From NCBI GenBank assembly GCA_965218885.1, contig OZ244713.1, forward strand, positions 240,601 through 304,600: a stretch of 64,000 bases of DNA. The letters are read 5' to 3'. The DNA is from a bacterium (GTDB taxonomy: Bacteria > UBA8248). Made by a program: the position numbers and the translations under genes. Shown piece after piece: positions 1 through 64,000 of the stretch (positions within the stretch are counted from its first letter, which is position 1; each line of letters begins with the position of its first letter). The notes below the pieces were generated by a model. That model saw only the letters and a program-made list of their open reading frames with translations, made no database searches and was not told where the DNA came from.

Positions 1-743
1 AGCTCTCTGAGCGCAGCGTGGATCTTTTCGGCTTTCTCGATGGCGTTCACGAAAAGATGCGCCGAACCCTTGTGACCGGCCTGGCCCGGCACGGTGATCC
101 GGAAACTCACATCGCCGCCCGAACCGATATCCACGCCGCCCAATCCTCCCGGTTTCATATGGGTGTAAACGGCTCCATCCGCCTTAAGGCCGCGAAGAAC
201 GCACGCCAGCATCCCCCCTCCGCCTCCTTCTTCTTCTTCGACGGTGGAGAGGAGAGTCAGATCCCCCTTGAGGCGCACTCCGGCGCCTTGTAAGGCCTGG
301 GCGCACGCAATCATGACGGCCAACCCCGACTTGGCGTCTCCCGATCCCCGTCCATAGAGGCGATTGTCTTCCACCTCGCCTCCAAAGGGATCCCGCGTCC
401 AGGCAGTTCGCGGACCGGGTGGAACCGTGTCGGCGTGACAAAACAGGAGGAGCGACCTGCCGCCTCCCGCTCCCCGCATGCGGCCGATCACGTTCGGCCG
501 GCCGGCATACCCCTTCTCCAGCGAAAAGCGAGGGGCCGAAAACGCCGGATGCTCTCTCAACTCTTCCAGGTTCGCCTCGAACGCCTCCATCTCGAGACCG
601 GTATCGGCAAATCGTTTTTGCACCAGGGCCTGAACCGCCCCCTCCTCTCCCGTGGGGCTGGGAATTCGAACAAGTTCCTGAAGAAGGGCAACCACATCGA
701 TTCGCCGGGCTTGGGAAATCACCTTTTCAAGGGCATCCTTCAT
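1..743 (-). CDS. M20-family metallopeptidase / ArgE-DapE-like deacylase; C-terminus cut by window start
   Basis: Minus-strand translation from the ATG at 741-743 reads MKDALEKVISQARRIDVVALLQELVRIPSPTGEEGAV...LLLFCHADTVPPG...YGRGSGDAKSGLAV. The HxDxV and GRG..D(M/A)K blocks are those of peptidase M20. The frame is open to position 1, so the ORF track does not list it. Confidence 0.75.
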   Translation of the reverse strand, partial: MKDALEKVISQARRIDVVALLQELVRIPSPTGEEGAVQALVQKRFADTGLEMEAFEANLEELREHPAFSAPRFSLEKGYAGRPNVIGRMRGAGGGRSLLLFCHADTVPPGPRTAWTRDPFGGEVEDNRLYGRGSGDAKSGLAVMIACAQALQGAGVRLKGDLTLLSTVEEEEGGGGGMLACVLRGLKADGAVYTHMKPGGLGGVDIGSGGDVSFRITVPGQAGHKGSAHLFVNAIEKAEKIHAALRE

Positions 744-866
744 GAAAAATCCTCCGGGAAAATCTTCTGCCTTTTTGGATGAAACGTATTATGCTTCCGC
801 CTCTCCATCGAGCGTGCGAACCCAAGATCACCGGGCCGAAATTAGTGGAAAAGAAAGACCCATTGA

Positions 867-1898
867 CTAAATGAATGAACCGGCCGTGACGTCGACGCCG
901 ACGGTCCCCGCAAAATGACAGGCCACCGTATGGCCGGGATGGAACTCTCGCAGCACCGGCTTCTCTTCCACGCAACGCTGCTCGCTGTATGGACAACGGG
1001 TATGGAAACGGCATCCGGTCGGCGGGTCAAGGGCGGAAGGAACCTCTCCCTTGAGGATGATGCGCCGCCGCTGCCTGGCCTTCACCGGGTCCGCCACCGG
1101 AGTGGCCGAGAGCAGCGCCTGCGTATAAGGGTGTAATGGGGTGGTGAAGAGCGATTCCACCGCCGCAAGCTCCACGATCTCACCGAGGTACATGACCCCC
1201 ACCCTGTCACAGACCGACCGCACGACTCCCAGGTCGTGCGTGATGAAGAGGTAGGAAAGATCATGTTGCGCCTGAAGAGCCTTCAGGAGGTTCAGTATCT
1301 GGGCGCGGATGGAGATGTCGAGTGATGAGACGGGCTCATCGGCGATTACCAGCCGCGGCTTCAGCGTGAGAGCCCGCGCGATGCCGATACGCTGACGCTG
1401 GCCGCCGCTGAGCTGGTGAGGATAGCGGTCCATGAAGATTTCACCCGGCTCCATGCCCACCTGGTTCAGGAGGCGAACGACGGTCTCATCAATCTCCCCT
1501 TTATTCGCCACGTCATGATTGAGGAAAGGCTGGCGCAGGATGGCCCGCACGGTGCGCCTGGGATTCAAGGATTCGAAGGGATCCTGAAAAATCATCTGCA
1601 CGTCGCGATTGTACTGCTTGAGAGCGGGTCCTCTCAATTCCGCGACCTCTTGTTCGTCGAAGAGGATGCTTCCATCGTCGGGCTTTTCCAATTTCGCCAG
1701 CAAGCGGGCCGTCGTCGTTTTCCCGCAGCCGCTTTCACCCACCAGGGCGAACGATTCACCGGCTTGGAGCGAGAAACTGATGTCGTCCACGGCGTGCACA
1801 TGGCGAGGAGGCCGGAACCATCCCCCGTCGACGGGAAAATGTTTCGTCAGCCTGCGCACCTGCAAGAGTGAATGATTCATGAAGGCGAGATCAATCAT
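867..1898 (-). CDS. Oligopeptide/dipeptide ABC transporter ATP-binding protein (OppF/DppF-like)
   Basis: Walker A GESGCGKTT and ABC signature LSGGQRQRIGIARAL are present. The C-terminal oligopeptide-type extension has cysteines (CRFHTRCP). The start is probably the internal MNHSLLQV near 1880. Confidence 0.85.
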   Translation of the reverse strand: MIDLAFMNHSLLQVRRLTKHFPVDGGWFRPPRHVHAVDDISFSLQAGESFALVGESGCGKTTTARLLAKLEKPDDGSILFDEQEVAELRGPALKQYNRDVQMIFQDPFESLNPRRTVRAILRQPFLNHDVANKGEIDETVVRLLNQVGMEPGEIFMDRYPHQLSGGQRQRIGIARALTLKPRLVIADEPVSSLDISIRAQILNLLKALQAQHDLSYLFITHDLGVVRSVCDRVGVMYLGEIVELAAVESLFTTPLHPYTQALLSATPVADPVKARQRRRIILKGEVPSALDPPTGCRFHTRCPYSEQRCVEEKPVLREFHPGHTVACHFAGTVGVDVTAGSFI

Positions 1899-2874
1899 AA
1901 AGCCAGCAAGCCACCATCCGCCCCTTCCCCAAACTCAAGGAAGGCGGCGATTCTTCGCGGCAGATGTCTTTGACGTGGGGACAACGCGGATGGAAGCGGC
2001 AACCCGACGGCATGTCTGTCGGGTTCGGCACCTGCCCCTCGATGGTTTCAAATACCTCAACGCGCTTGTCGGGGCTGAGCGTCGAACGCAAGAGGCCCTC
2101 CGTATAGGGATGTTTCGGTTCGGCGAACAGGGTAAAGGTGTCGGCGTGCTCCACAATCTGGCCCGCATACATGATGTAGATCCGGTCGCAATGCTCCGCC
2201 ACCAGGCCGATATCGTGGGTGATCAGGAACATGGCGTTCTGGAGTTCCTCGCGAAGTTGGGCGAGCAGGTCCATGATTTGCGCCTGAATGGTTACATCCA
2301 GCGCCGTGGTGGGCTCATCGGCGATGAGCAGGGACGGGCGGCACGAAATGGCCATGGCGATGAGCACCCGTTGGCGCATGCCGCCGCTCAACTGATGGGG
2401 GTAGCTATCGTAGACCCTTTGGGGGGAAGGGATGCCGACATGATCGAATGCATCGAGCACCTGTGAGCGAGCTTCGCGTTTCGTGACCTCCTGGTGCTCC
2501 AGCACCACCTCCGCCACCTGGGCCCCGGCCCGCATGACGGGGTTCAGATAAGTCATGGGATCCTGAAAGACCATGGCGATCTCCTTTCCGCGGAGGTTGC
2601 GCATACTCGCCGCATCCAGCGTCAGGAGATCCACGTCGCCCAACAGCACTTCGCCTGAGAGGATGCGGGCTACGACCGGCTGGAGCCGGATGATGGTGAG
2701 AGCCGTCATGGATTTCCCCGACCCCGACTCTCCGACCAGCGCAACCGCCTCCTTGCGGTTCACTTCCAGCGAGACGCCGTCCACGGCTTTGATCACGCCG
2801 GAAGGGACATCGAGGTAGGTCCTCAGATCGGAGACCCGCAGGAGGCCGTTTCGATTTTCCGCCTTCTCGTTCAT
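1891..2874 (-). CDS. Oligopeptide/dipeptide ABC transporter ATP-binding protein (OppD/DppD-like)
   Basis: Walker [10 protein letters not shown] and signature [14 protein letters not shown] are present, with a C-terminal CRFHPRCP extension. The likely start is [14 protein letters not shown], which overlaps the permease stop by ATGA. The track ORF extends artificially to 2997. Confidence 0.85.
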
Positions 2875-3770
2875 AGTCCGGTCCGGTGAATCTCGGAAGA
2901 GCGGGGATTGAGCACGTCGTTCAAGCCGTCTCCCAGCAGATTGAGCGTCAGGACCGAAAGAAAGATGCCCAAGCCGGGATACACGGCCATCCACCATGCT
3001 TGCCGCAGAAAAGGCTGCGCTTCGTAAAGCATCCGCCCCCAGGTCACCAGGCTGGGGTCTCCCAGGCCCAGATAGCTCAAACCCGCTTCCAGCAGCATCG
3101 CCTGCGCCGTTAAAAGAGAGGCGTTTACGACCACGACCCCTATGGCGTTCGGCAGAATCTCACGAAAGATGATTGTCGAGCGCTTCGTCCCGATCACATG
3201 CGCGGCATCCACGAATTGCCGTGTGCGCAGGGTCAGGAATTCCGAGCGGACGATGCGGGCCGTCACCGGCCACGTCAAAATGGAGATGGCGAAGATGATG
3301 TTCCAGATGCTCGCCCCGAAGAAGGCGACGATGATCAGGGCAAGGAAGAAGCGCGGAATCACCATGAAAGTCTCGGTGAGCCGCATCAGAATGTCGTCGA
3401 CCCACCCGCCCAGGTAACCGGAGATTGTGCCCACGAGCAGGCCTAAGACCGTCGTGGCGAAGGCCGCCGAGAAGCCAACGAAAATCGAGACCCGCCCGCC
3501 CCACAGGATGCGGCTGAAGACGTCGCGGCCGAGATTGTCGGCGCCCATGAGGTTGCGGTAACTATGCCCGCCCAGCCGCGAACCCGAACCCAGAGCGTAA
3601 GGGTCATAGGGCGCCAGGACGGGCGCGAGTAAAACCAGTAAAACCAGCAACAACAGCACGGACGCTGCGATGGGCACCGCGCGATTCTGGCTGAACGCTC
3701 CCCAGATGGCCCTCCACTGCGGCCCTCTTTTCGAGCTTCGGTGAACGATTGGATCTGCCGTCGTCGTCAC
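2871..3770 (-). CDS. ABC transporter permease (OppC/DppC-like)
   Basis: Multi-TM protein of the binding-protein-dependent inner-membrane component family. It has an N-terminal OppC-type segment and follows the OppB-like gene at operon spacing. Confidence 0.8.
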   Translation of the reverse strand: MTTTADPIVHRSSKRGPQWRAIWGAFSQNRAVPIAASVLLLLVLLVLLAPVLAPYDPYALGSGSRLGGHSYRNLMGADNLGRDVFSRILWGGRVSIFVGFSAAFATTVLGLLVGTISGYLGGWVDDILMRLTETFMVIPRFFLALIIVAFFGASIWNIIFAISILTWPVTARIVRSEFLTLRTRQFVDAAHVIGTKRSTIIFREILPNAIGVVVVNASLLTAQAMLLEAGLSYLGLGDPSLVTWGRMLYEAQPFLRQAWWMAVYPGLGIFLSVLTLNLLGDGLNDVLNPRSSEIHRTGL

Positions 3771-3782
3771 GGTTCCAGGTTC

Positions 3783-4766
3783 CTATCCATAAGCCACACG
3801 CGGGTCAATCATGGCATAGAGAATGTCCGTGATGAGGTTTGCAAGCACTATCATCATCGAGACGACGAGGAAGATTCCCAGAATCATCGGATAGTCCCGC
3901 GCGGTAATCGATTCGAAAATCAGCCTGCCCATGCCCGGCCACCCGAACACGGTCTCGGTGAACACCGAGCCCGCCATGACGTATGCGAAATTGATGCCGA
4001 TCACGGTAACCACCGGGAGCAGCGCATTGCGCAGGGCATGCCGGTAGAGCACGCGGCGTTCGTTCAACCCCTTGGATTTCGCGGTCAGGATGAAGTCCTG
4101 CGCGAGTGTTTCCTGCATCTTCCCCCGTGTGATTCGGAATACGAGGGTCATATGATAAGTGGCGTAGGTAATGGCGGGAAGGAGCAAGTGCTTCAAGACG
4201 TCAAGAACCGCGGGCCAGCCGGGCTCCACCCCGCGCATCGAATACATGCCCTGGCTCGGCAACCAGTCCAGGTAAAGAGCGAAGAAAAGTATGAGAAGTT
4301 GACCCAGCCAGAAAATGGGCATCGAATAGCCGGCGAGCGAAGCCAGGGTCGCCAGGTGGTCGCCCACCGAATAGGAGTAACGCGATGCAATAACGCCCAG
4401 TATGACTCCCATGAGGCTGGCTATGGAGAAGGCCGTCGCCATGAGGAGCATGGTGGCCGGCAGGCGATCGAGAATTACACCGAGTACGGGGGAGTTGTGC
4501 CAGGTGGAATAGCCCAAGTCCAGATGAAGAAGCTTCCACAGGTAAATCCCCATCTGGACGTAAAGCGGCTTGTCCAGGCCGAACTCGATGCGCAGTTCCT
4601 CGTAGGCCTCCGGCGTGGCCTCGGTGACGCTGGCCAAATAGATGGCCGGATCTCCCGGAGCGAGATGGATGATGGTGAAGTTGATGATGACGACCCAGAA
4701 AACGAGAGGGACGGCCTGAAGAATACGCCTTACACTGTAACGCAGAAGCGGATGACCACCTGCCAT
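3783..4766 (-). CDS. ABC transporter permease (OppB/DppB-like)
   Basis: The N-terminus MAGGHPLLRYSVRRILQAVPLVFWVVIINFTIIHLAPGDP is the canonical DppB/OppB opening, and the protein has six TM segments. Confidence 0.85.
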   Translation of the reverse strand: MAGGHPLLRYSVRRILQAVPLVFWVVIINFTIIHLAPGDPAIYLASVTEATPEAYEELRIEFGLDKPLYVQMGIYLWKLLHLDLGYSTWHNSPVLGVILDRLPATMLLMATAFSIASLMGVILGVIASRYSYSVGDHLATLASLAGYSMPIFWLGQLLILFFALYLDWLPSQGMYSMRGVEPGWPAVLDVLKHLLLPAITYATYHMTLVFRITRGKMQETLAQDFILTAKSKGLNERRVLYRHALRNALLPVVTVIGINFAYVMAGSVFTETVFGWPGMGRLIFESITARDYPMILGIFLVVSMMIVLANLITDILYAMIDPRVAYG

Positions 4767-4800
4767 GGATCGCCCCTCGGTGAGACGTCAAGAAACCTGC

Positions 4801-4826
4801 GGGGCCCCGCCCGGAGACGGGGCCCC
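4801..4826 (-). other. Intra-operon stem-loop between the binding-protein gene and the permease genes
   Basis: ggggccccg-cccggaga-cggggcccc is a perfect 9-bp GC stem lying between the stop of the binding-protein gene and the permease start on the same strand. Confidence 0.5.
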
Positions 4827-4850
4827 TGAAACACGAATCGAATTACAGGA

Positions 4851-6467
4851 CTACTTCTGGTAAGCGTCCTCCCGAGTGCAATAAGCGCAGTAGGGACGCG
4901 TGACCACATCCGCCCATTTTGCCGAATGCGTGTGGACGAAGGGCGTCTCGAACAGCGGGATCACGGGCGCGTCGGCCGCGACCATATCGACGATCTGACG
5001 CCACGTGGCGCCCCGCTTCTTTACGTCGGGGATCTGCCATTCGGCGTCGAGAAGACGCTGAACGCCTACGTTGATGTAGGACGGCGCGTTGTTGAAGTTC
5101 GCCGAGCCGATGTTGTTCCTGTCGTAGACCCGGGTCACGCTGATCTTGGGGTCGGGACCGGTGGTGAAGAACTGCATCATGATGTCGAAATTGTGCTTGA
5201 TGTACACCTTCTGCAGCGTCGCCGCCCGGTCGAAGGACTCGATCTTGATGTCGATGCCGACTTTCTTGAGCTGTTGCTTGATCACCTCGGCCGCCAATCC
5301 CTCAAAGCCGCGGCCCCGGGCCCAGGTTAGCGTGAGGCCGAAGCGCTTGCCTCCTTTCATCGGGTAGCCCGCCTCATCGAGCAGCCTGTTCGCCATGGCC
5401 ACGTCTTGCTTGTACTGAGCAAAGCTGCCCTTGTGCGCCCACTTCATGGCCGAATGCATGATGCCGTCCGCCACTTTCGCGGTGCCCCCGGTAGCCAGCT
5501 GGCTGATCTGGTTCTTGTCCAGCGCATACGCGATCGCCTGGCGAACCTTCACGTTCCCGGTGATAGGCCGCCGCATGTTCAAGAGCATGAACTCGACCTG
5601 CCCCGTCGCCTCTCCCCCCTTGTCGAGGACGACGAGTTTCGGGTTCTTTTTGAGACGGGCGGCCTGATCCCAGGGGACGAGCGCCGCGCGCAGATAGTCG
5701 AGTTCGCCTTTTTCCAGGGCAATGAGCCGGGTGTTGGCGTCCGAGATGAACCGGATGACCAGTTCATCCGCGTAGGGCTTGGGCGCGTTCCAGTAATTCG
5801 GGTTCCGCACGAGTCTGACGTGGCTTCCCTTTTTGTATTCCTTAAGCATGAAGGGCCCCGTTCCAACGGGTTTCTTGCTCCACGGAGCGTTCAGGAACGC
5901 CTTGCGGCTGCCCACATGATCCTTCCACAGGTGCTTGGGATAGATGGCGGGTCCGCCGAAGATCACGCCCATCACGGTAAGCAAGGGGGCGAAAGGCTTC
6001 TTGAGGCGGACGACGATGGTGTACTTGTCCGGCGCTTCCACCTTCTCCGCCACCGGCTTCCAGAACACGCGCGAGCGCGGATTGTACGGCAGGCACTTCT
6101 CCAGCGAGAACTTGACGTCCTCGCTCGTCATCTCCTTGCCGTCATGGAACTTCACGCCCTTACGGAGGTGGAAGATGAGCGTTTTCCCTCCGTCCTTGAC
6201 CTCCCAGGACTTCGCCAGTTCCGGCTTCGGACTGAGATTGAAGTCGAGCGTGATCAGCTTGTTGTAGATGTTCACGGCCGGCACCTGGACCGTCGTGCCC
6301 GGTTTGACGATCAGGTTGAAGTGCCCCGGATCGGCTTCCAGGCCGATAACCAGCGTGCCTCCCCGCTTCTGTGCCCATGCGACCCCTTGAACCTGGCCGA
6401 GGGCAAGCACCGCGGCGAGAACAAAGAAAATAGCGGCGCTTCCAAATCGGATCTTATTCCGTTCCAT
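4851..6467 (-). CDS. ABC transporter substrate-binding protein, family 5 (OppA/DppA/NikA-like), secreted
   Basis: The internal start MERNKIRFGSAAIFFVLAAVLALGQVQGVAWA is a signal peptide. RBS GGAGGG lies 7 nt upstream of the ATG at 6465-6467. The length and composition fit SBP_bac_5. Confidence 0.8.
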   Translation of the reverse strand: MERNKIRFGSAAIFFVLAAVLALGQVQGVAWAQKRGGTLVIGLEADPGHFNLIVKPGTTVQVPAVNIYNKLITLDFNLSPKPELAKSWEVKDGGKTLIFHLRKGVKFHDGKEMTSEDVKFSLEKCLPYNPRSRVFWKPVAEKVEAPDKYTIVVRLKKPFAPLLTVMGVIFGGPAIYPKHLWKDHVGSRKAFLNAPWSKKPVGTGPFMLKEYKKGSHVRLVRNPNYWNAPKPYADELVIRFISDANTRLIALEKGELDYLRAALVPWDQAARLKKNPKLVVLDKGGEATGQVEFMLLNMRRPITGNVKVRQAIAYALDKNQISQLATGGTAKVADGIMHSAMKWAHKGSFAQYKQDVAMANRLLDEAGYPMKGGKRFGLTLTWARGRGFEGLAAEVIKQQLKKVGIDIKIESFDRAATLQKVYIKHNFDIMMQFFTTGPDPKISVTRVYDRNNIGSANFNNAPSYINVGVQRLLDAEWQIPDVKKRGATWRQIVDMVAADAPVIPLFETPFVHTHSAKWADVVTRPYCAYCTREDAYQK

Positions 6468-6637
6468 TGCTCTTCCCTCCAAAATGATGGATTGCCACGA
6501 ACACTCCCGTATGGATCGGGATTTCGTGCCGCAATGTCCTATCACCCCCGGCATTGAACCCCCGCCATTCGGCAAGGTCTCAATTATCGGGTCCGATAGG
6601 GTGTTGAATCCGTTCCTTTCTCAAATCCGACTCACGT

Positions 6638-7693
6638 TCAGTCGGTGAAAGAAAATTCAATCTTGCGCGTAACGCTATGCGTGGTTCCGAATGTCGGGAT
6701 AACGAGGCTATGCTTCCCAAGACCTCCCGCGACGAACAGGCAGATGCTCTCCTCATCGTCGACGACGGGAACGCTCTCGAGGTCTTCCCGGGCGAAGAGC
6801 TCGCCCCGGCGCCCCCGCGCCCGTTCGAGGTTCGCCGGCGCAAAGAAAGACGTGGGCACCCTGCCCCTCTCATAAAGGAAAGCCCGGATTCGCGGTGGAT
6901 CCCAGCCGTCGCGCACCAGCATGTCGACGTGTTCGGGGCCGAGAATGACCACCATCTCCCCGCCGAAAAGCGCGTTGTTGCTCCCCGCCTGCATCATCGA
7001 CGAGGCGATGGATTGAAGCACTCCCTCGCCCTCCGTGCTGCTCGCGTCGTTGACCATGATATGCGGGTCGACGGCGATAACCGTCACGGCGCTGTCCGAA
7101 CGCTCGAGGCCGCGCTCGACGTGGAGCGGCGGCCACGGGCTCGCTTCTTCGTTTTCGCCGATACAGCTTGAAAACTTGCCCTGGTGGCCGAAGGTGCTGC
7201 GATCGGTGTCGCCCGGTATGGCGCCCCCGATGTTTTGCAGGATGAACCGGAATGCCCTGCCGATGGTGGCGTTGGCCCGCCAACCCTGGCCGAAGAGGTT
7301 TTCCTTGCAATTGATTCCCAGCGCGTGGCGAGCGGGCCCGTGGACAACGATGAGCTGCGCGATACAGTTCGTGGTCCCCTGAACTCCCGGGAGGTTGTAA
7401 ATGGGGTCAAAGATGGCATCGACGGCGGTAATGAGGATAGGCATGTACTCGGGCTTACAGCCCGCCATGGCGGCGTTGATGGCGATCTTCTCGATCGTGG
7501 CGTCGCCGAAGAGGTGGGGGATGCGGCCATGGGACTCCGGGGGCGGTCGCCCCGAAGCCTCCACCAAGGTCGCCACCCGCTCTTCGGTGGGCGGGATGAC
7601 GGGCAGCCCGTCCCCCCAGCCCTGTTCCATCACGTATTCAAGCAGTTCCAGGGAGGAGTCCGCCACCTCGCGGCGCTCGGAGGTCAGTTTCAT
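6638..7693 (-). CDS. Conserved hypothetical protein, translationally coupled to the UGSC selenoprotein gene
   Basis: 351-aa ORF (MKLTSERREV...GTTNCIAQLIVVHGP...). Its start overlaps the stop of the upstream gene by ATGA. I recognise no family. Confidence 0.55.
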   Translation of the reverse strand: MKLTSERREVADSSLELLEYVMEQGWGDGLPVIPPTEERVATLVEASGRPPPESHGRIPHLFGDATIEKIAINAAMAGCKPEYMPILITAVDAIFDPIYNLPGVQGTTNCIAQLIVVHGPARHALGINCKENLFGQGWRANATIGRAFRFILQNIGGAIPGDTDRSTFGHQGKFSSCIGENEEASPWPPLHVERGLERSDSAVTVIAVDPHIMVNDASSTEGEGVLQSIASSMMQAGSNNALFGGEMVVILGPEHVDMLVRDGWDPPRIRAFLYERGRVPTSFFAPANLERARGRRGELFAREDLESVPVVDDEESICLFVAGGLGKHSLVIPTFGTTHSVTRKIEFSFTD

Positions 7694-8247
7694 TCTTTGT
7701 CTTCCGGCGATGGCGTCACTGTCAGAGACTTCGCGACGCTTTCCAGTATCTGGTCCGCGTGGGTGTGCACCGTATCTAGCGGGATTCCAGTGATGGGGTG
7801 GGGAATCGAGACGATGGGGAGGTCCGCATAACCCAAGGCCCCCGCCTTCTTGCGACCAAAGGCCTCGAACATATCCGTGATGATGGTGAGCGTGGGTATC
7901 CCGCGCTGCTCCAGCTTAATCGCGTCGTGGATACTCCACGGCGTGCAAGAGCCTCAGTCGGGCACCGCGTTCACCACAAAGTCGCACTCACTGGCCATCC
8001 GTTCGACCAGATCCTCCTCCAGGGGGAGCGCGCTGCCTCCCTTGCGGTAGTGAGTGAACGAGCCGATAGGAAATTTCCCGCGCAACCGCTCCTCCAAACG
8101 GCGGAGCAGCTTGTCGGAGTTGGGTTTCGTGTTGTCGAGAAGCCCGAGGCGAATGCCCTCGTGGGAGGCGGGCCGGGCGGCCGGGCGCACCTTTTCAATC
8201 GAAGGGGGTATTCCCGCGGGATCGAGGATCACCATAGTCTTCCCCAA
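7690..8247 (-). CDS. UGSC-family selenoprotein; in-frame TGA (Sec) at 7954-7956
   Basis: Two track ORFs (7954..8247 and 7690..7872) are in the same frame and separated only by TGA. Read-through gives ...FVVNAVPD-U-GSCTPWSIHDAIKLEQRGIPTLTIITDMFEAFGRKKAGALGYADLPIVSIPHPITG. That is the Sec/Cys-GSC motif which names the UGSC family. RBS GGAGGAG lies upstream of a TTG/ATG start. Confidence 0.7.
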
Positions 8248-8744
8248 AAAAGACTCCTCCCCAACAAATACGTGGATTCGCGCTCAACGTGGTTTGCACT
8301 TAAAGCAAGATCCGATATTGATATACTGTTTTAAGATTATTTATCCTGTCATATATCACTGATTGTGTCAACAAACCCTTGATTTTCCCCTGCGCCAAGG
8401 GGTTCGACAGAATCGGCATTCAATATGGGCAGCTAACTGATCTCACGCCCGTTCAGAAATTCCCGCACGGCTGAATGAGCCGAACGCTCCGCCGCCATAC
8501 ACGCCCGCGCCCGGCATCCACCCACCGCAAATGCGGATTTAACCCATCCAGGGAGGGAGTGATTTTGAAGGCCTCGCTCTTTTGAAGTCTTTACAACTCG
8601 ATCACGTCCATCGCGTCGGGAGTGAGAACCCGCGGGCCGCTCTCCTCGACTATCACCTGGGGGCCGAAGACGATGAACATCCTGTCCTCGTGCGCGGCCT
8701 TCACCTCCACGGCGAGGGACATGCCCGCCTCGACCTCGAAATCC

Positions 8745-8938
8745 TCCAGAAAGCCGTAGCGATCGCCCGCGAGTTCGCGCCACTCGGGGTTCTCGGCGAG
8801 GGCCTTTCCATGATCGGGAAACTGTTCGGCCACGCGAGGATTGAAACCATGGCGCGCTATGCGCATCTCGCGCTCGATTCGGTGCGCGAGGCGGCGGAAC
8901 GGGTCGCCGAGAGCATCGCGGCTGATATTTTGGGCTAA
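8745..8938 (+). pseudogene. Tyrosine integrase fragment, last ~64 codons only
   Basis: The translation GEGLSMIGKLFGHARIETMARYAHLALDSVREAAERVAESIAADILG matches the C-termini of the two intact integrases at 24838 and 26015 (LGESLYTIGKLLGH..ARYAHL...). No upstream integrase sequence is present. Confidence 0.65.
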
Positions 8939-9135
8939 GGGGACGACCGGTTTTAGGGTTCATGACTTTGCTGCAACTGGACCTCGCTAGTCGTTAGCGT
9001 CAATATCCTGTGAGACCTTGTCATCGGATAAGTTTCGTTGCGCTTTTGTCGTTGTATCGGCTATGTTCAAATCAATACGTTCCTTCTGCCCCAAGTTAAA
9101 ATGAGAGATGCACCCATATCTTTGTGTTCACTCTG

Positions 9136-9687
9136 TCAGTCTTTCCCTGCGGTAGACATAGTGTCGTTCCAGGGTAATATCCGGCCATTTACAAATCTAT
9201 ATTTCTTTCTAATTTCACCGCGCAGATGTGGCGGGTCGTTCAACTCTCCCGAGTAGATGGATTCGTACCGGAAGCGGAGTTCGATATATTGGTTTAAGAC
9301 CTTTTCACTGTTGATAGTAATTTCCTTAGAAAAGCGTTTGTTATCCTCCGATGGGAATATTTCTATTTGACTTGTCATGAATGGTGAAACTAATAGGTTC
9401 TTCTCTGTGACAATGTACCAACTCGCTTTGAACGGAATTGTGTTCTCTGTATCCATCACGAATAGTTTTTTCCCGGACGTTGCTGAATGCGCGAGGAACG
9501 GTTTAATCAGTGGCTTAGTGTTCTTGTGTGTGGTCTGTGCGGTTGCTTCTAAGTTTTCAATCCGTGTGTCAATTATACTTTTGAAATGTTGTCCAGACGC
9601 TGCAACGATAAACCCTATGAAGATCAACAAATATGGCAGTATTCGAGCAATCTTGCCTAACGCTTCTATGTCATTCCAATAGGCCAC
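9136..9687 (-). CDS. Hypothetical membrane-anchored protein, visibly low GC (foreign)
   Basis: ORF in an AT-rich patch. The likely start is a GTG with AAGGAG 6 nt upstream, giving MAYWNDIEALGKIARILPYLLIFIGFIVAASG, an N-terminal TM anchor. I found no recognisable domain. The track ORF extends upstream into GC-rich DNA. Confidence 0.5.
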   Translation of the reverse strand: MAYWNDIEALGKIARILPYLLIFIGFIVAASGQHFKSIIDTRIENLEATAQTTHKNTKPLIKPFLAHSATSGKKLFVMDTENTIPFKASWYIVTEKNLLVSPFMTSQIEIFPSEDNKRFSKEITINSEKVLNQYIELRFRYESIYSGELNDPPHLRGEIRKKYRFVNGRILPWNDTMSTAGKD

Positions 9688-9961
9688 TGTTAGCTCCTTG
9701 GTTGTCGTATTCCCTGTCAAAATTCGCTTCCCATGGCGGCGCGAACCGCGTTCCACCGCCTGTCGCGCTCATCAGCAGAAAACGCAGGCGCGGCGTCGCC
9801 CGCGCGGCCGTCTCTGGGGAAAAACCTGGGGTCCGTCACCATCATCTTCTCCTGAAATTTTCGGGGCGAATCTCCTCCGTGCGACTGGACGCAGGCGCGC
9901 GGAATCATTTAGCCTCAAGAGTCATTTACCCTCACTATAACGAATGAATCGGCGCTAGAAA

Positions 9962-11095
9962 ATGAGTGAAGTGGAATTCGCCTGTATCGACTGCGGGAAG
10001 AAATACCCCCCGACCCTCCCCCGCTGGCGGTGCGCCTGCGGCGGACCTTTGGAGGTTGCGCCGAACGCCATCTTCTCGCGCGAATCCCTCGCTGCGCGCC
10101 CCGCCACCCTCTGGCGCTACAGAGAGGCGATTCCCATTGCGGCGGATGAGAACATCGTCAGCATGAACGAGGGCATGACGCCTCTCGCCCCCCTTGATTT
10201 TTCGGATATGGAAATTCTCTGCAAGCTCGATTTCCTCTTCCCCACCGGCTCGTTCAAGGACCGGGGCGCCACCGTGCTGATGAGCAAGATGAAGGAGTGG
10301 GGACTCAAGCAGGTGCTCATGGATTCTTCGGGCAACGCCGCCGCCGCCGTCTCCGCCTACGCCGCGCGCGCAGGCATCGAATGCGATGTCTACGCGCCCG
10401 CCTCCACCTCTGCGGCCAAATGCGCGCAAATCACCGCCTACGGTGCGAATCTCAAAAAAATACCCGGCCCCCGGGCCGCCTCCACAGACGCCGCCATGAA
10501 AGCGGCGAAAGAGTGTTTCTACGCCTCCCATTTCTGGAACCCCTGGTTCAACCACGGAACCAAGACCTGGGCGTTCGAGGTATGGGAACAACTCGGCTTC
10601 CGCGCACCCGACGCCGTGGTCGCGCCTGCGGGGCACGGCTCGGCCTTAATCGGGGCGTACTTGGGCTTTTCCGAGCTTCTCAGAGCAGATTATATTGATA
10701 AACTCCCCAAAATCTTCGCGGCCCAGGCGGTGAGGTGCGCGCCGATGGTGCGGATGTGGGAGGAGAATCTGGAGGCCGTCCCCGAAATCACGCCCGAGGA
10801 CACGCTCGCGGAGGGCATTTCCATCGCAGCGCCCGTGCGCTGGAAGCAGATGCGCGAGGCCGCCCGAGAGAGCGGAGGGTGTTTCGTCGCTGTCGAGGAC
10901 GCAAAGCTTCCTCCCCTCCTTCGGGAGTTCGGCGGGAAAGGAATCCTGATGGAGCCGACGAGCGCCGTCGCCTTCGCGGCACTCGCTCTTTTGAAGGAGC
11001 AAGGAAAGGTCAAGCCGTCTGAAATCGTGGTCGTTCCGGTGACGGGCCACGGCTTAAAGGCCGCCGATAAACTCGAAAAGATACTGAGCGCCTGA
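9962..11095 (+). CDS. PLP-dependent threonine-synthase-family enzyme with N-terminal Cys4 zinc ribbon
   Basis: The N-terminus has CIDCGKKY...WRCACGG. The PLP-lysine motif FPTGSFKDRGA matches the threonine synthase / fold-type II PLP family, and a glycine-rich SGNAAAA loop is present. Confidence 0.75.
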   Translation: MSEVEFACIDCGKKYPPTLPRWRCACGGPLEVAPNAIFSRESLAARPATLWRYREAIPIAADENIVSMNEGMTPLAPLDFSDMEILCKLDFLFPTGSFKDRGATVLMSKMKEWGLKQVLMDSSGNAAAAVSAYAARAGIECDVYAPASTSAAKCAQITAYGANLKKIPGPRAASTDAAMKAAKECFYASHFWNPWFNHGTKTWAFEVWEQLGFRAPDAVVAPAGHGSALIGAYLGFSELLRADYIDKLPKIFAAQAVRCAPMVRMWEENLEAVPEITPEDTLAEGISIAAPVRWKQMREAARESGGCFVAVEDAKLPPLLREFGGKGILMEPTSAVAFAALALLKEQGKVKPSEIVVVPVTGHGLKAADKLEKILSA

Positions 11096-11820
11096 TGGAT
11101 TTTCGCCGCACCGAAAAGACCAGGGGGGCCTATTTTCGCCAGGGCATGAAACACTGCGTCAAGGCGCCCGGCATCGGGCTTTTCGCCGCCATGTCGGGCT
11201 TCGGCGCGCTCGCCAAGGAGAGCGGCGTCTCGCTCCTGATCGCGGTGGGCATGACGGGCGGTCTCTGGAGCACGCCGGGCCAGGTGGCCTTCGTGGAATT
11301 GTTCGCCACAGGCATCGGGGGGGTCGCGCTCATCGCCTCGGTCACCATCGCCAACGTGCGGATGTTCCCCTTGACCATCGCCACCATGCCGCTCCTGAGA
11401 TCGCGGCCGGGTCTCCAGCCCGTGCAATTCTGGATAGCACACATCAACTCGGTGACCTCCTTCGTCCAAGTCGTCGAGATGAGCCACCACGTCTCGGACA
11501 GGAGCCTGCGCACCGCCTATTTCTTCGGCTTCACGACGGCCACGATGTCCCTGGGGCTTCTCGGCACCACGTTCGGCTACACGATGGCCTATCAATTGCC
11601 CGGCGTGGTGGGCCAGTCGCTCGTTTTCATCACCCCTTTGTATATGCTGCTGCTGGCGGCCCAGAGCAGCCAGCGCTCGGTTCAGATGTCGGTGGTCCTG
11701 GGCTGCGCCCTCGTGCCTATGGGATACTTGGTCTCCACCAACTGGGGGCTTCTCACGGGCGGCGTTCTGGCCGGAACGCTCGCGTTCGCAATCGACCGAG
11801 CGAGGAAACGCCATGCCTGA
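11095..11820 (+). CDS. azlC: AzlC-family branched-chain amino acid permease subunit
   Basis: ~240-aa multi-TM protein with the AzlC-type block GQVAFVEL...IANVRMFPLTIATMPLL. The adjacent small partner gene supports the call. Confidence 0.7.
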   Translation: MDFRRTEKTRGAYFRQGMKHCVKAPGIGLFAAMSGFGALAKESGVSLLIAVGMTGGLWSTPGQVAFVELFATGIGGVALIASVTIANVRMFPLTIATMPLLRSRPGLQPVQFWIAHINSVTSFVQVVEMSHHVSDRSLRTAYFFGFTTATMSLGLLGTTFGYTMAYQLPGVVGQSLVFITPLYMLLLAAQSSQRSVQMSVVLGCALVPMGYLVSTNWGLLTGGVLAGTLAFAIDRARKRHA

Positions 11821-12145
11821 CGCCGCGAGTCTGTTGGGAATCGCCATCGTCTGCACGTATTCGTGGCGGTGGATGGGCGTCCTCATCGCGGGCCGGATGG
11901 ATGACGACAGCCCCATCTTCGAGTGGGTGACCTGCGTGGCCTACGCCATCGCCACCGGCTTGATGATGAAGATCATCCTGCTGCCCGGCGGCGCGCTCAC
12001 CGAGACGCACCTCGTCGATCGCCTCGCGGGTCTGGTCGTCTGCATGGGTATATTCTATTCTTTGGGGAAAAACCTGCTCGCAGGACTCGGCGCGGGCGTT
12101 TGCGTATTCATGCTGTTTCCGGGCTTGCGGAACCTGTTGTTTTAG
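11813..12145 (+). CDS. azlD: AzlD-family small membrane protein
   Basis: 110-aa hydrophobic protein whose start overlaps the azlC stop. The size and position match AzlD. Confidence 0.65.
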   Translation: MPDAASLLGIAIVCTYSWRWMGVLIAGRMDDDSPIFEWVTCVAYAIATGLMMKIILLPGGALTETHLVDRLAGLVVCMGIFYSLGKNLLAGLGAGVCVFMLFPGLRNLLF

Positions 12146-12172
12146 TCGAACCCACACGAGAGGAGAAAATCC

Positions 12173-13012
12173 ATGGACACCCCCGAAACCCCCTGGGCGC
12201 ATGAGAAAAGCTGGCGCGAGGTGCGCGAATATCTTGATTCGGGCCAGGATATTGTTCTCCTGCCCGTGGGAAGCATAGAGCAGCACGGCCCGCACATGCC
12301 CATGGGCCACGACGCGTTTGCGGCCCACTACGTCGCTCGGGACGCGGGCCAGCGGGCGGGCGTTCTGGTCTACCCCACCCTCTGGTACGGCTGGAGCAAC
12401 AACCACATGGCGCTGACGGGCACGATAACGCTGAGACCCGAAACCCTCACCGCTGTCGTGACCGACATCATGAGCAGCCTCCTCTACCACGGCTTCAACC
12501 GGGTGATCCTGGTGAACGGACACAGGAGGGCCAACCTCGCGCCGCTCGAAATCGCCGTCAACCAGATGCGGCAGAAAACGGGGGCGGCGCTCGCCATCGT
12601 GGACGTAGGGATCATCGCCTTCGACAGGATTGCGGAAATCAGGACCACGCCCCCCGGCGGACAGGGCCACGCGTGCGAACTGGAAACCTCGCACGCCCTC
12701 CACATGTATCCCCACCTGGTGGACATGGAGAAGGGTACGCCGCAGAACTCGAACCCCAACCCCGAGTGGATGACGGCGCACCATATTTCGGACCCGGCGG
12801 TGGACGCCCCGCGCTTTTTCTACCCCAAGACGGCGACCGAATACCGGGCCGAGATCGGCGATCAGGGGCAATCCGGCGATCCGACCGTGGCGACCGCAGA
12901 GAAAGGGCGCGCCTTCCACGAGGCCGTGGTGGAAAGGCTCATCGGCGTCATCGAGTATCTGAAAACGCGGGAGGTGAACGTCCACCACCGGCCCGCGCCT
13001 TTCGATGATTAA
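12173..13012 (+). CDS. Creatininase-family amidohydrolase
   Basis: The creatinine amidohydrolase family signature VLLPVGSIEQHGPHMP is present. RBS GAGGAG lies upstream. Confidence 0.8.
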   Translation: MDTPETPWAHEKSWREVREYLDSGQDIVLLPVGSIEQHGPHMPMGHDAFAAHYVARDAGQRAGVLVYPTLWYGWSNNHMALTGTITLRPETLTAVVTDIMSSLLYHGFNRVILVNGHRRANLAPLEIAVNQMRQKTGAALAIVDVGIIAFDRIAEIRTTPPGGQGHACELETSHALHMYPHLVDMEKGTPQNSNPNPEWMTAHHISDPAVDAPRFFYPKTATEYRAEIGDQGQSGDPTVATAEKGRAFHEAVVERLIGVIEYLKTREVNVHHRPAPFDD

Positions 13013-13051
13013 GGGGCGCGAAGCCCAGGATTTTTACACCAATACGGGAGA

Positions 13052-14236
13052 ATGAGGTTGCCTAGAAAAAGAGCAGGAAATTCCTTCATGGGCTACAGGC
13101 GGCCGAGCGGGCCGCCGGGGGCCAGAAACCACCTCGCCGTCGTGAGCGCGATGGACAACGCCAACCCCCTCGCGCGGCGGATCGGGAAACTCCTGCGCGA
13201 GGCGGTCATCGTGAACACCACTTTTGGCAGAAACCTCTTTGGGGATGATGAGAGGCAGCACTACCGGGTGATGGGCCGCACGGCGGGCCACCCGAACGTG
13301 GGGGCGGCCATCGTCGTCAGCCTGGAACCCAAGAGCGCGCAGGACGTGGCCGACGTGGCGGCGGAGGCATCGCCCTGGATGCCCATCGAGACCCTCACCA
13401 TCCACGAGACGGGCGGCACGCTTCAGACGGCGGCGCGCGGAGTGGAAATCGCCCAGAAATTGTATCGACACTTAAGCGCCGCAAGACGCAGGCGGTGTGA
13501 TCTGTCCGAGATCACCCTGGGCACGGAATGCGGCGGTTCCGACACCACGAGCGGGCTGGTGGCCAACCCGGTCACCGGCGTCTTGGCGGACAGAATCGTG
13601 GACGCAGGGGGCGTCGTGCTTTTTTCGGAAACCATGGAAATCGTCGGCGCCGAGCATCTTCTCGCCAGACGGGCGGCGAACGCCAAAGTGCGAAAAAAAC
13701 TGCTGGGAGCGGTCGCGCGCACGATGGACTACGCCCACGGGATGGGTATGGACATCATCGGCTGCAACCCGACGGAGGACAACATTCAGGGCGGTCTTTC
13801 CTCGATTGAGGAGAAAAGCCTGGGCGCGGTGAAAAAAGCGGGCACGCGCGATATCGTGGACGTCATCGTTCCGGGCGAGCGGGCGAAAGAGCGCGGCTGC
13901 GTATTCCTGGACGCTCCGAGCGCGGGGGTCGAGAACGTCACGGCGCTGGCGGCGTGCGGGTCGCAGGCCATCGTATTCAACACGGGGAACGGAAACCCTC
14001 TTGGGCACCCCGTCTCCCCCACCATCAAGGTGACGGCCAACCCCAGGACGGCGGCGCGCATGGCGGAGAACACGGATTTGGACATCAGCGGCGTCATGCG
14101 CGGCGAACTCTCAAAGGATGAGGCCGTGGACCTCCTCCACGAGGAGTTGATAGCCGTTTTGAGCGGAAAGAGAACGCGGGCGGAAATTCTGGAGGAAACC
14201 GAAATCACCGTGAGCCGCCTCGCGCTTAATTTATAA
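13052..14236 (+). CDS. UxaA-family hydrolase/dehydratase (altronate/galactarate dehydratase C-terminal-domain type)
   Basis: Family blocks are RNHLAVVSAMDNANPLARRI, TECGGSDTTSGL and GCNPTEDNIQGGLSSIEEKSLGA. The protein begins directly with the large UxaA domain, with no SAF domain. The start may be the ATG at 13088. Confidence 0.7.
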   Translation: MRLPRKRAGNSFMGYRRPSGPPGARNHLAVVSAMDNANPLARRIGKLLREAVIVNTTFGRNLFGDDERQHYRVMGRTAGHPNVGAAIVVSLEPKSAQDVADVAAEASPWMPIETLTIHETGGTLQTAARGVEIAQKLYRHLSAARRRRCDLSEITLGTECGGSDTTSGLVANPVTGVLADRIVDAGGVVLFSETMEIVGAEHLLARRAANAKVRKKLLGAVARTMDYAHGMGMDIIGCNPTEDNIQGGLSSIEEKSLGAVKKAGTRDIVDVIVPGERAKERGCVFLDAPSAGVENVTALAACGSQAIVFNTGNGNPLGHPVSPTIKVTANPRTAARMAENTDLDISGVMRGELSKDEAVDLLHEELIAVLSGKRTRAEILEETEITVSRLALNL

Positions 14237-14312
14237 CCGGCGAAACGCCCGGGCATTCTCGTCGTCCGGGGTCTTATAATGATGAATTTTTCGATTGGAA
14301 AGGAGTTTCTTG

Positions 14313-15518
14313 ATGAACAGCGCCATCACCCCCGTTCCCGTGGATGGGGACTACGTCGTCAGCCTCGCGCAGGAGTTGATCCGGATACCGGCGGAAAACC
14401 CGCCGGGGGACTGCTCCGCCATGGCCGAGCGAATTCTCGCGGAACTAAAAACCATCGGCGTCGATGACGTCACCACCCATGAATACGAGGCGGGGATGCC
14501 CAATTTCATCATCCGCACAGGCGATGGCGGCCCGGGCGGGCATCTCGTCATCGGCGGCCACATGGACACCGTGCCCGTTCATCCCGACGAGGTGGACGCC
14601 TGGGAGGTTCCCCCCTTCAGCGGAGAGCTCATAGGCGGCGAAATCTGGGGACGCGGCGCCGCCGACATGAAGGGCGCGCTCGCCTCGACCATCGGCGCGT
14701 TGAAAGCTCTCAAGGATGAGAAAATCCCTCTGAAAGGCACCCTCACGTGGGTGCTACTCTCGGACGGGGAGAAGGGGGATTACTACGGCGCGCAATCGCT
14801 CGTGAACAACGGCGTCCTGAAAGAACTGGGCGGCGACATGGTGCTCTACACCGAATCGACGGGCAACAACATCATCCGCTCCTTCAAGGGGCGGGTGTTC
14901 TTCGAAGTGAAGGTGCGTGGCCGCTCGGTGCACGTGAGCGTGCCCGAGAAGGGAATCAACGCCATCGAGAAAATGGCCAAAATTATCGACGCTTTCAGGG
15001 CCGAGCGCATCGCGCCGCCGCCGCACCCCTTCCTCGGGCCGGGCACTTTGGCCTTTTCCACCATCAAGGGGGGTTCCGCCGTGAACGTGGTGGGCGGTAG
15101 GTGCAGCGCCACCTTCGACGTGCGCATGCTGCCGGGCCAGACCTCTGCGGGCGTCAAGGAGAAGTTAGAGGGTATTCTGGCCGAACTCGCGGCGGATGAC
15201 CCCGAATTCGACGCGGCTGTGGAGATCATGCCGAGCGGGGCGCGCGAGGTGACCGAAATCGCCGAGGATGAACCCGTCGTCCAGCTCATGCGGGAGGTCG
15301 TCCCCGCCATGCGCGGCACACCGAACGAGTATCTCCCCGGCATCGAATCGCCCGGCGCGCTCAGGCTCTTCATCGAGAACGGGATTCCGGGCGTCTTCTT
15401 CGGTCCGGGCGAGTTCATCTCGGAGGCCCATCTGCCGAACGAGCGCGTGCCCGCGCAAAACCTCGTCGACGCCGCCGGCATGTTCGCCACGGCCGCCAGG
15501 GCGCACTGCAACGGGTGA
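14313..15518 (+). CDS. M20-family metallopeptidase / deacylase (ArgE/DapE-like)
   Basis: Family blocks are IGGHMDTVPV, WGRGAADMKGALAS and LSDGEKG. RBS AAAGGAG lies 7 nt upstream of the ATG at 14313. Confidence 0.8.
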   Translation: MNSAITPVPVDGDYVVSLAQELIRIPAENPPGDCSAMAERILAELKTIGVDDVTTHEYEAGMPNFIIRTGDGGPGGHLVIGGHMDTVPVHPDEVDAWEVPPFSGELIGGEIWGRGAADMKGALASTIGALKALKDEKIPLKGTLTWVLLSDGEKGDYYGAQSLVNNGVLKELGGDMVLYTESTGNNIIRSFKGRVFFEVKVRGRSVHVSVPEKGINAIEKMAKIIDAFRAERIAPPPHPFLGPGTLAFSTIKGGSAVNVVGGRCSATFDVRMLPGQTSAGVKEKLEGILAELAADDPEFDAAVEIMPSGAREVTEIAEDEPVVQLMREVVPAMRGTPNEYLPGIESPGALRLFIENGIPGVFFGPGEFISEAHLPNERVPAQNLVDAAGMFATAARAHCNG

Positions 15519-15537
15519 GTAAAAGGGTCAGTCTGTA

Positions 15538-15558
15538 GGGGCGGTCGCGCGCCGCCCC
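15538..15558. terminator. GC hairpin between convergent genes (likely bidirectional terminator)
   Basis: ggggcgg-tcgcgcg-ccgcccc is a 7-bp perfect GC stem lying between the M20 stop at 15518 and the minus-strand DUF1971 stop at 15561. There is no T-run. Confidence 0.45.
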
Positions 15559-15560
15559 TG

Positions 15561-15854
15561 CTAGTCCGCGTCCTCGCGCCTGAGAAATTCCACCTTGAAC
15601 CGAACCATTCCGAGGAGTTCCACGCGGTGCGGCTCGGTGGGCCGGATAATGCCGACATCCCCGATATCCAGGCGGCGATTTCGCTCGGGCGCATCCGGAA
15701 CGACATAGTCGAGGCTGCCTTCGAGAACCACGATTCGAGCCCAAACCCCCGGCTTCGTGTCGTGCAGGGTCAGGAGTTTTTCGGGAACGGTCTTCTCGGT
15801 GAAGACTTCGCTTTCGAAGTACTTGACGAGCCCATCGGGAATACCCTCACTCAT
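15561..15854 (-). CDS. DUF1971-domain protein
   Basis: 97-aa protein with the blocks PDGLVKYFESEVFTEKTVPEKLL and VWARIVVLEGSL, which are typical of the DUF1971 small-protein family. Confidence 0.6.
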   Translation of the reverse strand: MSEGIPDGLVKYFESEVFTEKTVPEKLLTLHDTKPGVWARIVVLEGSLDYVVPDAPERNRRLDIGDVGIIRPTEPHRVELLGMVRFKVEFLRREDAD

Positions 15855-16300
15855 GCGCCCGACCTCCCGAGACCAGATGCGCCGAACATGGCGATTTGGA
15901 GGCCTTTGGCGATTTGCCCGGCGTGATCCATGAAATAAGCGACCGCGTCCGTCGTCGGCGCCGTGTCCCTCAGGGTTTCTTCGAACAACTCCAGCCAGAC
16001 GTCGAAATGCCAGGGCTGGACTTCCACGAGTTTCTTATGGGCCGGAATCGGCTCCCCCGAGTAGCGCCCGGCGTTCAAGGCCACCGTCGCCCAGAAATCC
16101 TTCATCTTCTCAAGGTGATACCCCCATCTATCGCCAATCGCCTCATCGAAAATCGGCCCGAGGAGCCGATCTTCCCGGATGCGGCTGTAAAAGGCATTCA
16201 CGAGCGCAGAGACGTAGGCCTCGTCAACCCCCATCGCGGCGGCTTTCTCCTGCACTTCTTGTCGGCGCTCACCCACGATATGGAGATGCGTCTTGTTCAT
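15851..16300 (-). CDS. Group-III truncated haemoglobin-like protein
   Basis: The segment VNAFYSRIREDRLLGPIFDEAIGDRW...HLEKMKDFWATVALNAGRYSG resembles the bacterial-globin (trHb group III) fold. Its stop overlaps the start of the downstream gene. Confidence 0.55.
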   Translation of the reverse strand: MNKTHLHIVGERRQEVQEKAAAMGVDEAYVSALVNAFYSRIREDRLLGPIFDEAIGDRWGYHLEKMKDFWATVALNAGRYSGEPIPAHKKLVEVQPWHFDVWLELFEETLRDTAPTTDAVAYFMDHAGQIAKGLQIAMFGASGLGRSGA

Positions 16301-16737
16301 GCGGCGTCTCCTGCAAGCAGGTCGAGAAGTTCGGGGTTGCGTTTCACGAGATCATGGACGGTATAGCGATCGAGAACGGTGAAAAAGGCTTCCTGCGCTT
16401 CGGCCAGAACGCTCTTGAGTTTGCAGTATGGCGTGATCAGGCACCCCCCGTTTCCTCCGGGAAAACACTCGACGAGGGCGCTGGCGCGCTCAGTTTGTCT
16501 CGCCACGGCCCCGACGGGGATATCCTCCGCCGGCTTGGCGAGCCTAAGACCTCCGCTTCGGCCCCGGAGCGTTTCGATAAACCCTGCGCGGCCCAACCCA
16601 TGCGCGACCTTCATCAAATGGTTTTTCGAGATCCCGTATCGCTCCGCGACTTCGTGGATCGTGACAAGAGCATCCGTGTGGATGGCCAGATGCATCAGCA
16701 TCCGCAGGGCATAGTCCGTTTGAAGCGTCAGCCGCAT
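16297..16737 (-). CDS. Rrf2-family transcriptional regulator (NsrR/IscR-like)
   Basis: The real start is MRLTLQTDYALRMLMHLA, the Rrf2 wHTH N-terminus. GGAGGA lies 7 nt upstream of the ATG at 16735-16737. The three cysteines in a C-terminal cluster (ECFPGGNGGCLITPYC) are spaced as the Fe-S ligands of NsrR/IscR. Confidence 0.8.
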   Translation of the reverse strand: MRLTLQTDYALRMLMHLAIHTDALVTIHEVAERYGISKNHLMKVAHGLGRAGFIETLRGRSGGLRLAKPAEDIPVGAVARQTERASALVECFPGGNGGCLITPYCKLKSVLAEAQEAFFTVLDRYTVHDLVKRNPELLDLLAGDAA

Positions 16738-16749
16738 CGGGTGTCCTCC

Positions 16750-16771
16750 GTATATCATATATATAATATAC
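16750..16771. promoter_or_regulatory. Near-perfect 22-bp AT-rich palindrome at the Rrf2 regulator promoter (candidate operator)
   Basis: gtatatcatatatataatatac matches its own reverse complement at 20 of 22 positions. It sits just upstream of the regulator RBS and contains TATAAT-like hexamers. Confidence 0.55.
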
Positions 16772-17383
16772 ATCTTTTAAGGATATTTGCAACACCCACT
16801 CCCAACACAAAGGATGCATGCCCCGCCCGGTCAAAACCTCATCGTCCCCGTGGGCATGTCCGCGGCCCCCAGGGGCTCGCCAGGCATTCGATGACTCCCC
16901 CTGAAACGAATACGGAAGAACACACAGGCAACATATATGTCCGCCCCTGCGAAACGATCGCCATTCCTCTCTCCCCGGTCCGCAATCGCTCCCTTTAGAG
17001 ACATCGAGCCGTTTTCATCGGCCATCAAATCTTGCCGTCATATTGATATTACTTTGGTACATTCATTATTTCCAATTTCGTCCGGAACAATGAATATTCG
17101 TGACATTAGGGTTTCACGGCTGGAAAGAACGTCCTTGCTTATATAAGATAAAGCCAGCCGAACGCGCCGCCTGAAATACCCGACACCAGCTTTCGGGCAT
17201 GGTTCCGGATTGCCCTGGTATGACTACCGTGCCGCCGGGTTAAAGGCTGTTTCCGGCTCAAAGAAACTCGTACGCCATACCGAACAGCAGGGGCTTACCC
17301 CGCGCCGGCTGGAGGTGGAGGAATTGTTCGGCGAAAGTGTGCGTGGAGACGAATTTTTGTCCTGATATTCATGGAGAAGACGA

Positions 17384-18070
17384 ATGGCAATCCTCAAGGC
17401 GCGGCCCCAGGACGTGGAAATCGACTTGGCTCGAACCGCTTTCATCGTGGTCGACATGCAGAACGCATACGCAAAGAAGGGCGGAATGCTCGACCTGGGA
17501 GCAGGCATTGACGAATCCCGCACGAACCCCGTCATCGCGGCCAACCAGCGCCTGCTCTCTGCGGCGCGCGCGGCCGGCGTGCAGGTATTCTATCTCCAGT
17601 TCGGGTACAAGCCCGACCTCAGCGACGCGGGGGGGCCGCTGTCGCCCAACATTCGCAAGCAGATGGCCATCAGGATGATCAAGGAACGCCCAATGGTGCG
17701 CGACAAGCTCATCATCGAGGGAACGTGGGGGTGGGAGATTATCGAGGAGCTCAAGCCCGAGCCGGGCGACCTGGTGGTAAAGAAAGCCCGCTACAGCGGC
17801 TTCGCGGGAACGACGCTGGAAAACCAACTCAACGGCCTCGACATCCGGCACATTCTCTTCACCGGCGTGGCCACGAACGTCTGCGTGGAGAGCACGGCGC
17901 GCGAGGCCTTTTTCCGCGAATTCTGGCCCATTCTCATCGATGATGCGATGGATCACACCGGCCCGGACTTCACTCGCCAGGCCACCCTGTACAACTTCGA
18001 ATCAAAATTCGGCTGGGTGACGAAAACGGATGATGTGCTGGACATGATGGAGCGCAACCAGGTCTCGTAG
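17384..18070 (+). CDS. Isochorismatase-family cysteine hydrolase (RutB / N-carbamoylsarcosine-amidase-like)
   Basis: The blocks TAFIVVDMQNAY and TGVATNVCVESTAREA carry the catalytic Cys of isochorismatase-like hydrolases. Confidence 0.75.
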   Translation: MAILKARPQDVEIDLARTAFIVVDMQNAYAKKGGMLDLGAGIDESRTNPVIAANQRLLSAARAAGVQVFYLQFGYKPDLSDAGGPLSPNIRKQMAIRMIKERPMVRDKLIIEGTWGWEIIEELKPEPGDLVVKKARYSGFAGTTLENQLNGLDIRHILFTGVATNVCVESTAREAFFREFWPILIDDAMDHTGPDFTRQATLYNFESKFGWVTKTDDVLDMMERNQVS

Positions 18071-18578
18071 AGCATCTCCCGCGTGGCGAATGGGCGAGCC
18101 CGCCGAGATGGAAGCCGCCTGGTTCTCGTTTCCCCGGCAAACGCCCGGCTTCATGAAATATCCGGGATGAACATCGCTCAGACCATATGGATAAAGAGGG
18201 ATCTGGTCCGAATTTCAGGGGCTACGCCACTACGCATACCATCGAGCCGATGAACTGAATTCCCTGATCCAGGCTGAGAATCACAATCAATCAGGCTCGT
18301 TGGAATCCCGCCGAGCCACGTCGCTCAGTCCGCCCTTCGCCGCCCCGATGCCGAGGATCCCGGCGTGCGAACCCTGCGAAACAAGCGACAGGATCAGCGC
18401 TATGGCAGAAGACTTGGCCCTATGGATTGCTGTCTCCTCTATTTATTTCCAACGTTTGATCGGTTATATTCAGTAATCAGTTTTGCGTTGCGACGATCCC
18501 TCTTTCCGTCTCTTTTTCACGAGCGCCCTCTCCCCCGCATACCGGAGGCGGGACACCTGTGCTACAATGGATATAGTA

Positions 18579-18596
18579 GGGAGGAATCCTCCTCCC
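18579..18596 (+). promoter_or_regulatory. 5'-UTR hairpin pairing a GGGAGGA Shine-Dalgarno-like sequence with its complement
   Basis: gggagga-atcc-tcctccc is a perfect 7-bp stem about 20 nt upstream of the ATG at 18618. A TACAAT -10-like hexamer at 18563-18568 lies upstream. Confidence 0.4.
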
Positions 18597-18617
18597 TCAG
18601 AGGGAAAAGGATCCCCC

Positions 18618-19007
18618 ATGAAAACGCCTTCTTTTTTGGCTCCCCTGGTTGAAGGAAACTCTCTGAAAAGACTGTTCCAGGGTTTTGCGGCAGGTGTAAT
18701 TTGCACGGTGATCATCGGCTTTGGCTGGGGCGGCTGGGTGCTCGGCAGCGCTGCCGGGAAAATGGTGGAAACAGCAAGCGAAACAGCCATGGTCGCGGCT
18801 TTGGCGCCCATCTGCGCTGACAAGTTTGAGCGGGCGGTCAATACCGATGCCGGTTTGGTTCCTAAACTCGCAGCGGTCAGTTCATGGGAACGGGGCAGTC
18901 ATTTGCTGAAAGCCGGCTGGGCAACTTCACCGGGCGGAGCAAAGCCGGACGACAATGTGGCGGAAGCGTGCGCCAACTTGCTCAACAAGACCTTTAAACT
19001 GAAGTAG
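18618..19007 (+). CDS. Small hypothetical membrane protein
   Basis: MKTPSFLAPLVEGNSLKRLFQGFAAGVICTVIIGFGWGGWVLGSAAG contains one TM segment. A GGAAAAGGA RBS-like element lies upstream. The track ORF starts earlier on an alternative start. Confidence 0.5.
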   Translation: MKTPSFLAPLVEGNSLKRLFQGFAAGVICTVIIGFGWGGWVLGSAAGKMVETASETAMVAALAPICADKFERAVNTDAGLVPKLAAVSSWERGSHLLKAGWATSPGGAKPDDNVAEACANLLNKTFKLK

Positions 19008-19165
19008 GTCGACAAAATCGGCCTCTGGCAGAAACCGCCCCCCGTCGGCTATCGGGAGCAGCCTTTTACATCCCAGACGGGTTCGAATGCGGTCCAGAGG
19101 CATGGTGGTGAAGCAGGTCCGATTTGTTGAGCAGCCTGGCGGCTTGTTCATGTGTGTTCAGGTTG

Positions 19166-19210
19166 CCCCCGCTAGGGCCGTCCCGTCCGTCGGCACGGCC
19201 CTAGCGGGGG
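19166..19210. terminator. 16-bp perfect inverted repeat between convergent genes
   Basis: cccccgctagggccgt (19166-19181) and acggccctagcggggg (19195-19210) are exact reverse complements, separated by 13 nt. Confidence 0.5.
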
Positions 19211-19548
19211 CCCGGGTCGCATCCTCCTCCAGCATGCTGGCCAAGGTCGCGAGGCCCGCCGTCAGGCGGAAACCCTCGAAACTTGATGGACGCCGGCGGC
19301 TCGTGCGCTATCTCCTTGATCATCCGAAGGCCGGAACGGCCCGTGAAAGCCACGTTTCCGTCGACGTGCGGCTCATAAGGGGCAAGTACGCAGAGGGCTT
19401 TCCAGGCCGGCGAGGGCGCGGAAGATGATTGCGGCCGATGAGGCCGTACTCTCCGGCGCCGCGTACATCAAGTGAACCCGCATACCCGCTCACGATATCA
19501 CCGAAAAGCTCGACAACGGCTCGCGGCGTGGACGACGTCCGCGCGGCT

Positions 19549-20160
19549 TCAGTTGTGGCCGGGGATGCCCTTGTAGGCATGCTCGCCCCAGACTCGCTTG
19601 ACCGTTTTGTCGCGGCCGCAACCCCAGCGGTAGAACCGGTAGCGGGACGGGTTCTTTTTATAATAGTCCTGGTGATAACCCTCCGCGGCATAGAAGGGCG
19701 CCGCGGCGATGATCGGGGTGACGACCGGTTTGGCGAGCAATTTTTGCGCCGACTTCTTGGAGGCCTCGGCAGCGCTGCGCTGCTTCTCGTTCATGACGAA
19801 CACGGCTGTTTTGTAGGAATGGCCGCGGTCGCAGAACTGGCCGCCGTCATCGGTCGGGTCGACCGAGCGCCAGTAAGCGGTGAGCAGCGCCCCGTAGCCG
19901 ACCTTTGCCGGATCGTAGGTGATCTCGACTGCCTCGTAGTGCCCCGTGTCGCCGTAGGTGACTTTCTCGTAGGTCGGGTTTTTGGTCTTGCCGCCGGTAT
20001 AGCCGGAGATCGTCGCGACTACGCCCGGCACCTTGTCGAAATCCGACTCGACGCACCAGAAGCAGCCGCCGGCGAAGATCGCCTTTTCGAGTTGCTGCGC
20101 GCTTGCGGTGTGAGCGCAGAGTGAAAGCACCGCGACAACCGTCAGCATGGTCCATTTCAT
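19549..20160 (-). CDS. msrA: Peptide methionine sulfoxide reductase MsrA, secreted
   Basis: The active-site motif GGCFWCVE is present. The N-terminal signal peptide is [21 protein letters not shown]. Confidence 0.85.
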
Positions 20161-20875
20161 GATTCGTCTCCATTGTTGTAGCTCGGCGGCCTAACAGGTG
20201 AGGCCGGCGTAGCGATGAGCTACGCGCCAACTATAATCGCGAAATTATTACACCAAAACCCTCTGAAGGCGACTCTCGGAGCGGGTTTTCACCGGATTCG
20301 ATGCGCGTGGGGCGTGAAAAAAGGAGCCGCCGAAGCATAACCGTAAGCAAGCTGCTCTGGGCCGGACTTTGGAGGAGCCGCTGCACAATGCTCCGACAGG
20401 AATGCTCCAAGATGCGGGGGGGGGTTAATGTATCCGCTTTCGTTTTGGTTATATCCTACAAAATGCGGATTCCGAGCCTGTCGAAGGGGAGGAACCTGCC
20501 AGCAGAGGCACCGGGACGTATCCTGAGATCGCTTGGCTCGCGGCCCCGTCGAGGAACTCCGAACCCTCACCGGAGCGGACTTGTCCGCGTGACGCTGGCC
20601 GCTTACGCAACAACATGAGAAAATCCGTCCTCTGCGGGTTCCTCGAAGTCGCCGGGAGGCGCCGACGCAGATTGGCTTCGGAACCAGGGGCGAGAGCGCC
20701 CATGTCATGAAGGATGAGACAGGTCGACGACTTGGCCCCTAACCTTGGCGGACACCGGTTCGGTAGAGGTTTTCGACCCCGATGATTCACGAGGCGCCAA
20801 CCGGTCCGGACGGTTGCCGGAGCCCGTGCCGCGAACCGGCGGGCGGAAGTTCCGCATGGGCGCACAGGGAGCGTT

Positions 20876-23800
20876 ATGATTAGCCAGCCGCAAACCAATT
20901 TCCGCCGAATACTGGTCGCCAACCGGAGCGAAATCGCCATCCGTGTGCTGCGCGCCGCGGTCGAGCTCGGCATCACGACGATCGCGATCTACTCACAGGA
21001 GGACCGCTTCGCGCTGCACCGCTACAAGGCCGACGAGGCCTATCCGTTGGGCCGGGGAATGGGCCCGATCGAGGCCTATCTCAGCATCGACGAGGTGATT
21101 CGCGTTGCGCGCGAGAACGCCGCCGACGCGATCCACCCGGGCTATGGCTTCCTGTCCGAGAACCCGGACTTCGCCGAGGCTTGCGCGAATGCGGGGATCG
21201 CCTTCGTCGGCCCGCGGCCCGAGATCATGCGCGCACTCGGCAACAAGGTGGCGGCGCGGGAGATTGCGCAATCGGCCGGCGTTCCGGTGGTTCCGGCGAC
21301 CGGCCCGCTCCCCCGCGACCCGGAGGAGGCCGCGCGTCTCGCCCGGGAGGTCGGTTTTCCCGTCATGCTCAAGGCGAGCTGGGGCGGCGGCGGGCGCGGC
21401 ATGCGCACGATCAAGAGCGAGGCCGATCTCGCCGATGGGGTCGAGGCCGCACGGCGCGAGTGCCTGGCGGCGTTCGGCAACGACGAGGTCTATCTCGAAA
21501 AACTGATTCGCCGCGCGCGCCATGTCGAGGTCCAGATACTCGGTGATAATCACGGCAACCTGGTGCATCTCCACGAGAGGGACTGCTCGGTGCAGCGGCG
21601 CAACCAGAAGATTGTCGAGCGCGCGCCGGCGCATTATCTCGACCCGGCGACCCGCGCGGCGATCCACGAGAGCGCGCTGAAGATCGGCCGCGCGGTGGGC
21701 TACAACAATGCCGGCACCGTCGAGTTCCTACTCGACGACGACACCGGCGCGTTCCACTTCATCGAGGTCAATCCGCGCATCCAGGTCGAGCACACGGTCA
21801 CCGAGATGGTGACCGGCGTCGACCTGGTGAAGGCGCAGATCCGCATCGCCGACGGGGCCGTGATCGGTAAGCCTGAGAGCGGAATCCCGAGCCAGGGCGA
21901 CATTCGGGTGAATGGCCACGCCATGCAATGCCGGGTGACCACCGAGGACCCGGAGAACAACTTTATTCCGGATTACGGCGTGCTCACCGCCTATCGCGGC
22001 GCCACCGGGTTCGGCGTACGCCTCGACGGCGGCACCGCCTATTCGGGCGCCCGGATCACGCCGTTCTACGACTCGCTGCTGGAGAAGGTGACGGCCTGGG
22101 CGCCGACGCTGGATGAGGCGATCCGGCGGATGGACCGGGCGCTCCGCGAATTCCGCATCCGCGGCGTCGCCACCAACCTCGCCTTTCTCGAGAACGTTAT
22201 CGGCCATCCGCAGTTCTTGGAAGGCGCCTGCACGACGCGCTTCGTCGACGAGACGCCGGAGCTGTTCAGCTTCGCCTACAGGCGGGACCGCGCGACCCGG
22301 CTGCTGCGCTATGTGGCGGACGTGATCGTCAACGGCAACGGCGCCGTCGAAGGCCGGCCCGAACCGCCGACGCGCCAGACTCCGAGCGTGCCGGAGGTCC
22401 TCGGCGTCGACATACCGGACGGTTCGCGCCAGATGCTCGATGACCTCGGTCCTGAGGGTTTCGCCCGGTGGATGCGCGAGCAGGAGCGGGTGCTGATGAC
22501 CGACACGACGTTCCGGGACGCGCATCAGTCGCTGCTGGCGACGCGGGTCCGGAGTTACGACCTTCTCGCCATCGCGCCGGCCTATGCGCGGCTCCTGCCC
22601 CAGCTTCTCTCGGTCGAATGCTGGGGCGGCGCGACCTTCGACGTGGCGATGCGCTTTCTCGGCGAATGTCCCTGGGCGTGGCTCGAACGGCTGCGCGCCG
22701 CGATGCCCAACCTCCTGACCCAGATGCTGCTGCGCGCGTCGAACGGCGTCGGCTACACCACCTATCCCGACAATGTGGTGCGCTATTTCGTGCGCCAATC
22801 GGCCGAGCACGGGGTCGACCTGTTCCGCATCTTCGATTCGCTCAACTGGGTCGAGAACATGCGCCCGGCGATGGACGCGGTGCTGGAGACCGGCAAGCTC
22901 TGCGAGGCGGCGATCTGCTACACCGGCGACATCACCGACCCCAACCGCACCAAGTACGACCTCGGGTACTATGTCGCGCTCGGCCGGGAGCTCGAGGCCG
23001 CGGGCGCCCATATCCTGGGCCTCAAGGACATGGCGGGTCTATGCAAGCCGGCGGCGGCCCGGATCCTCGTCGAGACTCTCAAGGGTGAGATCGGCATCCC
23101 CATCCACTTCCACACCCACGACACCAGCGGGATTTCCGCGGCAAGCGTGCTCGCCGCGGTGGAGGCCGGGGTCGACGCCGTCGATGCGGCGATGGATTCG
23201 ATGAGCGGGCTCACATCGCAGCCGAGCTTCGGCTCGATCACCGCGGCTTTGCGCCACTCCGCGCGCGACCCCGGAATCGACCCCGATACGGTGATGACGC
23301 TGTCCACCTATTGGGAGCAGGTGCGCAACCTCTATCGCGCCTTCGAGAGCGATTTCCGCGCCGGCACGTCGGATGTCTACAACCACGAAATTCCGGGCGG
23401 CCAGTACACCAATCTGCGCGAGCAGGCGCGGTCGCTGGGTATCGACAACCAGCGCTGGCCGGAGGTCTCGCGGACCTATGCCGAGGTCAACCGCATGTTC
23501 GGCGACATCGTGAAGGTCACCCCGTCCTCCAAGGTGGTCGGCGACATGGCGCTGATGATGGTGACGGGCGGACTGACGCCGGAAGACGTGGCCAGCCCCG
23601 AGCGCGAGATCGCCTTTCCGGAATCGGTGGTCTCGCTGTTCGCGGGCGAGCTGGGGCAGCCGCACGGCGGCTTCCCGCGCGCCCTGCAGGAGAAGATCCT
23701 CAAGGGGCGGGAGCCTATTACCGTGCGGCCCGGATCGGTGTTGTCCGACGCCGATCTCGAAGCCTGCCGCGAGGAAGCCGAAAGGTGCGCCCAGCGCCCG

Positions 23801-24340
23801 ATCAGCGATGTCGAGTTCGCGTCCTGGCTGATGTACCCGCAGGTTTTCACCGACTACGCCGCCGCGCGGCGCAAATACGGCGATGTCAGCGTGCTGCCGA
23901 CGCCGGTTTATTTCTACGGCATGGAACCGGGCGAGGAGGTCGCCGTCGACATCGCGCGCGGGCGCACCCTGTTCATCCGCTATGTCGCGCGCAGCGAGAC
24001 CGACCGGAAGGGCGAATGCACGGTCTTCTTCGAGTTGAACGGGCAGCCCCGGACGGTGCGCGTCGCCGACCGCAGCGCCGCCGCCGCGGACATGGCGCTG
24101 CCCAAGGCCGAGGAAGGCAACCCCGGCCACCTCGGCGCGCCGATGCCGGGGATGGTGGTCAAGGTGTTCTTCAATGAGGGCGAGGCGGTCGAGGAAGGCG
24201 ACGTGTTGGTGGCGATCGAGGCGATGAAGATGGAAACCGTGATCCGCGCCGAGCGGAGCGGCGTCGTCCAGGAGGTCGTTGCGCCGGCCGGCACCACGGT
24301 CGACGCCAAGGATCTGCTGGTCGTCGTCGGCGACGCCTAG
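20876..24340 (+). CDS. pyc: Pyruvate carboxylase, single-chain (biotin carboxylase + carboxyltransferase + biotinyl domains)
   Basis: The 1154-aa protein opens with the biotin-carboxylase N-terminus ILVANRSEIAIRV. The carboxyltransferase middle region includes FDSLNWVENM. The C-terminus carries the biotinylation motif EAMKMET. Confidence 0.9.
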   Translation: MISQPQTNFRRILVANRSEIAIRVLRAAVELGITTIAIYSQEDRFALHRYKADEAYPLGRGMGPIEAYLSIDEVIRVARENAADAIHPGYGFLSENPDFAEACANAGIAFVGPRPEIMRALGNKVAAREIAQSAGVPVVPATGPLPRDPEEAARLAREVGFPVMLKASWGGGGRGMRTIKSEADLADGVEAARRECLAAFGNDEVYLEKLIRRARHVEVQILGDNHGNLVHLHERDCSVQRRNQKIVERAPAHYLDPATRAAIHESALKIGRAVGYNNAGTVEFLLDDDTGAFHFIEVNPRIQVEHTVTEMVTGVDLVKAQIRIADGAVIGKPESGIPSQGDIRVNGHAMQCRVTTEDPENNFIPDYGVLTAYRGATGFGVRLDGGTAYSGARITPFYDSLLEKVTAWAPTLDEAIRRMDRALREFRIRGVATNLAFLENVIGHPQFLEGACTTRFVDETPELFSFAYRRDRATRLLRYVADVIVNGNGAVEGRPEPPTRQTPSVPEVLGVDIPDGSRQMLDDLGPEGFARWMREQERVLMTDTTFRDAHQSLLATRVRSYDLLAIAPAYARLLPQLLSVECWGGATFDVAMRFLGECPWAWLERLRAAMPNLLTQMLLRASNGVGYTTYPDNVVRYFVRQSAEHGVDLFRIFDSLNWVENMRPAMDAVLETGKLCEAAICYTGDITDPNRTKYDLGYYVALGRELEAAGAHILGLKDMAGLCKPAAARILVETLKGEIGIPIHFHTHDTSGISAASVLAAVEAGVDAVDAAMDSMSGLTSQPSFGSITAALRHSARDPGIDPDTVMTLSTYWEQVRNLYRAFESDFRAGTSDVYNHEIPGGQYTNLREQARSLGIDNQRWPEVSRTYAEVNRMFGDIVKVTPSSKVVGDMALMMVTGGLTPEDVASPEREIAFPESVVSLFAGELGQPHGGFPRALQEKILKGREPITVRPGSVLSDADLEACREEAERCAQRPISDVEFASWLMYPQVFTDYAAARRKYGDVSVLPTPVYFYGMEPGEEVAVDIARGRTLFIRYVARSETDRKGECTVFFELNGQPRTVRVADRSAAAADMALPKAEEGNPGHLGAPMPGMVVKVFFNEGEAVEEGDVLVAIEAMKMETVIRAERSGVVQEVVAPAGTTVDAKDLLVVVGDA

Positions 24341-24808
24341 CCCGCCGGACCGGACGGCAGTAAACCGGGGGACGAGTAATGCGCCCCGCGAGCTTCAGCC
24401 AAAGGGGTTCCGAACGCATCGGCGCCCGGCCTTCCTTGAATCTTCTCCAGAGACATCCGAATCGACCCCCGGCCCGAGCGATTTTTTGAGACCACCCCCA
24501 TCGAGACGAAGGCGCACAATCCCTCCCTCCTCGGTCGGGATTGACCCCGCATTTTCGGCGGCGGGAGTGGAGGAGTGCGCGTGTATGATGGCGGAGCGGC
24601 CCGGTTCGTCCGGGCCGAGGGAATTTCTGAAAAATACGATAAATTATTTTTATAAACCCGGTGATCGTCCAATAGTGCGACTGACCGCGTATGTCCATGA
24701 TAACTGATTGTTTATAATAATATATTTCCGTTATCTCCCTCCAAGATGCCCCTTGCATTTTCGTCATACATATGCTTGGATACCCTCCTGTTTGATGCCG
24801 CACGTATG

Positions 24809-24825
24809 CGTTTTGATTACATATT
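24809..24825. repeat. 17-bp direct repeat, left copy (candidate attL), immediately upstream of integrase 1
   Basis: cgttttgattacatatt at 24809-24825 matches 49214-49230 exactly. Partial similarity continues for about 9 nt beyond. It is AT-rich in a GC-rich genome. Confidence 0.45.
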
Positions 24826-24837
24826 TGAGGAGGGAAG

Positions 24838-26013
24838 ATGCCGAGGAGAAGCGAACTCAAGCTCACCAAGCGCACCGTAGACGCGCTCGAGGTCGAGGAG
24901 AAGGACGCCCTCTTCTGGGACCGGGAGCTGGCGGGCTTCGGTGTGCGCGTTCACGCCACGGGCAGGAAGGCCTACGTGGTGCAGTCCCGGGGACCCGGGG
25001 GTCCCAAACGCGTGACGCTCGGCCGTCACGGGGAATTGTCCGTCGATGAAGCGAGGAAACAGGCCGCCCTCATTATCGACCGCATAAAGCGCGGCGAGGA
25101 GCCGCTAGCTCAACCGTCCGGGGCGGAACCCACCGTGGCGGGATTCGCCGAGCGCTTCATGCGCACCCACGTGCAGAAACACTTGAAGCCTGGCACCGTC
25201 GCGGCGTACCGCACCGTGCTCGACAAATACATCCTGCCGGCCCTGGGCGGGATGGGACTGGAAGAAGTCGGCGGGGCGGAAGTCACGGAACTTCATCACC
25301 GGCTAAGGGACACGCCCACCCGGGCCAACGCGGCGGTCCATCTGCTGTCGCGGATGTACACCTTGGCCGAGGTGTGGGAGTTGGTCCCGCCCGGGCGCAA
25401 TCCCTGCCTCTCGGTGCGCCGCTACAGGACGCGGGCGCGCGAGCGGTTCCTGACGCCGGAAGAATACCGGCGCCTGGGCCGTGCGCTTAAGCAAGCGGAG
25501 ACGGAGGGCGCGATATGGCCGCCCGCCCTCGCGGCTATCCGGCTGCTCGTCCTGACCGGATGCCGCAGGGGCGAGATACTGAGTCTCGGGTGGGACGACG
25601 TGGACCGCACTGCGGGGGACTTGAGGCTCAGGGACGCCAAGGCGGGTCCCCGCATGGTCCCCCTGACAAAGCCGGTGCTTCGCGTGCTGGAAGGCATCAC
25701 ACGCTCCTCGGGAAACCCCTGGGTGATAGTGGGACAAAGACCGGGAAAGCGCCTGACGGGCCTGCACCACTACTGGCGGCCCGTCCGGGAGCGGGCGGGG
25801 CTTCATGACGTGCGCATTCATGACCTCAGACACTCCTACGCGTCGAGGGCGCTGGCGCTGGGCGAGAGCCTCTACACGATAGGCAAGCTGCTGGGCCACG
25901 CGAGCGTGGCGACGAGCGCGCGCTATGCGCACCTGATGCGCGAGGCCGAGAGGGAGGCGGCGGTACGGGTGGGCGGGAGCATCGGCGCCCACATCAAGAG
26001 CCGGGGGAGGTAG
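24838..26013 (+). CDS. Tyrosine-type site-specific integrase (P4-like, N-terminal Arm/DUF4102-type domain)
   Basis: The N-terminus has LTKRTVDAL...FWDRELAGFGVRV. The catalytic region has HDLRHSYASRA...LLGHASVATSARYAHL, carrying the R..H.R..Y residues. Confidence 0.85.
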   Translation: MPRRSELKLTKRTVDALEVEEKDALFWDRELAGFGVRVHATGRKAYVVQSRGPGGPKRVTLGRHGELSVDEARKQAALIIDRIKRGEEPLAQPSGAEPTVAGFAERFMRTHVQKHLKPGTVAAYRTVLDKYILPALGGMGLEEVGGAEVTELHHRLRDTPTRANAAVHLLSRMYTLAEVWELVPPGRNPCLSVRRYRTRARERFLTPEEYRRLGRALKQAETEGAIWPPALAAIRLLVLTGCRRGEILSLGWDDVDRTAGDLRLRDAKAGPRMVPLTKPVLRVLEGITRSSGNPWVIVGQRPGKRLTGLHHYWRPVRERAGLHDVRIHDLRHSYASRALALGESLYTIGKLLGHASVATSARYAHLMREAEREAAVRVGGSIGAHIKSRGR

Positions 26014-26014
26014 A

Positions 26015-27190
26015 GTGCAGATGAAGAAGCCCACAATGAAAACACTGTCGAACCGCGCGGTCGCGAAACTGAAAGTGGAGAAAGACACGGTCTTCTGGGA
26101 TCGCGACCTCACCGGCTTCGGCGTGAGGGTCTATCCCACCAGGAGCAAGGTGTATATCGCGCAAGCGCGGGGACCGGAGGGTCCCAGGCGCGTGGCGGTG
26201 GGCCGTCACGGGGTGATCAACGCCGATGAGGCGAGAAAGCGCGCCGCCCACATCATCGCGCGTATCAAGGCGGGCGAGGAGGCGGTTCCCGAACCGATGA
26301 AGCCGGCGGGAGGCCCCACTGTGGCCGAATTATGCGCGCGCTACCTCTCCGAATACGTCTCCGTGCGGTGCAAGCCGGGCACCGCCGCGCTCTACCGCTC
26401 GGTAATCAACCGCCACGTCCTGCCCGCCTTCGGGAAAATTCCGCTGGCGCGGCTCTCTCGCGCGCAGGTGGCGGAATTCCACCAGGGCCTCTACGAGACG
26501 CCCGCTGTCGCGAACATGGCGCTCCGCACCCTCTCCTCGATGTACGAACTCGCACGGGAGTGGGAACTGGTAGCAGACGGATTATCAAATCCCTGCCGCT
26601 CCATTATGAAATACCCCGAGCGCAGGCGCGAGCGGTTCCTGACGGATTCCGAGTTCATCCGCCTGGGAGAGGCCCTCGACGAAATGGAGACCCGGGGCGG
26701 TGCGTCCGCGTCCGCGGTGGCGGCGATCCGGCTCCTGGCGCTTACCGGGTGCCGTAGGAGCGAGGTCCTCAGGCTGCGCAAGGAGGACGTGGCGCTCGAA
26801 GCGGGCGAGTTGAGGCTGCCCGATTCCAAGACGGGCGCGCGGGCCGTCCCGTTGCCGCCGCAGGCGGTCGAGCTTCTCGCGAGTCTCCTGCGCGCCCACG
26901 GTGGTCCCTGGGTCATCCCGGGGAGGAAGCCGGGGACGCACCTCGGGAACATCGACGAGGCCTGGCGGGCGATAAGGGAGCGCGCGGGCCTCGAGGGCGT
27001 GCGGCTGCACGATCTGCGCCACTCCTGGGCCTCGCGGGCCCTTGCGCTCGGCGAGTCGCTCCCCGTGATCGGGAAGCTCCTGGGCCACAGCAAGATGGAA
27101 ACGACGGCGCGCTACGCGCACCTCGCGCGCGATTCGGCGCAGGAGGCGGCCGAGCGGGTCGCGGCGAGCATCGCGGAGGACATGCCGTAG
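26015..27190 (+). CDS. Tyrosine-type site-specific integrase, paralogue in tandem
   Basis: Same architecture as the first integrase (FWDRDLTGFGVRV...HDLRHSWASRA...LLGHSKMETTARYAHL). It starts 2 nt after the stop of integrase 1. Confidence 0.85.
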   Translation: MQMKKPTMKTLSNRAVAKLKVEKDTVFWDRDLTGFGVRVYPTRSKVYIAQARGPEGPRRVAVGRHGVINADEARKRAAHIIARIKAGEEAVPEPMKPAGGPTVAELCARYLSEYVSVRCKPGTAALYRSVINRHVLPAFGKIPLARLSRAQVAEFHQGLYETPAVANMALRTLSSMYELAREWELVADGLSNPCRSIMKYPERRRERFLTDSEFIRLGEALDEMETRGGASASAVAAIRLLALTGCRRSEVLRLRKEDVALEAGELRLPDSKTGARAVPLPPQAVELLASLLRAHGGPWVIPGRKPGTHLGNIDEAWRAIRERAGLEGVRLHDLRHSWASRALALGESLPVIGKLLGHSKMETTARYAHLARDSAQEAAERVAASIAEDMP

Positions 27191-27333
27191 GAAGGAGCGT
27201 TCCCCCACCTTTTTCGGCCCCTCGGGTCGTGGGTGGTTTTCAAGTGGTTGCCCATGCCCGGGGCAGGTGGTAAACTTCATTCAATTCAATATGTTATACG
27301 AATTGTTCATCTGAGACACTTCAGCCGGACGAG

Positions 27334-27642
27334 GTGCGGAGGAGTCCTTTGAGGAAGATCGACATCATCAACCTCGTATCGGACGATACGGGCCTCAGCA
27401 AGGTCAAGGCCGAAGAAGCCGTCGATACAATCATCGAAACCGTCAAGGAATCCCTCGGGAGGGGCGAGTCCGTCACGTTGAGGCGCTTCGGCTCCTTCGA
27501 GGTGAGGAAGAAGAACGCTCGTGTGGGGCGCAACCCGAAGACGGGCCGGGAAGCGCCCATCAGCGCTCGCAAGGTCGTGAGGTTCAAGGCGGGACGACAC
27601 TTCAAGGATGCGGTGAACGGCGCCGGGGTGAAATTCCATTGA
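27334..27642 (+). CDS. HU/IHF-family DNA-binding protein
   Basis: The blocks RFGSFEVRKKNARVGRNPKTGREAPISARKVVRFKAG form the HU beta-arm signature. The true start is probably the TTG at 27349, which has GGAGGAG upstream. Confidence 0.8.
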   Translation: MRRSPLRKIDIINLVSDDTGLSKVKAEEAVDTIIETVKESLGRGESVTLRRFGSFEVRKKNARVGRNPKTGREAPISARKVVRFKAGRHFKDAVNGAGVKFH

Positions 27643-27695
27643 ACCGCCGGTTTCCGGCCGGCCTGTCGGGATGCAAGGGGCGCGTCAGCCGGAAT

Positions 27696-27762
27696 CGTCC
27701 ATGACCGGCTGCCGGAGGCGGCCGAGCGGGTCGCCGCGAGCATCGCCGCCGACATGCTGTAG
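27696..27762 (+). repeat. Duplicated integrase 3'-end fragment downstream of the HU gene
   Basis: ggaggcggccgagcgggtcgc at 27714-27734 equals 27142-27162 inside integrase 2. It translates to AERVAASIAADML followed by a stop, like the integrase C-termini. Confidence 0.6.
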
Positions 27763-27813
27763 GTCGCCGGGCGCAACTCCCGGGAAATCCGGTCGATGAT
27801 GAATGCGGTTTTC

Positions 27814-30650
27814 CTATAACTCCATCCCTCGATCCGATCGGGTCTTCTCCATCACCGGCGACCGCCCCTCGCCCGGATGCAGCGCTTCCTTCGACCTCTC
27901 CGCCCCGATGCTCTCCGCCTTGCCCGCACCTATCGCCTCGAGCGCCGCGATGCGCTCCCCCGTCGCGGCTTCCAGCCGCTCGCACAGGGCCTTCGCGTCG
28001 TCCGTCACGAGTTCCGCCCGGTCCCGGGCGCGGCTGATCTCGACGTAGAGCGTCTTCTGGTTGGTGAGGTCGGGGTGGTTCGCCTCCATCGCCGCGATGA
28101 CGGTGTCGACCGTCCGGCCCTGGAAGGCGTGGACGGTCGAGGCCCATGCGCGGTCGACGTGGCGAAGCTGCGGGTCGCCGGCGGTCATGCCGAGCGTGCG
28201 CCCGTCCTCGATGCCGAAGGTGACGCGGCCGTTCATGACGCGCGTCACCTCGGCGGCCTGGCTGTTGACCAGACCGCGGTCCTTGTCGTTCCGGGTCCAG
28301 CGGACCTTGTCGCCTATGCGCAGTTCCATCCGCTCGACCTTGTATACCTCGACACCGCCGCTTCTCGCCGCGATTCGGCCCGGCTCCCAGCGGACTTCCC
28401 CTCCATGTCTGCCTTCGAGGATGACCGCGCCGCCCTTGTGATCGACGCCCGCCACGCGCAGCTCGTCCCCCTTCTCGACGCCCAGGCGCTTGTAGGGGCG
28501 GTGGAAGGCGACGACGTCGCCGGGTGAATAGTTCGCGGCGAGCGATTTCTCGGGATTCGTATAGCCGCGCGAGACGAGGCGCTGCGTGAGGAATGCCGGG
28601 CCGCAGACGACGCCCTCCCGGACCAGGCGCTCGCGGACGATGGCGTTGATCTTCTCGCGAATCTTATGGCTCGGCGCCATGAGCCCCGCCCGCTCGCGCG
28701 CCTCGGGCGGGAGCGCCAGCCAGCGCGCGGCGGCTGCGCCCGCGAGGTTGTCGGGCTTCACTTCGGCCACGTTCGAACCGAGCTTATCGAAGGCGCGCCT
28801 GACGTCGCCTGAGAGAGTGGCCTCGACGGCCGCTTTCAGGTCCGGGTCGCGCTGGCGCATGATCTCGTCCATGGTCGCCGTCTTCATGCCCGCGGCCTGA
28901 AGCTGCGCGAAGGGTTTGCCGGCGTCGACGGCGTCGAGTTGTTTCGCATCGCCGACGAGCACGACCCGGGGAAGGCGCAGGACCTCCGAGATACGGAGCA
29001 GTTCGCGCACCTCGCGCGTGGAACGAGGGAGCCCTCGTCCACGACGAGAGCGGTCTTCGCGTAGCCCGCGCGCAAGTGTTTTTGGGCTTTCCTCTTCAGG
29101 CGGCCATCGGCGACGTCCGCGTTTCGCGTGAGGAAGCGCTGGAGCGTCTCGCTCTCGATGCCGGCCTCGGCTTCGAGTGTCCGCGCGGCCGAGGCCGAGG
29201 GGGCCAGGCCCCGGACCTCGTAGCCGCGTTTTTCGAAGAGGGCGCGGGCGCGGCTGAGCATCCTGGTCTTCCCGGTCCCGGCGTAGCCCTGCACGCCCAC
29301 CACGCGGTCCTTTTCCGAGAGGATCAGCTTGACCGCGTCCCTTTGGCCCTGCGTCAGCGGTCCCTTGCGCAGATGCGCGCTCACCATCCAGCCCCGCATG
29401 GCGGGCGCGCCTCGCCCCCTGCCTGCCTCCACGAGGGCGATGGTCTCGCGCTCTGCCGCCGCCGCCTTCTCCGTCGTGAGCATGTCCTTCACTCCGGGCA
29501 GGTCCGCCGCGTGCAGGACGCCCGTTTTTTCGAGTCTCGCCACCTCGCGCACAGCATTCGCCATCGACACCGCGCCGGGCCGCCAGGCGAGCGCGCCCGC
29601 GAGCAGAGCGGCGCGGTCGAAGACGGCCTTGCGCTCCGCGAGATGCGCCACGGCCCATTCCACGGCTTCCCTCGCGGGTTCGACGTCCGCCGCGCTCCGG
29701 CCGGCGTCGCGGGATAGGGCGCTCCTCTCTATCGCCTGTGCCTTGAGGGTCCCGGCGTCGAAGCCCAACTCCTTCGCCTGCTTCTCCCAGGAGGCCATGA
29801 GCATCGCCTTGTCGGCCTCCCGCTTGCGATCCCTCGTCATAAGCGCGACCCGCTGGGCTGCGCGCTGGTTCTCCGCCGTCGCACCCAGACCCCGCTCGGC
29901 CATCGCGGCCTCGATCTCCGCCCGCCGGGTCGAGAACGCCTCGATCACTTCTCTGGGGACGCCCGCGACCTCGAAGCGCCCGTCCGCGTGGGTCTTCTCC
30001 ACCCGGTAGCCGAACCCTTCGAGGCCCCGGGCGAGTTCGGTCCGGTAGAGGGCGCCGATCAGCATCTTCTGGGCGTAGAGCTTCTCGTTGGACATCGTGC
30101 GCCACTTGCCGTCCGTCCCCCGGACCATGTTGGCGATAACCGCGTGCGTGTGGAGCAGGGGGTCGAGGTTGCGCGACGTATCGTGCCGGAAGGTCGCGAT
30201 GACGCTCTTCTGGTCTCCCGCCCGGACCATCCGTCCGGTCCCGGGCTCGCTCATCCTGGTCTCGGCGACGTTTCGCTCGACCCAGGCCAGGGTGCGCGCC
30301 ACGGCCACTTCGTGTGCCCAGATCGCGCGCCCGTCGCCACCGAGGTAGGCCAGCAGTGAGACGGACTTGGGCGCCGAGAGGGTGAGGTCTCGGCCGGGAC
30401 GGTGGTGGAACGACCCGTCCTTGCCCGGGCGCCCGAGCCTGCGCCCCGAACCGTCCGGCACTACGCCCTCTAGCACCGCGCGGAGGGTATCGGGGTCGAC
30501 CGGACCCGTGAGTCCCAGGTCCTCCGCGCCCCTGCCGCGCCAGGCGCTCGCATCCCGGTGGTTCGGGTCGTCCTTCGCGTAGTAGTCGTCGCGCTCGAAG
30601 TAGGAGACACACTGCGCCGGCGCGACGACGGCGCCGATGGATGCCACCAT
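27814..30650 (-). pseudogene. TrwC/TraI-type (MobF) conjugative relaxase-helicase, reading frame broken near 29025
   Basis: The N-terminus MVASIGAVVAPAQCVSYFERDDYYAKDD...HDTSRNLDPLLHTHAVIANM is the TrwC relaxase domain with its HxH motif, followed by a P-loop GYAGTGKT. The frame breaks after ALVVDEGSLV. The shifted frame then reads TREVRELLRISEVLRLPRVVLVGDAKQLDAVDAGKPF and continues to the helicase C-terminus. The break is at a short T/A run. ATG at 30650 is preceded by GAGGAG. Confidence 0.8.
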
Positions 30651-31100
30651 ATCAGTAGCTCCTCAGGCGGTTCCGATGCGACCGCCCTTGCGGACCCGCG
30701 CCTTCTCCCGCCTCGCCGCTCACGCGGCGGCGCTCCCGTGCGTCCGGATCGTTCCCGACTTTCCCGTTCATATGCGTCTCTCCTTCGCGTTCGAACCTCT
30801 CGCCCCGATCGATCCTCCGGCGTCATGCGGGCGGGGGCTCGCATCGCCCGCATTCAGGAGAAAAATAAGGCAAAAAAACCCGTTTGCAAGGATTTTCTAT
30901 ATCTAGTTTCCTACGCTTTCGCGTCATACGCGCCCTCGCATACGACCGGCTGCGCCGGGATATGATCTTTTTTTTTCGCAGCACGCCTCGCCCCGCGCCG
31001 GCGAGAGGCAGAGCCTGGCCGGGAGGGGGCGCGGGAGCCTGGCCGGAGAGGCCGGGCGGCGCCCGCATTCCCCTCACCCGCAACCCCGGAGGCGCGGCCC

Positions 31101-31444
31101 ATGAGTAACCAGAATCCATCCCGATACACCCGGGCCCTCGTTCTGGCGGGACCTGCTCTCGCACTTCTCGCCACAATCCTCTCTCTCGCGGCCGGGAGCG
31201 GTCTCCGCCTCCCCCTGTGGCCGTCTGGACCGGTTCGGCCCTCTGGTGCCTTCTCACGGCCCTCTCGTGCGTCCTGTGGCGGGGGTTCCGCCATGGGGAC
31301 TGGACGGCCTTCACCCGCTACCGACTCCCCGACGGGCGCGACGAGCGCTTCGACTGGTCGACCCGTACCGGCCGCTATGCCTGGCGCCGCGAGCTGGAGG
31401 AGCAGGAACTTCACGGCCACGACCCGGACGCACCCTTCCCGTAA
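31101..31444 (+). CDS. Hypothetical small protein, possibly frameshifted (two overlapping frames with TM-like segments)
   Basis: The ATG at 31101 has GGAGG 8 nt upstream. It encodes MSNQNPSRYTRALVLAGPALALLATILSLAAG and then drifts into low-complexity sequence. The frame of 31217..31444 gives a W-rich, plausible C-terminus. This is speculative. Confidence 0.25.
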
Positions 31445-31928
31445 AAGGCCTCCGGCGCGCTCCGCGCCGCAAAGAGGCCGAGCCGGGCCGGGAGGAGGCG
31501 CGGCCGGGCGGCCGGGAGAGGGCGTTTCCCCGCTACGCGCAAATCATCCAATTCAGGGAGACTCACGAGATGCGAAAACCGAAACCCGAAGCGAGCACCT
31601 TCCTCACTCACCTGTTTGGACGCGGCCTCGAGGATGAGCGCTACGCCGTCGAGAGGTTCCGCTCGGCGGATGACGGCGAGATCCGTCCCCTGCCCGCCGG
31701 GGGGCGCGGGACGAGACACGCGACCGCTTCCAGGAGAGCCGTCCGGAAGATGCGTCCCGCGCGCGATGAAATCATCGTCTGCACGGGGCTCAGGCTCAAA
31801 ACCTCGGGAATCCAGTATTGGGGCGGGCAGGCAACGGGACTTTTCGCCCAGGGCAGGCGGCGCTGAGGGGACGTCCCGCCGTCCGTCCCGCGCCTGTATT
31901 CCAGCCACTCGGGGGAGGAGACCGCACA

Positions 31929-32741
31929 ATGCCCCATAAAGACCCTGAAGAAGCCCGCGCGTATGAACGCGAGCGTTGCCGCAAGCGCACCGCCGACCGA
32001 CTCGCAAGGGGCCTTTGCCCCCGGTGCGGGAAACACCGGCCCGCACCCGGGCGCAGGGACTGTGAGCCCTGCGGCGAGAGGGCGCGCGATTCCGAACGCC
32101 TCCGCTACGCCAGAGCCAAGGCCGGGGGCGCGCACTACGGTGGACGCAATTCCGAGAGCCGCCGCAGAATGGCCAGGGAGAGGAGGAGGAAGCAAAGGAT
32201 CGAGCGCAAGGAAGCCGGGTTATGCGTCCGTTGCGGCGAGCTTGCTCCGGCGGAGGGCAGCGTCGTCTGCGAGACCTGCCGGGAGGCGAGGCGCGCTGAA
32301 GAGCGAAATCTCTACGCCGCCAGGAGAGCGAAAGGGCTTTGCGGCAGGTGCGGAGGACAGGTCTTCGCGGGAGCTTCCAGGTGCGGCCCGTGCGCCGCGC
32401 TCGAGAAGGCGCGCTCATCCGGAAAGAACGCCATCCGCAGGAAGCGCTATCACGACAGGCGCGCACGGGGGCTTTGCGTCGACTGCGGCGTCCATGCGGA
32501 CGCAGGGGTGAGATGCGCGAGCTGCGCGCGCCGATCGTATCACTCCTCGGGCGAGCACAGGGGAATGCCCGTCTATCCGCCCCGCTATACCGTGGTCGAA
32601 CTCGCCACGGGCGAGGAGCACGGACCCTGGGACTCCTGGGAAGAGGTCGCCATGTGCCTCGCCTTCGCGAAACTCTCGCGGGAGGAAGTGGAAGTCATCG
32701 AAGACGCTCCCGTGATGGCGAATCTCACATCTTGGGGGTGA
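31929..32741 (+). CDS. Novel protein with four tandem zinc-ribbon-like repeats (GLCxRCG...CxxC) plus a C-terminal acidic domain
   Basis: From the internal start MPHKDPEEARAYER, four repeats follow: RGLCPRCGKHRPAPGRRDCEPCGER, AGLCVRCGELAPAEGSVVCETCREA, KGLCGRCGGQVFAGASRCGPCAAL and RGLCVDCGVHADAGVRCASCARR. Each is followed by a basic R/K-rich linker. The C-terminal domain is YTVVELATGEEHGPWDSWEEV. I recognise no family. Confidence 0.55.
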   Translation: MPHKDPEEARAYERERCRKRTADRLARGLCPRCGKHRPAPGRRDCEPCGERARDSERLRYARAKAGGAHYGGRNSESRRRMARERRRKQRIERKEAGLCVRCGELAPAEGSVVCETCREARRAEERNLYAARRAKGLCGRCGGQVFAGASRCGPCAALEKARSSGKNAIRRKRYHDRRARGLCVDCGVHADAGVRCASCARRSYHSSGEHRGMPVYPPRYTVVELATGEEHGPWDSWEEVAMCLAFAKLSREEVEVIEDAPVMANLTSWG

Positions 32742-33314
32742 CGCGCCTGCACGTGCCGCCGGCCGTCGGGAGTACGTACTGCCGTCCTGCCGCCGGGGGG
32801 GGGCGACCGGGGGGAGGGTCTGACGACCGCCGCCCTGCTGCGCAGCCGTCCCGCCGCCGGGGGGGGTCGCTGGCCGGACTCGCCTCCCCAGCGTGAAGTA
32901 CCCGGGACTCCGGACCGGGGGGGCGCACGCCCGTGCAATCGGCTCGACGAGTTCGCCACCGGCGACGAAGACGCCGAGCGCAATCCCGGCCCGCCAGTCG
33001 GCACGGAGTCAACCCGGCATCCATCGTTTCCGGCATCCCAGCGCCGGCAGCGCCGACGACCAGCCTCACCGGCGGTGACAAGAACGTCGCCGCCCCGAAA
33101 TCCCACCGCTCGATTCGTCTCCGTTTCCACGTGCCCCATCCATCCGAATCCCGGACCTGACGCAAGACCGGCGCGGTATGCGGGCGGTCCTTATCGGCTG
33201 TGAACCTGCCCGGGAGAGGCAGAGAGAAGCAGGGGACCGGGCAAATGCCCGGTAGGGAGAGGGAGACCGTCTCCCTCCCGACGCCGGGCGCGACAACCCG
33301 AGAGGAGGCCTGGC

Positions 33315-33450
33315 CATGTTCGAGAACGACTACGAAGTCGACGTTCCCACCGCAGACGAACTGCTCGCCGAGATCGGACTCGACGCGTACACGATCCGCG
33401 TCATCCGCGACGAGACGAAAGGCGAGGCGGAGGAATTCAGGAGGGAATAG
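33315..33450 (+). CDS. Small ORF (45 aa) with a strong RBS upstream of ssb
   Basis: GAGGAGG lies 7 nt upstream of the ATG at 33315. It encodes MFENDYEVDVPTADELLAEIGLDAYTIRVIRDETKGEAEEFRRE. It is below the ORF-track size cut-off. Confidence 0.35.
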
Positions 33451-33527
33451 GGCGAACCGGGGGGTGGAGAGAAAGGCTCTCCCCCTCCCATCACTTTTTC
33501 ACACTCACACCACGAAGGAGAATCACA

Positions 33528-33962
33528 ATGGCATTCGGACTCAACCGCGCGGAACTGATCGGGCGTCTCGGCGCCGACGTCACCATCAACCATCTCGCGA
33601 GCGGGGGACGCGTCGCTAACCTCTCCATCGCCACCGACGAGGGCTACGTCGATAAGCAGTCCGGCGATCGGGTGGAGAAGACCGAGTGGCACCGGGTCGT
33701 GACGTTCCAGCCCGGGCTGGTCGACATGTTCGAGAAGCACGCGAAGAAGGGCCGCCTGATCTACGTGGCGGGCAAGCTCCAGACCCGCCGCTGGAAGAAG
33801 GACGATGAGGACTCGGATCGGTTCTCGACCGAGATCCTCATCGCGCCGGGCGGACGCGTGCAGTTCCTCGACAAGGTGAACGGGAACGGCAACGGCGCGC
33901 ACCCAGAGACGGCCGATGTGGCGGCCACAGCGGGCGTAGTGGGCGAAGATATTCCATTCTGA
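33528..33962 (+). CDS. ssb: Single-stranded DNA-binding protein
   Basis: The OB-fold opening MAFGLNRAELIGRLGADVTINHLASGGRVANLSIATDE is present, followed by a Gly/Asn linker and the acidic tail ending DIPF, which is the canonical SSB C-terminus. Confidence 0.9.
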   Translation: MAFGLNRAELIGRLGADVTINHLASGGRVANLSIATDEGYVDKQSGDRVEKTEWHRVVTFQPGLVDMFEKHAKKGRLIYVAGKLQTRRWKKDDEDSDRFSTEILIAPGGRVQFLDKVNGNGNGAHPETADVAATAGVVGEDIPF

Positions 33963-33974
33963 TCACCCCGGGGG

Positions 33975-34007
33975 GGTCGGCGTTACGGCGCCGGCCCCTT
34001 TTTTTGC
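33975..34007 (+). terminator. Rho-independent terminator after ssb
   Basis: gggtcggcg-ttacg-gcgccggccc is a 9-bp stem with one G-U pair, followed by a T7 run (ccttttttt). Confidence 0.65.
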
Positions 34008-34572
34008 TCGTTGTCCAGAGGAGGTCCGCCATGCCCCGAACACCCTCTCCCGCGGCAGAAATCGCCCTGCCGGCCCTCTCATCTACCGGGAACACCCGGG
34101 AAATCTCCGGTTCCGTGAACGGTAAACCATGTTCACGGAAGATCGGCAGGAACGCTGCAATCATCCCATATTCAGGATAGTGGCTCGGTCCACCCCCCGC
34201 TGCGGGAATTTCGGGCCGGAAAAACGGCCCGAAATGACCCTCTCCGCAGCATGAGAGATTGTTTCACGACGAGCTTCGCCTTCATCGTGAAACAAGCAGA
34301 AGCTCTTATGTCCCGGTGGCGAAACAACTGTCTCTCTCTTAGCGTCCTCATTTTAGCACGAACGCCGAGCGAATAAAGGGTGGCCGCAGGCGGCCATCAT
34401 TTGCCGGTACCCCCCAAAAAACGATGACCCGTGTTTTTCGGGAACCCCCCGGAAAATGACGAGCCCTTGATTCGCCCGCCTACGGGCGCCGGATACACCG
34501 ACCGGCGCCCTTACGTGCTGAAAATGGGGCGCTAAGAAGCGCATCCGTTAATCCTCAAGAAAGGAGAAAGGC

Positions 34573-34944
34573 ATGGAAACCACCGTGGTGAACCTGAACA
34601 CCTATGTTGATGAACACGACAGTGGCGTGCTGGTGAGGATCGACCGCATGACGAAGTGGGGAAATCCCTTCCGCATCGGCCAGGACGGCGACCGCGACGA
34701 CGTGATCGAGAAATACCGGCGAAGGCTGTGGAGAAAAATCCAGCAGGAGGAGCTGGACCTCTACGAACTCGCCGACCTTCACGGCTGCGAGCTCGGCTGC
34801 CACTGCCATCCCCTCCCGTGTCACGGCGACGTCCTCGCACGCGCCGCTGAATGGGCAGCCAAATATCTCGACGAGATGCCGAAAGAAGTGGGGCGCAACG
34901 AGCGTGGCTACGCTCTTCCTGAATACAACCATCCCCTCGCTTGA
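34573..34944 (+). CDS. DUF4326-domain protein
   Basis: The blocks TKWGNPFRIGQDGDRDDVIEKYRRRLW and GCHCHPLPCHGDVLA are the hallmark WGNPF and CxC...CHGDVL motifs of DUF4326. RBS AAGGAG lies upstream. Confidence 0.75.
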   Translation: METTVVNLNTYVDEHDSGVLVRIDRMTKWGNPFRIGQDGDRDDVIEKYRRRLWRKIQQEELDLYELADLHGCELGCHCHPLPCHGDVLARAAEWAAKYLDEMPKEVGRNERGYALPEYNHPLA

Positions 34945-34965
34945 GGACAACGAAAGGAGTGAACG

Positions 34966-35916
34966 ATGATCGCTACACACGACCACAAGGAGATGAACAT
35001 GAACGAGCACAGCGAACACGAAGCCCAGAACGAATCCTTCACCGCCATGGTCTGTGAGCAGGCCGCCCTCTTCGGCGCCACGCCTGGGCCGGACGAGTTC
35101 GACAACCGACCCATGTGGGGCGAGGCCGAGGCAACCGCCGCCGTCCTTAAAGCCTTCCACCTGCTCGCCGAGGCAGCGCCCGACGGCACGCAGCTTGCGG
35201 ACGAGCGGGCGAGCCTCCTCTGGGGATTCGTCAACACCCTCGACGCCCAGATCCAGAGGCTCGACCGCGCCGCCGACAGGCTCATCCCCGGCATCCGCGA
35301 ACTGCAGCGCGAGCAGGACGGCTCGGAGATCAGGTCCCGCGAACTCGAACTCAAGACCGACCGCGCGCAAAATCTCTCAGACCGACGCGACGCCTTCGAA
35401 GGGTTGCGCGACACGGCCGCAGAGGCCTACCGTGACCTGACCGGCGAGGTATGGCGGCCGAGGCGAGGCTCGCACGTCTCACAGACCGGCAAGCTGACTT
35501 CCTCAGTTGTCGAGGCGCGCGACTTCCAAAGGGCGAAAAAGGACCGCGAGAACACCGCGCACTTGCCCCAGGGAACCCTCGTCGCCGTCGCGGGCGGCAA
35601 GGAGGCGAACGACGCGGGAAAAATCATCGCGCATCTCGACAAGGTCAAGGCCAAGTACGCCGACGTCGTTCTCGTCCACGGCGGCGGCCCGGGTGCTGAG
35701 AAGATAGCTGCGGGATGGGCCGAGCGGAACGGCGTCCACCAAGTCGTCTGCAAGCCCGACTGGGATGCCCACGGTCGGGCCGCTCCCTTCCGCCGCAACG
35801 ACGAACTCCTCGCCCTCCTCCCCAAGGGCGTGATCGCGTTCCCCGGTTCGGGCATCACCGACAACCTCGTCGACAAGGCCCGCTCGCTCGGAATTCCCGT
35901 CCAAAAAGTAGCGTGA
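34966..35916 (+). CDS. Coiled-coil N-terminus fused to a C-terminal SLOG/DUF2493 (DprA/Smf-like Rossmann) domain
   Basis: The C-terminal segment TLVAVAGGKEANDAGKIIAHLDKV...VVLVHGGGPGAEKIAAGWAERNGVHQVVCKPDWDAHGRAAPFRRNDELL...VIAFPGSGITDNLVDKARSLGIPV matches DUF2493, which is common on conjugative elements. Confidence 0.65.
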   Translation: MIATHDHKEMNMNEHSEHEAQNESFTAMVCEQAALFGATPGPDEFDNRPMWGEAEATAAVLKAFHLLAEAAPDGTQLADERASLLWGFVNTLDAQIQRLDRAADRLIPGIRELQREQDGSEIRSRELELKTDRAQNLSDRRDAFEGLRDTAAEAYRDLTGEVWRPRRGSHVSQTGKLTSSVVEARDFQRAKKDRENTAHLPQGTLVAVAGGKEANDAGKIIAHLDKVKAKYADVVLVHGGGPGAEKIAAGWAERNGVHQVVCKPDWDAHGRAAPFRRNDELLALLPKGVIAFPGSGITDNLVDKARSLGIPVQKVA

Positions 35917-36571
35917 CGTGAACGCTCAACGGGTCGCGTCGTCGCCGCCCGGCGGCGCGGCCCGTTGCGTCTCGTCGACCAACGCTCGCGCCACTTGCGC
36001 CGGCAACGATGAAGACTCCACTGGTCTTGCCGCAGGAACGACTCTCCGCATTGCTCCTCCCGCTCAATCGCCGCGGCGGCTCCCGCTCGCCTCGTTCACC
36101 GGCAAAAATTCCCCCGACTCGCGTTCCCTAAAATCCCTGCGCTAGCCGCCCTTCGGCGTTTCGTTCAGTACACCCCACGCAGCTACTCTGCGGGTGTTGC
36201 GGTGATATGACTGCGCGCGATGAGCCGTGATAATTCGCACCCCCGTGTGTTCCAGTCGCGCCGGAAAAAGTAATACCATTCTGGTAGCTCGCGAACCCGG
36301 CGCTCAAGCCTGCGCCTTGCCTGCCTCTCATACGAGCAAAACAGCAGGTGAACGGCATTTGCGAATCTCCTCTCTCCTACGGGATACCAAATTGGTAGTA
36401 AACAGACATGCGCTGCTCTATGATGGCTACCAATTTTGTATCTCATGAAGCGGAGTTATTCGGAGGCCTTCTGAGTTTGTAAGAAGTGCATTCGTTATAA
36501 AAAGCAGGCTGTTTGCGGTCGTTTCGGGATCAAAATTGTCTCGAATCTTTACGAAAGGATCGGCAAAACGA

Positions 36572-36697
36572 ATGGTGCAGACGACACAAAAGAACATTCG
36601 CTTCACGCCGGAACAGTGGTAATGCGTCGAAAAAGAGGCGCTCGAGCGTAGGATAAGCCCGAATCGACTGGTGGTCAAGCTAGTGATGGAGACTTAA
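36572..36697 (+). pseudogene. CopG/RHH (ribbon-helix-helix)-like small ORF interrupted by an in-frame TAA
   Basis: It reads MVQTTQKNIRFTPEQW-(TAA at 36620-36622)-CVEKEALERRISPNRLVVKLVMET. The pattern of a beta-strand (IRFTPEQ) followed by two helices is RHH-like. AAAGGA lies upstream. Confidence 0.3.
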
Positions 36698-37392
36698 AGC
36701 GCCGGGAATAGCTGCTACCGGATGCACGGGAGAATCTCGCCTGGTGCGCTGGCTGGTCAGATTGCGTCATTCCTGATATGTGGTCATCCTTGGAGGGCCC
36801 CAAGTTCAGGCCAAGGCAATTCGTTGTAACCTTGACCACCTCCTGAAAGTCACAGTTTCTGATTCTACGCCATCACAAAATCCAAGAATATTTGAAATCC
36901 ACGGAGCAAAAATCCAAGAGTTTGATCTTTCCTTACAAGGATGATCACGTAAAGTTGGCAATCTTCCTCGTTCCATACTCCGAAGTCGACTGAAAAGTTG
37001 CTCAACATGTGAGGATTTGGATTGAAAATTCAAATTGCATTTGCTCCGAATGGTCACTCCGTTGTTGAAAAAACGAAAGGCGAGCGGAAAAGAGGTTCGT
37101 CAATTGTACATAAATGGATGAGACAACTTTTTGTGAATATTTCTCATGATTCCAAAATGAAGAATGTTTAGACACAGACAACTGCAGGCATAAGGAAGAA
37201 TCGAGCTACCTCTGAAACTGTAAAAAAGGAACTATCAGCTTTCTTCATTTCCACACTGTACCTTTGCTTCGTATTGACGTTCGTCGCCGGTTTCTCAACC
37301 AACCCACGCGCAGGGGTTTCAAAACAAAGCTTCAGCCAGCACATCCTTGACGAAGTGCGGCGTATCGCCAGCAAGAGGAGGGGACAGAGTAC

Positions 37393-37420
37393 TTGACAGT
37401 AGCCACATTTATACTACTAT
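37393..37420 (+). promoter_or_regulatory. Sigma70-like promoter candidate for the cargo module
   Basis: TTGACA (37393-37398), a 16-nt spacer and TACTAT (37415-37420) sit about 45 nt upstream of the ATG at 37467, in an AT-rich region. Confidence 0.4.
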
Positions 37421-37466
37421 AAATATAGAAATGCGACACATGGGACTCTTCCACGAGGTGCTCTGA

Positions 37467-39398
37467 ATGACTCTACTCAATCGTAGTGTATCATCCTGTT
37501 CTTTGGTGTGCGCCCTATCCCTTTATCTCATATTCGTGGTCGGCACCGGTTTCCAGCCCGCTCACGCGCAGGGTCTCCCGGACCTCGACGAGATACAAAA
37601 GATCATCGACGAGGCGCGGAGCATCGTCGCCAAGGCGAAGGAGTGCGTGGGGATAGCGGACGAAGCGGAAAGAAATGCGGGCTCGGCAGGCGATGAGAAA
37701 GACAAAGCGAAAAACAACGGGACGAAAGCATCAATGTACAGTATGACGGCGGTAGGCAAAGCAGAGATGGTCGCAACAGAAAAGATGAATGCGGAAACGG
37801 CGGCGAATCAGGCAGAGAAAGCGGCGAAGGATGCGGCAGCAGCAGCGCAAGCGGCGAAGGATGCGGCGGAGGATGCGGCAGACGACGTCGTCGAAACTTT
37901 CATCTCAGAAGCAATGGCCGAAACAGTCTGCATCCAAGGTATCAGCTGTAAGCCGACTTCTGGTGGTTACACAACGACTGAGCCAAGGAAGCCAACGGAT
38001 AAAGATATAGAAGAAGCGGAAAGAGCATTAGAAGATGCGAAAAAAGCCGTGTTGGAGGCGAATGCGGCTGCAACAAGAGCAGAGGATGCGGCGGGGGATG
38101 CGGCGGCGGCGGCGAAAGCGGCGAGAATGGCTGCTGAGAATGCAGCGATAGCAGGAGAGGCGGCGAGAAAGGCTGTTGAAGATGCCGCGGATGATGCAGA
38201 AGATGCGGCGGCGGCGGCGAAAAGGGCAGCGACAGCGGCGAGGGAAGCGGCAAGGTCGGCTGAAGAGGCTGCAGGCTACCTGGATAAACAGCGATATGCA
38301 TCTGTGGCAGGGTATGTAGATGCAGCGCGCAAGGCGGCGGATGCCGCAAAGGGAGAAGCGGATACAGCGAAAAAGGCGGCGGAAAATGCTGGAAAGTATG
38401 CCATGGATGCGGCGATGGCGGGAGATGTAGCCGGAGCGCGCGCGACGGATGCGGGAGAGGCGGCGGATAAGGCAAATGAAAGGGCAACAGCAGCGCGTAC
38501 ACACGCGGCGGCGGCGAGACGCTGCGCCGAGCATGTTTCCGAGAGGGAGGCGACGCTTGCATCGGCCCGTGCGGCCTCCGCCTATCTCTCGCGCACTGTG
38601 GTGAACCGGGTCCAGAAGCTGCGCCCCTCTGGCGGAAGCAGTTTCAGCAGGCCGGCGCGGACTTCGAGCAATTTGACCGGACTCAACGCAGGCGACAATA
38701 TGGTTCCTGATTATCCGGCGAATTTGGCGGTGGATGTCGGCTACAGCAAATCGAGCGGCGGGGAAGGCCTCTTCGAGACCCGTTCGAGTTACGTTCTCGT
38801 GATGACGGACACGTTGCTCACCCCGCAGCGTCTGATCGGCTTCGGCGTGGGCACGGAATACACCCGCGAGTCGTTGCTGGGAGGGACGCAAAGACGGACG
38901 CGCGGCCTCACGGCGACGGCCTATCTGGCGGAAATCCTCAATAAAAACTTTACTCTCGTGCCGCAGGCGGCGCTCACCTATCTGAACAAAAACAAGAAGT
39001 TCACTCCGACGCCGGAAGATGCTGAAAGAGGGATACGCACGCTTTTTTCACTGACCATGCTCGGGCAGAAACAATGGGGCAAGGTGGAATTAAGCGGTTT
39101 TGGCCAACTCGCTTATACACATGAAGGTGGTGGCGACTCCATCTACCTTGGACAGGCGATTGCAGGCGGGGAATTCGCGTTTGCGGTGAAAACCGATGCT
39201 CGTCTGTTTGTAGGCGCGTCGATGGGCTACGACTTGGTGCGAAGCGAATCTACTAGCGATCGGTTCAGTTATGACGGGAAGGTCGGTCTTCGTTCCCCGT
39301 TAGGCTCTAGAGCCGAGCTTAGCCTGTCGATATCCACCAGCAGGAAAGACGAAGAGGAAACGACGAGCGGCAACGTTTTCGTGAAGATTTTCTTCTAA
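37467..39398 (+). CDS. Autotransporter-like outer-membrane protein: signal peptide, Ala-rich alpha-helical passenger, C-terminal beta-barrel
   Basis: The signal peptide ends in the AHAQG cleavage region. About 330 aa of Ala/Glu/Lys-rich repeats follow (AAKDAAEDAADD..., AARKAVEDAADDAEDAAAAAKRAA). The C-terminal ~250 aa are rich in alternating hydrophobic residues and end in VFVKIFF. A terminal aromatic residue is typical of OM beta-barrels. Confidence 0.65.
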   Translation: MTLLNRSVSSCSLVCALSLYLIFVVGTGFQPAHAQGLPDLDEIQKIIDEARSIVAKAKECVGIADEAERNAGSAGDEKDKAKNNGTKASMYSMTAVGKAEMVATEKMNAETAANQAEKAAKDAAAAAQAAKDAAEDAADDVVETFISEAMAETVCIQGISCKPTSGGYTTTEPRKPTDKDIEEAERALEDAKKAVLEANAAATRAEDAAGDAAAAAKAARMAAENAAIAGEAARKAVEDAADDAEDAAAAAKRAATAAREAARSAEEAAGYLDKQRYASVAGYVDAARKAADAAKGEADTAKKAAENAGKYAMDAAMAGDVAGARATDAGEAADKANERATAARTHAAAARRCAEHVSEREATLASARAASAYLSRTVVNRVQKLRPSGGSSFSRPARTSSNLTGLNAGDNMVPDYPANLAVDVGYSKSSGGEGLFETRSSYVLVMTDTLLTPQRLIGFGVGTEYTRESLLGGTQRRTRGLTATAYLAEILNKNFTLVPQAALTYLNKNKKFTPTPEDAERGIRTLFSLTMLGQKQWGKVELSGFGQLAYTHEGGGDSIYLGQAIAGGEFAFAVKTDARLFVGASMGYDLVRSESTSDRFSYDGKVGLRSPLGSRAELSLSISTSRKDEEETTSGNVFVKIFF

Positions 39399-39462
39399 AA
39401 GAATCAGGGCCGAACTTAATCGGGAGAGCACGGCAATCGGGGAAAAGCTAAGGAGTTTAATC

Positions 39463-40836
39463 ATGAAAAACGTGACGATGAAGCGCAGCAAAACCGACCG
39501 CTCATCTCTTGGAAGTCGGATGTTTCTCGGAATCACCTTCGCTTTGTTGCTGGCCACGGTAACGGGGTGCGATCCAGAGGTCTTACAGGGAGCTCGAGAA
39601 GTTATGACTGCGGTGCAGGATGCTGCGTCGCGTGAGGTTGAGACCACGAGGATTCTGGAGGAGGAACGGAGGCGTAGTGAGGAGGAGCAGAGGCGTAAGG
39701 AGGCCCATGCGGCAGATATGGCCCGGAAGCAAACGCTTCAGGAGTTGATGGAGGATAAGTTAAAGGGTAAGGGGGGTAAGACGAAGGTGGACCCCCAGAA
39801 GGGGGAGGTGACGGTGCAGGGGAAGGATACGACACGAATCATCGGTCAACCTAAAGGACAGATGCCGAAGAAAACCGAGCGAGCTGGATGCGATCTGCGA
39901 CCGCTCAGAGCGGGCAGAAAATTTGTTGCCGAGGCTTGGGCGTTACCGGACAGCAAGTTCAATTTCGGCGAACCGCTCGCCTTTCAGATGCGGGTGAGTT
40001 CTCCCACCTATATGAGCGTCTTCCATGTAAGCACGTCTTGTAAGGTGATGCGCTTGCTGGACAACATGCCCGTGAAGGCGGCCGAGATCGTCGATTTTCC
40101 GTTGCGGGACAGTGGTATGAAGATAGTCGTGAGGCCGCCGGCGGGGATGGAAGCTTTCTATCTCATCGCTACCCGGAAAAAATTGGAGTTTCTGGCCAGT
40201 GCGGATATCCTGAGTACCGGAGGGAGTGGAATTGCGCGTCTCGACCTCAGCCCGAAGCAATTCTACCAGAGAGTGAAACAATTCCGCGACCGCATAAACC
40301 CGGACGATCTGAGCATGAGGACGCTCCTTATATCCAAGATGACAAGCGCGCCGAAGAAGACCAAGCGTGCCGGATGTAACCTGCGGCCGCTCAGAGCGAG
40401 CAGAAAATTTATTGCCGAGGCTTGGGCGGTACCGGATAACAAGTTCAATTTCGGTGAACCACTCACCATTCAGATGCGGGTGAGTTCTCCTACCTATATG
40501 AGCGTCTTCCATGTGAGCACGTCCTGCCAAGTGACGCGCTTGTTGGACAACAAGCCCGTGAAGGCGGCCGAGATTGTCGATTTTCCGTCGCGGGACAGCG
40601 GTATGAAGGTAATCGTGAAGCCGCCGGCGGGCAGGGAGGCTTTCTATCTCATCGCTACCCGGGAAAAATTGGAGTTTCTGGCCAACGCGGATATCCTGAA
40701 TAGCGGAGGGGGTGGAATCGCGCGCCTCTACCTCACCCCGGAGCAATTCTACCAGAGAGTGAAACAGTTCCGCGACCGCATAAACCCGGACGATCTGAGC
40801 ATCAGGTCACTCCGCATATCGATTATCGGCAATTGA
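39463..40836 (+). CDS. Lipoprotein with two tandem DUF4384-like domains
   Basis: The signal peptide plus lipobox LLLATVTGC marks a lipoprotein. Two 162-aa repeats begin at PKKTERAGCDLRPL and PKKTKRAGCNLRPL. Each has the DUF4384-type core YMSVFHVSTSC(K/Q)V(M/T)RLLDN. RBS AAGGAG lies upstream. Confidence 0.6.
   Translation: MKNVTMKRSKTDRSSLGSRMFLGITFALLLATVTGCDPEVLQGAREVMTAVQDAASREVETTRILEEERRRSEEEQRRKEAHAADMARKQTLQELMEDKLKGKGGKTKVDPQKGEVTVQGKDTTRIIGQPKGQMPKKTERAGCDLRPLRAGRKFVAEAWALPDSKFNFGEPLAFQMRVSSPTYMSVFHVSTSCKVMRLLDNMPVKAAEIVDFPLRDSGMKIVVRPPAGMEAFYLIATRKKLEFLASADILSTGGSGIARLDLSPKQFYQRVKQFRDRINPDDLSMRTLLISKMTSAPKKTKRAGCNLRPLRASRKFIAEAWAVPDNKFNFGEPLTIQMRVSSPTYMSVFHVSTSCQVTRLLDNKPVKAAEIVDFPSRDSGMKVIVKPPAGREAFYLIATREKLEFLANADILNSGGGGIARLYLTPEQFYQRVKQFRDRINPDDLSIRSLRISIIGN
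39865..40836 (+). repeat. Tandem direct repeat of ~486 bp (two units, 39865-40350 and 40351-40836) inside the lipoprotein gene
   Basis: The nucleotide and protein sequences of the two units are nearly identical (ccgaagaaaaccgagcgagctggatg... versus ccgaagaagaccaagcgtgccggatg...). Confidence 0.8.
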
Positions 40837-40943
40837 GTGAACACCCGGCGTACGAGTGAAGTTGGAAATGGACGAACTGGTTCCATGGAAATTGTTCGGA
40901 GGGCGATATCTTTCCACTCAAATCAGGATGGAGGAAAAGGACA

Positions 40944-41576
40944 ATGAAGATCACATCACGTTTCAGTTCCATTGGGGCCGTTGTCGTGGCCATCGTGGCT
41001 GTCGTAGCGCTCCAGGCTGCGGGGGTGGGCTCATACGATGCGTCGGCGGAGTCTTATATGAAGGATCTCGACATCCGTCAGATACCTATGGCGAAAATCC
41101 AGCCGGCAAAGCCGAGCGGAGCGAGCGCCGCTGCGGGTCTGGCCGTCAACGCCAGCGTAAACCGGGCAAACCGTAAGTATAAACATGGCGAGAACGTCGT
41201 GCTGACTGTCAAGGCCACGGAAGACGCCTATATCTGGGTGTTTGACACGGGAACCAGCGGCAAGGTGCATCAGATATTCCCCAACCGTTACGAGAAGAAT
41301 AATTTCGTGAAAGCCAAAGCGGCGCTTCGTATTCCCGGAAAGGGATCTAAGTATATGCTTACGGCTTCCCGTCCCAAGGGCGCGGAGTTGATCACGGTCA
41401 TCGCGTCGAAAACAAATGCCCCTTTGACCCCGACGATGATCGCCAAAGGTAACGGAAGCAGTCCGTTCCTGGCATTGAACGGTACGGCGCAATCGGTGGC
41501 GAAGGATTTGTCGATCACCTTGCGCAAAAAGCATCGTGTCTGGGCCAGGGCTCAGCAGGTTATTCTTATCGACTAG
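40944..41576 (+). CDS. Secreted DUF4384-domain protein
   Basis: The N-terminal signal/TM segment is FSSIGAVVVAIVAVVALQAAG. The DUF4384-type core is DAYIWVFDTGTSGKVHQIFPNRY. Confidence 0.6.
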   Translation: MKITSRFSSIGAVVVAIVAVVALQAAGVGSYDASAESYMKDLDIRQIPMAKIQPAKPSGASAAAGLAVNASVNRANRKYKHGENVVLTVKATEDAYIWVFDTGTSGKVHQIFPNRYEKNNFVKAKAALRIPGKGSKYMLTASRPKGAELITVIASKTNAPLTPTMIAKGNGSSPFLALNGTAQSVAKDLSITLRKKHRVWARAQQVILID

Positions 41577-41606
41577 ACATCGAATCGGTACCTGGAGGGA
41601 CGCATC

Positions 41607-43643
41607 ATGAGGCTCTTATCGCGTTTCCGATCGTTGTTTCCCGTATCCGCAGCTTCCCTTGGGGTGATGACCGTCGTTTGCCTGTATTGCATGGTTGTGC
41701 CGACACCGCTGGCAAACGGGGGGGAGATCGTCATGTCCGACGACATCATCCTTCAAATGAAGCCCAAGCCTCGTACGAGAGGGATCGCTTCGGAGTCTAC
41801 AAAGACAAGTCCGGGCAGAGTTATTCTTCCAGCCATCCAATTTGAGATCGATTCAGCCCGGTTCACGCGTACCGCCTTGGCGCAGGTGCGGGAACTGGGG
41901 AAAGCCCTCAAATCCGACGTTCTCAGAACGTTTATGTTTGCGGTGCAAGGCCACACGGACAGCACTGGGAGTAGCCCATACAATCGGGGTTTGTCCTTGC
42001 GGCGCGCCCGCGCGGTGACGCGCTACCTTAAGGGCGAAATGGGCGTGGTTGGAGGCCGGCTGATCGAAGTCGGGCTGGGAGAGAGCTTCCCGATCGACGG
42101 GATTCCGACGACGGACGCGAGAAACCGGCGTGTCGAAATAACAAAACTTGGAGACGGGGCGCCCGCCGAAGATGTAAGGCGTAACCGGAGGCGGGCGCTT
42201 CTCATCGGAATCGACAAATACGGGCACGTGTCTCCCTTGAAGGGCCCGGTGAACGACGCCAAGGACATGGCGAACTTCATTACAGGACGCGGAGGATTCA
42301 AGAGCAGTGATGTCCGGCTTCTGCTGGATGCAGAGGCGACAAAGAAAAATATTCTCGCTACAGTCAAGAAATGGCTGGTCGACGGAACAAATGCCGGAGA
42401 TGAGGTGTTCCTGTTCTACAGTGGCCACGGTTTTCAACAACCCGACTTGGACGGAGACGAAAAAGACGGCCTGGATGAAACACTGGTCCCGGTCGATGCA
42501 TTTGTGGATGAGGACGGCAAGATAAAAGGAATGATTACGGACGACGAACTCGGAGTGCTTTTGGGTCGTCTGTCCGATCGCCGCGTGCGTGTAGTGGTAG
42601 ATGCCTGCCATTCAGGCACGAGTGCCAGAAGCGCGGGAGGCTCGGAAAGTTGGAAATACGTCAAGACGCCTCGCCTGCCGGATGGTTCACCGATTCGAAT
42701 CGCCCGTACGCGTGGCCTGGGGGGCAAGGAAGAGTCTCGGCAGGAATCCCTTTTGGTGTCGAACGATCCCGATTTCGCCATCTGGACGGCCGTCAGGTCA
42801 GACCAGAAAGCCCTGGTTGACAGAGAAGTCATGGGTCGTTCAGGCGGTGGAAGTGTGTACACGAGACGTCTGCTCTGGGGAGCGCGCGATGGAAAGGCTG
42901 ATGAGAACCGCGACGGCATCGTGACGATGGAGGAACTCTACCGTTATGTGCTCAAAGAATCCGAGGAGTATTGCAAGCGATATTCCGATGATTGCCGCCT
43001 CGGCTTGACGCCGCAAGTTCAGGTGGCGTCGGGCCGGCTCGAGATTCCCGCGTTTGGAAATGCGTACGCGAGTTTGCCGCGAAACGCCACTCTTGCAAAA
43101 GATATTTTAGTACGTCCGTCGAGTCGACCGGCATCAAGAGGGAAAAGCGGCGTCCGGTTGCGAATCGACCCGGGCTCGAATCTCGTGCTCGGGGCCAATC
43201 TGGATATCATCGTCGAAAGTGACCGCAAGGGATATCTTGTATTACTGGATATAAATGCAGCTGGAGAATTGGTTCAGATATTTCCCAATGAAGGGAGCTT
43301 ACGTAGCGGTGTTTCCTCCTTGATACGTCCAAGCGAGCCTGTACGGCTACCAGGAGAGAAAGCCGGGTTTCGCTTTCGAGCAACCCCGCCAGCTGGTTCT
43401 GGCCTCCTTGTCGCCGTTGTGACCCAAAAGAATGATCGGGTTTGGGAGTTGGCTTCGCGGCATAAAGATCTGAGTGTGGTGCCGTCTCCGGCGGCCTATC
43501 TCGTTGAGATTGGAGAAGCCCTCCGTGCTGGTTCTTCAGTACCCAATAATGCCCGTGGTTCTGGTTGGAGTGTTGCGACGCTACAATACAAAATCGCTTT
43601 ACCCGATTCGGGCCGAAATAAGTCATCAAATGATGCGAGATGA
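41607..43643 (+). CDS. Multidomain envelope protein: N-terminal TM, OmpA-like peptidoglycan-binding domain, caspase-like peptidase C14 domain, C-terminal DUF4384
   Basis: The OmpA_C-like block is HTDSTGSSPYNRGLSLRRARAV. The caspase His-Cys dyad lies in FLFYSGHGF...RVVVDACHSGT. The DUF4384 core is GYLVLLDINAAGELVQIFPNEG. RBS GGAGGGA lies upstream. Confidence 0.75.
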   Translation: MRLLSRFRSLFPVSAASLGVMTVVCLYCMVVPTPLANGGEIVMSDDIILQMKPKPRTRGIASESTKTSPGRVILPAIQFEIDSARFTRTALAQVRELGKALKSDVLRTFMFAVQGHTDSTGSSPYNRGLSLRRARAVTRYLKGEMGVVGGRLIEVGLGESFPIDGIPTTDARNRRVEITKLGDGAPAEDVRRNRRRALLIGIDKYGHVSPLKGPVNDAKDMANFITGRGGFKSSDVRLLLDAEATKKNILATVKKWLVDGTNAGDEVFLFYSGHGFQQPDLDGDEKDGLDETLVPVDAFVDEDGKIKGMITDDELGVLLGRLSDRRVRVVVDACHSGTSARSAGGSESWKYVKTPRLPDGSPIRIARTRGLGGKEESRQESLLVSNDPDFAIWTAVRSDQKALVDREVMGRSGGGSVYTRRLLWGARDGKADENRDGIVTMEELYRYVLKESEEYCKRYSDDCRLGLTPQVQVASGRLEIPAFGNAYASLPRNATLAKDILVRPSSRPASRGKSGVRLRIDPGSNLVLGANLDIIVESDRKGYLVLLDINAAGELVQIFPNEGSLRSGVSSLIRPSEPVRLPGEKAGFRFRATPPAGSGLLVAVVTQKNDRVWELASRHKDLSVVPSPAAYLVEIGEALRAGSSVPNNARGSGWSVATLQYKIALPDSGRNKSSNDAR

Positions 43644-43950
43644 CATGAAATTTCAAAAAGCAGCCGTTGAATGTCGCTCCTCCTTCACCGTGCTCGTTGG
43701 AATTTTCTGTTTTTTGGTCATAGTTCAATACATTCCCTTGGTTGCGTATGCCGAGGGGTCGGGTGAAATGAGAGATTCCATCCGGAAACTCACAGAACCG
43801 GTTATCAGATCCGTTCGCTCCGCTACTCGACCTACCCATAAGACTACCCATGACGACGCTGGTCTTGTCAAAGACACGCCTGAGGATGATTCTCGAAAAA
43901 AAGGTGTTTCGTCCACTTCGGATAGAAATCAATCTTCTGACGCCCAATGA
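43629..43950 (+). CDS. Small secreted protein duplicating the N-terminal leader motif of the WD40-caspase
   Basis: MMRDDMKFQKAAVECRSSFTVLVGIFCFLVIVQYIPLVAYAEGSGEMRDSIRKLTEPVIRSVRSATRPT... aligns with the N-terminus of the downstream protein (ADAQGFGRLRHSIRNLTRPVIRSVRTVIRPL...TRDEAGPV). Its start overlaps the stop of the upstream caspase gene. Confidence 0.5.
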
Positions 43951-43951
43951 T

Positions 43952-46396
43952 ATGAAGCGCCAAATAACAGCTGATAGGCATTGCTCCTGTTCCATGGCGG
44001 TCATTGGGCTATTTTGTCTCTGGGTTGTGACGGCATGCATTCCACCTGCTGCGGACGCCCAGGGATTTGGTAGATTGAGGCATTCCATTCGAAACCTCAC
44101 ACGCCCGGTCATCAGATCGGTTCGCACCGTCATTCGTCCCCTCCTCAATATCACCCGCGACGAAGCCGGCCCGGTCACGGAGCTACATACGGATAATGCC
44201 CGGAGTTTTCTGTTCACCGTGCTTGGAGATGGAAGCGCCAGGTTGTGGGACCTTCGGCGTGGAGTGCAATTGGGTGGGGCTTTTGGAAGTGAACTCGCTT
44301 CAGGCGCCATCCGTGGAGAGGGGAACGCCTTGGAAGCCATAGCCGTCAGCAGAGACGGCTCGTCGATCTCCATACGTCCAGACGGCTCGGTCCAGCAGAT
44401 TGGCGAGAAGATTGAAGGAATCGACCCAGTAGTCATACCCGTTCTGTCGGGGAATGGGAATGTCGTAGCGTATCGTAGTGAGGTTGACGGCGGCTGGTAT
44501 GTGAAGCGGGATGGTTCCGATCAGGCCGAACGGCTACCTGGTGCCGATCCTGATAGCCGACCTATCCTCTCCTCGGATGGAGTGAAGGTCGCTTACCGAA
44601 CAGTCCGGGGGACGATTGCCGTGAAAGGCGCGCTTCGCGGTGGGACGGCAGAAATCGAAGGTTGCGAGAGCGAAATTCCGGTAACAGCGGGAGCCTATAC
44701 ACCTGATGGCGAGCGAGTGATATTAGGGGATGAAGAAGGCAACATTTGCGTTTGGCGCATCCCCGAACATGAAGTTCCGAGGCGGATTTTCGTGCAAGAG
44801 GCAGCTCATTCCGGCTCGATTCGACTCCTCGTGCTTGACCAGGATGGAATCCATGTCTCTACAAGTGGAGAAGATGCGGCGGTAAACATCTGGGTCGTGA
44901 CGTCTGAAATTCGCCCAGTGGCTTCGCTGAAGCTGGCCATAGAGTCCGCAACTTCGCTTTTGATGGACGTTAGCAGAAGGTGGGTTTTCGTCGGAGAATC
45001 GAGAGGAACGGTTGGAATCTATTCGTTCAATGAACTGGCGCGCATCGCGCGCTTGATTTCCACGGATGTCGGATGGGCAGTTCTTGACCGAAAAGGCCGA
45101 TTCGATGGACCTCAAAATGGTGTCGATGCGCTGGTATGGGCAGGTGAGACAGCGGCGCAAACTCTCCCGGTCGATGCGTTCTCCGAAAGCTATTTCGAGC
45201 CTGGACTGATGGGGAAACTTGGTGGCAAACCGCAACCTTTCCTGAACGAAGACGTTCGCGATCTCTCTGAAGACGGCTACATTGCGCCGCCGAGTGTCTC
45301 GATCGATCCGATTGACAGTCTTCAGGTCGATGCCGAAGGGCGTTCAAGGGTCAATATCCGGTTGGCCCCGAACTATCCAAGGCGGGACGTGCTCGAAATC
45401 AGGCTATATCACAATGGAAAACTCGTTCCTGCCGAGAAGATGGTCTCCGATCCTACTGGCAAGATCATCGAATATGCGATTCGACTCCTACCGGGAGAAA
45501 ACACCTTCAAAGCGATCGGGATCGGTCCGGGAGGGGTCGAAGGCCAACCGGCGTTAGTGACGGTGGCGGTTACCGAACCTGAACTGCGTCGGCCCAGGAT
45601 GCAGGTAGTCGCCATCGGTATCGGCGATTACGTTAGGCCTGACTGGAAGCTCGAATCCACTCGTAACGACGCAAATGCCGTCGTCTCGGCGCTGCGTAAC
45701 CGGAGTGGCAACTTGTACAGTGACGTGGACGTGGTTTCATTGTTAGATTCTCACGCCAAGGCGACCATGATTGAAAATCACATTTCCGGAAAATCGCAAT
45801 CGCCCCAGGATGTTCTGGTGGTCTTTTTTGCGGGTCACGGCTATGCGTTGCAGGAGAAGGGGAATAAGGGTAGCTGGGAATGGTATCTTCTCCCGTACAC
45901 GCATGCTTGGAACACGAGGACAGAGGGAAAAATCGAGATGATACGACGGTATGGGATTCCCAGTCGTCGCTTGATGCGTTTGCTGACGAAAACCCAGGCG
46001 CAGCGCGTATTCCTCATCCTCGATTCGTGCCGCTCCGGCGCGGTTGTTGACGCCGTTTCCTCCTCCACGGGAAGGGCGCTCGACGATGCCGTCGGACAAA
46101 AAACTTTGCGCAGAATCGCGCGTGTGGGCGGCATTCACATCCTGGCGGCTTCGCGAGCGGATGAGGATGCAATCGAACTGCTCTCCGTGCCACACGGCGC
46201 TCTGACCTATCTGATCCTCGAGGGTATCCGGGGGGCGGCGGATGAAAATCTAAACGGGAAGATTTCTGTTGGTGAGATCATTAGATATGCGACGAGGGAG
46301 ATGCCCCTTCTCTCCCAGCGGCTTGTCAAAGAGACTATCAGCCAGAAGCCCGTCGGCTATTCACGCGGGGCGGACTTCGCGCTCGCCGGATTGTAA
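43952..46396 (+). CDS. Secreted WD40-repeat (beta-propeller) protein with C-terminal caspase-like peptidase C14 domain
   Basis: The signal peptide is MKRQITADRHCSCSMAVIGLFCLWVVTACIPPAADAQG. WD-like repeats include GDGSARLWDL, EEGNICVWRIPE and AAVNIWVV. The C-terminal caspase His-Cys dyad lies in VVFFAGHGY...VFLILDSCRSGAV. Confidence 0.75.
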   Translation: MKRQITADRHCSCSMAVIGLFCLWVVTACIPPAADAQGFGRLRHSIRNLTRPVIRSVRTVIRPLLNITRDEAGPVTELHTDNARSFLFTVLGDGSARLWDLRRGVQLGGAFGSELASGAIRGEGNALEAIAVSRDGSSISIRPDGSVQQIGEKIEGIDPVVIPVLSGNGNVVAYRSEVDGGWYVKRDGSDQAERLPGADPDSRPILSSDGVKVAYRTVRGTIAVKGALRGGTAEIEGCESEIPVTAGAYTPDGERVILGDEEGNICVWRIPEHEVPRRIFVQEAAHSGSIRLLVLDQDGIHVSTSGEDAAVNIWVVTSEIRPVASLKLAIESATSLLMDVSRRWVFVGESRGTVGIYSFNELARIARLISTDVGWAVLDRKGRFDGPQNGVDALVWAGETAAQTLPVDAFSESYFEPGLMGKLGGKPQPFLNEDVRDLSEDGYIAPPSVSIDPIDSLQVDAEGRSRVNIRLAPNYPRRDVLEIRLYHNGKLVPAEKMVSDPTGKIIEYAIRLLPGENTFKAIGIGPGGVEGQPALVTVAVTEPELRRPRMQVVAIGIGDYVRPDWKLESTRNDANAVVSALRNRSGNLYSDVDVVSLLDSHAKATMIENHISGKSQSPQDVLVVFFAGHGYALQEKGNKGSWEWYLLPYTHAWNTRTEGKIEMIRRYGIPSRRLMRLLTKTQAQRVFLILDSCRSGAVVDAVSSSTGRALDDAVGQKTLRRIARVGGIHILAASRADEDAIELLSVPHGALTYLILEGIRGAADENLNGKISVGEIIRYATREMPLLSQRLVKETISQKPVGYSRGADFALAGL

Positions 46397-46404
46397 ATCA
46401 AGAG

Positions 46405-47334
46405 GTGGCGCTGCGCCCTGCACCGGATACTAGTTATGTGGACAAGAGACGTTACTCTCAAGTGTTCTTCGTTGTTCTTGCATGCATGATGATTGGTTGC
46501 ACAGCGTTGGGGTATAAGGGCGCATCTGGAATCTGTCCGCTTCCGGCATGTTCGGATTGGAAATATCGACGCTTTATACACAACGGAATTCCGGTAATCG
46601 GTTTCCAGAAACCGGGTCGTCGCCTAGGCCGCATGGTCGTCTATATCGAGGGGGACGGAAATGCGTGGAGTAGTCGCTCGCGGGTTTCGAGTGACCCCAC
46701 CCCGGATGATCCGGTCGCTCTCCGTTTGGGGTTGCGTGATCCGGACCCTGGCGTTCTTTATTTGGCGCGGCCCTGCCAATATGTCGGCAGGAAGTTCATC
46801 GCCAGTTGTAATCCTTCACTCTGGACAGCTGCGCGATATTCACTGGAGGTTATCGAAGCGATAGATCGCGCAATCACGTCTTCAAAGCTGTCTGCCGAAG
46901 ATCGTCTCACACTCGTCGGATATTCCGGTGGAGGTGTCATCGCGACGCTCTTGGCGTCGCGCCGTCTGGATGTGGATGAATTGGTCACGGTCGCTGCGCC
47001 TTTAGACATCGCCGCCTGGACAAACCACCACCGGGTCTCACCTCTCAAAGATTCCCTCAATCCGTCCGAGCGCGTGCCCGCCTACGGTAAGGCGCGTGAA
47101 TTTCACTTCCATGGCGGACGGGACCTGGTGGTGCCTCCCGTGGTTGTTGAGCAGTATCGCCGACAAGCGTCACGAGCAAACGTCCATTTTTTCACTGTTT
47201 CCGAGTTCGAGCATCAATGTTGCTGGGTGCGCGACTGGCCAAAGTTCTTGTCGATGATTCGAGAACGCAGAATGCATTCAAAGGTGTGTGTAACCCCTAA
47301 AATGGGAGAAGTTTCACGTTCTTCAGAACGTTAA
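46405..47334 (+). CDS. Alpha/beta-hydrolase lipoprotein (GxSxG nucleophile elbow)
   Basis: The hydrophobic leader ends in VVLACMMIGC, a lipobox-like sequence. The GYSGGG motif is followed by a region with conserved D and H. The likely start is the GTG at 46438. Confidence 0.6.
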   Translation: MALRPAPDTSYVDKRRYSQVFFVVLACMMIGCTALGYKGASGICPLPACSDWKYRRFIHNGIPVIGFQKPGRRLGRMVVYIEGDGNAWSSRSRVSSDPTPDDPVALRLGLRDPDPGVLYLARPCQYVGRKFIASCNPSLWTAARYSLEVIEAIDRAITSSKLSAEDRLTLVGYSGGGVIATLLASRRLDVDELVTVAAPLDIAAWTNHHRVSPLKDSLNPSERVPAYGKAREFHFHGGRDLVVPPVVVEQYRRQASRANVHFFTVSEFEHQCCWVRDWPKFLSMIRERRMHSKVCVTPKMGEVSRSSER

Positions 47335-47465
47335 TGCTGCTAGATATTTGAACTTCTGCTGCTGGTGGCTTGGTCCAAGTGATTTTAATTTTCTTTTACC
47401 GGAATATTGAGATCTGACTCGCTCGGCAGACCAAAGACTGTTAGCGAAACGACTAGGAGGACACC

Positions 47466-48527
47466 ATGAAAACGAAATCCTTAACTGCAATGCTATCGGC
47501 TTCTTTGCTATTCATGCTCATGCCGGAATACATACACGCTGATGAGAAACTCTCCATTAAGGCCTACAGGCACCGAGGATGCATTCTTCCTCCTACTAAT
47601 ATAAACCGTCTGGCAAGAAATTCGCACATAGGTCTTGAGATGGAGTTTTCATATCCAAAAGACCCTAAAAACACTAAACAGATTGACACTGCAATTCTAT
47701 CTTGTATGGGAGACGTTGAGGAGAAGCGATTGAGTTGTAATGATGCGGTTGAGTTGCCATGGTCGGCCCTGGAAGAACTAAATTCTTTGGAACCCTTTGC
47801 GGGAGCAAAATGTGAGGACCAGTTCAAGAGTGAGGTCCGTAAGTGTTTGGACTACTACGAACAGAAGACATCGAAATGTCACGCTTTAGGACGTGGGGTT
47901 CCTTTGTCGAAGGGGGCATCCTTGTGGGAAGAGTTGATACCAGACGATAGTCCTAGTGGCAACTATGAAGAACTGCCACCAAGTGACGACCACCTCTATA
48001 AAACCCGGAAAGACCAGAAAGGAGGCCCAGCGGACAATTGGAAAAAATGGGTAGAGGGGAACCTGCCAGGGAATAAAATGGGAGATATGGGGATAGATAG
48101 AAAAGGGGGAGATATGCCCTCCTCGGGCTATTCTGGAGCAAAATTCCGAGATCCGAACCCCACGGGCAAATCTGGAGTAGACTTGAAAGACCTGATTCGG
48201 CTAGAGGAGCGAGAAATGCTCGAAGAGGAGAAAAAGGAGTATGGGACCCTAGGTTCTCCGGGTGGTCCAATAAACCCTGGAGGTGCAATGAATAAGAAGA
48301 GGAACGATGCTTGTGAGCGAGCTAAACGTAGAGCTGCGCAGACAATACCCCGCATCACTCCGAGCAGATCAATGTGCACAACCTATCGAACTGCTTTACG
48401 TATGTACGAAAGTGTAAGACGGATCCTGAGCAGTAACGGCTGCCCCGCGCACGAGGTAAGGCAATACGATCAGGCGATTGCGCAAACAAAGCTCGGAGTG
48501 CGCGCGGTCTGTGCGGATATTCGCTAA
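47466..48527 (+). CDS. Secreted cysteine-rich hypothetical protein, lower GC than surroundings
   Basis: The signal peptide is MKTKSLTAMLSASLLFMLMPEYIHA. The protein has about 14 Cys, a Gly/Pro/Lys-rich central region, and no recognisable domain. Confidence 0.5.
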   Translation: MKTKSLTAMLSASLLFMLMPEYIHADEKLSIKAYRHRGCILPPTNINRLARNSHIGLEMEFSYPKDPKNTKQIDTAILSCMGDVEEKRLSCNDAVELPWSALEELNSLEPFAGAKCEDQFKSEVRKCLDYYEQKTSKCHALGRGVPLSKGASLWEELIPDDSPSGNYEELPPSDDHLYKTRKDQKGGPADNWKKWVEGNLPGNKMGDMGIDRKGGDMPSSGYSGAKFRDPNPTGKSGVDLKDLIRLEEREMLEEEKKEYGTLGSPGGPINPGGAMNKKRNDACERAKRRAAQTIPRITPSRSMCTTYRTALRMYESVRRILSSNGCPAHEVRQYDQAIAQTKLGVRAVCADIR

Positions 48528-49213
48528 TGCCGCTCCTGCAGTCGGTTTGGCTACCGTATTTAGGCCTTTTCTGGATTCCGCTATGTCCTTGCTTTTGGTG
48601 CGGGTGAACTTGGTGGACGCCCAAGTTTCTTCTCGCTATTTTGATGAGCGCTCCAAAGTATGGGGCGCATCGCATTCTCCGGATCTCATGCCCGCACACG
48701 ACACCGCGTTGCACGAATCGTCCTGTAGCGTCACCATCTTCAGTCTAGAACTGGATTCTATAGGCTAAGTAATCTTTTCGTGCTTTGATATAGACGTAGA
48801 TCCTAAGAACAAGTCCAAACCATCCAGCACGATTAAAAATAACGGAAAAACTTCGTAGGGTATGTGGCCTCTAAAGAGCTTGCCATGTAATTGTTCGTCG
48901 CCATATTCTTCGTCGGGCTGGAGTGTGAACACATCGACCAGTGTTCATTGCGTACTAATACTGAGATGAGCTAAAGCGGGCTTATCCGGAGGCTAAGTAG
49001 CAGAACTTGCCCCCACTCAGGAGATTATGGTTGCTATAATCGACTACGCTGCGGGCGGGATCTGAGCCGTCATTCGGCGCGAGTTGGTGGTTCCCGGATG
49101 AACGATGTGGGGTGCCGAAGCGTGAGCGCAATCAAGCCGTCACAAACCGGACTTTGGAAGATGTTCTGACAGGGACGCTCCAGGATGCGCGGGAGTTTGA
49201 ATTCCTCCGCTTC

Positions 49214-49230
49214 CGTTTTGATTACATATT
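49214..49230. repeat. 17-bp direct repeat, right copy (candidate attR)
   Basis: cgttttgattacatatt is identical to 24809-24825. It lies in an AT-rich non-coding stretch just before the MMPL gene. Confidence 0.45.
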
Positions 49231-49346
49231 GAAGAAAGTGGATTTGGAACAAGATTTCGAATCATGCCTGTATCCCAATGATATCAACAGGATAGAAGGA
49301 TTTCAGGGCTGATGGAAATACCCTAACGCCTCTAAGCGGGCGTATA

Positions 49347-51434
49347 TCATGGTTCCCTTCGGTCGAGAGCCATCAGCAGGGGCGGAAGTAGCAGGAAGTC
49401 GGTGAGGAGCCCGAAGATAATCGTAATCGAGACCATCAGACCGAGTGTCCAACTTCCTTCGTAGCCCGACAAGGTGAACACCAGGAAGCCCGCCGAGAGG
49501 ACCACGGTCGTGGTCCATAGCGCATGGCCCACGGTTCGAAAGGTGGTGCGAACGGCTTCGGGCGCGGAGAGGCCCTCCTTTCTCCGGGCTTTCATGTATT
49601 TGCTCAGGAAGTGGATTGTATCGTCCACGATGATTCCGAAAGCGATTATGGTCATCACCGAACCGGCGAGGCTCACCCGGCCGACCATATAGTCCCAGAG
49701 GCCGAAACTCATGGCCGCGGGAATGAAGTTGGGCACGAGGCTGATGAGGCCGAGGCGCAAACTCCTGAAAACCAAAATCAGAATAAACGAAATAAGGGTC
49801 ATGCCGATGAAAGTGCCGCGCAGCATGCTTTCCATGTTTCTCTGGGTGAGATGAGCGAAGATCATGCTCAAACCCGATGCTTCGCCCGCAAGGCCGGGCA
49901 TGCTGGCGCGGAGCCAGGCCTGCGCTCGCGAATCGAGTTCACGCAGGCCCCGAGCCGAAACGCCCTGGACCGTGACGGTCATGCGCGTTGCGGATTTGGC
50001 GACGTCGATGCGGTCGTTCAAGTTGCTGCCGAAAGGAAGTGAAAACTCATAGAGCAGCAGATATTGCGCGGCGAGTTCGGGGTCCTCCGGCACTTTGAAG
50101 AAGGCCGGGTCGTCGCCGTGCATGTTCTTGTTCAGGCGCTTCATGACGTCCGAGAAGGCACGGACGTGGCTCACTTGTGGCTGCTTTCGGTACCAATCGG
50201 CGAAGGCCTCGACCTTTTTGAGATACGCGGGATTGGTGATGCCGCCTTCGCGCCCGGATTTCAGGGAGTATTCCAGCGAATTCAGGCCGGTCAGGTTTTT
50301 AATGACGAAGTCCGTATCGCGCCGGAACCGGTAGCGCTCGTCGAACTGCTTCGTCCAATCCTCGCTCAACTCGTTGCGGGGAATGCCGGTGAGCAGGGCA
50401 ATCGTCAAAAGGGCGACGAAGCAGAGCAGAAACTTGCGGCGTTCGACGATGAAGTCGCCGAAGCGCTCGAAAAAAGGGGACCTGTCGGTGCGGACAGTAC
50501 GCGCACGCAGCGGCAGAAGCGATAGCAGCGCAGGCAGAAGCGTCATGGAGTAGAAAAAGACGGACAGCACCCCGAACGCCACGAGATTTCCCAGTTCCCG
50601 GAAAGGCGGTGAATCGGAAGTGTTCAGGCTCAGGAACCCGATCGCTGTCGTGAGCGAGGTCAGAAACACCGGCCAGATGTTGCTGCGGAGCGATTCCACA
50701 ATCGCTGCGCTCTTTGCCATGCCATTTCGCATGGCAAAGAGAACAGCCGTGACGATATGGACCGAATGGGCAACGGCTATCACCATGACGATAATCGGCA
50801 GACCTGCGGTGATGGGACTGAACACCAGACCGACCCACCCCGTGAAGCCCATGGTGGTGTTGATGGCGAAAATGATCACGAAAACGATGGCCAGGGTGCC
50901 GAGCAGCGAGCGCAGCAGTAGCGCCGTGCCGATCAGGACGACGAAAAAGGCGATCGAGCCGAGGTTTTTCATGCTGTTCGCAGTAGCGTCGGCGACGGTA
51001 CGGTTCAAGACGACGTCGCCCGTCAGATAGTATGAGATGTCGGGATGGCTCTCGCGGGCCTTGCCAAGAATGGCGTTCAGATAATCGGTTATTTCGACTG
51101 CTACGTTGTCTCTTTTTTCGGGCATGACGAAATTGATCGCCAGCCCGCCTACGCGCCCGTCTTGGGAAACGAGGCGCCCGGCGATGTCCGACGCGTTCAG
51201 CGCGATTTTCCGGATTCGCGCGAGGTCGGCGTCGCTCAGCGCGCTCGCGTCGTCGACGAGTGGCTCGACGATCAGATCATCCCCTTCCGCCCGGCTGTGA
51301 GTGTAGTTCGTGAGGGAATCGACCCGGCTGGAATGAGGTGCCTTCCATGCGGCTTCGGTCAACTCCTCGATGGCGCGAAGAGCTTCCCTGGTGAACACCG
51401 GGCCCCTCCGATCCGTGGCTGTGCAGGGCAGCAC
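49347..51434 (-). CDS. MMPL/RND-superfamily transporter, N-terminus (TM1) not accounted for
   Basis: The ORF covers the first periplasmic loop, TM2-6, the second loop and TM8-12 (GIIVDDTIHFLSKYM...). Two TGA codons lie in-frame immediately upstream. The only upstream open frame, MRNERDARFDREIGAWFG..., has no TM helix. Confidence 0.7.
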   Translation of the reverse strand: MLPCTATDRRGPVFTREALRAIEELTEAAWKAPHSSRVDSLTNYTHSRAEGDDLIVEPLVDDASALSDADLARIRKIALNASDIAGRLVSQDGRVGGLAINFVMPEKRDNVAVEITDYLNAILGKARESHPDISYYLTGDVVLNRTVADATANSMKNLGSIAFFVVLIGTALLLRSLLGTLAIVFVIIFAINTTMGFTGWVGLVFSPITAGLPIIVMVIAVAHSVHIVTAVLFAMRNGMAKSAAIVESLRSNIWPVFLTSLTTAIGFLSLNTSDSPPFRELGNLVAFGVLSVFFYSMTLLPALLSLLPLRARTVRTDRSPFFERFGDFIVERRKFLLCFVALLTIALLTGIPRNELSEDWTKQFDERYRFRRDTDFVIKNLTGLNSLEYSLKSGREGGITNPAYLKKVEAFADWYRKQPQVSHVRAFSDVMKRLNKNMHGDDPAFFKVPEDPELAAQYLLLYEFSLPFGSNLNDRIDVAKSATRMTVTVQGVSARGLRELDSRAQAWLRASMPGLAGEASGLSMIFAHLTQRNMESMLRGTFIGMTLISFILILVFRSLRLGLISLVPNFIPAAMSFGLWDYMVGRVSLAGSVMTIIAFGIIVDDTIHFLSKYMKARRKEGLSAPEAVRTTFRTVGHALWTTTVVLSAGFLVFTLSGYEGSWTLGLMVSITIIFGLLTDFLLLPPLLMALDRREP

Positions 51435-51918
51435 CGTTCCCGGGTAGGGCCTTCACGAAGTCGATGTGGTAATTCACCGCTTGCTCGACGGCAGTGCTTT
51501 CAAGCTGCTCTTCATCCGTCCCACCTACGAGCGCGCTATAGAGGGTTCCGGCGTGCCCGGGCAGGTAGCAATCGAGGAAAGCGTGGCAAGAGGGAACCAG
51601 TTCGGCGAATCGCCAGACTCGGCTTTTCATCTCCGCCTGAGTAACCTGCTTCGACTTTCCGAACCAAGCTCCGATCTCCCTGTCGAATCGAGCATCACGT
51701 TCGTTTCTCATCAGGTTGCTCCTTGCTCAATCGATTGCGAAATGGCAGGGTGCGAGGCGATATGGCCCCAAAGTTTAGTACAAGGCGAGATCAGTAAGGA
51801 ATGTCCGAACAACACCGGTTTCTGCGAATGCGTACATGGGCGTAAATCCCGCTATACCTGACAGCGCGGGTGAGCGGCGGGGGGATGTGCAACCGGACAG
51901 GTCTTCAGGGAGGCAGCC

Positions 51919-52713
51919 ATGGCGGGCTTCGAGGAGGTTTCGATCGACACGCTGTTTCGCATCGACGGCGACAGCGCGCTGGTCACCGGGGCGGGCGGCG
52001 GGCTGGGACGAATCGCCGCGATCGCGCTTGCCAGCGCGGGGGCGCATGTCGCGGTCACCGATATCGATGCGGCGGCGGCCGATCGGGTCACGGCGGAGAT
52101 CCGGGAGGCCGGCGGGATCGCCGAGTCCTGGCGGCTCGACGTTGCCGACCGCAAGCGCATCGACACCGTGATCGACGAGGCGGCTGAGCAGTTCGGCGGG
52201 CTTCACATCCTGATCAACAATGCCGGCATCGCGCGGCCCGGACCGGCCGAGTGGTTTCCCGACGAGGACTGGGACGAGGTGGTCGAGGTCAACATGACCG
52301 CCCCGTTCGTCTGCGCGCGCCGGGCGGCGAAGTACATGCTGGTCCAGGGGGAGGGGCGGATCGTCTCGATCGCCTCGATCATGGGGTTTAGGGCGAACGC
52401 GATGGTTCCCCACATCCCCTATCAGGCGACCAAGGGGGCGATCGTCAACATGACCCGCTCGCTCGCCGTCGAATGGGCGGGCCGGGGCATCCGGGTGAAC
52501 GCCATCGCGCCGACCTTCTTCTACACCAATCTCGGCGCCGATCTGCGTCAGCGCCGGCCCGAGATCGTGGCCGAGATCAAGGCTCGCACGCCTCTCGGCC
52601 GGCTCGGCGAGCCCGAGGAAATCGCCGGCGGCATCCTCTACCTCGCGAGCCCCGCCTCCTCGATGGTGACCGGCCACACGCTGGCGATCGACGGCGGCTG
52701 GCTCTCGATCTAG
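51919..52713 (+). CDS. SDR-family short-chain dehydrogenase/reductase
   Basis: The cofactor motif is TGAGGGLGRIAA, followed by NNAG and the catalytic YQATKGA (YxxxK). Confidence 0.85.
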   Translation: MAGFEEVSIDTLFRIDGDSALVTGAGGGLGRIAAIALASAGAHVAVTDIDAAAADRVTAEIREAGGIAESWRLDVADRKRIDTVIDEAAEQFGGLHILINNAGIARPGPAEWFPDEDWDEVVEVNMTAPFVCARRAAKYMLVQGEGRIVSIASIMGFRANAMVPHIPYQATKGAIVNMTRSLAVEWAGRGIRVNAIAPTFFYTNLGADLRQRRPEIVAEIKARTPLGRLGEPEEIAGGILYLASPASSMVTGHTLAIDGGWLSI

Positions 52714-52756
52714 TGTCCTGATTCAGAAGTTTTTATTCAACTTTCTCCTGGACGCT

Positions 52757-53290
52757 GAGGGTCCTTTGGCAGAAGCGTTCGATGGAAGCCAAGACGTCGT
52801 CGGCCGACTTGGTCAAGTGAAACGGCCGGGGATCGCGGTTATGAGTTTCGATGTAGCGTTCGATGGCGGCCTCGAGATCGGCGGTGGAGCGGTATGCGCC
52901 ACGCTTGATCTACCGCTCGGTGAGCAGTGCGAAGAAGCGTTCGACCTGGTTGAGCCATGAGGAGGATGTAGGCGTGAAGTGGCTGTGTCATCGCGGCCGC
53001 TTGGCGAACCAGTCATGGATCAGCCTAGTTTTGTGGCTGGAAACATTGTCCATGACGACATGGATGTCGAGGTCGGTCGGCGCGTTGCGCTCCACCTCGT
53101 CGAGGAAGGCGCGGAACTCGTGCGCCCGAACAGCCTCCTCGAGAGCACCGCCCCGGTGGCGCGAAGCTTCCCGAGATCGACCTCCAGACGCGCCTGGCGG
53201 GTCTCCGACTTGCGAAGCGCCTTGCGAAGCCGCGCATTCTCTCTGGACAGAAACCCGATCGCCGTCTTCTGGCGCCGCGACCTCCACAGG
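52757..53290 (-). pseudogene. IS630-family transposase C-terminal remnant with internal stops
   Basis: FRAFLDEVERNAPTDLDIHVVMDNVSSHKTRLIHDWFAKRPR-(TGA where W is expected)-HSHFTPTSSSWLNQVERFFALLTER-(TAG)-IKRGAYRSTADLEAAIERYIETHNRDPRPFHLT matches the IS630 DDE C-terminus. No N-terminal HTH part is present. Confidence 0.7.
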
Positions 53291-54105
53291 GCCTTGCGCA
53301 GTTCCTCGTCCGCACGGGACGGCGACCTCGAGCGCGCCGCCTCCATCGCGCGCAACAGCCGCGCCTTGAGCCGTTCGGTCGCGATGTCTGCGGCCCCGAG
53401 GGAGACTTTAAGACGGTAGACCTCCGCGGACAACGATTCGACCACCTCCGCCTGGTCGCGCAATCGCCTCAACTTCCTGTAGAGCCCGATGGCCTCCTCG
53501 TCCAGGCTTCGGATGGTCTCTTTGTGAACCGCCGACTTCTGCTTCTCCCGGGCCAGACGATCTTCGAGCCGGGCAACCTCCTTCTCCCGCTGGCCGACCT
53601 CCTTGCGCAGGGCATGAATCGTCTCCTTGCGCTCCTCCAGGGCCTTGCGCACCCGCCCCGCCTCCCCCGGCGACGGCACGCCCGAGAGTTCCTTGCGAAG
53701 CCGGACGACCTCCATGCGCAGCGACATGAGCGGGCTGCGCTTGCGCGGCTCGACTCCCGCTTCCGCAAGCAGCTTCTCCAGCCGCGCCACTTCCGCCTTG
53801 AGCGACAGCGCGTCCTTCGCCGCGCGGCGGGCTTCCTTCGCCTCCCCGGCGGCCGCCTCGAGCTTCTTCTGGCAGACGTCGAACTGCCGCTTCAGCCTAC
53901 CCGCACGGGCGCGGGAATCCACCTCCTTCCACCGCAACTCCTCGCAGCGCGCCTCCGTTGCTTCCGCGCGCGCACGCTCGCGCTCGAACAGCGAACGCCA
54001 GTCCGGCTCCCCGTATGAGAGTGTCCCCGGTGAAAGAGGCCATTGCGAATCCGGCCTCTCGATCAACGCCGGCTCTGTCTCGACAGCTTCTGTACGAATC
54101 TTCAT
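53020..54105 (-). CDS. Coiled-coil hypothetical protein; 3' portion overlaps the IS630 remnant in another frame
   Basis: About 300 aa of R/E/A/L/K-rich heptad-like sequence start at MKIRTEAVETEP. The protein ends near ...VLSRRLFGRTS, which weakly resembles the IS66 leucine-zipper motif. The true 3' end is uncertain. Confidence 0.35.
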   Translation of the reverse strand: MKIRTEAVETEPALIERPDSQWPLSPGTLSYGEPDWRSLFERERARAEATEARCEELRWKEVDSRARAGRLKRQFDVCQKKLEAAAGEAKEARRAAKDALSLKAEVARLEKLLAEAGVEPRKRSPLMSLRMEVVRLRKELSGVPSPGEAGRVRKALEERKETIHALRKEVGQREKEVARLEDRLAREKQKSAVHKETIRSLDEEAIGLYRKLRRLRDQAEVVESLSAEVYRLKVSLGAADIATERLKARLLRAMEAARSRSPSRADEELRKALWRSRRQKTAIGFLSRENARLRKALRKSETRQARLEVDLGKLRATGAVLSRRLFGRTSSAPSSTRWSATRRPTSTSMSSWTMFPATKLG

Positions 54106-54949
54106 GCCGACAGGAATACCACATGTCGAATCGCGTTACCAGCCCCCGATGAAAATCTCTTCAGATGTCAATGATGAAAAGGACGAACCCCATCACCCCG
54201 TGACTGAACGGTAACTCCTGTCGATCGTCGATGGGGTGGACGCGCCCGCCCGGCGACTTCACATCCGGGCGAGGCGACGTCGTTTACGTCGTCGGCGCAT
54301 GGTCCGGAATCCGGCTCCCCGGCAACGCGCTTGCGATTGCGCTCCCTCCTCTTCCGCCCCCGGTTCCCCCCCCTTTTTTCCGTAGCGCTTCGCTCCTCTC
54401 CCTGGCGCGTTCGGCCTTCGCGGGGGAAACCCCGTGTTTTTCCTGCCGCATCGCAGCGCGAAGCACGCAGGTTCCATGCGAATGCGGGTTTTGCGCCATC
54501 GAGCATGATTGAACGGGCGCCCACTCTTTCCTTTACAGGCAACCCGGCGGTTGACCGATCCTGTCAGTAGTGATAAGTATATTTGATAGAAATGACCAAG
54601 GATAATCGGGGGTAAACGACGTGGATGTTTCCTTCTCCAAGCGTGGCTTATCCCGCCGGCACCGTCATCTTCCGCGCCGCCTGGGCGAGGCCACCCCGTT
54701 GGCGGGCCGTTCGCGTCCTGATAGACTGGGGCTGGGCCCACAGACCCACAGAATTAGATAGCTCAGGTCTCGCTGAGGGCCGGGACGTGCGCCGGCCCTC
54801 ACGGACCCGTTCGGGTTTCGCTTCCCGCACGTACGGGCGCGATGGTTTTGTAGCCCCTCCTCGGGATTGTCCTGCCCTCCGTGGTTGTCCTTCGTCAGGA
54901 CAGGCTGGAGGCCTGTCCCTGCGCGAGACGAGACGCTTCCGCAGGGGCG

Positions 54950-55890
54950 TCAGTAGATCGGGGTGAGAACGTCGGCGAAATCCGGGTCCTTGCCGCGGGT
55001 GGCGCGGAAGAACGCTTCCTGAAGCTCCCGGGTGAGAGGGCCGGGCTTCCCATCGCCGACCGGGATCCGGTCCACCGAGACGACGGGCGTCACTTCCTTC
55101 GCCGAGCCGCAGATCAGGATCTCGTCCGCGAGATAGAGCTCGGTGCGGTCCACCTCCCGCTCCACCGCCGGGCGGTTTCGGACCTTCGCGAAGAGCCCCA
55201 TCAAGGTGGCGCGGGTGATCCCTTCCAGAATTCCCGCCGTCACGGAAGGCGTGATCAACTGCCCGTCGCGTACCAGCATCACGTTCGCGCCCGACGCCTC
55301 GGCGAGCTTGCCGTCCCGGTTGAGGATGAGGGCGTCGTCGTAGCCGTTGACGCGCGCCTCCACCCCGGCGAGGCGGCTGTTCTGGTAGTTGGACCCGACC
55401 TTCACCCGGGCCGGAATCGAATCGTCGTGGATGCGCCGCCAACTGCTGACGCAGACGTGAATGCCGTGCCGGAGGGCGTCGTCGTGGGGGCGGCCCCCCC
55501 CGCCACCCACGCACCGATCTCGATCTCCTCCGGCCGGTACTTCTTGACGTCCCCGGCACCGCCGAATCCGAAGTACGTCACCAGACGCATGTGGACGTCC
55601 TCCCGGAACCGTTTCGCGCGCGCCCAGTCGAGGACCGCCTGCCGGTACTCGTCGAAACCGTAGGGGGACGTCATCCGCATGATCTTCATGTTGACTAACA
55701 GGCGCTCGAGGTGCTGATCCAGCTTCCAGACGAAGAGGTTGTCCCGCACCTCGTCCCAATAGGCCCGCAAACCCTCGTAGACGTTCGCTCCGCGCATGGC
55801 GGTGGCGGTGAGGACGCTCACCTTGGCGTCCTCGGGCGCGACCATGCCGCCGTCGAGCCAGACCTGGAATCGCTCCGAATCCTTGCTCAT
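54950..55890 (-). pseudogene. Class-IV (branched-chain / D-amino-acid) aminotransferase, frameshifted at a C8 run (55493-55500)
   Basis: The N-terminal frame reads MSKDSERFQVWLDGGMVAPEDAKVSVL...EIEIGAWVAGG. It continues in another frame as ...RHGIHVCVSSWRR...RVKVGSNYQNSRLAGVEA...GYDDALILNRDGKLAEASGANVMLVRDGQLITP...ILEGITR, which carries the class-IV family blocks. Its start overlaps the hyuA stop. Confidence 0.7.
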
Positions 55891-58019
55891 GCTCCCTCCG
55901 TCTCTCTCGGCCCTGTCATGCGAGCCCCCCCGCTACCGCCGCTCCCTGTGTCGTGCGGGGCCGACACGACCGTGAGGTTCAGGTTGCCCTGCTCGTCGCT
56001 GCGGGCGACCTGTCCGGGCAGCACGACGGTCGTCGAGTCCATCTGCTCGAGGATCGCGGGGCCTTCGAGATCGGCGCCCCGGGGGAGGCCCTCCCGGGCG
56101 TAGATCGGACAATCGACGAATCCGCCGAGCTCTGCAAAATGCACCCGGCGCCTCCCTCGCTCCGCCGCGCGCAGGTCGCCGCCCGTCCCGGCGGCGCCCG
56201 CGACCGGGGGCGCCGTCACCCGGGCGAGGGCGGTGACGCGAAAGGTGACCAGTTGAACCGGCGCGTCCGGCGCGTAGCCGTACACTCTTTCGTGCTCGCG
56301 CCGGAAAGCGTCGACCAGCGCCGAGAGGTCGTGGTCGGCGAATTCCCGCTCCTGAACCGCCACCGTGATCTCGTGGCTCTGTCCGACGTAGCGCATGTCG
56401 ATGGCACGTTGCACCGTGCGCTCGCCGGGCTCCACCCCCTCCCGGTCGAACCATTCGAGCGCTCGCTGTCTGACCTCCGTGAAGGTGACGTTGATGCCGG
56501 CGGCGCCGGTTCCCTCGAGATCGGCGATCCGCGTCAGGCTGAAATCCGAGCGCACGTCGGCGACGAGGAGCCCGAGCGCGCACAGGAGACCCGGTCCGGG
56601 CGGCACCATGACCCGGGTCATGCCCAGCTCGCGGGCGAGCGCGGAGGCGAGGAGAGGCCCCGCCCCCCCGAACGCCACCAGGGTGAAGTGCCGCGGATCG
56701 AAACCCTTCTCCACCGAGATCACGCGTATCGCCTGAACCAGGTTCTCGTTGAGGATGGTGAGCACCGCTTCGGCCGCCTCCTCGACCCCGAGCCCCATCG
56801 GGGCCGCCACCTTGTCGGCGATTGCGCGGTGCGCGAGGTCGGGACGGAGGCTCATGCGGCCGCCCAGCAGGGATTCGCCGGAAAGGCGGCCGAGCACGAC
56901 GTTGGCGTCGGTCACGGTGGGCTCGGTTCCCCCGAGGCCGTAGCAGGCGGGGCCGGGCGCGGCGCCGGCGCTCCGGGGGCCCACGTGCACGAAGCCGCCC
57001 GTGTCCACGCGCGCGATGCTACCCCCTCCGGCTCCCACCGAATGCACGTCGACCATCGGAAAGCGGATGGGATGCCCCCGCACCTCCCGCTCCTTTGCGA
57101 CGAGCGGCCGGTTGCCTTCGATGAGGCAGACGTCGGTGCTCGTTCCCCCGACGTCGAAGGTGATGACGTCCGGACACTCGGCTCTTCCGGCGAGAAAGCC
57201 CGCGCCGGTGACTCCCGCCGCCGGCCCCGACATGAGGCAGCGGCCCGCCATCGCACCCGCATCCCGAAGCGAGGCGACGCCGCCGTGGGACTGGAGGATC
57301 TTCGGGCCCACGATGCCCAGGGCGCGGGACCGTTCCCCGAGGCGCTCGAGATAGCGGCTCACGACCGGGCCCAGCGATGCGTTCAGCACGGTGGTCGTGG
57401 TCCTCTCGTACTCGCGGAACTCGGCCACGACTTCGTGGGATGCGCAGGTGAACGCACCGGGAAGGTGCTCGCGCACCGCGGCCGCGACGGCGGCCTCGTG
57501 GGCCGGATTGTGGTAGCTGTGCAGGAAGCAGACGGCCACCGCCTCCACGCCTTCGCGGCGGAAGTCGTCGAGGATTCCATCGAGCGCTTCGAGGTCCGGC
57601 GGCACGTCGGAAGGCCCGAGGAGATAGGTGCGCTCCTCGATCTCGCGCCGGAGGTGGCGCGCGACGAGGGGCGGGGGCTTCGGCATCCGAATGTCGTAGT
57701 TGTGGGGTTGGCGCTGGCGGCGGATCTCCAGGATGTCGCGAAACCCTTCAGTGGTGATGAGGCCCGTGACCGCCGTGTCCCCCGTGATGAGCGCGTTGGT
57801 GGCGACCGTCGTTCCGTGGCCGAAGTAGCGGACGTTCCCGGCACCGGCGGCTGCACAGTCCAATAGCTCCGGAATGCCGGCCGCAATCGCCCGGGACGGG
57901 TCGTCCGGTGTCGAGGGTGTCTTCAGAAACCACGTCTTGCCGTCCGAGAGGCGGACGAGTGCGAAGTCGGTGAACGTCCCGCCGACGTCGACGCCGAGGA
58001 CGTAACGCTCAGGCGCCAC
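55887..58019 (-). CDS. hyuA: Hydantoinase/oxoprolinase family, A (beta) subunit
   Basis: The N-terminus MAPERYVLGVDVGGTFTDFAL is the ASKHA-fold opening of HyuA-type proteins. The protein is 710 aa. Confidence 0.8.
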   Translation of the reverse strand: MAPERYVLGVDVGGTFTDFALVRLSDGKTWFLKTPSTPDDPSRAIAAGIPELLDCAAAGAGNVRYFGHGTTVATNALITGDTAVTGLITTEGFRDILEIRRQRQPHNYDIRMPKPPPLVARHLRREIEERTYLLGPSDVPPDLEALDGILDDFRREGVEAVAVCFLHSYHNPAHEAAVAAAVREHLPGAFTCASHEVVAEFREYERTTTTVLNASLGPVVSRYLERLGERSRALGIVGPKILQSHGGVASLRDAGAMAGRCLMSGPAAGVTGAGFLAGRAECPDVITFDVGGTSTDVCLIEGNRPLVAKEREVRGHPIRFPMVDVHSVGAGGGSIARVDTGGFVHVGPRSAGAAPGPACYGLGGTEPTVTDANVVLGRLSGESLLGGRMSLRPDLAHRAIADKVAAPMGLGVEEAAEAVLTILNENLVQAIRVISVEKGFDPRHFTLVAFGGAGPLLASALARELGMTRVMVPPGPGLLCALGLLVADVRSDFSLTRIADLEGTGAAGINVTFTEVRQRALEWFDREGVEPGERTVQRAIDMRYVGQSHEITVAVQEREFADHDLSALVDAFRREHERVYGYAPDAPVQLVTFRVTALARVTAPPVAGAAGTGGDLRAAERGRRRVHFAELGGFVDCPIYAREGLPRGADLEGPAILEQMDSTTVVLPGQVARSDEQGNLNLTVVSAPHDTGSGGSGGARMTGPRETEGA

Positions 58020-59754
58020 GGTTCGAATCTTGGCGGGCCTCCCGCAAGGCCGCGGTCCGGGAGGCGTCGACGCTTCCGCGGACGAGCGCGACGCCGTAGC
58101 TCTGCTCCGCCGCGGGTGCGGTCACCTTGCCGGCGGCCACGTCGTCGCGCACCCTCTCCGGATCGCGTTCCCACGGGTCGCCGAAGCCGGCACCGGACGG
58201 GGTGTCGACCCGAACCGTCGTTCCCGCGTCCACCTTGAGCTCCGAGAACGAGCCAGGAAGCTTCGTCTCGCGGTTTCCGCCCGGGTCCAGAACGAAGACG
58301 CCGGGACACCCCGAACTTCCGCCAAACAGCCCGGACGCGCCTCGGGATTGGCGCAGTCCGCGGCCTGCGAGCCTCGCCCGCTCCGCCCAGATGGTGATGT
58401 CGCGGCGCGTCGCGAGGCCGCCGCGATGTCGTCCGGGGCCTCCCGAGTCGGCGATCAGCTCGTAGCGGCCGACGGTCAGCGGGAACTCCTGCTCCACGGA
58501 TTCGATGGGCAGGTTGGCCGCGCCCGAAACGTGGACCCGGACCGCGTCTTTTCCGTCGAGCGCGGAAAGCGCGCCGGACGCTCCCGCGTAGGTCTCGTAG
58601 TCGACGAAGTACTCGTTCCGGCGCGGGTCGACGCCGCTGAAGATAAGCCCGTGGAGCGGACCGCAGCCGGCCATCACCCGGTCCGGCGCCGCGTCGGCGA
58701 GCGCGCCCAGCAGCAGGTCGCCGAGCACGTTGCCGGTCGCGCCCCGATCCCCGACGGCGGCGGGGGGGCGGCAGTTGACGACCGTGCCTTCCGGCGCGGT
58801 GACGCCGATGGCGCGGAAGTACCCGGAGTTGGGCGGCAGCGCCGGGTCCGTCACCGCCTTGACCGCGTAGTAGACGCCGGACAGGGTGGCCGCGAGCGGC
58901 ATGTTCCGGGCCCCTGCGATCTGCCCGTCGGTGCCCGTGAAGTCGAAGTGAATGCGATCGACGCGAATGGTGATCTTGACGCGGAGGCGAACGATGCCGT
59001 CGGCCACGCCGTCGTTGTCGACCACTTCTTCGTTCTCGTAGGTTCCGTCCGGCAGCCTCGCGATCTCGGCGCGCGTGCGCGACTCGGCGTAGTCGAGGAG
59101 CGCTCTCGCGCCCCGGTGCACGCTATCGGCTCCGAAGCGAGCAAAGCACTCCTGCACCCGGCGGACCCCGATGGCGTTGGTCGCGATCTGGGCCCGCAGA
59201 TCGCCCTCGCGCTCGCGCGGGGTGCGCGAGTTGAGGAGCACGAACGCGAGCATGTCGGTGCACAGCTCCCCCTCGTCCAGCAGCTTGACGGGAGGGATTC
59301 GCAGCCCTTCCTGGAAGATGCTCGTGCAGTCGGCGCTCTCGCTCCCCGCCACCTTGCCGCCGATGTCGGAGTGGTGGGCGATGTTGGCGACGAACGCGAC
59401 CGGCCGGCCATCGAAGAAGACGGGGCTTGCGAGCGTCAGGTCCGGCAGGTGCGAGCCGCCTCCCACGTACGGATCGTTCGTGAGGAAGCCGTCGCCGGGG
59501 CGAAAGCGGTCGAGGGGGTAACGCCGGGTGATGTTCTCCACGAGGCCGAGGAGCGAGCTCAGGTGAAGGGGGGCGATGGCGGTCAGGGCGAGGAGGTTGC
59601 CCGCAGTGTCGAAGATCGCGACCGAGCAGTCACGCCGCTCCTTGATGTTCGGGGAATACGCGGTCTTGACGAGGGTGGCCATCATCTCGTCGGCCGCGGC
59701 GGCGAAGCGGTGCGCGATGACCTCGGTGGTGATTCGGTCGCAGTCTGGATCCAT
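58009..59754 (-). CDS. hyuB: Hydantoinase B/oxoprolinase family, B (alpha) subunit
   Basis: The internal start MDPDCDRITTEVIAHRFAAAADEMMATLVKTAYSPNIKERRDCSVAIFD is the HyuB opening. GGGGAG lies 7 nt upstream. Its stop overlaps the hyuA start. Confidence 0.8.
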   Translation of the reverse strand: MDPDCDRITTEVIAHRFAAAADEMMATLVKTAYSPNIKERRDCSVAIFDTAGNLLALTAIAPLHLSSLLGLVENITRRYPLDRFRPGDGFLTNDPYVGGGSHLPDLTLASPVFFDGRPVAFVANIAHHSDIGGKVAGSESADCTSIFQEGLRIPPVKLLDEGELCTDMLAFVLLNSRTPREREGDLRAQIATNAIGVRRVQECFARFGADSVHRGARALLDYAESRTRAEIARLPDGTYENEEVVDNDGVADGIVRLRVKITIRVDRIHFDFTGTDGQIAGARNMPLAATLSGVYYAVKAVTDPALPPNSGYFRAIGVTAPEGTVVNCRPPAAVGDRGATGNVLGDLLLGALADAAPDRVMAGCGPLHGLIFSGVDPRRNEYFVDYETYAGASGALSALDGKDAVRVHVSGAANLPIESVEQEFPLTVGRYELIADSGGPGRHRGGLATRRDITIWAERARLAGRGLRQSRGASGLFGGSSGCPGVFVLDPGGNRETKLPGSFSELKVDAGTTVRVDTPSGAGFGDPWERDPERVRDDVAAGKVTAPAAEQSYGVALVRGSVDASRTAALREARQDSNRGA

Positions 59755-59876
59755 GGGCACTCCCCGACGAGTTACCGTCAGAAGTTGTGTATGAACTGAA
59801 TTGAAGAAGGCGGCGCATCCTGCTGAAATAGGGTTGTCCAAAGCCCGGTCATTCAGCACACAGGAGATGCTCCACC

Positions 59877-61010
59877 ATGAGAGAAGATACGACGATTTCT
59901 TTCCGGAATCCAGCCCTACGGGACAAGTTGAGCGAACTGGTGCGCGAGGGCGCGCAACGAATCATCCGCCAAGCGGTGGAAGCGGAGTTGGAGGCCTTTC
60001 TGGAAGGGTATGCGGCCGACCGTGACGCGCAAGGTCGACGCGCGGTGGTTCGCAACGGCTACCTGCCGTCGCGGGAGGTGTTGACGGGTGTGGGTCCGGT
60101 GCGTGTCCGGGTTCCGCGGACGCGGGACAGGTCGGGCGCGGGCCGGTGCTTCCGCTCGGAGTTGCTGCCGCCGTATTTGAAGAAGACGAGGCGTATGGAG
60201 GCGGTGATTCCGTGGCTGTACCTGAAGGGGGTATCGACGAACGACTTCGGTGAAGCGCTCACGGCGCTGTTCGGTGAGTCGGTGAAGGGATTGTCCCCGG
60301 CGAGCGTCGCGCGGCTCAAGGACGGCTGGGAGCGTGAGTACGCGCAGTGGCGCGAGCGCGACTGGGCAGAGGAGGAGTTCGTGTATCTGTGGGCGGACGG
60401 GATCTACGTGAACGTGCGCGGCGAGGAGCGGCGTTGTCTGCTAGTGGTTGTGGGTTGCGACGCGCGTGGCCGCAAGCGCTTCCTGGCCCTGGAATCCGGG
60501 TTCAGGGAGTCGAAGGAGAGCTGGAGGCGGTGCTGTTGAGCCTGCGGGACCGGGGCGTGAGGGCGGCGAAGCTGGCGGTGGGCGACGGTGGGCTGGGGTT
60601 GTGGTCGGCCCTGGCCGAGGTATATCCCGAAACCCGTGCGCAGCGCTGCTGGATGCACAAGACGGCGAACGTGCTCGACAGGCTACCCAAACGGGTTCAG
60701 GGCGAAGCGAAGTCGATGCTGCACGAGATATGGGGGTCGGACACCCGTGCGCATGCGAAGGAGGCTTTTGAGCGCTTCTGTGCCACCTGGGAGGCGAAGT
60801 ACCCGAAAGCCGCCGATTGCCTGGCGGGGGGACCGCGAGGAGTTGCTCGCCTTCTACGACTTCCCGGCGGCGCACTGGCAGAGTCTGCGGACGACGAACC
60901 CCATCGAATCGACCTTCGCCACCATCCGCCTACGGACGGCGAATACCAGGAACTGCCTGAGCGAGAAGACGACGCTAAGCCTTGTGCATCAACTCACCAA
61001 TAGGGCATAG
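59877..61010 (+). pseudogene. IS256-family (Mutator-type) transposase with two frameshifts, at G-runs near 60521-60527 and 60826-60831
   Basis: The three frames read in turn ...ALESGFRESKESW, then LEAVLLSLRDRGV...QRCWMHKTANVLDRLPK...KYPKAADCLA, then DREELLAFYDFPAAHWQSLRTTNPIESTFATIRLRT. Together these carry the canonical IS256 motifs. Confidence 0.8.
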
Positions 61011-61403
61011 AAGCGATAACGCAGTTTACGCGGCTTCCGAAAACTGGCCGACGTGAGGTTCATCGACGGAGTGGACGAAAGAGGTATGGGCAGGAGGGCT
61101 GCTGGATTCGAGACGGCCATACAACAGATTTGTGTATGGACGCGCCCAAGAATGCAAGCGTTGGCCCGGAGGTTTTGGTGCGTTATGGTCAGACTCATTC
61201 GTGTATACGGCCTCTCAATTGCGGCGTTTCACTATTACCGCGGGCCCGTATGGAAATGCGAGGATCGGGTCCGAATCGACCGTGCGAGCTTGAAAAACTC
61301 CAAAATCTGGTCCTGGTTTTCCCGACCCCGTCTCAATGACCGTTCGCCCCTACCTCCTCATTCGGCCTGCTCACATTCCCGCCGTGCTCCGCTCGCCTGC
61401 CGC

Positions 61404-62428
61404 TCAGGCGGCCGGCGCCGGCTCCCGGTAGAATTCTCTGTTCGTAATCAGCGCCCAGGCGATGCGCGCCATCCTGTTGGCCAGCGCCACCGCAACCAGC
61501 ATCTTGGGCTTACGCGCCAGCATCCGGGCCAGCCACGATCCGGGAGGCGCGCCTCGCCGGACCGCCCAGCGCACCACGCTCATCGCGCCCGTGATCAACA
61601 ACCGCCTCACGTCGCGCTGGCCCATCTTCGATATCCTGCCCAGTCGCGGCTTGCCTCCGGTCGAGTGCTGTCGCGGCACGAGACCGAGCCAGGCGGAGAA
61701 GTCCCGCCCCCGGCGGAAGCTCTCCATCGGCGGGGCGAAGGCCTGGATCGCCGACGCGCAGACCGGACCGACCCCCGGAATGCTCATCAGTCGTCTCGCT
61801 TCCTCATCCTCGTACGCGCTCGTGCGGAGTCGCCTCTCCAACTCCTGTATCTTCTCCTTCAGGCCGGCTATATGCGCGAGCAGAACCACGCCCAGTTCGC
61901 GGACCGCTTCGGGCAGCCCCGAATCCGAACCCCGAACCGCCGACGCCAATCGCGTGAGGTGCGCCGGCCCTTGCGGCGCGACGACCCCGAACTCCGCCAG
62001 ATGACCCCGCAGCGCGTTAATCGTCTGGGTACGCCGGCTTTCCAGCAAATCGCACGTGCGGTACAGCATCCCCCGGGCCTGCTGCGCTTCGCTCTTCACC
62101 GCCACGAACCTCATGCTTGGGCGGGAGGCCGCCTCGCAGATCGCCTCCGCATCCGCCGCGTCGTTCTTGTGGCGCTTGACAAAAGGCTTCACGTAGACCG
62201 GAGGGATGATCTTCACCTCGTGACCGAGTTCACCGATCTCGCGGCTCCAGTAGTGCGCGCTCGCGCATGCTTCCATCGCCACCAGACAACGCGACTGCGA
62301 GGCCAAAAATCCAGCACCTTTGTCCTGGTCAACTTCTTGCGGAACGCGACCGACCCGTCCGCACGAGCTCCGTGGAGTTGAAAACCCTGTTTCGCCAAGT
62401 CGATGCCGATAATGTGGACCTGTTCCAT
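61404..62428 (-). pseudogene. IS110-family transposase, frameshifted at an A5/T5 run (62305-62309)
   Basis: The N-terminal frame reads MEQVHIIGIDLAKQGFQLHGARADGSVAFRKKLTRTKVLDF. The shifted frame continues LASQSRCLVAMEACASAHYWSREIGELGHEVKIIPPVYVKPFVKRHKNDAADAEAI...INALRGHLAEFG, which carries the IS110 motifs. Confidence 0.8.
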
Positions 62429-63244
62429 GGTCGTTCCTCCCTGCCGGGCGGTAGACGATGTCGTCTCGCCCAAGTGTGATGTTGCCGGGAAGGCGCGTCC
62501 ATCCCATCGGCCGTAACTCGGTCACGGGATACTTCAGAATTCTTTGTTCGAAAACCAGCAAATCGAAATTCATGCTATTTCAATCTTCAATCCATGACAA
62601 TCATCTGTAACCTGAAACTTCGAGAAGTGTCGACGGAAAGCGCGATTGATTCAACCCTGATAAATATGAATGCTCTTTACGACTCCAAACGATATTTTCT
62701 GTTTTGTGCATTTGATATCAACCCCCGCCAATCATTGAGGGGATTAGCGAGTCTTCCGCCCGTTTAGAGACAGTGGGGGATATCCGACGGGCGGGGAATC
62801 CTTATAGTTTGTTGAAAGTATTGCGGGTATTGGTTTTTTTTGAGTTTCGATTGAGACCCGGTTTTCGCAATATGTAATCAAAGCGGTAGCGGGTGAATTC
62901 AAACTCGTGCGCAACCTGGAGCATTCCTGTCGGAGCGTCTTCGTAATGGTTCAGTCGTGGGGTGATGACGGTCTCGAAAGCACCTGCCCAAATCGACTAC
63001 GCTGCGGAATACCAATAACTTTCTCCGGAACTGGCAACGATATCACCCGATGACTGAACTTTTACGCGTCTTCGTATCCGTTCGTTCGTCCCGTGGTGGG
63101 CGTGGTTCCGCGCGGTGACGTTTGGGGAATGGCGGCATGGCAGTTGATCTGCTCTTCGTGGTGACCAGCCCCACGTCCCAGGAGACGCACCTCGCCCGCT
63201 TGGCGGCCCATGTGCGCTACCCCCTCGCCGAGCTGAGCCAGTCC

Positions 63245-64000
63245 CTAGTCCTCGACCATGTAGGCCAAGCACCAGGCGCCCAGCCCCAGGTGGGTGGCGA
63301 AGATCGGGGCCGTGGGGCCGCCGAGGATGTCCACGTCGCCGTAGCGCGCGTGCAGGGCGGCCGAGACCTGCTCGACGATCTCCGGGCACCCGACGTGCAC
63401 CACGCCGAAGCGGAGTTTCTTTGCACCGGCCGGGATGCGGTCCTCCAGAAGACCGAGAACCGCCGGAAGCACCTTTTTGCGGCCGATCACCTTGCCGACC
63501 GGACCGACCTTCCCCTCCTCGGTCAGCGACAGGATGGGCTTCACCCCCAGCATGCCCCCGAACCAGGCCTGGCCCTTCCCCACCCTCCCCGAGTGCAGCA
63601 GGCGGTCGAAGGTATCCACGGTGGCGAAAATGCCGGACTGGTCGCGCACGCGGGAGAGTTCGGCCAGGATCTCGCCGGCGCTCGTCCCGCTCTCCGCCAG
63701 TTCCGCCGCCTTCAGCACGAGCAGCCCCTCGAGAATCGACACTCCGCAGGAGTCGAAAAGGTGCACCGGCGCCTCGTCGAAGGTCCGCGCCGCCGCTTCC
63801 GCAGAACCGAAGGTGCCGGACACGCCGCTTCCAAGCACGACGCCCAGTATCTGGTCGCCGTCCTCGGCGGCCCGCGCGAAGCCGTCCACGAAGGCCTGCG
63901 GCGGAGGCTGCGAGGTTGTGGGCAGTTCTCCGCCGGCGTCGCGCATCTTCTCGTGGAATTCCTCCGCGGTGATGTCGATGCCGTCGCGCAGGGGGCGGCC
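63245..64000 (-). CDS. DegV-family (fatty-acid-binding) protein, N-terminus beyond window end
   Basis: GVVLGSGVSGTF, SGIFATVDTF and the C-terminal ILGGPTAPIFATHLGLGAW are DegV blocks. The frame stays open to position 64000. Confidence 0.7.
   Translation of the reverse strand, partial: GRPLRDGIDITAEEFHEKMRDAGGELPTTSQPPPQAFVDGFARAAEDGDQILGVVLGSGVSGTFGSAEAAARTFDEAPVHLFDSCGVSILEGLLVLKAAELAESGTSAGEILAELSRVRDQSGIFATVDTFDRLLHSGRVGKGQAWFGGMLGVKPILSLTEEGKVGPVGKVIGRKKVLPAVLGLLEDRIPAGAKKLRFGVVHVGCPEIVEQVSAALHARYGDVDILGGPTAPIFATHLGLGAWCLAYMVED

What the first reader, a model, noticed from the sequence alone, without database searches (positions are those of the whole stretch)
37393..48527. Mobile-element cargo encoding an all-exported caspase (C14) / DUF4384 / WD40 / OmpA module
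Eight consecutive same-strand genes all carry signal peptides or lipoboxes. They are:
- an Ala-rich autotransporter-like outer-membrane protein
- a lipoprotein with duplicated DUF4384
- a secreted DUF4384 protein
- an OmpA-caspase-DUF4384 fusion
- a leader-motif peptide
- a WD40-caspase
- an alpha/beta-hydrolase lipoprotein
- a Cys-rich secreted protein

Caspase-like proteases with WD40 sensor-like repeats, a peptidoglycan anchor and repeated DUF4384 modules, all targeted to the envelope, look like a coordinated periplasmic proteolytic or cell-fate system. The candidates are regulated envelope remodelling, programmed death or abortive infection, or an anti-competitor function. To my knowledge this combination has not been characterised as a system. 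It is carried as cargo on an integrative element.
Basis: partly seen in the sequence, partly recalled or inferred. Interest (0 to 1): 0.85.

Follow-up and report, generated by a model that had tools for sequence, protein, structure and literature searches.

The report
Exported two-caspase envelope gene cassette
This is a real, horizontally spreading gene cassette, so far found almost only in uncultured bacteria, that places two caspase-type proteases, their partner proteins and an outer-membrane surface protein in the cell envelope rather than the cytoplasm; nobody has yet studied what it does.

Summary
Window 37467-48527 (+) carries nine co-directional, closely spaced genes. All have N-terminal export signals. 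Pfam confirms 2xDUF4384 (g2), DUF4384 (g3), OmpA+Peptidase_C14+DUF4384 (g4) and beta-propeller+Peptidase_C14 (g5). Both peptidases keep the His/Cys dyad.

The arrangement is not chance. The order DUF4384-lipoprotein / DUF4384 / OmpA-C14-DUF4384 / WD40-C14, next to an outer-membrane beta-barrel protein, recurs in 12 of 12 orthologous loci. These come from Gamma- and Alphaproteobacteria and Ca. Binatia, at 47-96% identity, usually beside mobile-element genes.

- g4 is metacaspase-like, with an acidic S1 pocket, an acidic Ca-type loop and an EF-hand-type loop.
- A motif R-T-R-G-[ILV] is unique to the module within the window. It sits in two disordered g4 segments.
- DUF4384 models as an Ig/macroglobulin-like sandwich.

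My best reading, at moderate confidence, is a peptidoglycan-tethered, Arg-specific zymogen pair. It would process co-encoded envelope and surface proteins. The cassette has no NTPase and no inner-membrane-spanning component.

No known defence family matches, and I found no paper on this cassette. "Cargo of an integrative element" is only partly supported. Function is untested. I class it as a new variant of prokaryotic caspase systems.

The parts
37393..37420 (+). Promoter-like site (TTGACA-16-TACTAT), 47 nt upstream of g1
   Evidence: It matches 10 of 12 consensus positions. The number of such sites in the region is no more than chance, so this is only a positional hint.
37467..39398 (+). g1: exported outer-membrane protein, 643 aa. 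It has an Ala-rich (31% Ala) repetitive N-terminal half and a C-terminal beta-barrel-like domain of about 290 aa ending in VKIFF. It carries one RTRG motif at nt 38895-38906.
   Evidence: The barrel family is tiny, with 20 relatives among 1.84e9 representatives. The passenger is not alignable even to the locus that is 96% identical in g4. Other loci carry PF03797 autotransporters at the equivalent position.
39463..40836 (+). g2: lipoprotein (lipobox VTGC) with two DUF4384 domains. These arose from a 486-nt tandem duplication (39864-40163 / 40350-40649, 88% identical).
   Evidence: Most orthologues carry one copy.
40944..41576 (+). g3: secreted DUF4384 protein, 210 aa. An invariant YLKDLDIRQ motif lies in a predicted disordered N-terminus, and an SVAKDLSITLR helix follows the sandwich.
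41607..43643 (+). g4: signal peptide, a short conserved N-terminal helix, an OmpA-like peptidoglycan-binding domain, a metacaspase-like C14 domain and a DUF4384 domain.
- Catalytic residues: His274 (nt 42426-42428) and Cys334 (nt 42606-42608).
- Acidic loop: nt 42444-42479.
- EF-hand-type loop: nt 42900-42935.
- RTRG motifs: nt 41772-41783 and 42705-42716.
43645..43950 (+). g4b: small exported protein of about 101 aa whose mature N-terminus copies that of g5 (MRDSIRKLTEPVIRSVRS)
   Evidence: It is an intact ORF in L001 and L002 only, so it is a lineage-specific partial duplicate of the g5 5' end.
43952..46396 (+). g5: signal peptide (possible lipobox VTAC), an Arg-rich N-terminal segment (nt 44069-44140), a WD40-type beta-propeller, an Ig-like spacer and a C14 peptidase.
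- His motif AGHG: nt 45830-45841.
- Cys motif DSCRSG: nt 46022-46039.
- EF-hand-type loop: nt 46241-46276.
   Evidence: The ORF is open from 43850. The start at 43952 is inferred from the signal peptide and from the stop codon of g4b.
46405..47334 (+). g6: lipoprotein alpha/beta-hydrolase with a conserved Ser-Asp-His triad. It is an accessory gene that co-occurs with the g1-type barrel.
47466..48527 (+). g7: secreted protein, 353 aa with 10 Cys and no known family. It diverges fast: 45% and 30% identity in loci where g4 is 95% and 81% identical.
24809..24825 (+). Left copy of the exact 17-bp direct repeat CGTTTTGATTACATATT, 12 nt upstream of the first integrase gene
   Evidence: Expected by chance: 0.01.
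49214..49230 (+). Right copy of the 17-bp direct repeat, 0.7 kb downstream of g7. It is a candidate att core.
   Evidence: Identity to L001 drops at this point.
24838..27190 (+). Two tandem tyrosine integrase genes (24838-26013 and 26015-27190)
   Evidence: Each has Phage_integrase, Arm-DNA-bind_3 and SAM-like domains.
27814..30612 (-). Helicase with AAA_30 and UvrD_C_2 domains. Its C-terminal 400 aa resemble MobF relaxases.

Best explanation
The module is a self-contained, horizontally mobile envelope proteolysis cassette.

Shown:
- g4 has the sequence features of a peptidoglycan-tethered, metacaspase-type protease (OmpA-like domain).
- g5 is a second caspase-family protease fused to a WD40 propeller.
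- They are always encoded with two DUF4384 proteins (one a lipoprotein, one soluble) and an outer-membrane beta-barrel protein whose exposed half is hypervariable.
- All products carry export signals. The cassette has no NTPase and no inner-membrane-spanning component.

Inferred mechanism:
- Both proteases are made as periplasmic zymogens that cut after Arg/Lys and are Ca2+-loaded.
- g4 is activated by cleavage at the conserved R-T-R|G sites. One follows a short N-terminal propeptide helix. The other lies in the disordered loop after the catalytic Cys.
- g5 is a downstream protease whose Arg-rich N-terminal segment is a substrate or latch.
- In this lineage g4b is a decoy copy of that segment.
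- The Ig/macroglobulin-like DUF4384 domains, with their flanking KDL helices or motifs, act as adaptors or substrates. Some may be docked by the propeller.
- The output stays in the envelope. It would be processing or release of the co-encoded surface and secreted proteins (the barrel protein, g7) and of envelope tethers. That means regulated surface remodelling rather than a cytoplasmic response.
For: - Domain content and intact dyads. g4 H274, C334, D217 and D332 are invariant or nearly so in 86 sequences. The g5 AGHG and DSCxSG motifs are conserved in 8 orthologues.
- Closest solved relatives are type I and II metacaspases: Yca1 E=1.6e-30 by profile, and GSU0716 plus metacaspases by Foldseek.
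- The loop D280-x3-D284-E285-x-D287-x2-D290-E291 aligns with the acidic loop of Yca1.
- Canonical 12-residue EF-hand-type loops occur in both peptidases.
- The OmpA-like peptidoglycan-contact residues (D118, R133 in GHTDS...LSxRRA) are invariant.
- RTRG[ILV] occurs only three times in all ORFs of the 64-kb window, and all three are in the module. The two g4 sites lie in segments with pLDDT <50 and are conserved across the family.
- Strict synteny of the core holds in 12 of 12 loci. Two unrelated barrel families are used interchangeably, which argues for functional coupling to 'a surface barrel protein' as such.
- In Azospirillum the OmpA, DUF4384 and caspase parts are separate neighbouring genes. 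In Rhizobium, DUF4384-caspase genes sit with a trypsin fusion, a serpin and a kinase. Both fit DUF4384 plus caspase working as extracytoplasmic proteolytic partners.
- DUF4384 also forms the C-terminal domain of some Csx30 proteins. Csx30 is the substrate of the caspase-like Csx29 (bioRxiv 10.1101/2022.08.17.504292).
- A LuxR-type regulator lies upstream in 3 loci, with a distant relative in the Rhizobium cluster.
Against: - Nothing here shows protease activity, cleavage at RTRG, Ca2+ dependence, or which protein is the substrate.
- The RTRG motif is degenerate or absent in some orthologues (L005, L007, L008), and it is absent from the PF03797-type barrels.
- The g3 model is only moderately confident (pLDDT 66).
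- Export was judged with a hydropathy and lipobox heuristic, not a trained predictor.
- Whether g5 or the proteases reach the cell surface is unknown.
Confidence: 0.4

Rival explanations
1. Envelope-level suicide or anti-phage defence. A surface or periplasmic insult, such as phage adsorption or outer-membrane breach, activates the caspases. They then destroy envelope tethers or proteins and kill the cell, or shed its outer membrane, before the invader spreads.
For: - Caspase-family effectors are common in prokaryotic conflict systems, some with OmpA or PEGA cell-wall-binding domains (PMC7159879).
- The cassette is patchy across lineages, low in GC relative to its host, and sits beside integrases, transposases, relaxases, HEPN/HepT, PIN and a weak DruA hit in several loci.
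- The surface-exposed part is hypervariable, as expected for a molecule in an arms race.
- Generic PADLOC 'caspase' hits were found.
Against: - No PADLOC system-specific match.
- No NTPase or STAND sensor, and no component that could sense events in the cytoplasm.
- Defence-type neighbours are inconsistent. L003, L004 and L006 have mostly metabolic or housekeeping flanks.
- The cassette was not found on IMG/VR viral contigs.
Confidence: 0.2
2. Host- or neighbour-directed factor of symbionts. The variable barrel-protein passenger and the secreted g7 act on a host (for example sponge cells) or on competitors. The periplasmic proteases only mature them, or are themselves delivered outside.
For: - The named genomes carrying orthologues are MAGs. 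One is Candidatus Spongiihabitans, a name that occurs in sponge-microbiome papers.
- L009 comes from an isolate labelled COS1_bin_8. That label resembles sponge MAG naming, but this rests on my memory and the check did not confirm it.
- Identity of 50-60% across Gamma- and Alphaproteobacteria and Binatia suggests exchange within a shared habitat.
- The g1 passenger and g7 evolve far faster than the core.
Against: - Habitat of most hits is unknown, since they are ENA assemblies without metadata here.
- g4 carries a peptidoglycan anchor, which argues that it stays in the periplasm.
- g7 exists only in the window's own clade (3 loci).
- No secretion system beyond the barrel protein is encoded.
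Confidence: 0.15
3. Sortase-like attachment machine. The clan CD peptidases act as transpeptidases, as PorU does in type IX secretion. They would cleave a signal from the surface protein and link it covalently to an envelope polymer. The propeller, the OmpA-like domain and the sandwich domains would play scaffold roles like PorZ and PorE.
For: - The domain inventory parallels the T9SS attachment and anchoring proteins: a clan CD peptidase, a beta-propeller, an OmpA_C-like peptidoglycan binder, beta-sandwich domains and outer-membrane barrels. This comparison comes from my knowledge of PorU, PorZ, PorV, PorQ and PorE.
- The link to a surface barrel protein is obligatory.
Against: - There is no sequence relationship to PorU (family C25) beyond clan level. 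The peptidases are closest to hydrolytic metacaspases.
- No T9SS C-terminal sorting domain is evident in g1 or g7.
- The hosts are Proteobacteria and Binatia, not Bacteroidota.
Confidence: 0.1
4. Chance juxtaposition of unrelated exported genes on a mobile element, with no common function.
For: - The module sits in a compositionally foreign, mosaic region.
- g6, g7 and g4b are not universal.
Against: - The core order is conserved in 12 of 12 loci down to 47% identity and across phyla.
- The fused and split versions of OmpA/caspase/DUF4384 form a Rosetta-stone link.
- A motif is shared between g1 and g4.
Confidence: 0.02

Closest known systems
Type I metacaspases (yeast Yca1/Mca1, PDB 4F6O; T. 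brucei MCA2) and bacterial C14 proteins such as GSU0716 (PDB 3BIJ)
   Same: - The g4 C14 domain shares the caspase-hemoglobinase fold.
- It has the SGHG His, the DxCHSG Cys and the Asp residues that make an acidic S1 pocket.
- It has the acidic DxDGDExDxxDE loop and a candidate N-terminal propeptide.
   Different: - g4 is exported.
- It is fused N-terminally to an OmpA-like peptidoglycan anchor and C-terminally to DUF4384.
- It is encoded with a second, WD40-fused caspase in a fixed operon.
- Its activity and Ca2+ dependence are untested.
Cyanobacterial and other prokaryotic orthocaspases or metacaspases with accessory domains (surveys: PMC3501461, PMC7475262, PMC5756287)
   Same: - They belong to Peptidase_C14 and carry WD40 or DUF4384 accessory domains.
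- The surveys already noted N-terminal helices that may be signal peptides, and OmpA in 14 metacaspase operons.
   Different: - Those surveys did not define this cassette.
- Most described architectures are cytoplasmic, with NACHT, AAA or TPR domains.
- Here every component is extracytoplasmic and the gene order is fixed.
MALT1 paracaspase (caspase-Ig3)
   Same: A caspase-like domain is followed directly by an Ig-like sandwich. MALT1 caspase-Ig3 structures align over more than 450 columns with the g4 model.
   Different: - There is no sequence relationship beyond the fold.
- MALT1 is cytoplasmic and eukaryotic, and is activated by scaffold-driven dimerisation.
Type III-E CRISPR 'Craspase' (Csx29 protease with its substrate Csx30)
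   Same: A caspase-like protease is paired with a partner protein whose C-terminal domain can be DUF4384.
   Different: - Craspase is cytoplasmic and RNA-guided.
- It uses a CHAT-type protease and signals through a sigma factor.
- None of those parts is present here.
NTP-dependent conflict systems with caspase or trypsin effectors and OmpA or PEGA cell-wall domains (Kaur et al. 2020, PMC7159879)
   Same: - Caspase-family effectors occur with cell-wall-binding domains.
- They have a patchy, mobile distribution.
- The related Azospirillum locus has tubulin-like and PEGA genes.
   Different: The window's cassette has no vWA-MoxR, STAND, GAP1 or other NTPase, and no transmembrane sensor.
Thioester-protein macroglobulin (MG) domains, including bacterial periplasmic alpha-2-macroglobulin
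   Same: - MG proteins are substrates or traps of proteases.
   Different: - There is no thioester domain and no bait region.
- Sequence identity is 9-15%.
- The fold is a common sandwich, and many unrelated Ig/fn3 domains score nearly as well.

Membership tests
Peptidase family C14 (caspase/metacaspase), g4 | Profile match above the curated threshold, plus the catalytic His (in xSGHG) and Cys (in DxCHSG) | tested here: met
   - Pfam PF00656: 88.6 bits against a cut-off of 21.4.
- H274 is invariant and C334 is >=90% conserved in 86 sequences.
- Foldseek matches metacaspases at prob 1.00.
Peptidase family C14, g5 | Profile match above threshold, plus the His/Cys dyad | tested here: met
   PF00656 scores 34.6 bits against a cut-off of 21.4. 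The AGHG and DSCxSG motifs are conserved in 8 orthologues.
Metacaspase-type specificity and regulation (Arg/Lys at P1, Ca2+ activation) | Acidic S1 pocket residues and an acidic Ca2+-binding loop, with biochemical preference for basic P1 | tested here: inconclusive
   - The sequence features are present. D217, D332 and the D280...E291 loop align to Yca1.
- EF-hand-type loops are present.
- Activity and specificity are not testable with these tools.
OmpA_C-like peptidoglycan-binding domain (g4 residues about 79-174) | Profile match and conserved peptidoglycan-contact residues (the TD...N..LS..RA motif) | tested here: met
   - PF00691: 55.3 bits against a cut-off of 27.2.
- G115, T117, D118, N126, L129, S130 and R133 are invariant.
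- Structural matches to OprF and Pal domains have TM 0.7-0.8 normalised to the target.
DUF4384 (PF14326) | Profile match above threshold | tested here: met
   g2 scores 79.5 bits (two stretches), g3 82.9 bits and g4 51.3 bits, against a cut-off of 27.
WD40 beta-propeller (g5 residues about 60-400) | Repeated WD40 blades recognised by propeller profiles | tested here: inconclusive
   - Thirteen families match in all. Twelve are WD40 or propeller models, the best at E about 1e-8, and all are below their family-specific cut-offs.
- PF00400 scores 26.5 bits against a cut-off of 27.
- The same families are reported for orthologues.
- No structure was predicted for g5.
Classical (type Va) autotransporter, g1 | C-terminal PF03797 beta-domain preceded by a passenger, with a terminal aromatic residue | tested here: not met
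   - g1 has no Pfam hit.
- PF03797 is sub-threshold in 3 of 14 family members, with best E 9e-4.
- hhalign to the PF03797 barrels of other loci gives probability <1%.
- The terminal ...VKIFF and the positional equivalence to PF03797 proteins in L003, L005, L006 and L008 support 'works like' only.
Alpha/beta-hydrolase, g6 | Nucleophile elbow GxSxG plus Asp and His, with a profile match | tested here: inconclusive
   All profile hits are below their cut-offs. GYSGGG, HGGRD and HxCCW are conserved in the four full-length orthologues; the fifth, L025, is truncated.
Known anti-phage defence systems (PADLOC-DB 2.0) | Match to system-specific models | tested here: not met
   Only a generic 'caspase' model and ZorB (through the OmpA-like domain) match.
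NTP-dependent caspase conflict systems (vWA-MoxR/VMAP, iSTAND, GAP1) | Presence of the NTPase core (MoxR, STAND or GAP1) and vWA partners | tested here: not met
   No such domains occur in any of the nine module proteins or in the orthologous clusters.
Integrative (mobilisable) element carrying the module | Integrase, flanking direct repeats, foreign composition, and an empty site in a relative | tested here: inconclusive
   - Two integrases and a MobF-like helicase are present.
- An exact 17-bp repeat brackets 24809-49230.
- The module's GC differs from the backbone's.
- A third repeat copy lies by an IS110 gene.
- No empty site was found.

The most novel reading that the evidence does not exclude
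The cassette is a true extracytoplasmic caspase cascade. A peptidoglycan-tethered initiator metacaspase, activated at R-T-R|G sites, would switch on a propeller-bearing executioner caspase in the periplasm. Ig/macroglobulin-like DUF4384 proteins would serve as dedicated adaptors or substrates. The result would be an envelope-level cell-fate or surface-switching decision that needs no cytoplasmic component. The cassette would be traded between phyla among co-resident, possibly sponge-associated, bacteria.
Probability: 0.25. Interest if true: 0.85.

Novelty: new variant of a known kind. Interest (0 to 1): 0.62.

Why it matters
Prokaryotic caspase homologues are numerous, but few have a known role, and the studied ones act in the cytoplasm.

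This cassette is compact and strongly conserved. Two intact caspase-family proteases, their likely partners and a surface protein are all exported together. That makes it a tractable test of three questions:
- Do caspase-type proteolytic cascades operate in the bacterial envelope?
- What does the widespread DUF4384 domain do next to proteases?
- How is such a module spread between unrelated bacteria?

The candidate cleavage motif (RTR|G), the decoy-like small protein and the two interchangeable barrel types give concrete, falsifiable handles.

Tried and rejected
- Exact look-up of g4 in the contig collection found nothing on record. The source genome could not be identified.
- I tried to show that the g1 barrel is homologous to the PF03797 autotransporters of other loci. 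hhalign gave probability <1% with both 5- and 14-sequence profiles. The PDB profile search gave no hit. Pfam was only sub-threshold. The 'autotransporter' label is therefore kept as positional analogy only.
- PADLOC and NCBIfam gave no system-level assignment.
- The IMG/VR scan for g4 relatives found none, so the cassette is not evidently phage-borne.
- A plasmid search found no true orthologue. It found only split or otherwise fused relatives in Azospirillum and Rhizobium. The Vibrio hits are OmpA domains only.
- Rfam and tRNA scans of the window found nothing, so there is no tRNA integration site.
- Small ORFs in 35.9-37.4 kb and in the element backbone have no Pfam family. The LuxR regulator seen upstream in L001, L002 and L008 is absent from the window.
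- Cluster look-up for organism names gave little, so the sponge association remains a lead.
- The afdb50 fold library was unavailable.
- I considered whether the KDL motifs flanking DUF4384 are cleavage sites. The downstream Arg is not conserved in g4, and the motifs are modelled as helices. I treat them as structural or docking elements instead.

Full report
**What is in the sequence**

Between 37467 and 48527 the + strand carries nine ORFs separated by 8-131 nt:
- g1 37467-39398
- g2 39463-40836
- g3 40944-41576
- g4 41607-43643
- a small g4b 43645-43950
- g5 (ORF open from 43850, probable start 43952) ending at 46396
- g6 46405-47334
- g7 47466-48527

Third-position GC is 0.48-0.68 in these genes and 0.8-0.9 in the flanking housekeeping genes. 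Window GC drops from 0.65-0.70 to 0.49-0.58 over 36-49 kb.

- g2 has DUF4384 twice.
- g3 has DUF4384.
- g4 has OmpA, Peptidase_C14 and DUF4384.
- g5 has a WD40-type propeller and Peptidase_C14.
- g6 gives only sub-threshold alpha/beta-hydrolase matches. Its GYSGGG Ser, HGGRD Asp and HxCCW His are conserved in orthologues.
- g1 and g7 have no family.

A hydropathy and lipobox check shows an N-terminal signal-like segment in all nine proteins. Only expected exceptions among 21 control proteins of the window show one. g2 and g6 have lipoboxes, and g5 possibly does.

The 'leader-motif peptide' is real. g4b is an intact ORF in the two closest loci. It repeats the signal peptide and the 'IRxLTxPVIRSVR' N-terminus of g5.

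**It is a conserved module, not a chance neighbourhood**

g4 has more than 120 cluster representatives with the same three-domain architecture at 49% identity or more. I examined twelve orthologous loci:
- L001-L003 and L025-L027 come from assemblies.
- L004-L009 come from species-representative genomes: Candidatus Spongiihabitans, three Alphaproteobacteria MAG contigs, Ca. Binatia and a Gammaproteobacteria MAG.

In all twelve the order is DUF4384-lipoprotein, DUF4384, OmpA-C14-DUF4384, WD40-C14.

Eleven of the twelve also encode a large exported protein with a C-terminal outer-membrane barrel, either upstream of g2 or between g4 and g5. L007 has an 860-aa protein in that position, but no barrel domain was recognised in it. 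Two unrelated barrel types are used:
- A g1-type barrel. This family is tiny, with 20 relatives among 1.84 billion representatives. In every locus that extends far enough downstream it comes with the g6 hydrolase.
- PF03797 autotransporters, which come without g6.

The N-terminal 'passenger' halves are unalignable even between loci whose g4 is 96% identical. g7 is also far more diverged than the core.

A 388-aa LuxR-type regulator lies upstream in L001, L002 and L008 but is absent from the window.

**The two proteases**

For g4:
- His274 (SGHG) is invariant and Cys334 (DACHSG) is at least 90% conserved in an 86-sequence alignment. D217 and D332 are invariant. They correspond to S1-pocket Asp residues of Arg/Lys-specific metacaspases. 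That correspondence rests on the published metacaspase structures as I recall them.
- A profile of the family hits yeast metacaspase Yca1 at E=1.6e-30. The alignment covers the acidic DxDGDExDxxDE loop.
- The AlphaFold model (mean pLDDT 79) matches GSU0716, plant and fungal metacaspases, and MALT1 caspase-Ig3.
- The OmpA-like domain keeps the peptidoglycan-contact residues.

For g5, the AGHG and DSCxSG motifs are conserved in eight orthologues.

Both peptidases carry a canonical 12-residue EF-hand-type loop at the same place (DENRDGIVTMEE in g4, DENLNGKISVGE in g5). An invariant Cys pair in g4 and conserved Cys pairs in g6 fit an oxidising compartment.

**A module-specific motif**

R-T-R-G-[ILV] occurs three times among all ORFs of 90 codons or more on both strands of the 64-kb window. 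All three are in the module:
- g4 residues 56-60, between a short confidently modelled helix and the OmpA-like domain
- g4 residues 367-371, in the disordered loop that follows the catalytic Cys
- g1 residue 477

In the g4 family, position 58 is R/K in 84 of 86 sequences, position 59 is G/A in 81 of 86, and position 60 is I/V in 84 of 86. The linker copy is conserved in most.

The peptidase is predicted to cut after Arg. Metacaspases are typically activated by removing an N-terminal prodomain or by cutting the inter-subunit linker. I therefore read these as candidate processing sites. This is inference. Some orthologues have degenerate motifs.

The mature N-terminus of g5 is Arg-rich in all orthologues, and g4b mimics it.

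**DUF4384**

Each DUF4384 in g3 and g4 is flanked by conserved K-D-[LI] elements. In g3 these are YLKDLDIRQ and SVAKDLSITLR. In g4 they are AKDILV and HKDLSV. The N-terminal element of g3 is invariant yet modelled as disordered, as a docking motif would be.

The only functional hint I found in the literature is that DUF4384 is 'often fused to proteases' and forms the C-terminal domain of some Csx30 proteins. Csx30 is the substrate of the caspase-like Csx29.

**Relatives in cultured bacteria**

An Azospirillum plasmid encodes OmpA, DUF4384 and caspase proteins as separate adjacent genes, near tubulin-like and PEGA genes. Rhizobium leguminosarum plasmids encode DUF4384 - caspase - trypsin::caspase::DUF4384 - serpin - Ser/Thr kinase, with a distantly related LuxR gene nearby.

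These loci support a general functional link between DUF4384, caspase domains and cell-wall anchors. They are different systems from the cassette here.

**Mobile context**

Directly after pyruvate carboxylase (20876-24340) lie these genes:
- two tandem tyrosine integrases
- a helicase whose C-terminal 400 aa resemble MobF relaxases
- SSB
- DUF4326
- a YspA/SLOG protein

The module follows them.

An exact 17-mer (CGTTTTGATTACATATT) occurs at 24809 and 49214, where 0.01 is expected by chance. Identity to L001 drops at the right copy. This fits att sites.

Three facts weaken the picture:
- A third copy, with one mismatch, lies about 300 nt upstream of an IS110 transposase at 62.9 kb. It shares about 100 nt with the 49.2-kb copy.
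- The module's composition differs from the integrase and helicase backbone.
- In L001 the module lies near an inverted fragment of the same pyc 3' end, without that backbone.

Other loci are flanked by VapE, a TrwC relaxase, phage tail genes, IS66/IS110/IS4-type transposases, HEPN/HepT or PIN. The cassette is clearly mobile. 'Cargo of this integrative element' is plausible but not proven.

**Interpretation**

Every product is exported. There is no NTPase and no inner-membrane-spanning component, so any output must occur in the envelope. The invariant link to a surface barrel protein of either type argues that the conserved core serves, or is served by, a surface-exposed protein.

My preferred model (confidence 0.4) is a peptidoglycan-tethered, Arg-specific, Ca2+-loaded zymogen pair with these features:
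- Processing at RTR|G would activate it.
- DUF4384 proteins would act as adaptors or substrates.
- It would remodel co-encoded surface and secreted proteins.

The rivals are:
- envelope-level suicide or defence (0.2)
- a symbiosis or competition factor (0.15)
- a PorU-like attachment machine (0.1)
- chance (0.02)

No known defence family matches. In the library I could search, the literature holds only bioinformatic surveys. They mention exported metacaspases and OmpA in metacaspase operons.

**Verdict**

The finding is real and the cassette is uncharacterised. It is built from known domain families, so I class it as a new variant of prokaryotic caspase systems. The function remains a hypothesis. 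Interest is moderate to high.

Noticed in passing
window 38895-38906, 41772-41783, 42705-42716: The motif R-T-R-G-[ILV] occurs only three times in all ORFs of 90 codons or more in the window, and all three are in module proteins (once in g1, twice in g4). The two g4 copies lie in low-confidence (disordered) segments and are conserved in the family. They are candidate Arg-specific processing sites.
   Followed up: partly
window 24809-24825, 49214-49230, 62869-62885 (-): There are three copies of a 17-mer. The third has one mismatch and lies about 300 nt upstream of an IS110-family transposase gene (61404-62573, -). The 49.2-kb and 62.9-kb copies share about 100 nt to the left of the core, so this may be a recombination hot spot or target rather than a simple att pair.
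   Followed up: partly
L001-L009, L025-L027 (module loci): The cassette uses two mutually exclusive outer-membrane barrel types. A small private family (g1-type) is accompanied by the g6 hydrolase in every locus that extends far enough downstream. PF03797 autotransporters come without g6. Passenger regions are hypervariable (Ala-rich coiled coil, fn3_6, He_PIG or Big-like).
   Followed up: partly
window 39864-40163 and 40350-40649: A recent 486-nt tandem duplication (88% identical) inside g2 doubles its DUF4384 domain. L002 has it too, but most orthologues have a single copy.
   Followed up: yes
L001 4150-5316, L002 4496-5665, L008 147-1013; absent from window 35916-37467: A 388-aa LuxR/GerE-type regulator lies upstream of the cassette in three loci. 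It is 67% identical in L008, where g4 is only 47% identical. A distant relative lies next to the Rhizobium DUF4384-caspase cluster. The window instead has 1.5 kb of low-GC sequence without a recognisable gene.
   Followed up: partly
L001 2422-2973 vs window 23877-24428: The close relative L001 carries an inverted 552-bp copy (96% identical) of the 3' end of pyruvate carboxylase, about 1.2 kb from its LuxR genes and cassette. This suggests recurrent insertion or rearrangement at the pyc-proximal site.
   Followed up: no
L023 (Azospirillum sp. TSA2s plasmid p2, 8199-23817): There are several clusters of separate OmpA, DUF4384 and caspase genes next to a tubulin-like protein and a PEGA-domain protein. 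This is possibly one of the cell-wall-associated conflict systems described by Kaur et al. 2020.
   Followed up: no
L024 (Rhizobium leguminosarum pRL9b5, 3239-13011): A conserved plasmid cluster encodes DUF4384 protein - caspase - trypsin::caspase::DUF4384 - serpin - Ser/Thr kinase. It looks like a protease cascade with its own inhibitor and is present on many Rhizobium plasmids.
   Followed up: no
window 42900-42935 (g4) and 46241-46276 (g5): Both caspase-family domains carry a canonical 12-residue EF-hand-type loop (DxNxDGxIxxxE) at the equivalent position in the C-terminal part of the domain.
   Followed up: partly
window 24838-27190: Two tandem paralogous tyrosine integrase genes lie head to tail. 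A 220-nt stretch is 71% identical between them, and they are separated by one base.
   Followed up: no
window 59877-60539 and 61404-62573: A truncated Mutator-family (IS256-like) transposase fragment and an IS110-family transposase lie near the window's right end. The region downstream of the module is also a mosaic.
   Followed up: no
L004, L009 and other MAG loci: The named genomes with orthologues are uncultured. One is Candidatus Spongiihabitans, a sponge-microbiome taxon, and another has a sponge-style MAG name. Identity of about 50-60% across Gamma- and Alphaproteobacteria and Binatia suggests exchange within a shared, possibly sponge-associated, habitat.
   Followed up: partly

What the first reader, a model, noticed from the sequence alone, without database searches (positions are those of the whole stretch)
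43629..44180. Stand-alone duplicate of the WD40-caspase N-terminal leader motif
The 107-aa ORF has its own signal peptide. After it comes ...AEGSGEMRDSIRKLTEPVIRSVRSATRPT..DDAGLV. The mature N-terminus of the next gene reads ...AQGFGRLRHSIRNLTRPVIRSVRTVIRPL..DEAGPV. The shared motif is (R/H)SIRxLTxPVIRSVR. It lies directly after the signal cleavage site, which suggests a sorting signal, a propeptide or inhibitor, or a recognition tag for the caspase module. It may be encoded separately as a decoy or substrate.
Basis: seen in the sequence. Interest (0 to 1): 0.6.

Follow-up and report, generated by a model that had tools for sequence, protein, structure and literature searches.

The report
Leader-only paralog of a bacterial caspase
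A 307-base tandem duplication across the boundary of two caspase-like protease genes created a small, conserved, probably secreted protein that carries only the signal peptide and arginine-rich leader of the larger protease; it is likely a regulator or decoy, but its function is untested.

Summary
The ORF at 43630..43950 (106 aa) matches the first 84 residues of the next gene, a WD40 + Peptidase_C14 protein (43952..46396). The match is 44% identity, ungapped, E=7e-19, and it includes the signal peptide as well as the motif.

The cause is one tandem duplication of about 307-310 bp across the boundary between the upstream OmpA-metacaspase-DUF4384 gene and the WD40-caspase gene. The small ORF is a chimera. 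Codons 1-84 of the WD40-caspase are fused in frame to a copy of the upstream gene's last ~18 codons and its TGA.

The ORF is intact at the same position in 8 loci, and 5 further database variants exist. It is found only in the clade whose WD40-caspase is at least 68% identical to the window's. Its 28-codon core (IRxLTxPVxxSVR) is under purifying selection (pN/pS 0.23, p=5e-7). The signal peptide and acidic tail drift.

The motif was found in no other protein architecture, so a general sorting signal is unlikely.

Best reading, by inference: a co-translated, exported, leader-only paralog that modulates the WD40-caspase. This resembles CARD-only decoys of caspase-1 and MntS/SitA. Substrate and translational-relay readings remain open.

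The parts
41607..43643 (+). Gene A: secreted OmpA-like + metacaspase-type Peptidase_C14 + DUF4384 protein (678 aa). Its last ~18 codons and its TGA (43641-43643) are the template for the 3' end of the small ORF.
   Evidence: Pfam OmpA, Peptidase_C14 and DUF4384. PDB sequence hit to yeast metacaspase Yca1, 4f6o, E=4e-25. Tail homology.
43585..43894 (+). Duplication unit 1 (about 310 bp): 3' end of gene A + TGAcATG junction + codons 1-84 of the copied WD40-caspase 5' end.
   Evidence: Offset scan: 15-23 of 30 identical at offset 307 from 43615 to 43870, and 15-17 of 30 at offset 310 from 43585 to 43615; background is about 7.5.
43895..44201 (+). Duplication unit 2 (about 307 bp): copy of the gene A 3' end (now the small-ORF tail) + TGAtATG junction + codons 1-84 of the real WD40-caspase gene.
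   Evidence: The BLASTP alignment ends at residue 84 of gene B, which is residue 89 of the small ORF.
43630..43950 (+). Small ORF, 106 aa. Possible starts are 43630, 43633 and 43645. The 43645 ATG lies 1 nt after gene A's TGA.
   Evidence: Intact in L001-L004 and L081-L083. Database variants P0121-P0128.
43630..43752 (+). Predicted signal peptide of the small protein (aa 1-41, ending A-Y-A).
   Evidence: Sequence features. A39 and A41 are invariant in 7 orthologs. AlphaFold helix 3-41.
43765..43818 (+). Conserved core of the small protein, EMRDSIRKLTEPVIRSVR (aa 46-63). Predicted amphipathic helix.
   Evidence: Invariant E46 I51 R52 L54 T55 P57 V58 S61 V62 R63. pN/pS 0.23, p=5e-7. Variable sites by codon position 14/11/24. 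AlphaFold helix 46-65 at low confidence.
43897..43950 (+). End of the tail of the small protein, derived from the gene A 3' end (KKGVSSTSDRNQSSDAQ*), with the stop codon copied from gene A. It lies within the polar, acidic tail that AlphaFold leaves unstructured from aa 66 onward.
   Evidence: Global alignment against shuffles: window p=0.0005; the sum over 7 loci is 7 sd above null. No secondary structure from residue 66 onward, with pLDDT below 50 for 66-90.
43952..46396 (+). Gene B: secreted WD40 beta-propeller + Ig-like linker + Peptidase_C14 protein (814 aa). ATG lies 1 nt after the small ORF's TGA; no Shine-Dalgarno motif.
44060..44140 (+). Leader of gene B (aa 37-63, QGFGRLRHSIRNLTRPVIRSVRTVIRP). 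Arg-rich (+7) and amphipathic, between the A-D-A cleavage site and the first propeller strand.
   Evidence: AlphaFold helix 40-56 with pLDDT below 50, not docked.

Best explanation
**What it is (shown).** A single tandem duplication of about 307-310 bp spanned the junction between the upstream metacaspase gene (gene A) and the WD40-caspase gene (gene B). The upstream copy became a new 106-codon gene. It consists of gene B's start codon, signal peptide, leader and first blade residues (codons 1-84), fused in frame to a copy of gene A's last ~18 codons and gene A's TGA. That TGA sits 1 nt before gene B's ATG.

The event happened once, in the ancestor of the clade whose gene B is at least 68% identical to the window's. 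The ORF has been kept open since. Purifying selection acts on the core I-R-x-L-T-x-P-V-x-x-S-V-R.

**How it most likely works (inferred).**
- The small ORF and gene B both lack a ribosome-binding site and sit in TGAnATG junctions. The three genes are therefore probably translated as a coupled chain, A then small then B. Small protein and WD40-caspase would be made together in similar amounts.
- The small protein is exported by its own signal peptide and cleaved after A-Y-A.
- In the periplasm it presents the same amphipathic helix as the WD40-caspase leader, but with a near-neutral head and an acidic disordered tail. The parent leader carries +7.
- It therefore acts in trans on the leader-dependent step of the WD40-caspase. 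It either pairs with the cationic leader or occupies the leader's docking partner.
- In this reading it is a non-catalytic decoy or regulator. Closest analogies: CARD-only proteins next to caspase-1, plant microProteins, and MntS derived from the SitA signal-peptide region.
For: **Duplication anatomy**
- BLASTP 44% over 84 aa, E=7e-19, ungapped; DNA collinear.
- The offset scan gives unit boundaries at about 43585, 43895 and 44201.
- The small-ORF 3' end matches the gene A 3' end: window p=0.0005, L003 p<0.0005, 7 loci summed 7 sd above shuffles.

**Conservation**
- Intact ORF in the same place and frame in L001-L004 and L081-L083.
- Five more variants among the 8 hits (sequences).
- Absent from orthologous loci at 63% identity or less.

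**Selection**
- The other two frames carry 3-9 stops. The chance of no stop under neutral substitution is 2-10% per lineage.
- The core has 14/11/24 variable sites by codon position.
- pN/pS is 0.23 in three independent pairs (Fisher p=5e-7), equal to gene B's own leader. Deep-branch omega is 0.44-0.94, against 0.08-0.16 for gene B's leader.
- There is no within-genome homogenisation with gene B's leader.

**Coupling**
- Shine-Dalgarno motifs precede g1, g2, gene A and g6, but not the small ORF or gene B.
- In most of the small-ORF loci gene B's ATG follows the small ORF's stop (TGA or TAA) by 1 nt; L082 has an ATGA overlap and in L083 the small ORF runs past gene B's start. Outgroup L014 has an ATGA overlap of gene A and gene B.

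**Trans-acting helix**
- AlphaFold predicts helix 40-56 in gene B and helix 46-65 in the small protein, not docked onto the propeller.
- Hydrophobic moment is 0.57-0.82.
- The leader is cationic across the family, mean +5.3. The small-protein head is 0 to +2 and the tail is net neutral to -8, acidic in all but one ortholog.
- Mature positions 5 and 8 are S/G and S/N in the nearest outgroups. They became R and R/H in gene B, and E and D/H in the small protein.

**Precedents**: PMC3775265 (CARD-only proteins arose by duplication next to caspase-1 and act as decoys); bioRxiv 10.1101/2023.06.02.543501 (MntS evolved from the SitA signal-peptide region).
Against: - There are no expression, localisation or binding data.
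- AlphaFold confidence for the leader helix is low in both proteins (pLDDT below 55), and no complex could be modelled.
- Signal-peptide cleavage is read from the sequence only.
- The opposite-charge pattern rests on two positions and three sub-clades.
- Overall dN/dS of the small ORF is high (0.4-0.85), and the signal and tail show no codon-position bias. Only about 28 codons show clear constraint.
- Selection to keep the ORF open could come from translational coupling alone.
- The function of the leader in the parent protein is itself unknown.
Confidence: 0.4

Rival explanations
1. Substrate or competitive inhibitor. Metacaspase-type enzymes cleave after Arg or Lys. The Arg-rich leader would be a propeptide that gene A or gene B removes. 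The small protein keeps R52 and R63 and would be an alternative substrate that titrates or delays that processing.
For: - Gene A's protease domain is metacaspase-type (Yca1 4f6o, E=4e-25) and has the acidic DLDGDEKDGLDE stretch.
- Orthocaspases are described as cleaving after basic residues (abstract of PMC6426788).
- The leader has 7 Arg in 27 residues, is predicted flexible and undocked, and is Arg-rich across the family despite sequence drift.
- R52 and R63 are invariant in the small protein.
Against: - Specificity of these two enzymes was not tested. Gene B's protease domain has no sequence hit in the PDB.
- The non-basic residues I, L, T, P, V, S and V are conserved as strongly as the arginines. 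That fits a docking surface better than a set of cleavage sites.
- The small protein lost several of the leader's arginines.
Confidence: 0.2
2. Translational relay with no peptide function. The duplication put 307 bp between gene A's stop and gene B's SD-less start. Ribosomes must now read through the insert to reach gene B's ATG. Selection therefore keeps the frame open, and keeps a working signal peptide so that the by-product is cleared. The peptide itself does nothing.
For: - Neither the small ORF nor gene B has an SD motif, and both sit in TGAnATG junctions.
- The signal and tail regions evolve with dN/dS 0.5-1.4 and no codon-position bias.
- Gene callers missed the ORF in L001-L003.
Against: - A relay needs only an open frame. 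Yet the 28-codon core has pN/pS 0.23 (p=5e-7), the same as the functional leader of gene B, and 10 invariant residues.
- Gene conversion from gene B cannot explain this. Small-ORF cores are no closer to their own genome's gene B than to others.
Confidence: 0.15
3. Export or sorting tag. The motif after the cleavage site would direct the mature protein to a location such as the outer membrane, peptidoglycan or the cell surface. The small protein would then be a second cargo, or a competitor for the sorting machinery.
For: - The position is fixed directly after the A-x-A site in about 90 orthologs.
- The helix is cationic and amphipathic.
- The neighbouring gene A has a peptidoglycan-binding OmpA-like domain.
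Against: - The motif is in no other protein architecture among 1.84 billion representatives. The hits are the two families, one fusion artefact and repeat-sequence false positives.
- It occurs only twice in the window and once or twice per locus.
- The leader sequence is poorly conserved across the family beyond its Arg content.
- The small-protein copy has lost the positive charge.
Confidence: 0.1

Closest known systems
CARD-only proteins (COP/CARD16, INCA/CARD17, ICEBERG/CARD18) next to human caspase-1
   Same: - Small non-catalytic proteins made by tandem duplication of the N-terminal, non-protease part of a caspase gene.
- Encoded beside the parent gene and restricted to a young clade.
- Described as decoys that regulate the parent caspase (PMC3775265).
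   Different: - The copied module here is not a folded death-fold domain. It is a signal peptide plus a helical leader of about 25 residues.
- The setting is the bacterial periplasm.
- The product is a chimera that also carries a neighbour gene's tail.
- No interaction has been shown.
[quoted passage not shown]
   Same: A bacterial small protein derived from the 5' end, including the signal peptide, of a larger exported protein's gene. It was retained and given a regulatory role by binding another protein (bioRxiv 10.1101/2023.06.02.543501).
   Different: - MntS is under 50 aa, cytoplasmic or membrane-acting, and targets a transporter.
- Here the conserved part is the mature leader rather than the signal peptide.
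- The parent gene is still immediately adjacent and translationally coupled.
microProteins (miPs) such as LITTLE ZIPPER and Id proteins
   Same: Small single-module proteins that are evolutionarily derived from a larger protein's interaction module. They act by forming non-productive complexes with it or its partners (PMC9638782, abstract).
   Different: - Those are eukaryotic, mostly regulators of transcription factors.
- The defining physical interaction is demonstrated for them and not here.
YSIRK-G/S signal-peptide motif of Gram-positive surface proteins (from my own knowledge)
   Same: A superficial resemblance of letters (HSIRNL / DSIRKL) close to a signal peptide.
   Different: YSIRK lies inside the signal peptide, before the hydrophobic core, in Gram-positive bacteria. 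Here the motif lies after the A-x-A cleavage site, in proteins found in proteobacterial and Binatia MAGs. The conserved positions also differ.

Membership tests
Tandem segmental duplication | Two adjacent collinear units of equal length, with the end of unit 1 abutting the start of unit 2. | tested here: met
   Offsets 307/310. Unit 1 is about 43585-43894 and unit 2 about 43895-44201. Both halves are significant.
Domain-only decoy / microProtein (COP-like) | Small protein homologous to a non-catalytic module of a larger protein and lacking the catalytic domain. | tested here: met
   106 aa, homologous to residues 1-84 of gene B, with no propeller or caspase domain.
Domain-only decoy / microProtein (COP-like) | Maintained by selection, not a decaying pseudogene. 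| tested here: met
   ORF intact in 8 loci plus 5 further variants. Core pN/pS 0.23, p=5e-7.
Domain-only decoy / microProtein (COP-like) | Physically binds the parent protein or its partner and alters its activity. | not testable with these tools
   No multimer prediction or experiment was available. There is only an opposite-charge pattern at two positions.
Small protein derived from a signal-peptide region (MntS-like) | Homology to the N-terminal export region of a neighbouring larger gene. | tested here: met
   The alignment starts at Met1 and covers the signal peptide.
Shared sorting signal / export tag | The same motif is present on several unrelated cargo proteins. | tested here: not met
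   A profile search of 1.84 billion representatives found only the two families plus artefacts. Two copies in the window. Nothing in JGI metagenome contigs.
YSIRK-G/S signal peptide | Motif located in the signal peptide N-terminal to the hydrophobic core. | tested here: not met
   The motif starts 8-9 residues after the A-x-A site in both proteins.
Protease propeptide / inhibitor encoded in trans | The leader is removed from, or occupies the active site of, the protease. | not testable with these tools
   AlphaFold leaves the leader undocked at pLDDT below 50. No cleavage data exist.
Peptidase C14 (the parent gene B) | Caspase fold with a catalytic His-Cys dyad. | tested here: met
   Pfam PF00656 at 34.7 bits against a cut-off of 21.4. 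H629 and C693 invariant in 43 sequences.
Any curated protein family (the small ORF itself) | A hit above threshold in Pfam, NCBIfam or PADLOC. | tested here: not met
   No Pfam or PADLOC hit. The only NCBIfam hit scores 17.8 bits against a cut-off of 80.

The most novel reading that the evidence does not exclude
This would be a bacterial counterpart of the CARD-only decoys. A leader-only microprotein is born from a gene-boundary tandem duplication and co-translated with its parent. It pairs through complementary charges with the arginine-rich leader of a periplasmic WD40-caspase and gates that protease's activation or localisation. The cluster spreads horizontally among bacteria from different phyla that appear to be sponge-associated.
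Probability: 0.25. Interest if true: 0.65.

Novelty: new variant of a known kind. Interest (0 to 1): 0.5.

Why it matters
- It is a cleanly dated case of gene birth in bacteria. One 307-bp duplication across a gene boundary gave a chimeric small secreted protein, which then came under purifying selection.
- Gene callers missed it in L001-L003, three of the six metagenome contigs whose gene calls were shown, and extended the next gene instead. This illustrates a class of small proteins that annotation loses.
- If it regulates the WD40-caspase, it gives a handle on two unknowns: what the conserved Arg-rich leader of this secreted caspase family does, and how periplasmic caspase-like proteases are controlled.
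- It would also show that prodomain-only decoys evolved independently in bacteria and animals.

Tried and rejected
- **Database search with the window's small ORF alone** found nothing. The tool needs several shared 5-mers. A profile of 7 orthologs then found 8 clusters.
- **Homology of the small-ORF tail to gene B codons 71-125** was no better than shuffles. This led to testing the gene A 3' end, which was positive.
- **Concerted evolution or gene conversion** between the small ORF and gene B's leader: rejected. Within-genome identity (0.70) equals between-genome identity.
- **Lipoprotein reading of gene B** (V-T-A-C in the window): rejected, because the Cys is missing in L002, L082 and L083 while A-x-A is conserved.
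- **RNA element in the interval**: no Rfam hit and no tRNA in the window.
- **Promoter and terminator scans** were at background level.
- **Foldseek of the gene B model** returned only generic WD40 propellers.
- **PDB sequence search with gene B's protease domain** found nothing useful.
- **JGI metagenome scan with the small-ORF profile** found no relatives.
- **Literature search** for sponge symbiont + caspase + WD40 gave nothing specific.
- **'The leader became cationic only after the duplication'**: weakened. Distant orthologs without the small ORF are also +3 to +8.
Full report
**1. The observation**

The window holds a run of same-strand genes:
- a 457-aa protein with two DUF4384 domains (39463..40836);
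- a 210-aa DUF4384 protein (40944..41576);
- gene A (41607..43643), which has an OmpA-like domain, a Peptidase_C14 domain and DUF4384;
- the small ORF (43630..43950);
- gene B (43952..46396), with WD40-type repeats and Peptidase_C14;
- an alpha/beta-hydrolase-like protein (46405..47334);
- a 353-aa protein with no family hit (Pfam results).

BLASTP against gene B gives 44% identity over 84 residues, without gaps, E=7e-19. The DNA aligns collinearly. The match begins at the initiator Met. It therefore covers the signal peptide, the A-x-A site, the motif and the first residues of the first WD40 blade. The motif occurs only twice in the six-frame translation of the window.

**2. The parent protein and its leader**

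Gene B has about 90 full-length relatives at 41-97% identity. All have a signal peptide and then a leader of 27-45 residues that runs into the first propeller blade (...AGxVxxL...DGSARLWDL). The caspase dyad His629/Cys693 is invariant.

AlphaFold (pLDDT 78.5) gives a confident propeller from about residue 64, a beta-sandwich linker and a caspase-like domain. The leader (residues 31-63) falls below pLDDT 50. It is drawn as a helix (40-56) that is not docked on the rest of the protein. Foldseek returns WD40 propellers.

The leader varies in sequence across the family but is always Arg-rich. Net charge is +1 to +8, mean +5.3.

Gene A's protease domain is metacaspase-type (yeast Yca1, E=4e-25). 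Gene B's is too divergent for a PDB sequence hit.

**3. Anatomy: one tandem duplication across a gene boundary**

A fixed-offset scan shows 15-23 identities per 30 nt at offset 307 from 43615 to 43870. It shows 15-17 per 30 at offset 310 from 43585 to 43615. Background is about 7.5.
- Unit 1 is about 43585-43894.
- Unit 2 is about 43895-44201.
- The end of unit 1 meets the start of unit 2.

The protein alignment with gene B ends at its residue 84, exactly at that junction.

The remaining 17 codons of the small ORF are not related to gene B's next codons. They are related to the last codons of gene A:
- gene A ends ...GRNKSSNDAR-TGA-c-ATG;
- the small ORF ends ...DRNQSS-DAQ-TGA-t-ATG.

Global alignment of the 60 nt before gene B's ATG with the 60 nt before the small ORF's Met6 codon beats shuffles. 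The window gives p=0.0005, L003 p<0.0005, L002 0.0035, L004 0.01 and L081 0.017. The sum over seven loci is 7 sd above null.

The small ORF is therefore a chimera: gene B codons 1-84 plus gene A's C-terminal tail and stop codon. This explains why its stop always abuts gene B's start. An outgroup (L014) has gene A and gene B overlapping as ATGA, which is the arrangement the duplication needs.

**4. Distribution**

The cluster (DUF4384 genes, gene A, gene B, often the hydrolase) is syntenic in about 25 loci. They come from MAGs labelled Alpha- and Gammaproteobacteria, Binatia, Defluviicoccus and Candidatus Spongiihabitans. Several record titles suggest sponge microbiomes; that is my inference from the names.

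The small ORF is present, intact and in the same place in every locus examined whose gene B is at least 68% identical to the window's: L001, L002, L003, L004, L081, L082 and L083. It is absent at 63% identity or less (L084, L012, L005-L024). A profile of the seven orthologs finds eight clusters of 78-112 aa in 5.8 billion proteins, five of them new. None carries a name or a Pfam domain.

Gene callers skipped the ORF in L001-L003 and extended gene B upstream instead. That explains the empty first search.

**5. Is it a gene?**

- The ORF frame has no internal stop in any locus, while the other two frames have 3-9.
- With substitutions alone at the observed divergence, a neutral sequence would stay open with probability 0.02-0.10 per lineage.
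- All length differences are in frame.
- In the 28-codon core, variable sites by codon position are 14/11/24.
- In three phylogenetically independent recent pairs, the pooled pN/pS is 0.23 (Fisher p=5e-7). This is the same as for gene B's own leader.
- Between the three sub-clades, omega is 0.44-0.94 for the small ORF against 0.08-0.16 for gene B's leader. That pattern suggests fast change after the duplication followed by constraint.
- The signal-peptide and tail segments show no codon-position bias, and dN/dS is 0.5-1.4.
- Small-ORF cores cluster with each other, not with the gene B of their own genome. Gene conversion therefore does not explain the conservation.
- Invariant residues are A39, A41, E46, I51, R52, L54, T55, P57, V58, S61, V62, R63, S94 and S97.

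**6. Expression logic (inferred)**

Clear Shine-Dalgarno motifs precede g1, g2, gene A and g6. None precedes the small ORF or gene B. The ATG at 43645 lies 1 nt after gene A's TGA, and gene B's ATG lies 1 nt after the small ORF's TGA. Most of the small-ORF loci keep such a 1-nt junction before gene B's ATG. L082 has an ATGA overlap, and in L083 the small ORF runs past gene B's start. This fits termination-reinitiation along A, small ORF, B, so the small protein and gene B would be made together.

**7. What the product looks like**

AlphaFold predicts a signal-peptide helix (3-41), a second helix (46-65) over the core, and an unstructured tail. Confidence is low.

The helix is amphipathic, with hydrophobic moment 0.57-0.68, against 0.64-0.82 for the gene B leaders. 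The small-protein head is net 0 to +2, and its tail is polar and net 0 to -8. Gene B's leader in the same genomes is +6 to +8 with no acidic residue.

The small ORFs keep residues found in the nearest outgroup leaders (A-E-G after the cleavage site; V-M-E-S-V-R). Gene B's leader in this clade changed them to A-Q-G and V-I-R-S-V-R. At mature positions 5 and 8 the outgroups have S/G and S/N. Gene B fixed R and R/H, and the small protein fixed E and D/H. Opposite charges at the same two helical positions fit a direct pairing of the two helices. This is an inference from few sequences.

**8. Mechanism**

My best reading (confidence 0.4) is a leader-only paralog. It is exported with gene B and acts in trans on whatever the leader does, either by pairing with the leader or by occupying its docking partner. 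The steps have different standing:
- shown: origin, conservation, selection on the core;
- inferred from sequence: translational coupling, export;
- hypothesis: binding and regulation.

Rivals:
- a substrate or competitive inhibitor of the Arg/Lys-directed metacaspase-type enzymes (0.2);
- an ORF kept only as a translational relay to gene B (0.15), which the core's pN/pS argues against;
- a sorting tag (0.1), which the absence of the motif from any other architecture argues against.

On the last point, a search of 1.84 billion representatives returned only the two families, one frameshift fusion (P0129) and repeat-sequence false positives. JGI metagenomes gave nothing. The remaining probability covers an unrelated new function.

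**9. Comparison with what is known**

The small ORF belongs to no curated family.

In kind it is closest to the CARD-only proteins. Those arose by duplication next to caspase-1 and act as decoys (PMC3775265). It is also close to MntS, a bacterial small protein derived from the SitA signal-peptide region (bioRxiv 10.1101/2023.06.02.543501), and to microProteins in general (PMC9638782).

It differs in four ways:
- the copied module is a signal peptide plus a short helix, not a folded domain;
- the product is a two-gene chimera;
- it is periplasmic;
- no interaction has been shown.

It is not a YSIRK-type signal, because the motif lies after the cleavage site.

**10. Verdict**

This is a real, conserved, mostly unannotated small gene with a fully resolved origin. 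Its function is plausible but unproven. I rate it a new variant of a known kind, with moderate interest (0.5).

Noticed in passing
window 24838-27190, and GC profile 36000-50000: Two tandem tyrosine integrases (Phage_integrase + Arm-DNA-bind_3) lie directly after a pyruvate carboxylase gene. They are followed by an AAA_30/UvrD_C_2 helicase (27814-30612, minus strand) and a YspA/SLOG protein (34966-35916). GC falls from 0.63-0.70 to 0.51-0.58 across the caspase/DUF4384 cluster. Together with the cluster's presence in several phyla, this suggests a horizontally acquired island.
   Followed up: partly
L013 5965-8492 (Binatia MAG OY729432.1): Gene B is split by a frameshift just after WD40 blade 1. 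This leaves a 5' ORF with the signal peptide, leader and blade 1, and a 732-aa remainder (P0078). It could be an assembly error, or an independent way of making a leader-only product.
   Followed up: partly
P0129 (366 aa, contig closely related to the window): In one assembly a frameshift near the end of gene A fuses gene A's C-terminus to the small ORF. The small-ORF part is identical to the window's.
   Followed up: no
L001 2930, L002 3292, L003 6001 (gene calls): Automatic gene calls extend gene B 22-73 codons upstream in its own frame, across the small ORF, and omit the small ORF. That frame has stops in the window, L001 and L004, so the extensions are annotation artefacts.
   Followed up: yes
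window 43585-43643 versus L003 and L004: Gene A's C-terminal extension (LPDSGRNKSSNDAR) is specific to this clade. Outgroup gene A proteins end soon after Y-x-[IV]-[VA]. In L003 and L004 an earlier stop truncates the extension, so this segment is only loosely constrained as coding sequence.
   Followed up: partly
window 37467-39398 and 47466-48527: The 643-aa and 353-aa ORFs flanking the cluster have no Pfam, NCBIfam or PADLOC hit. The 353-aa protein has relatives in several syntenic loci.
   Followed up: no
window 39463-40836: The 457-aa protein is an internal tandem repeat of two nearly identical halves of about 190 residues, each carrying a DUF4384 domain. This is another recent duplication in the same cluster.
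   Followed up: no
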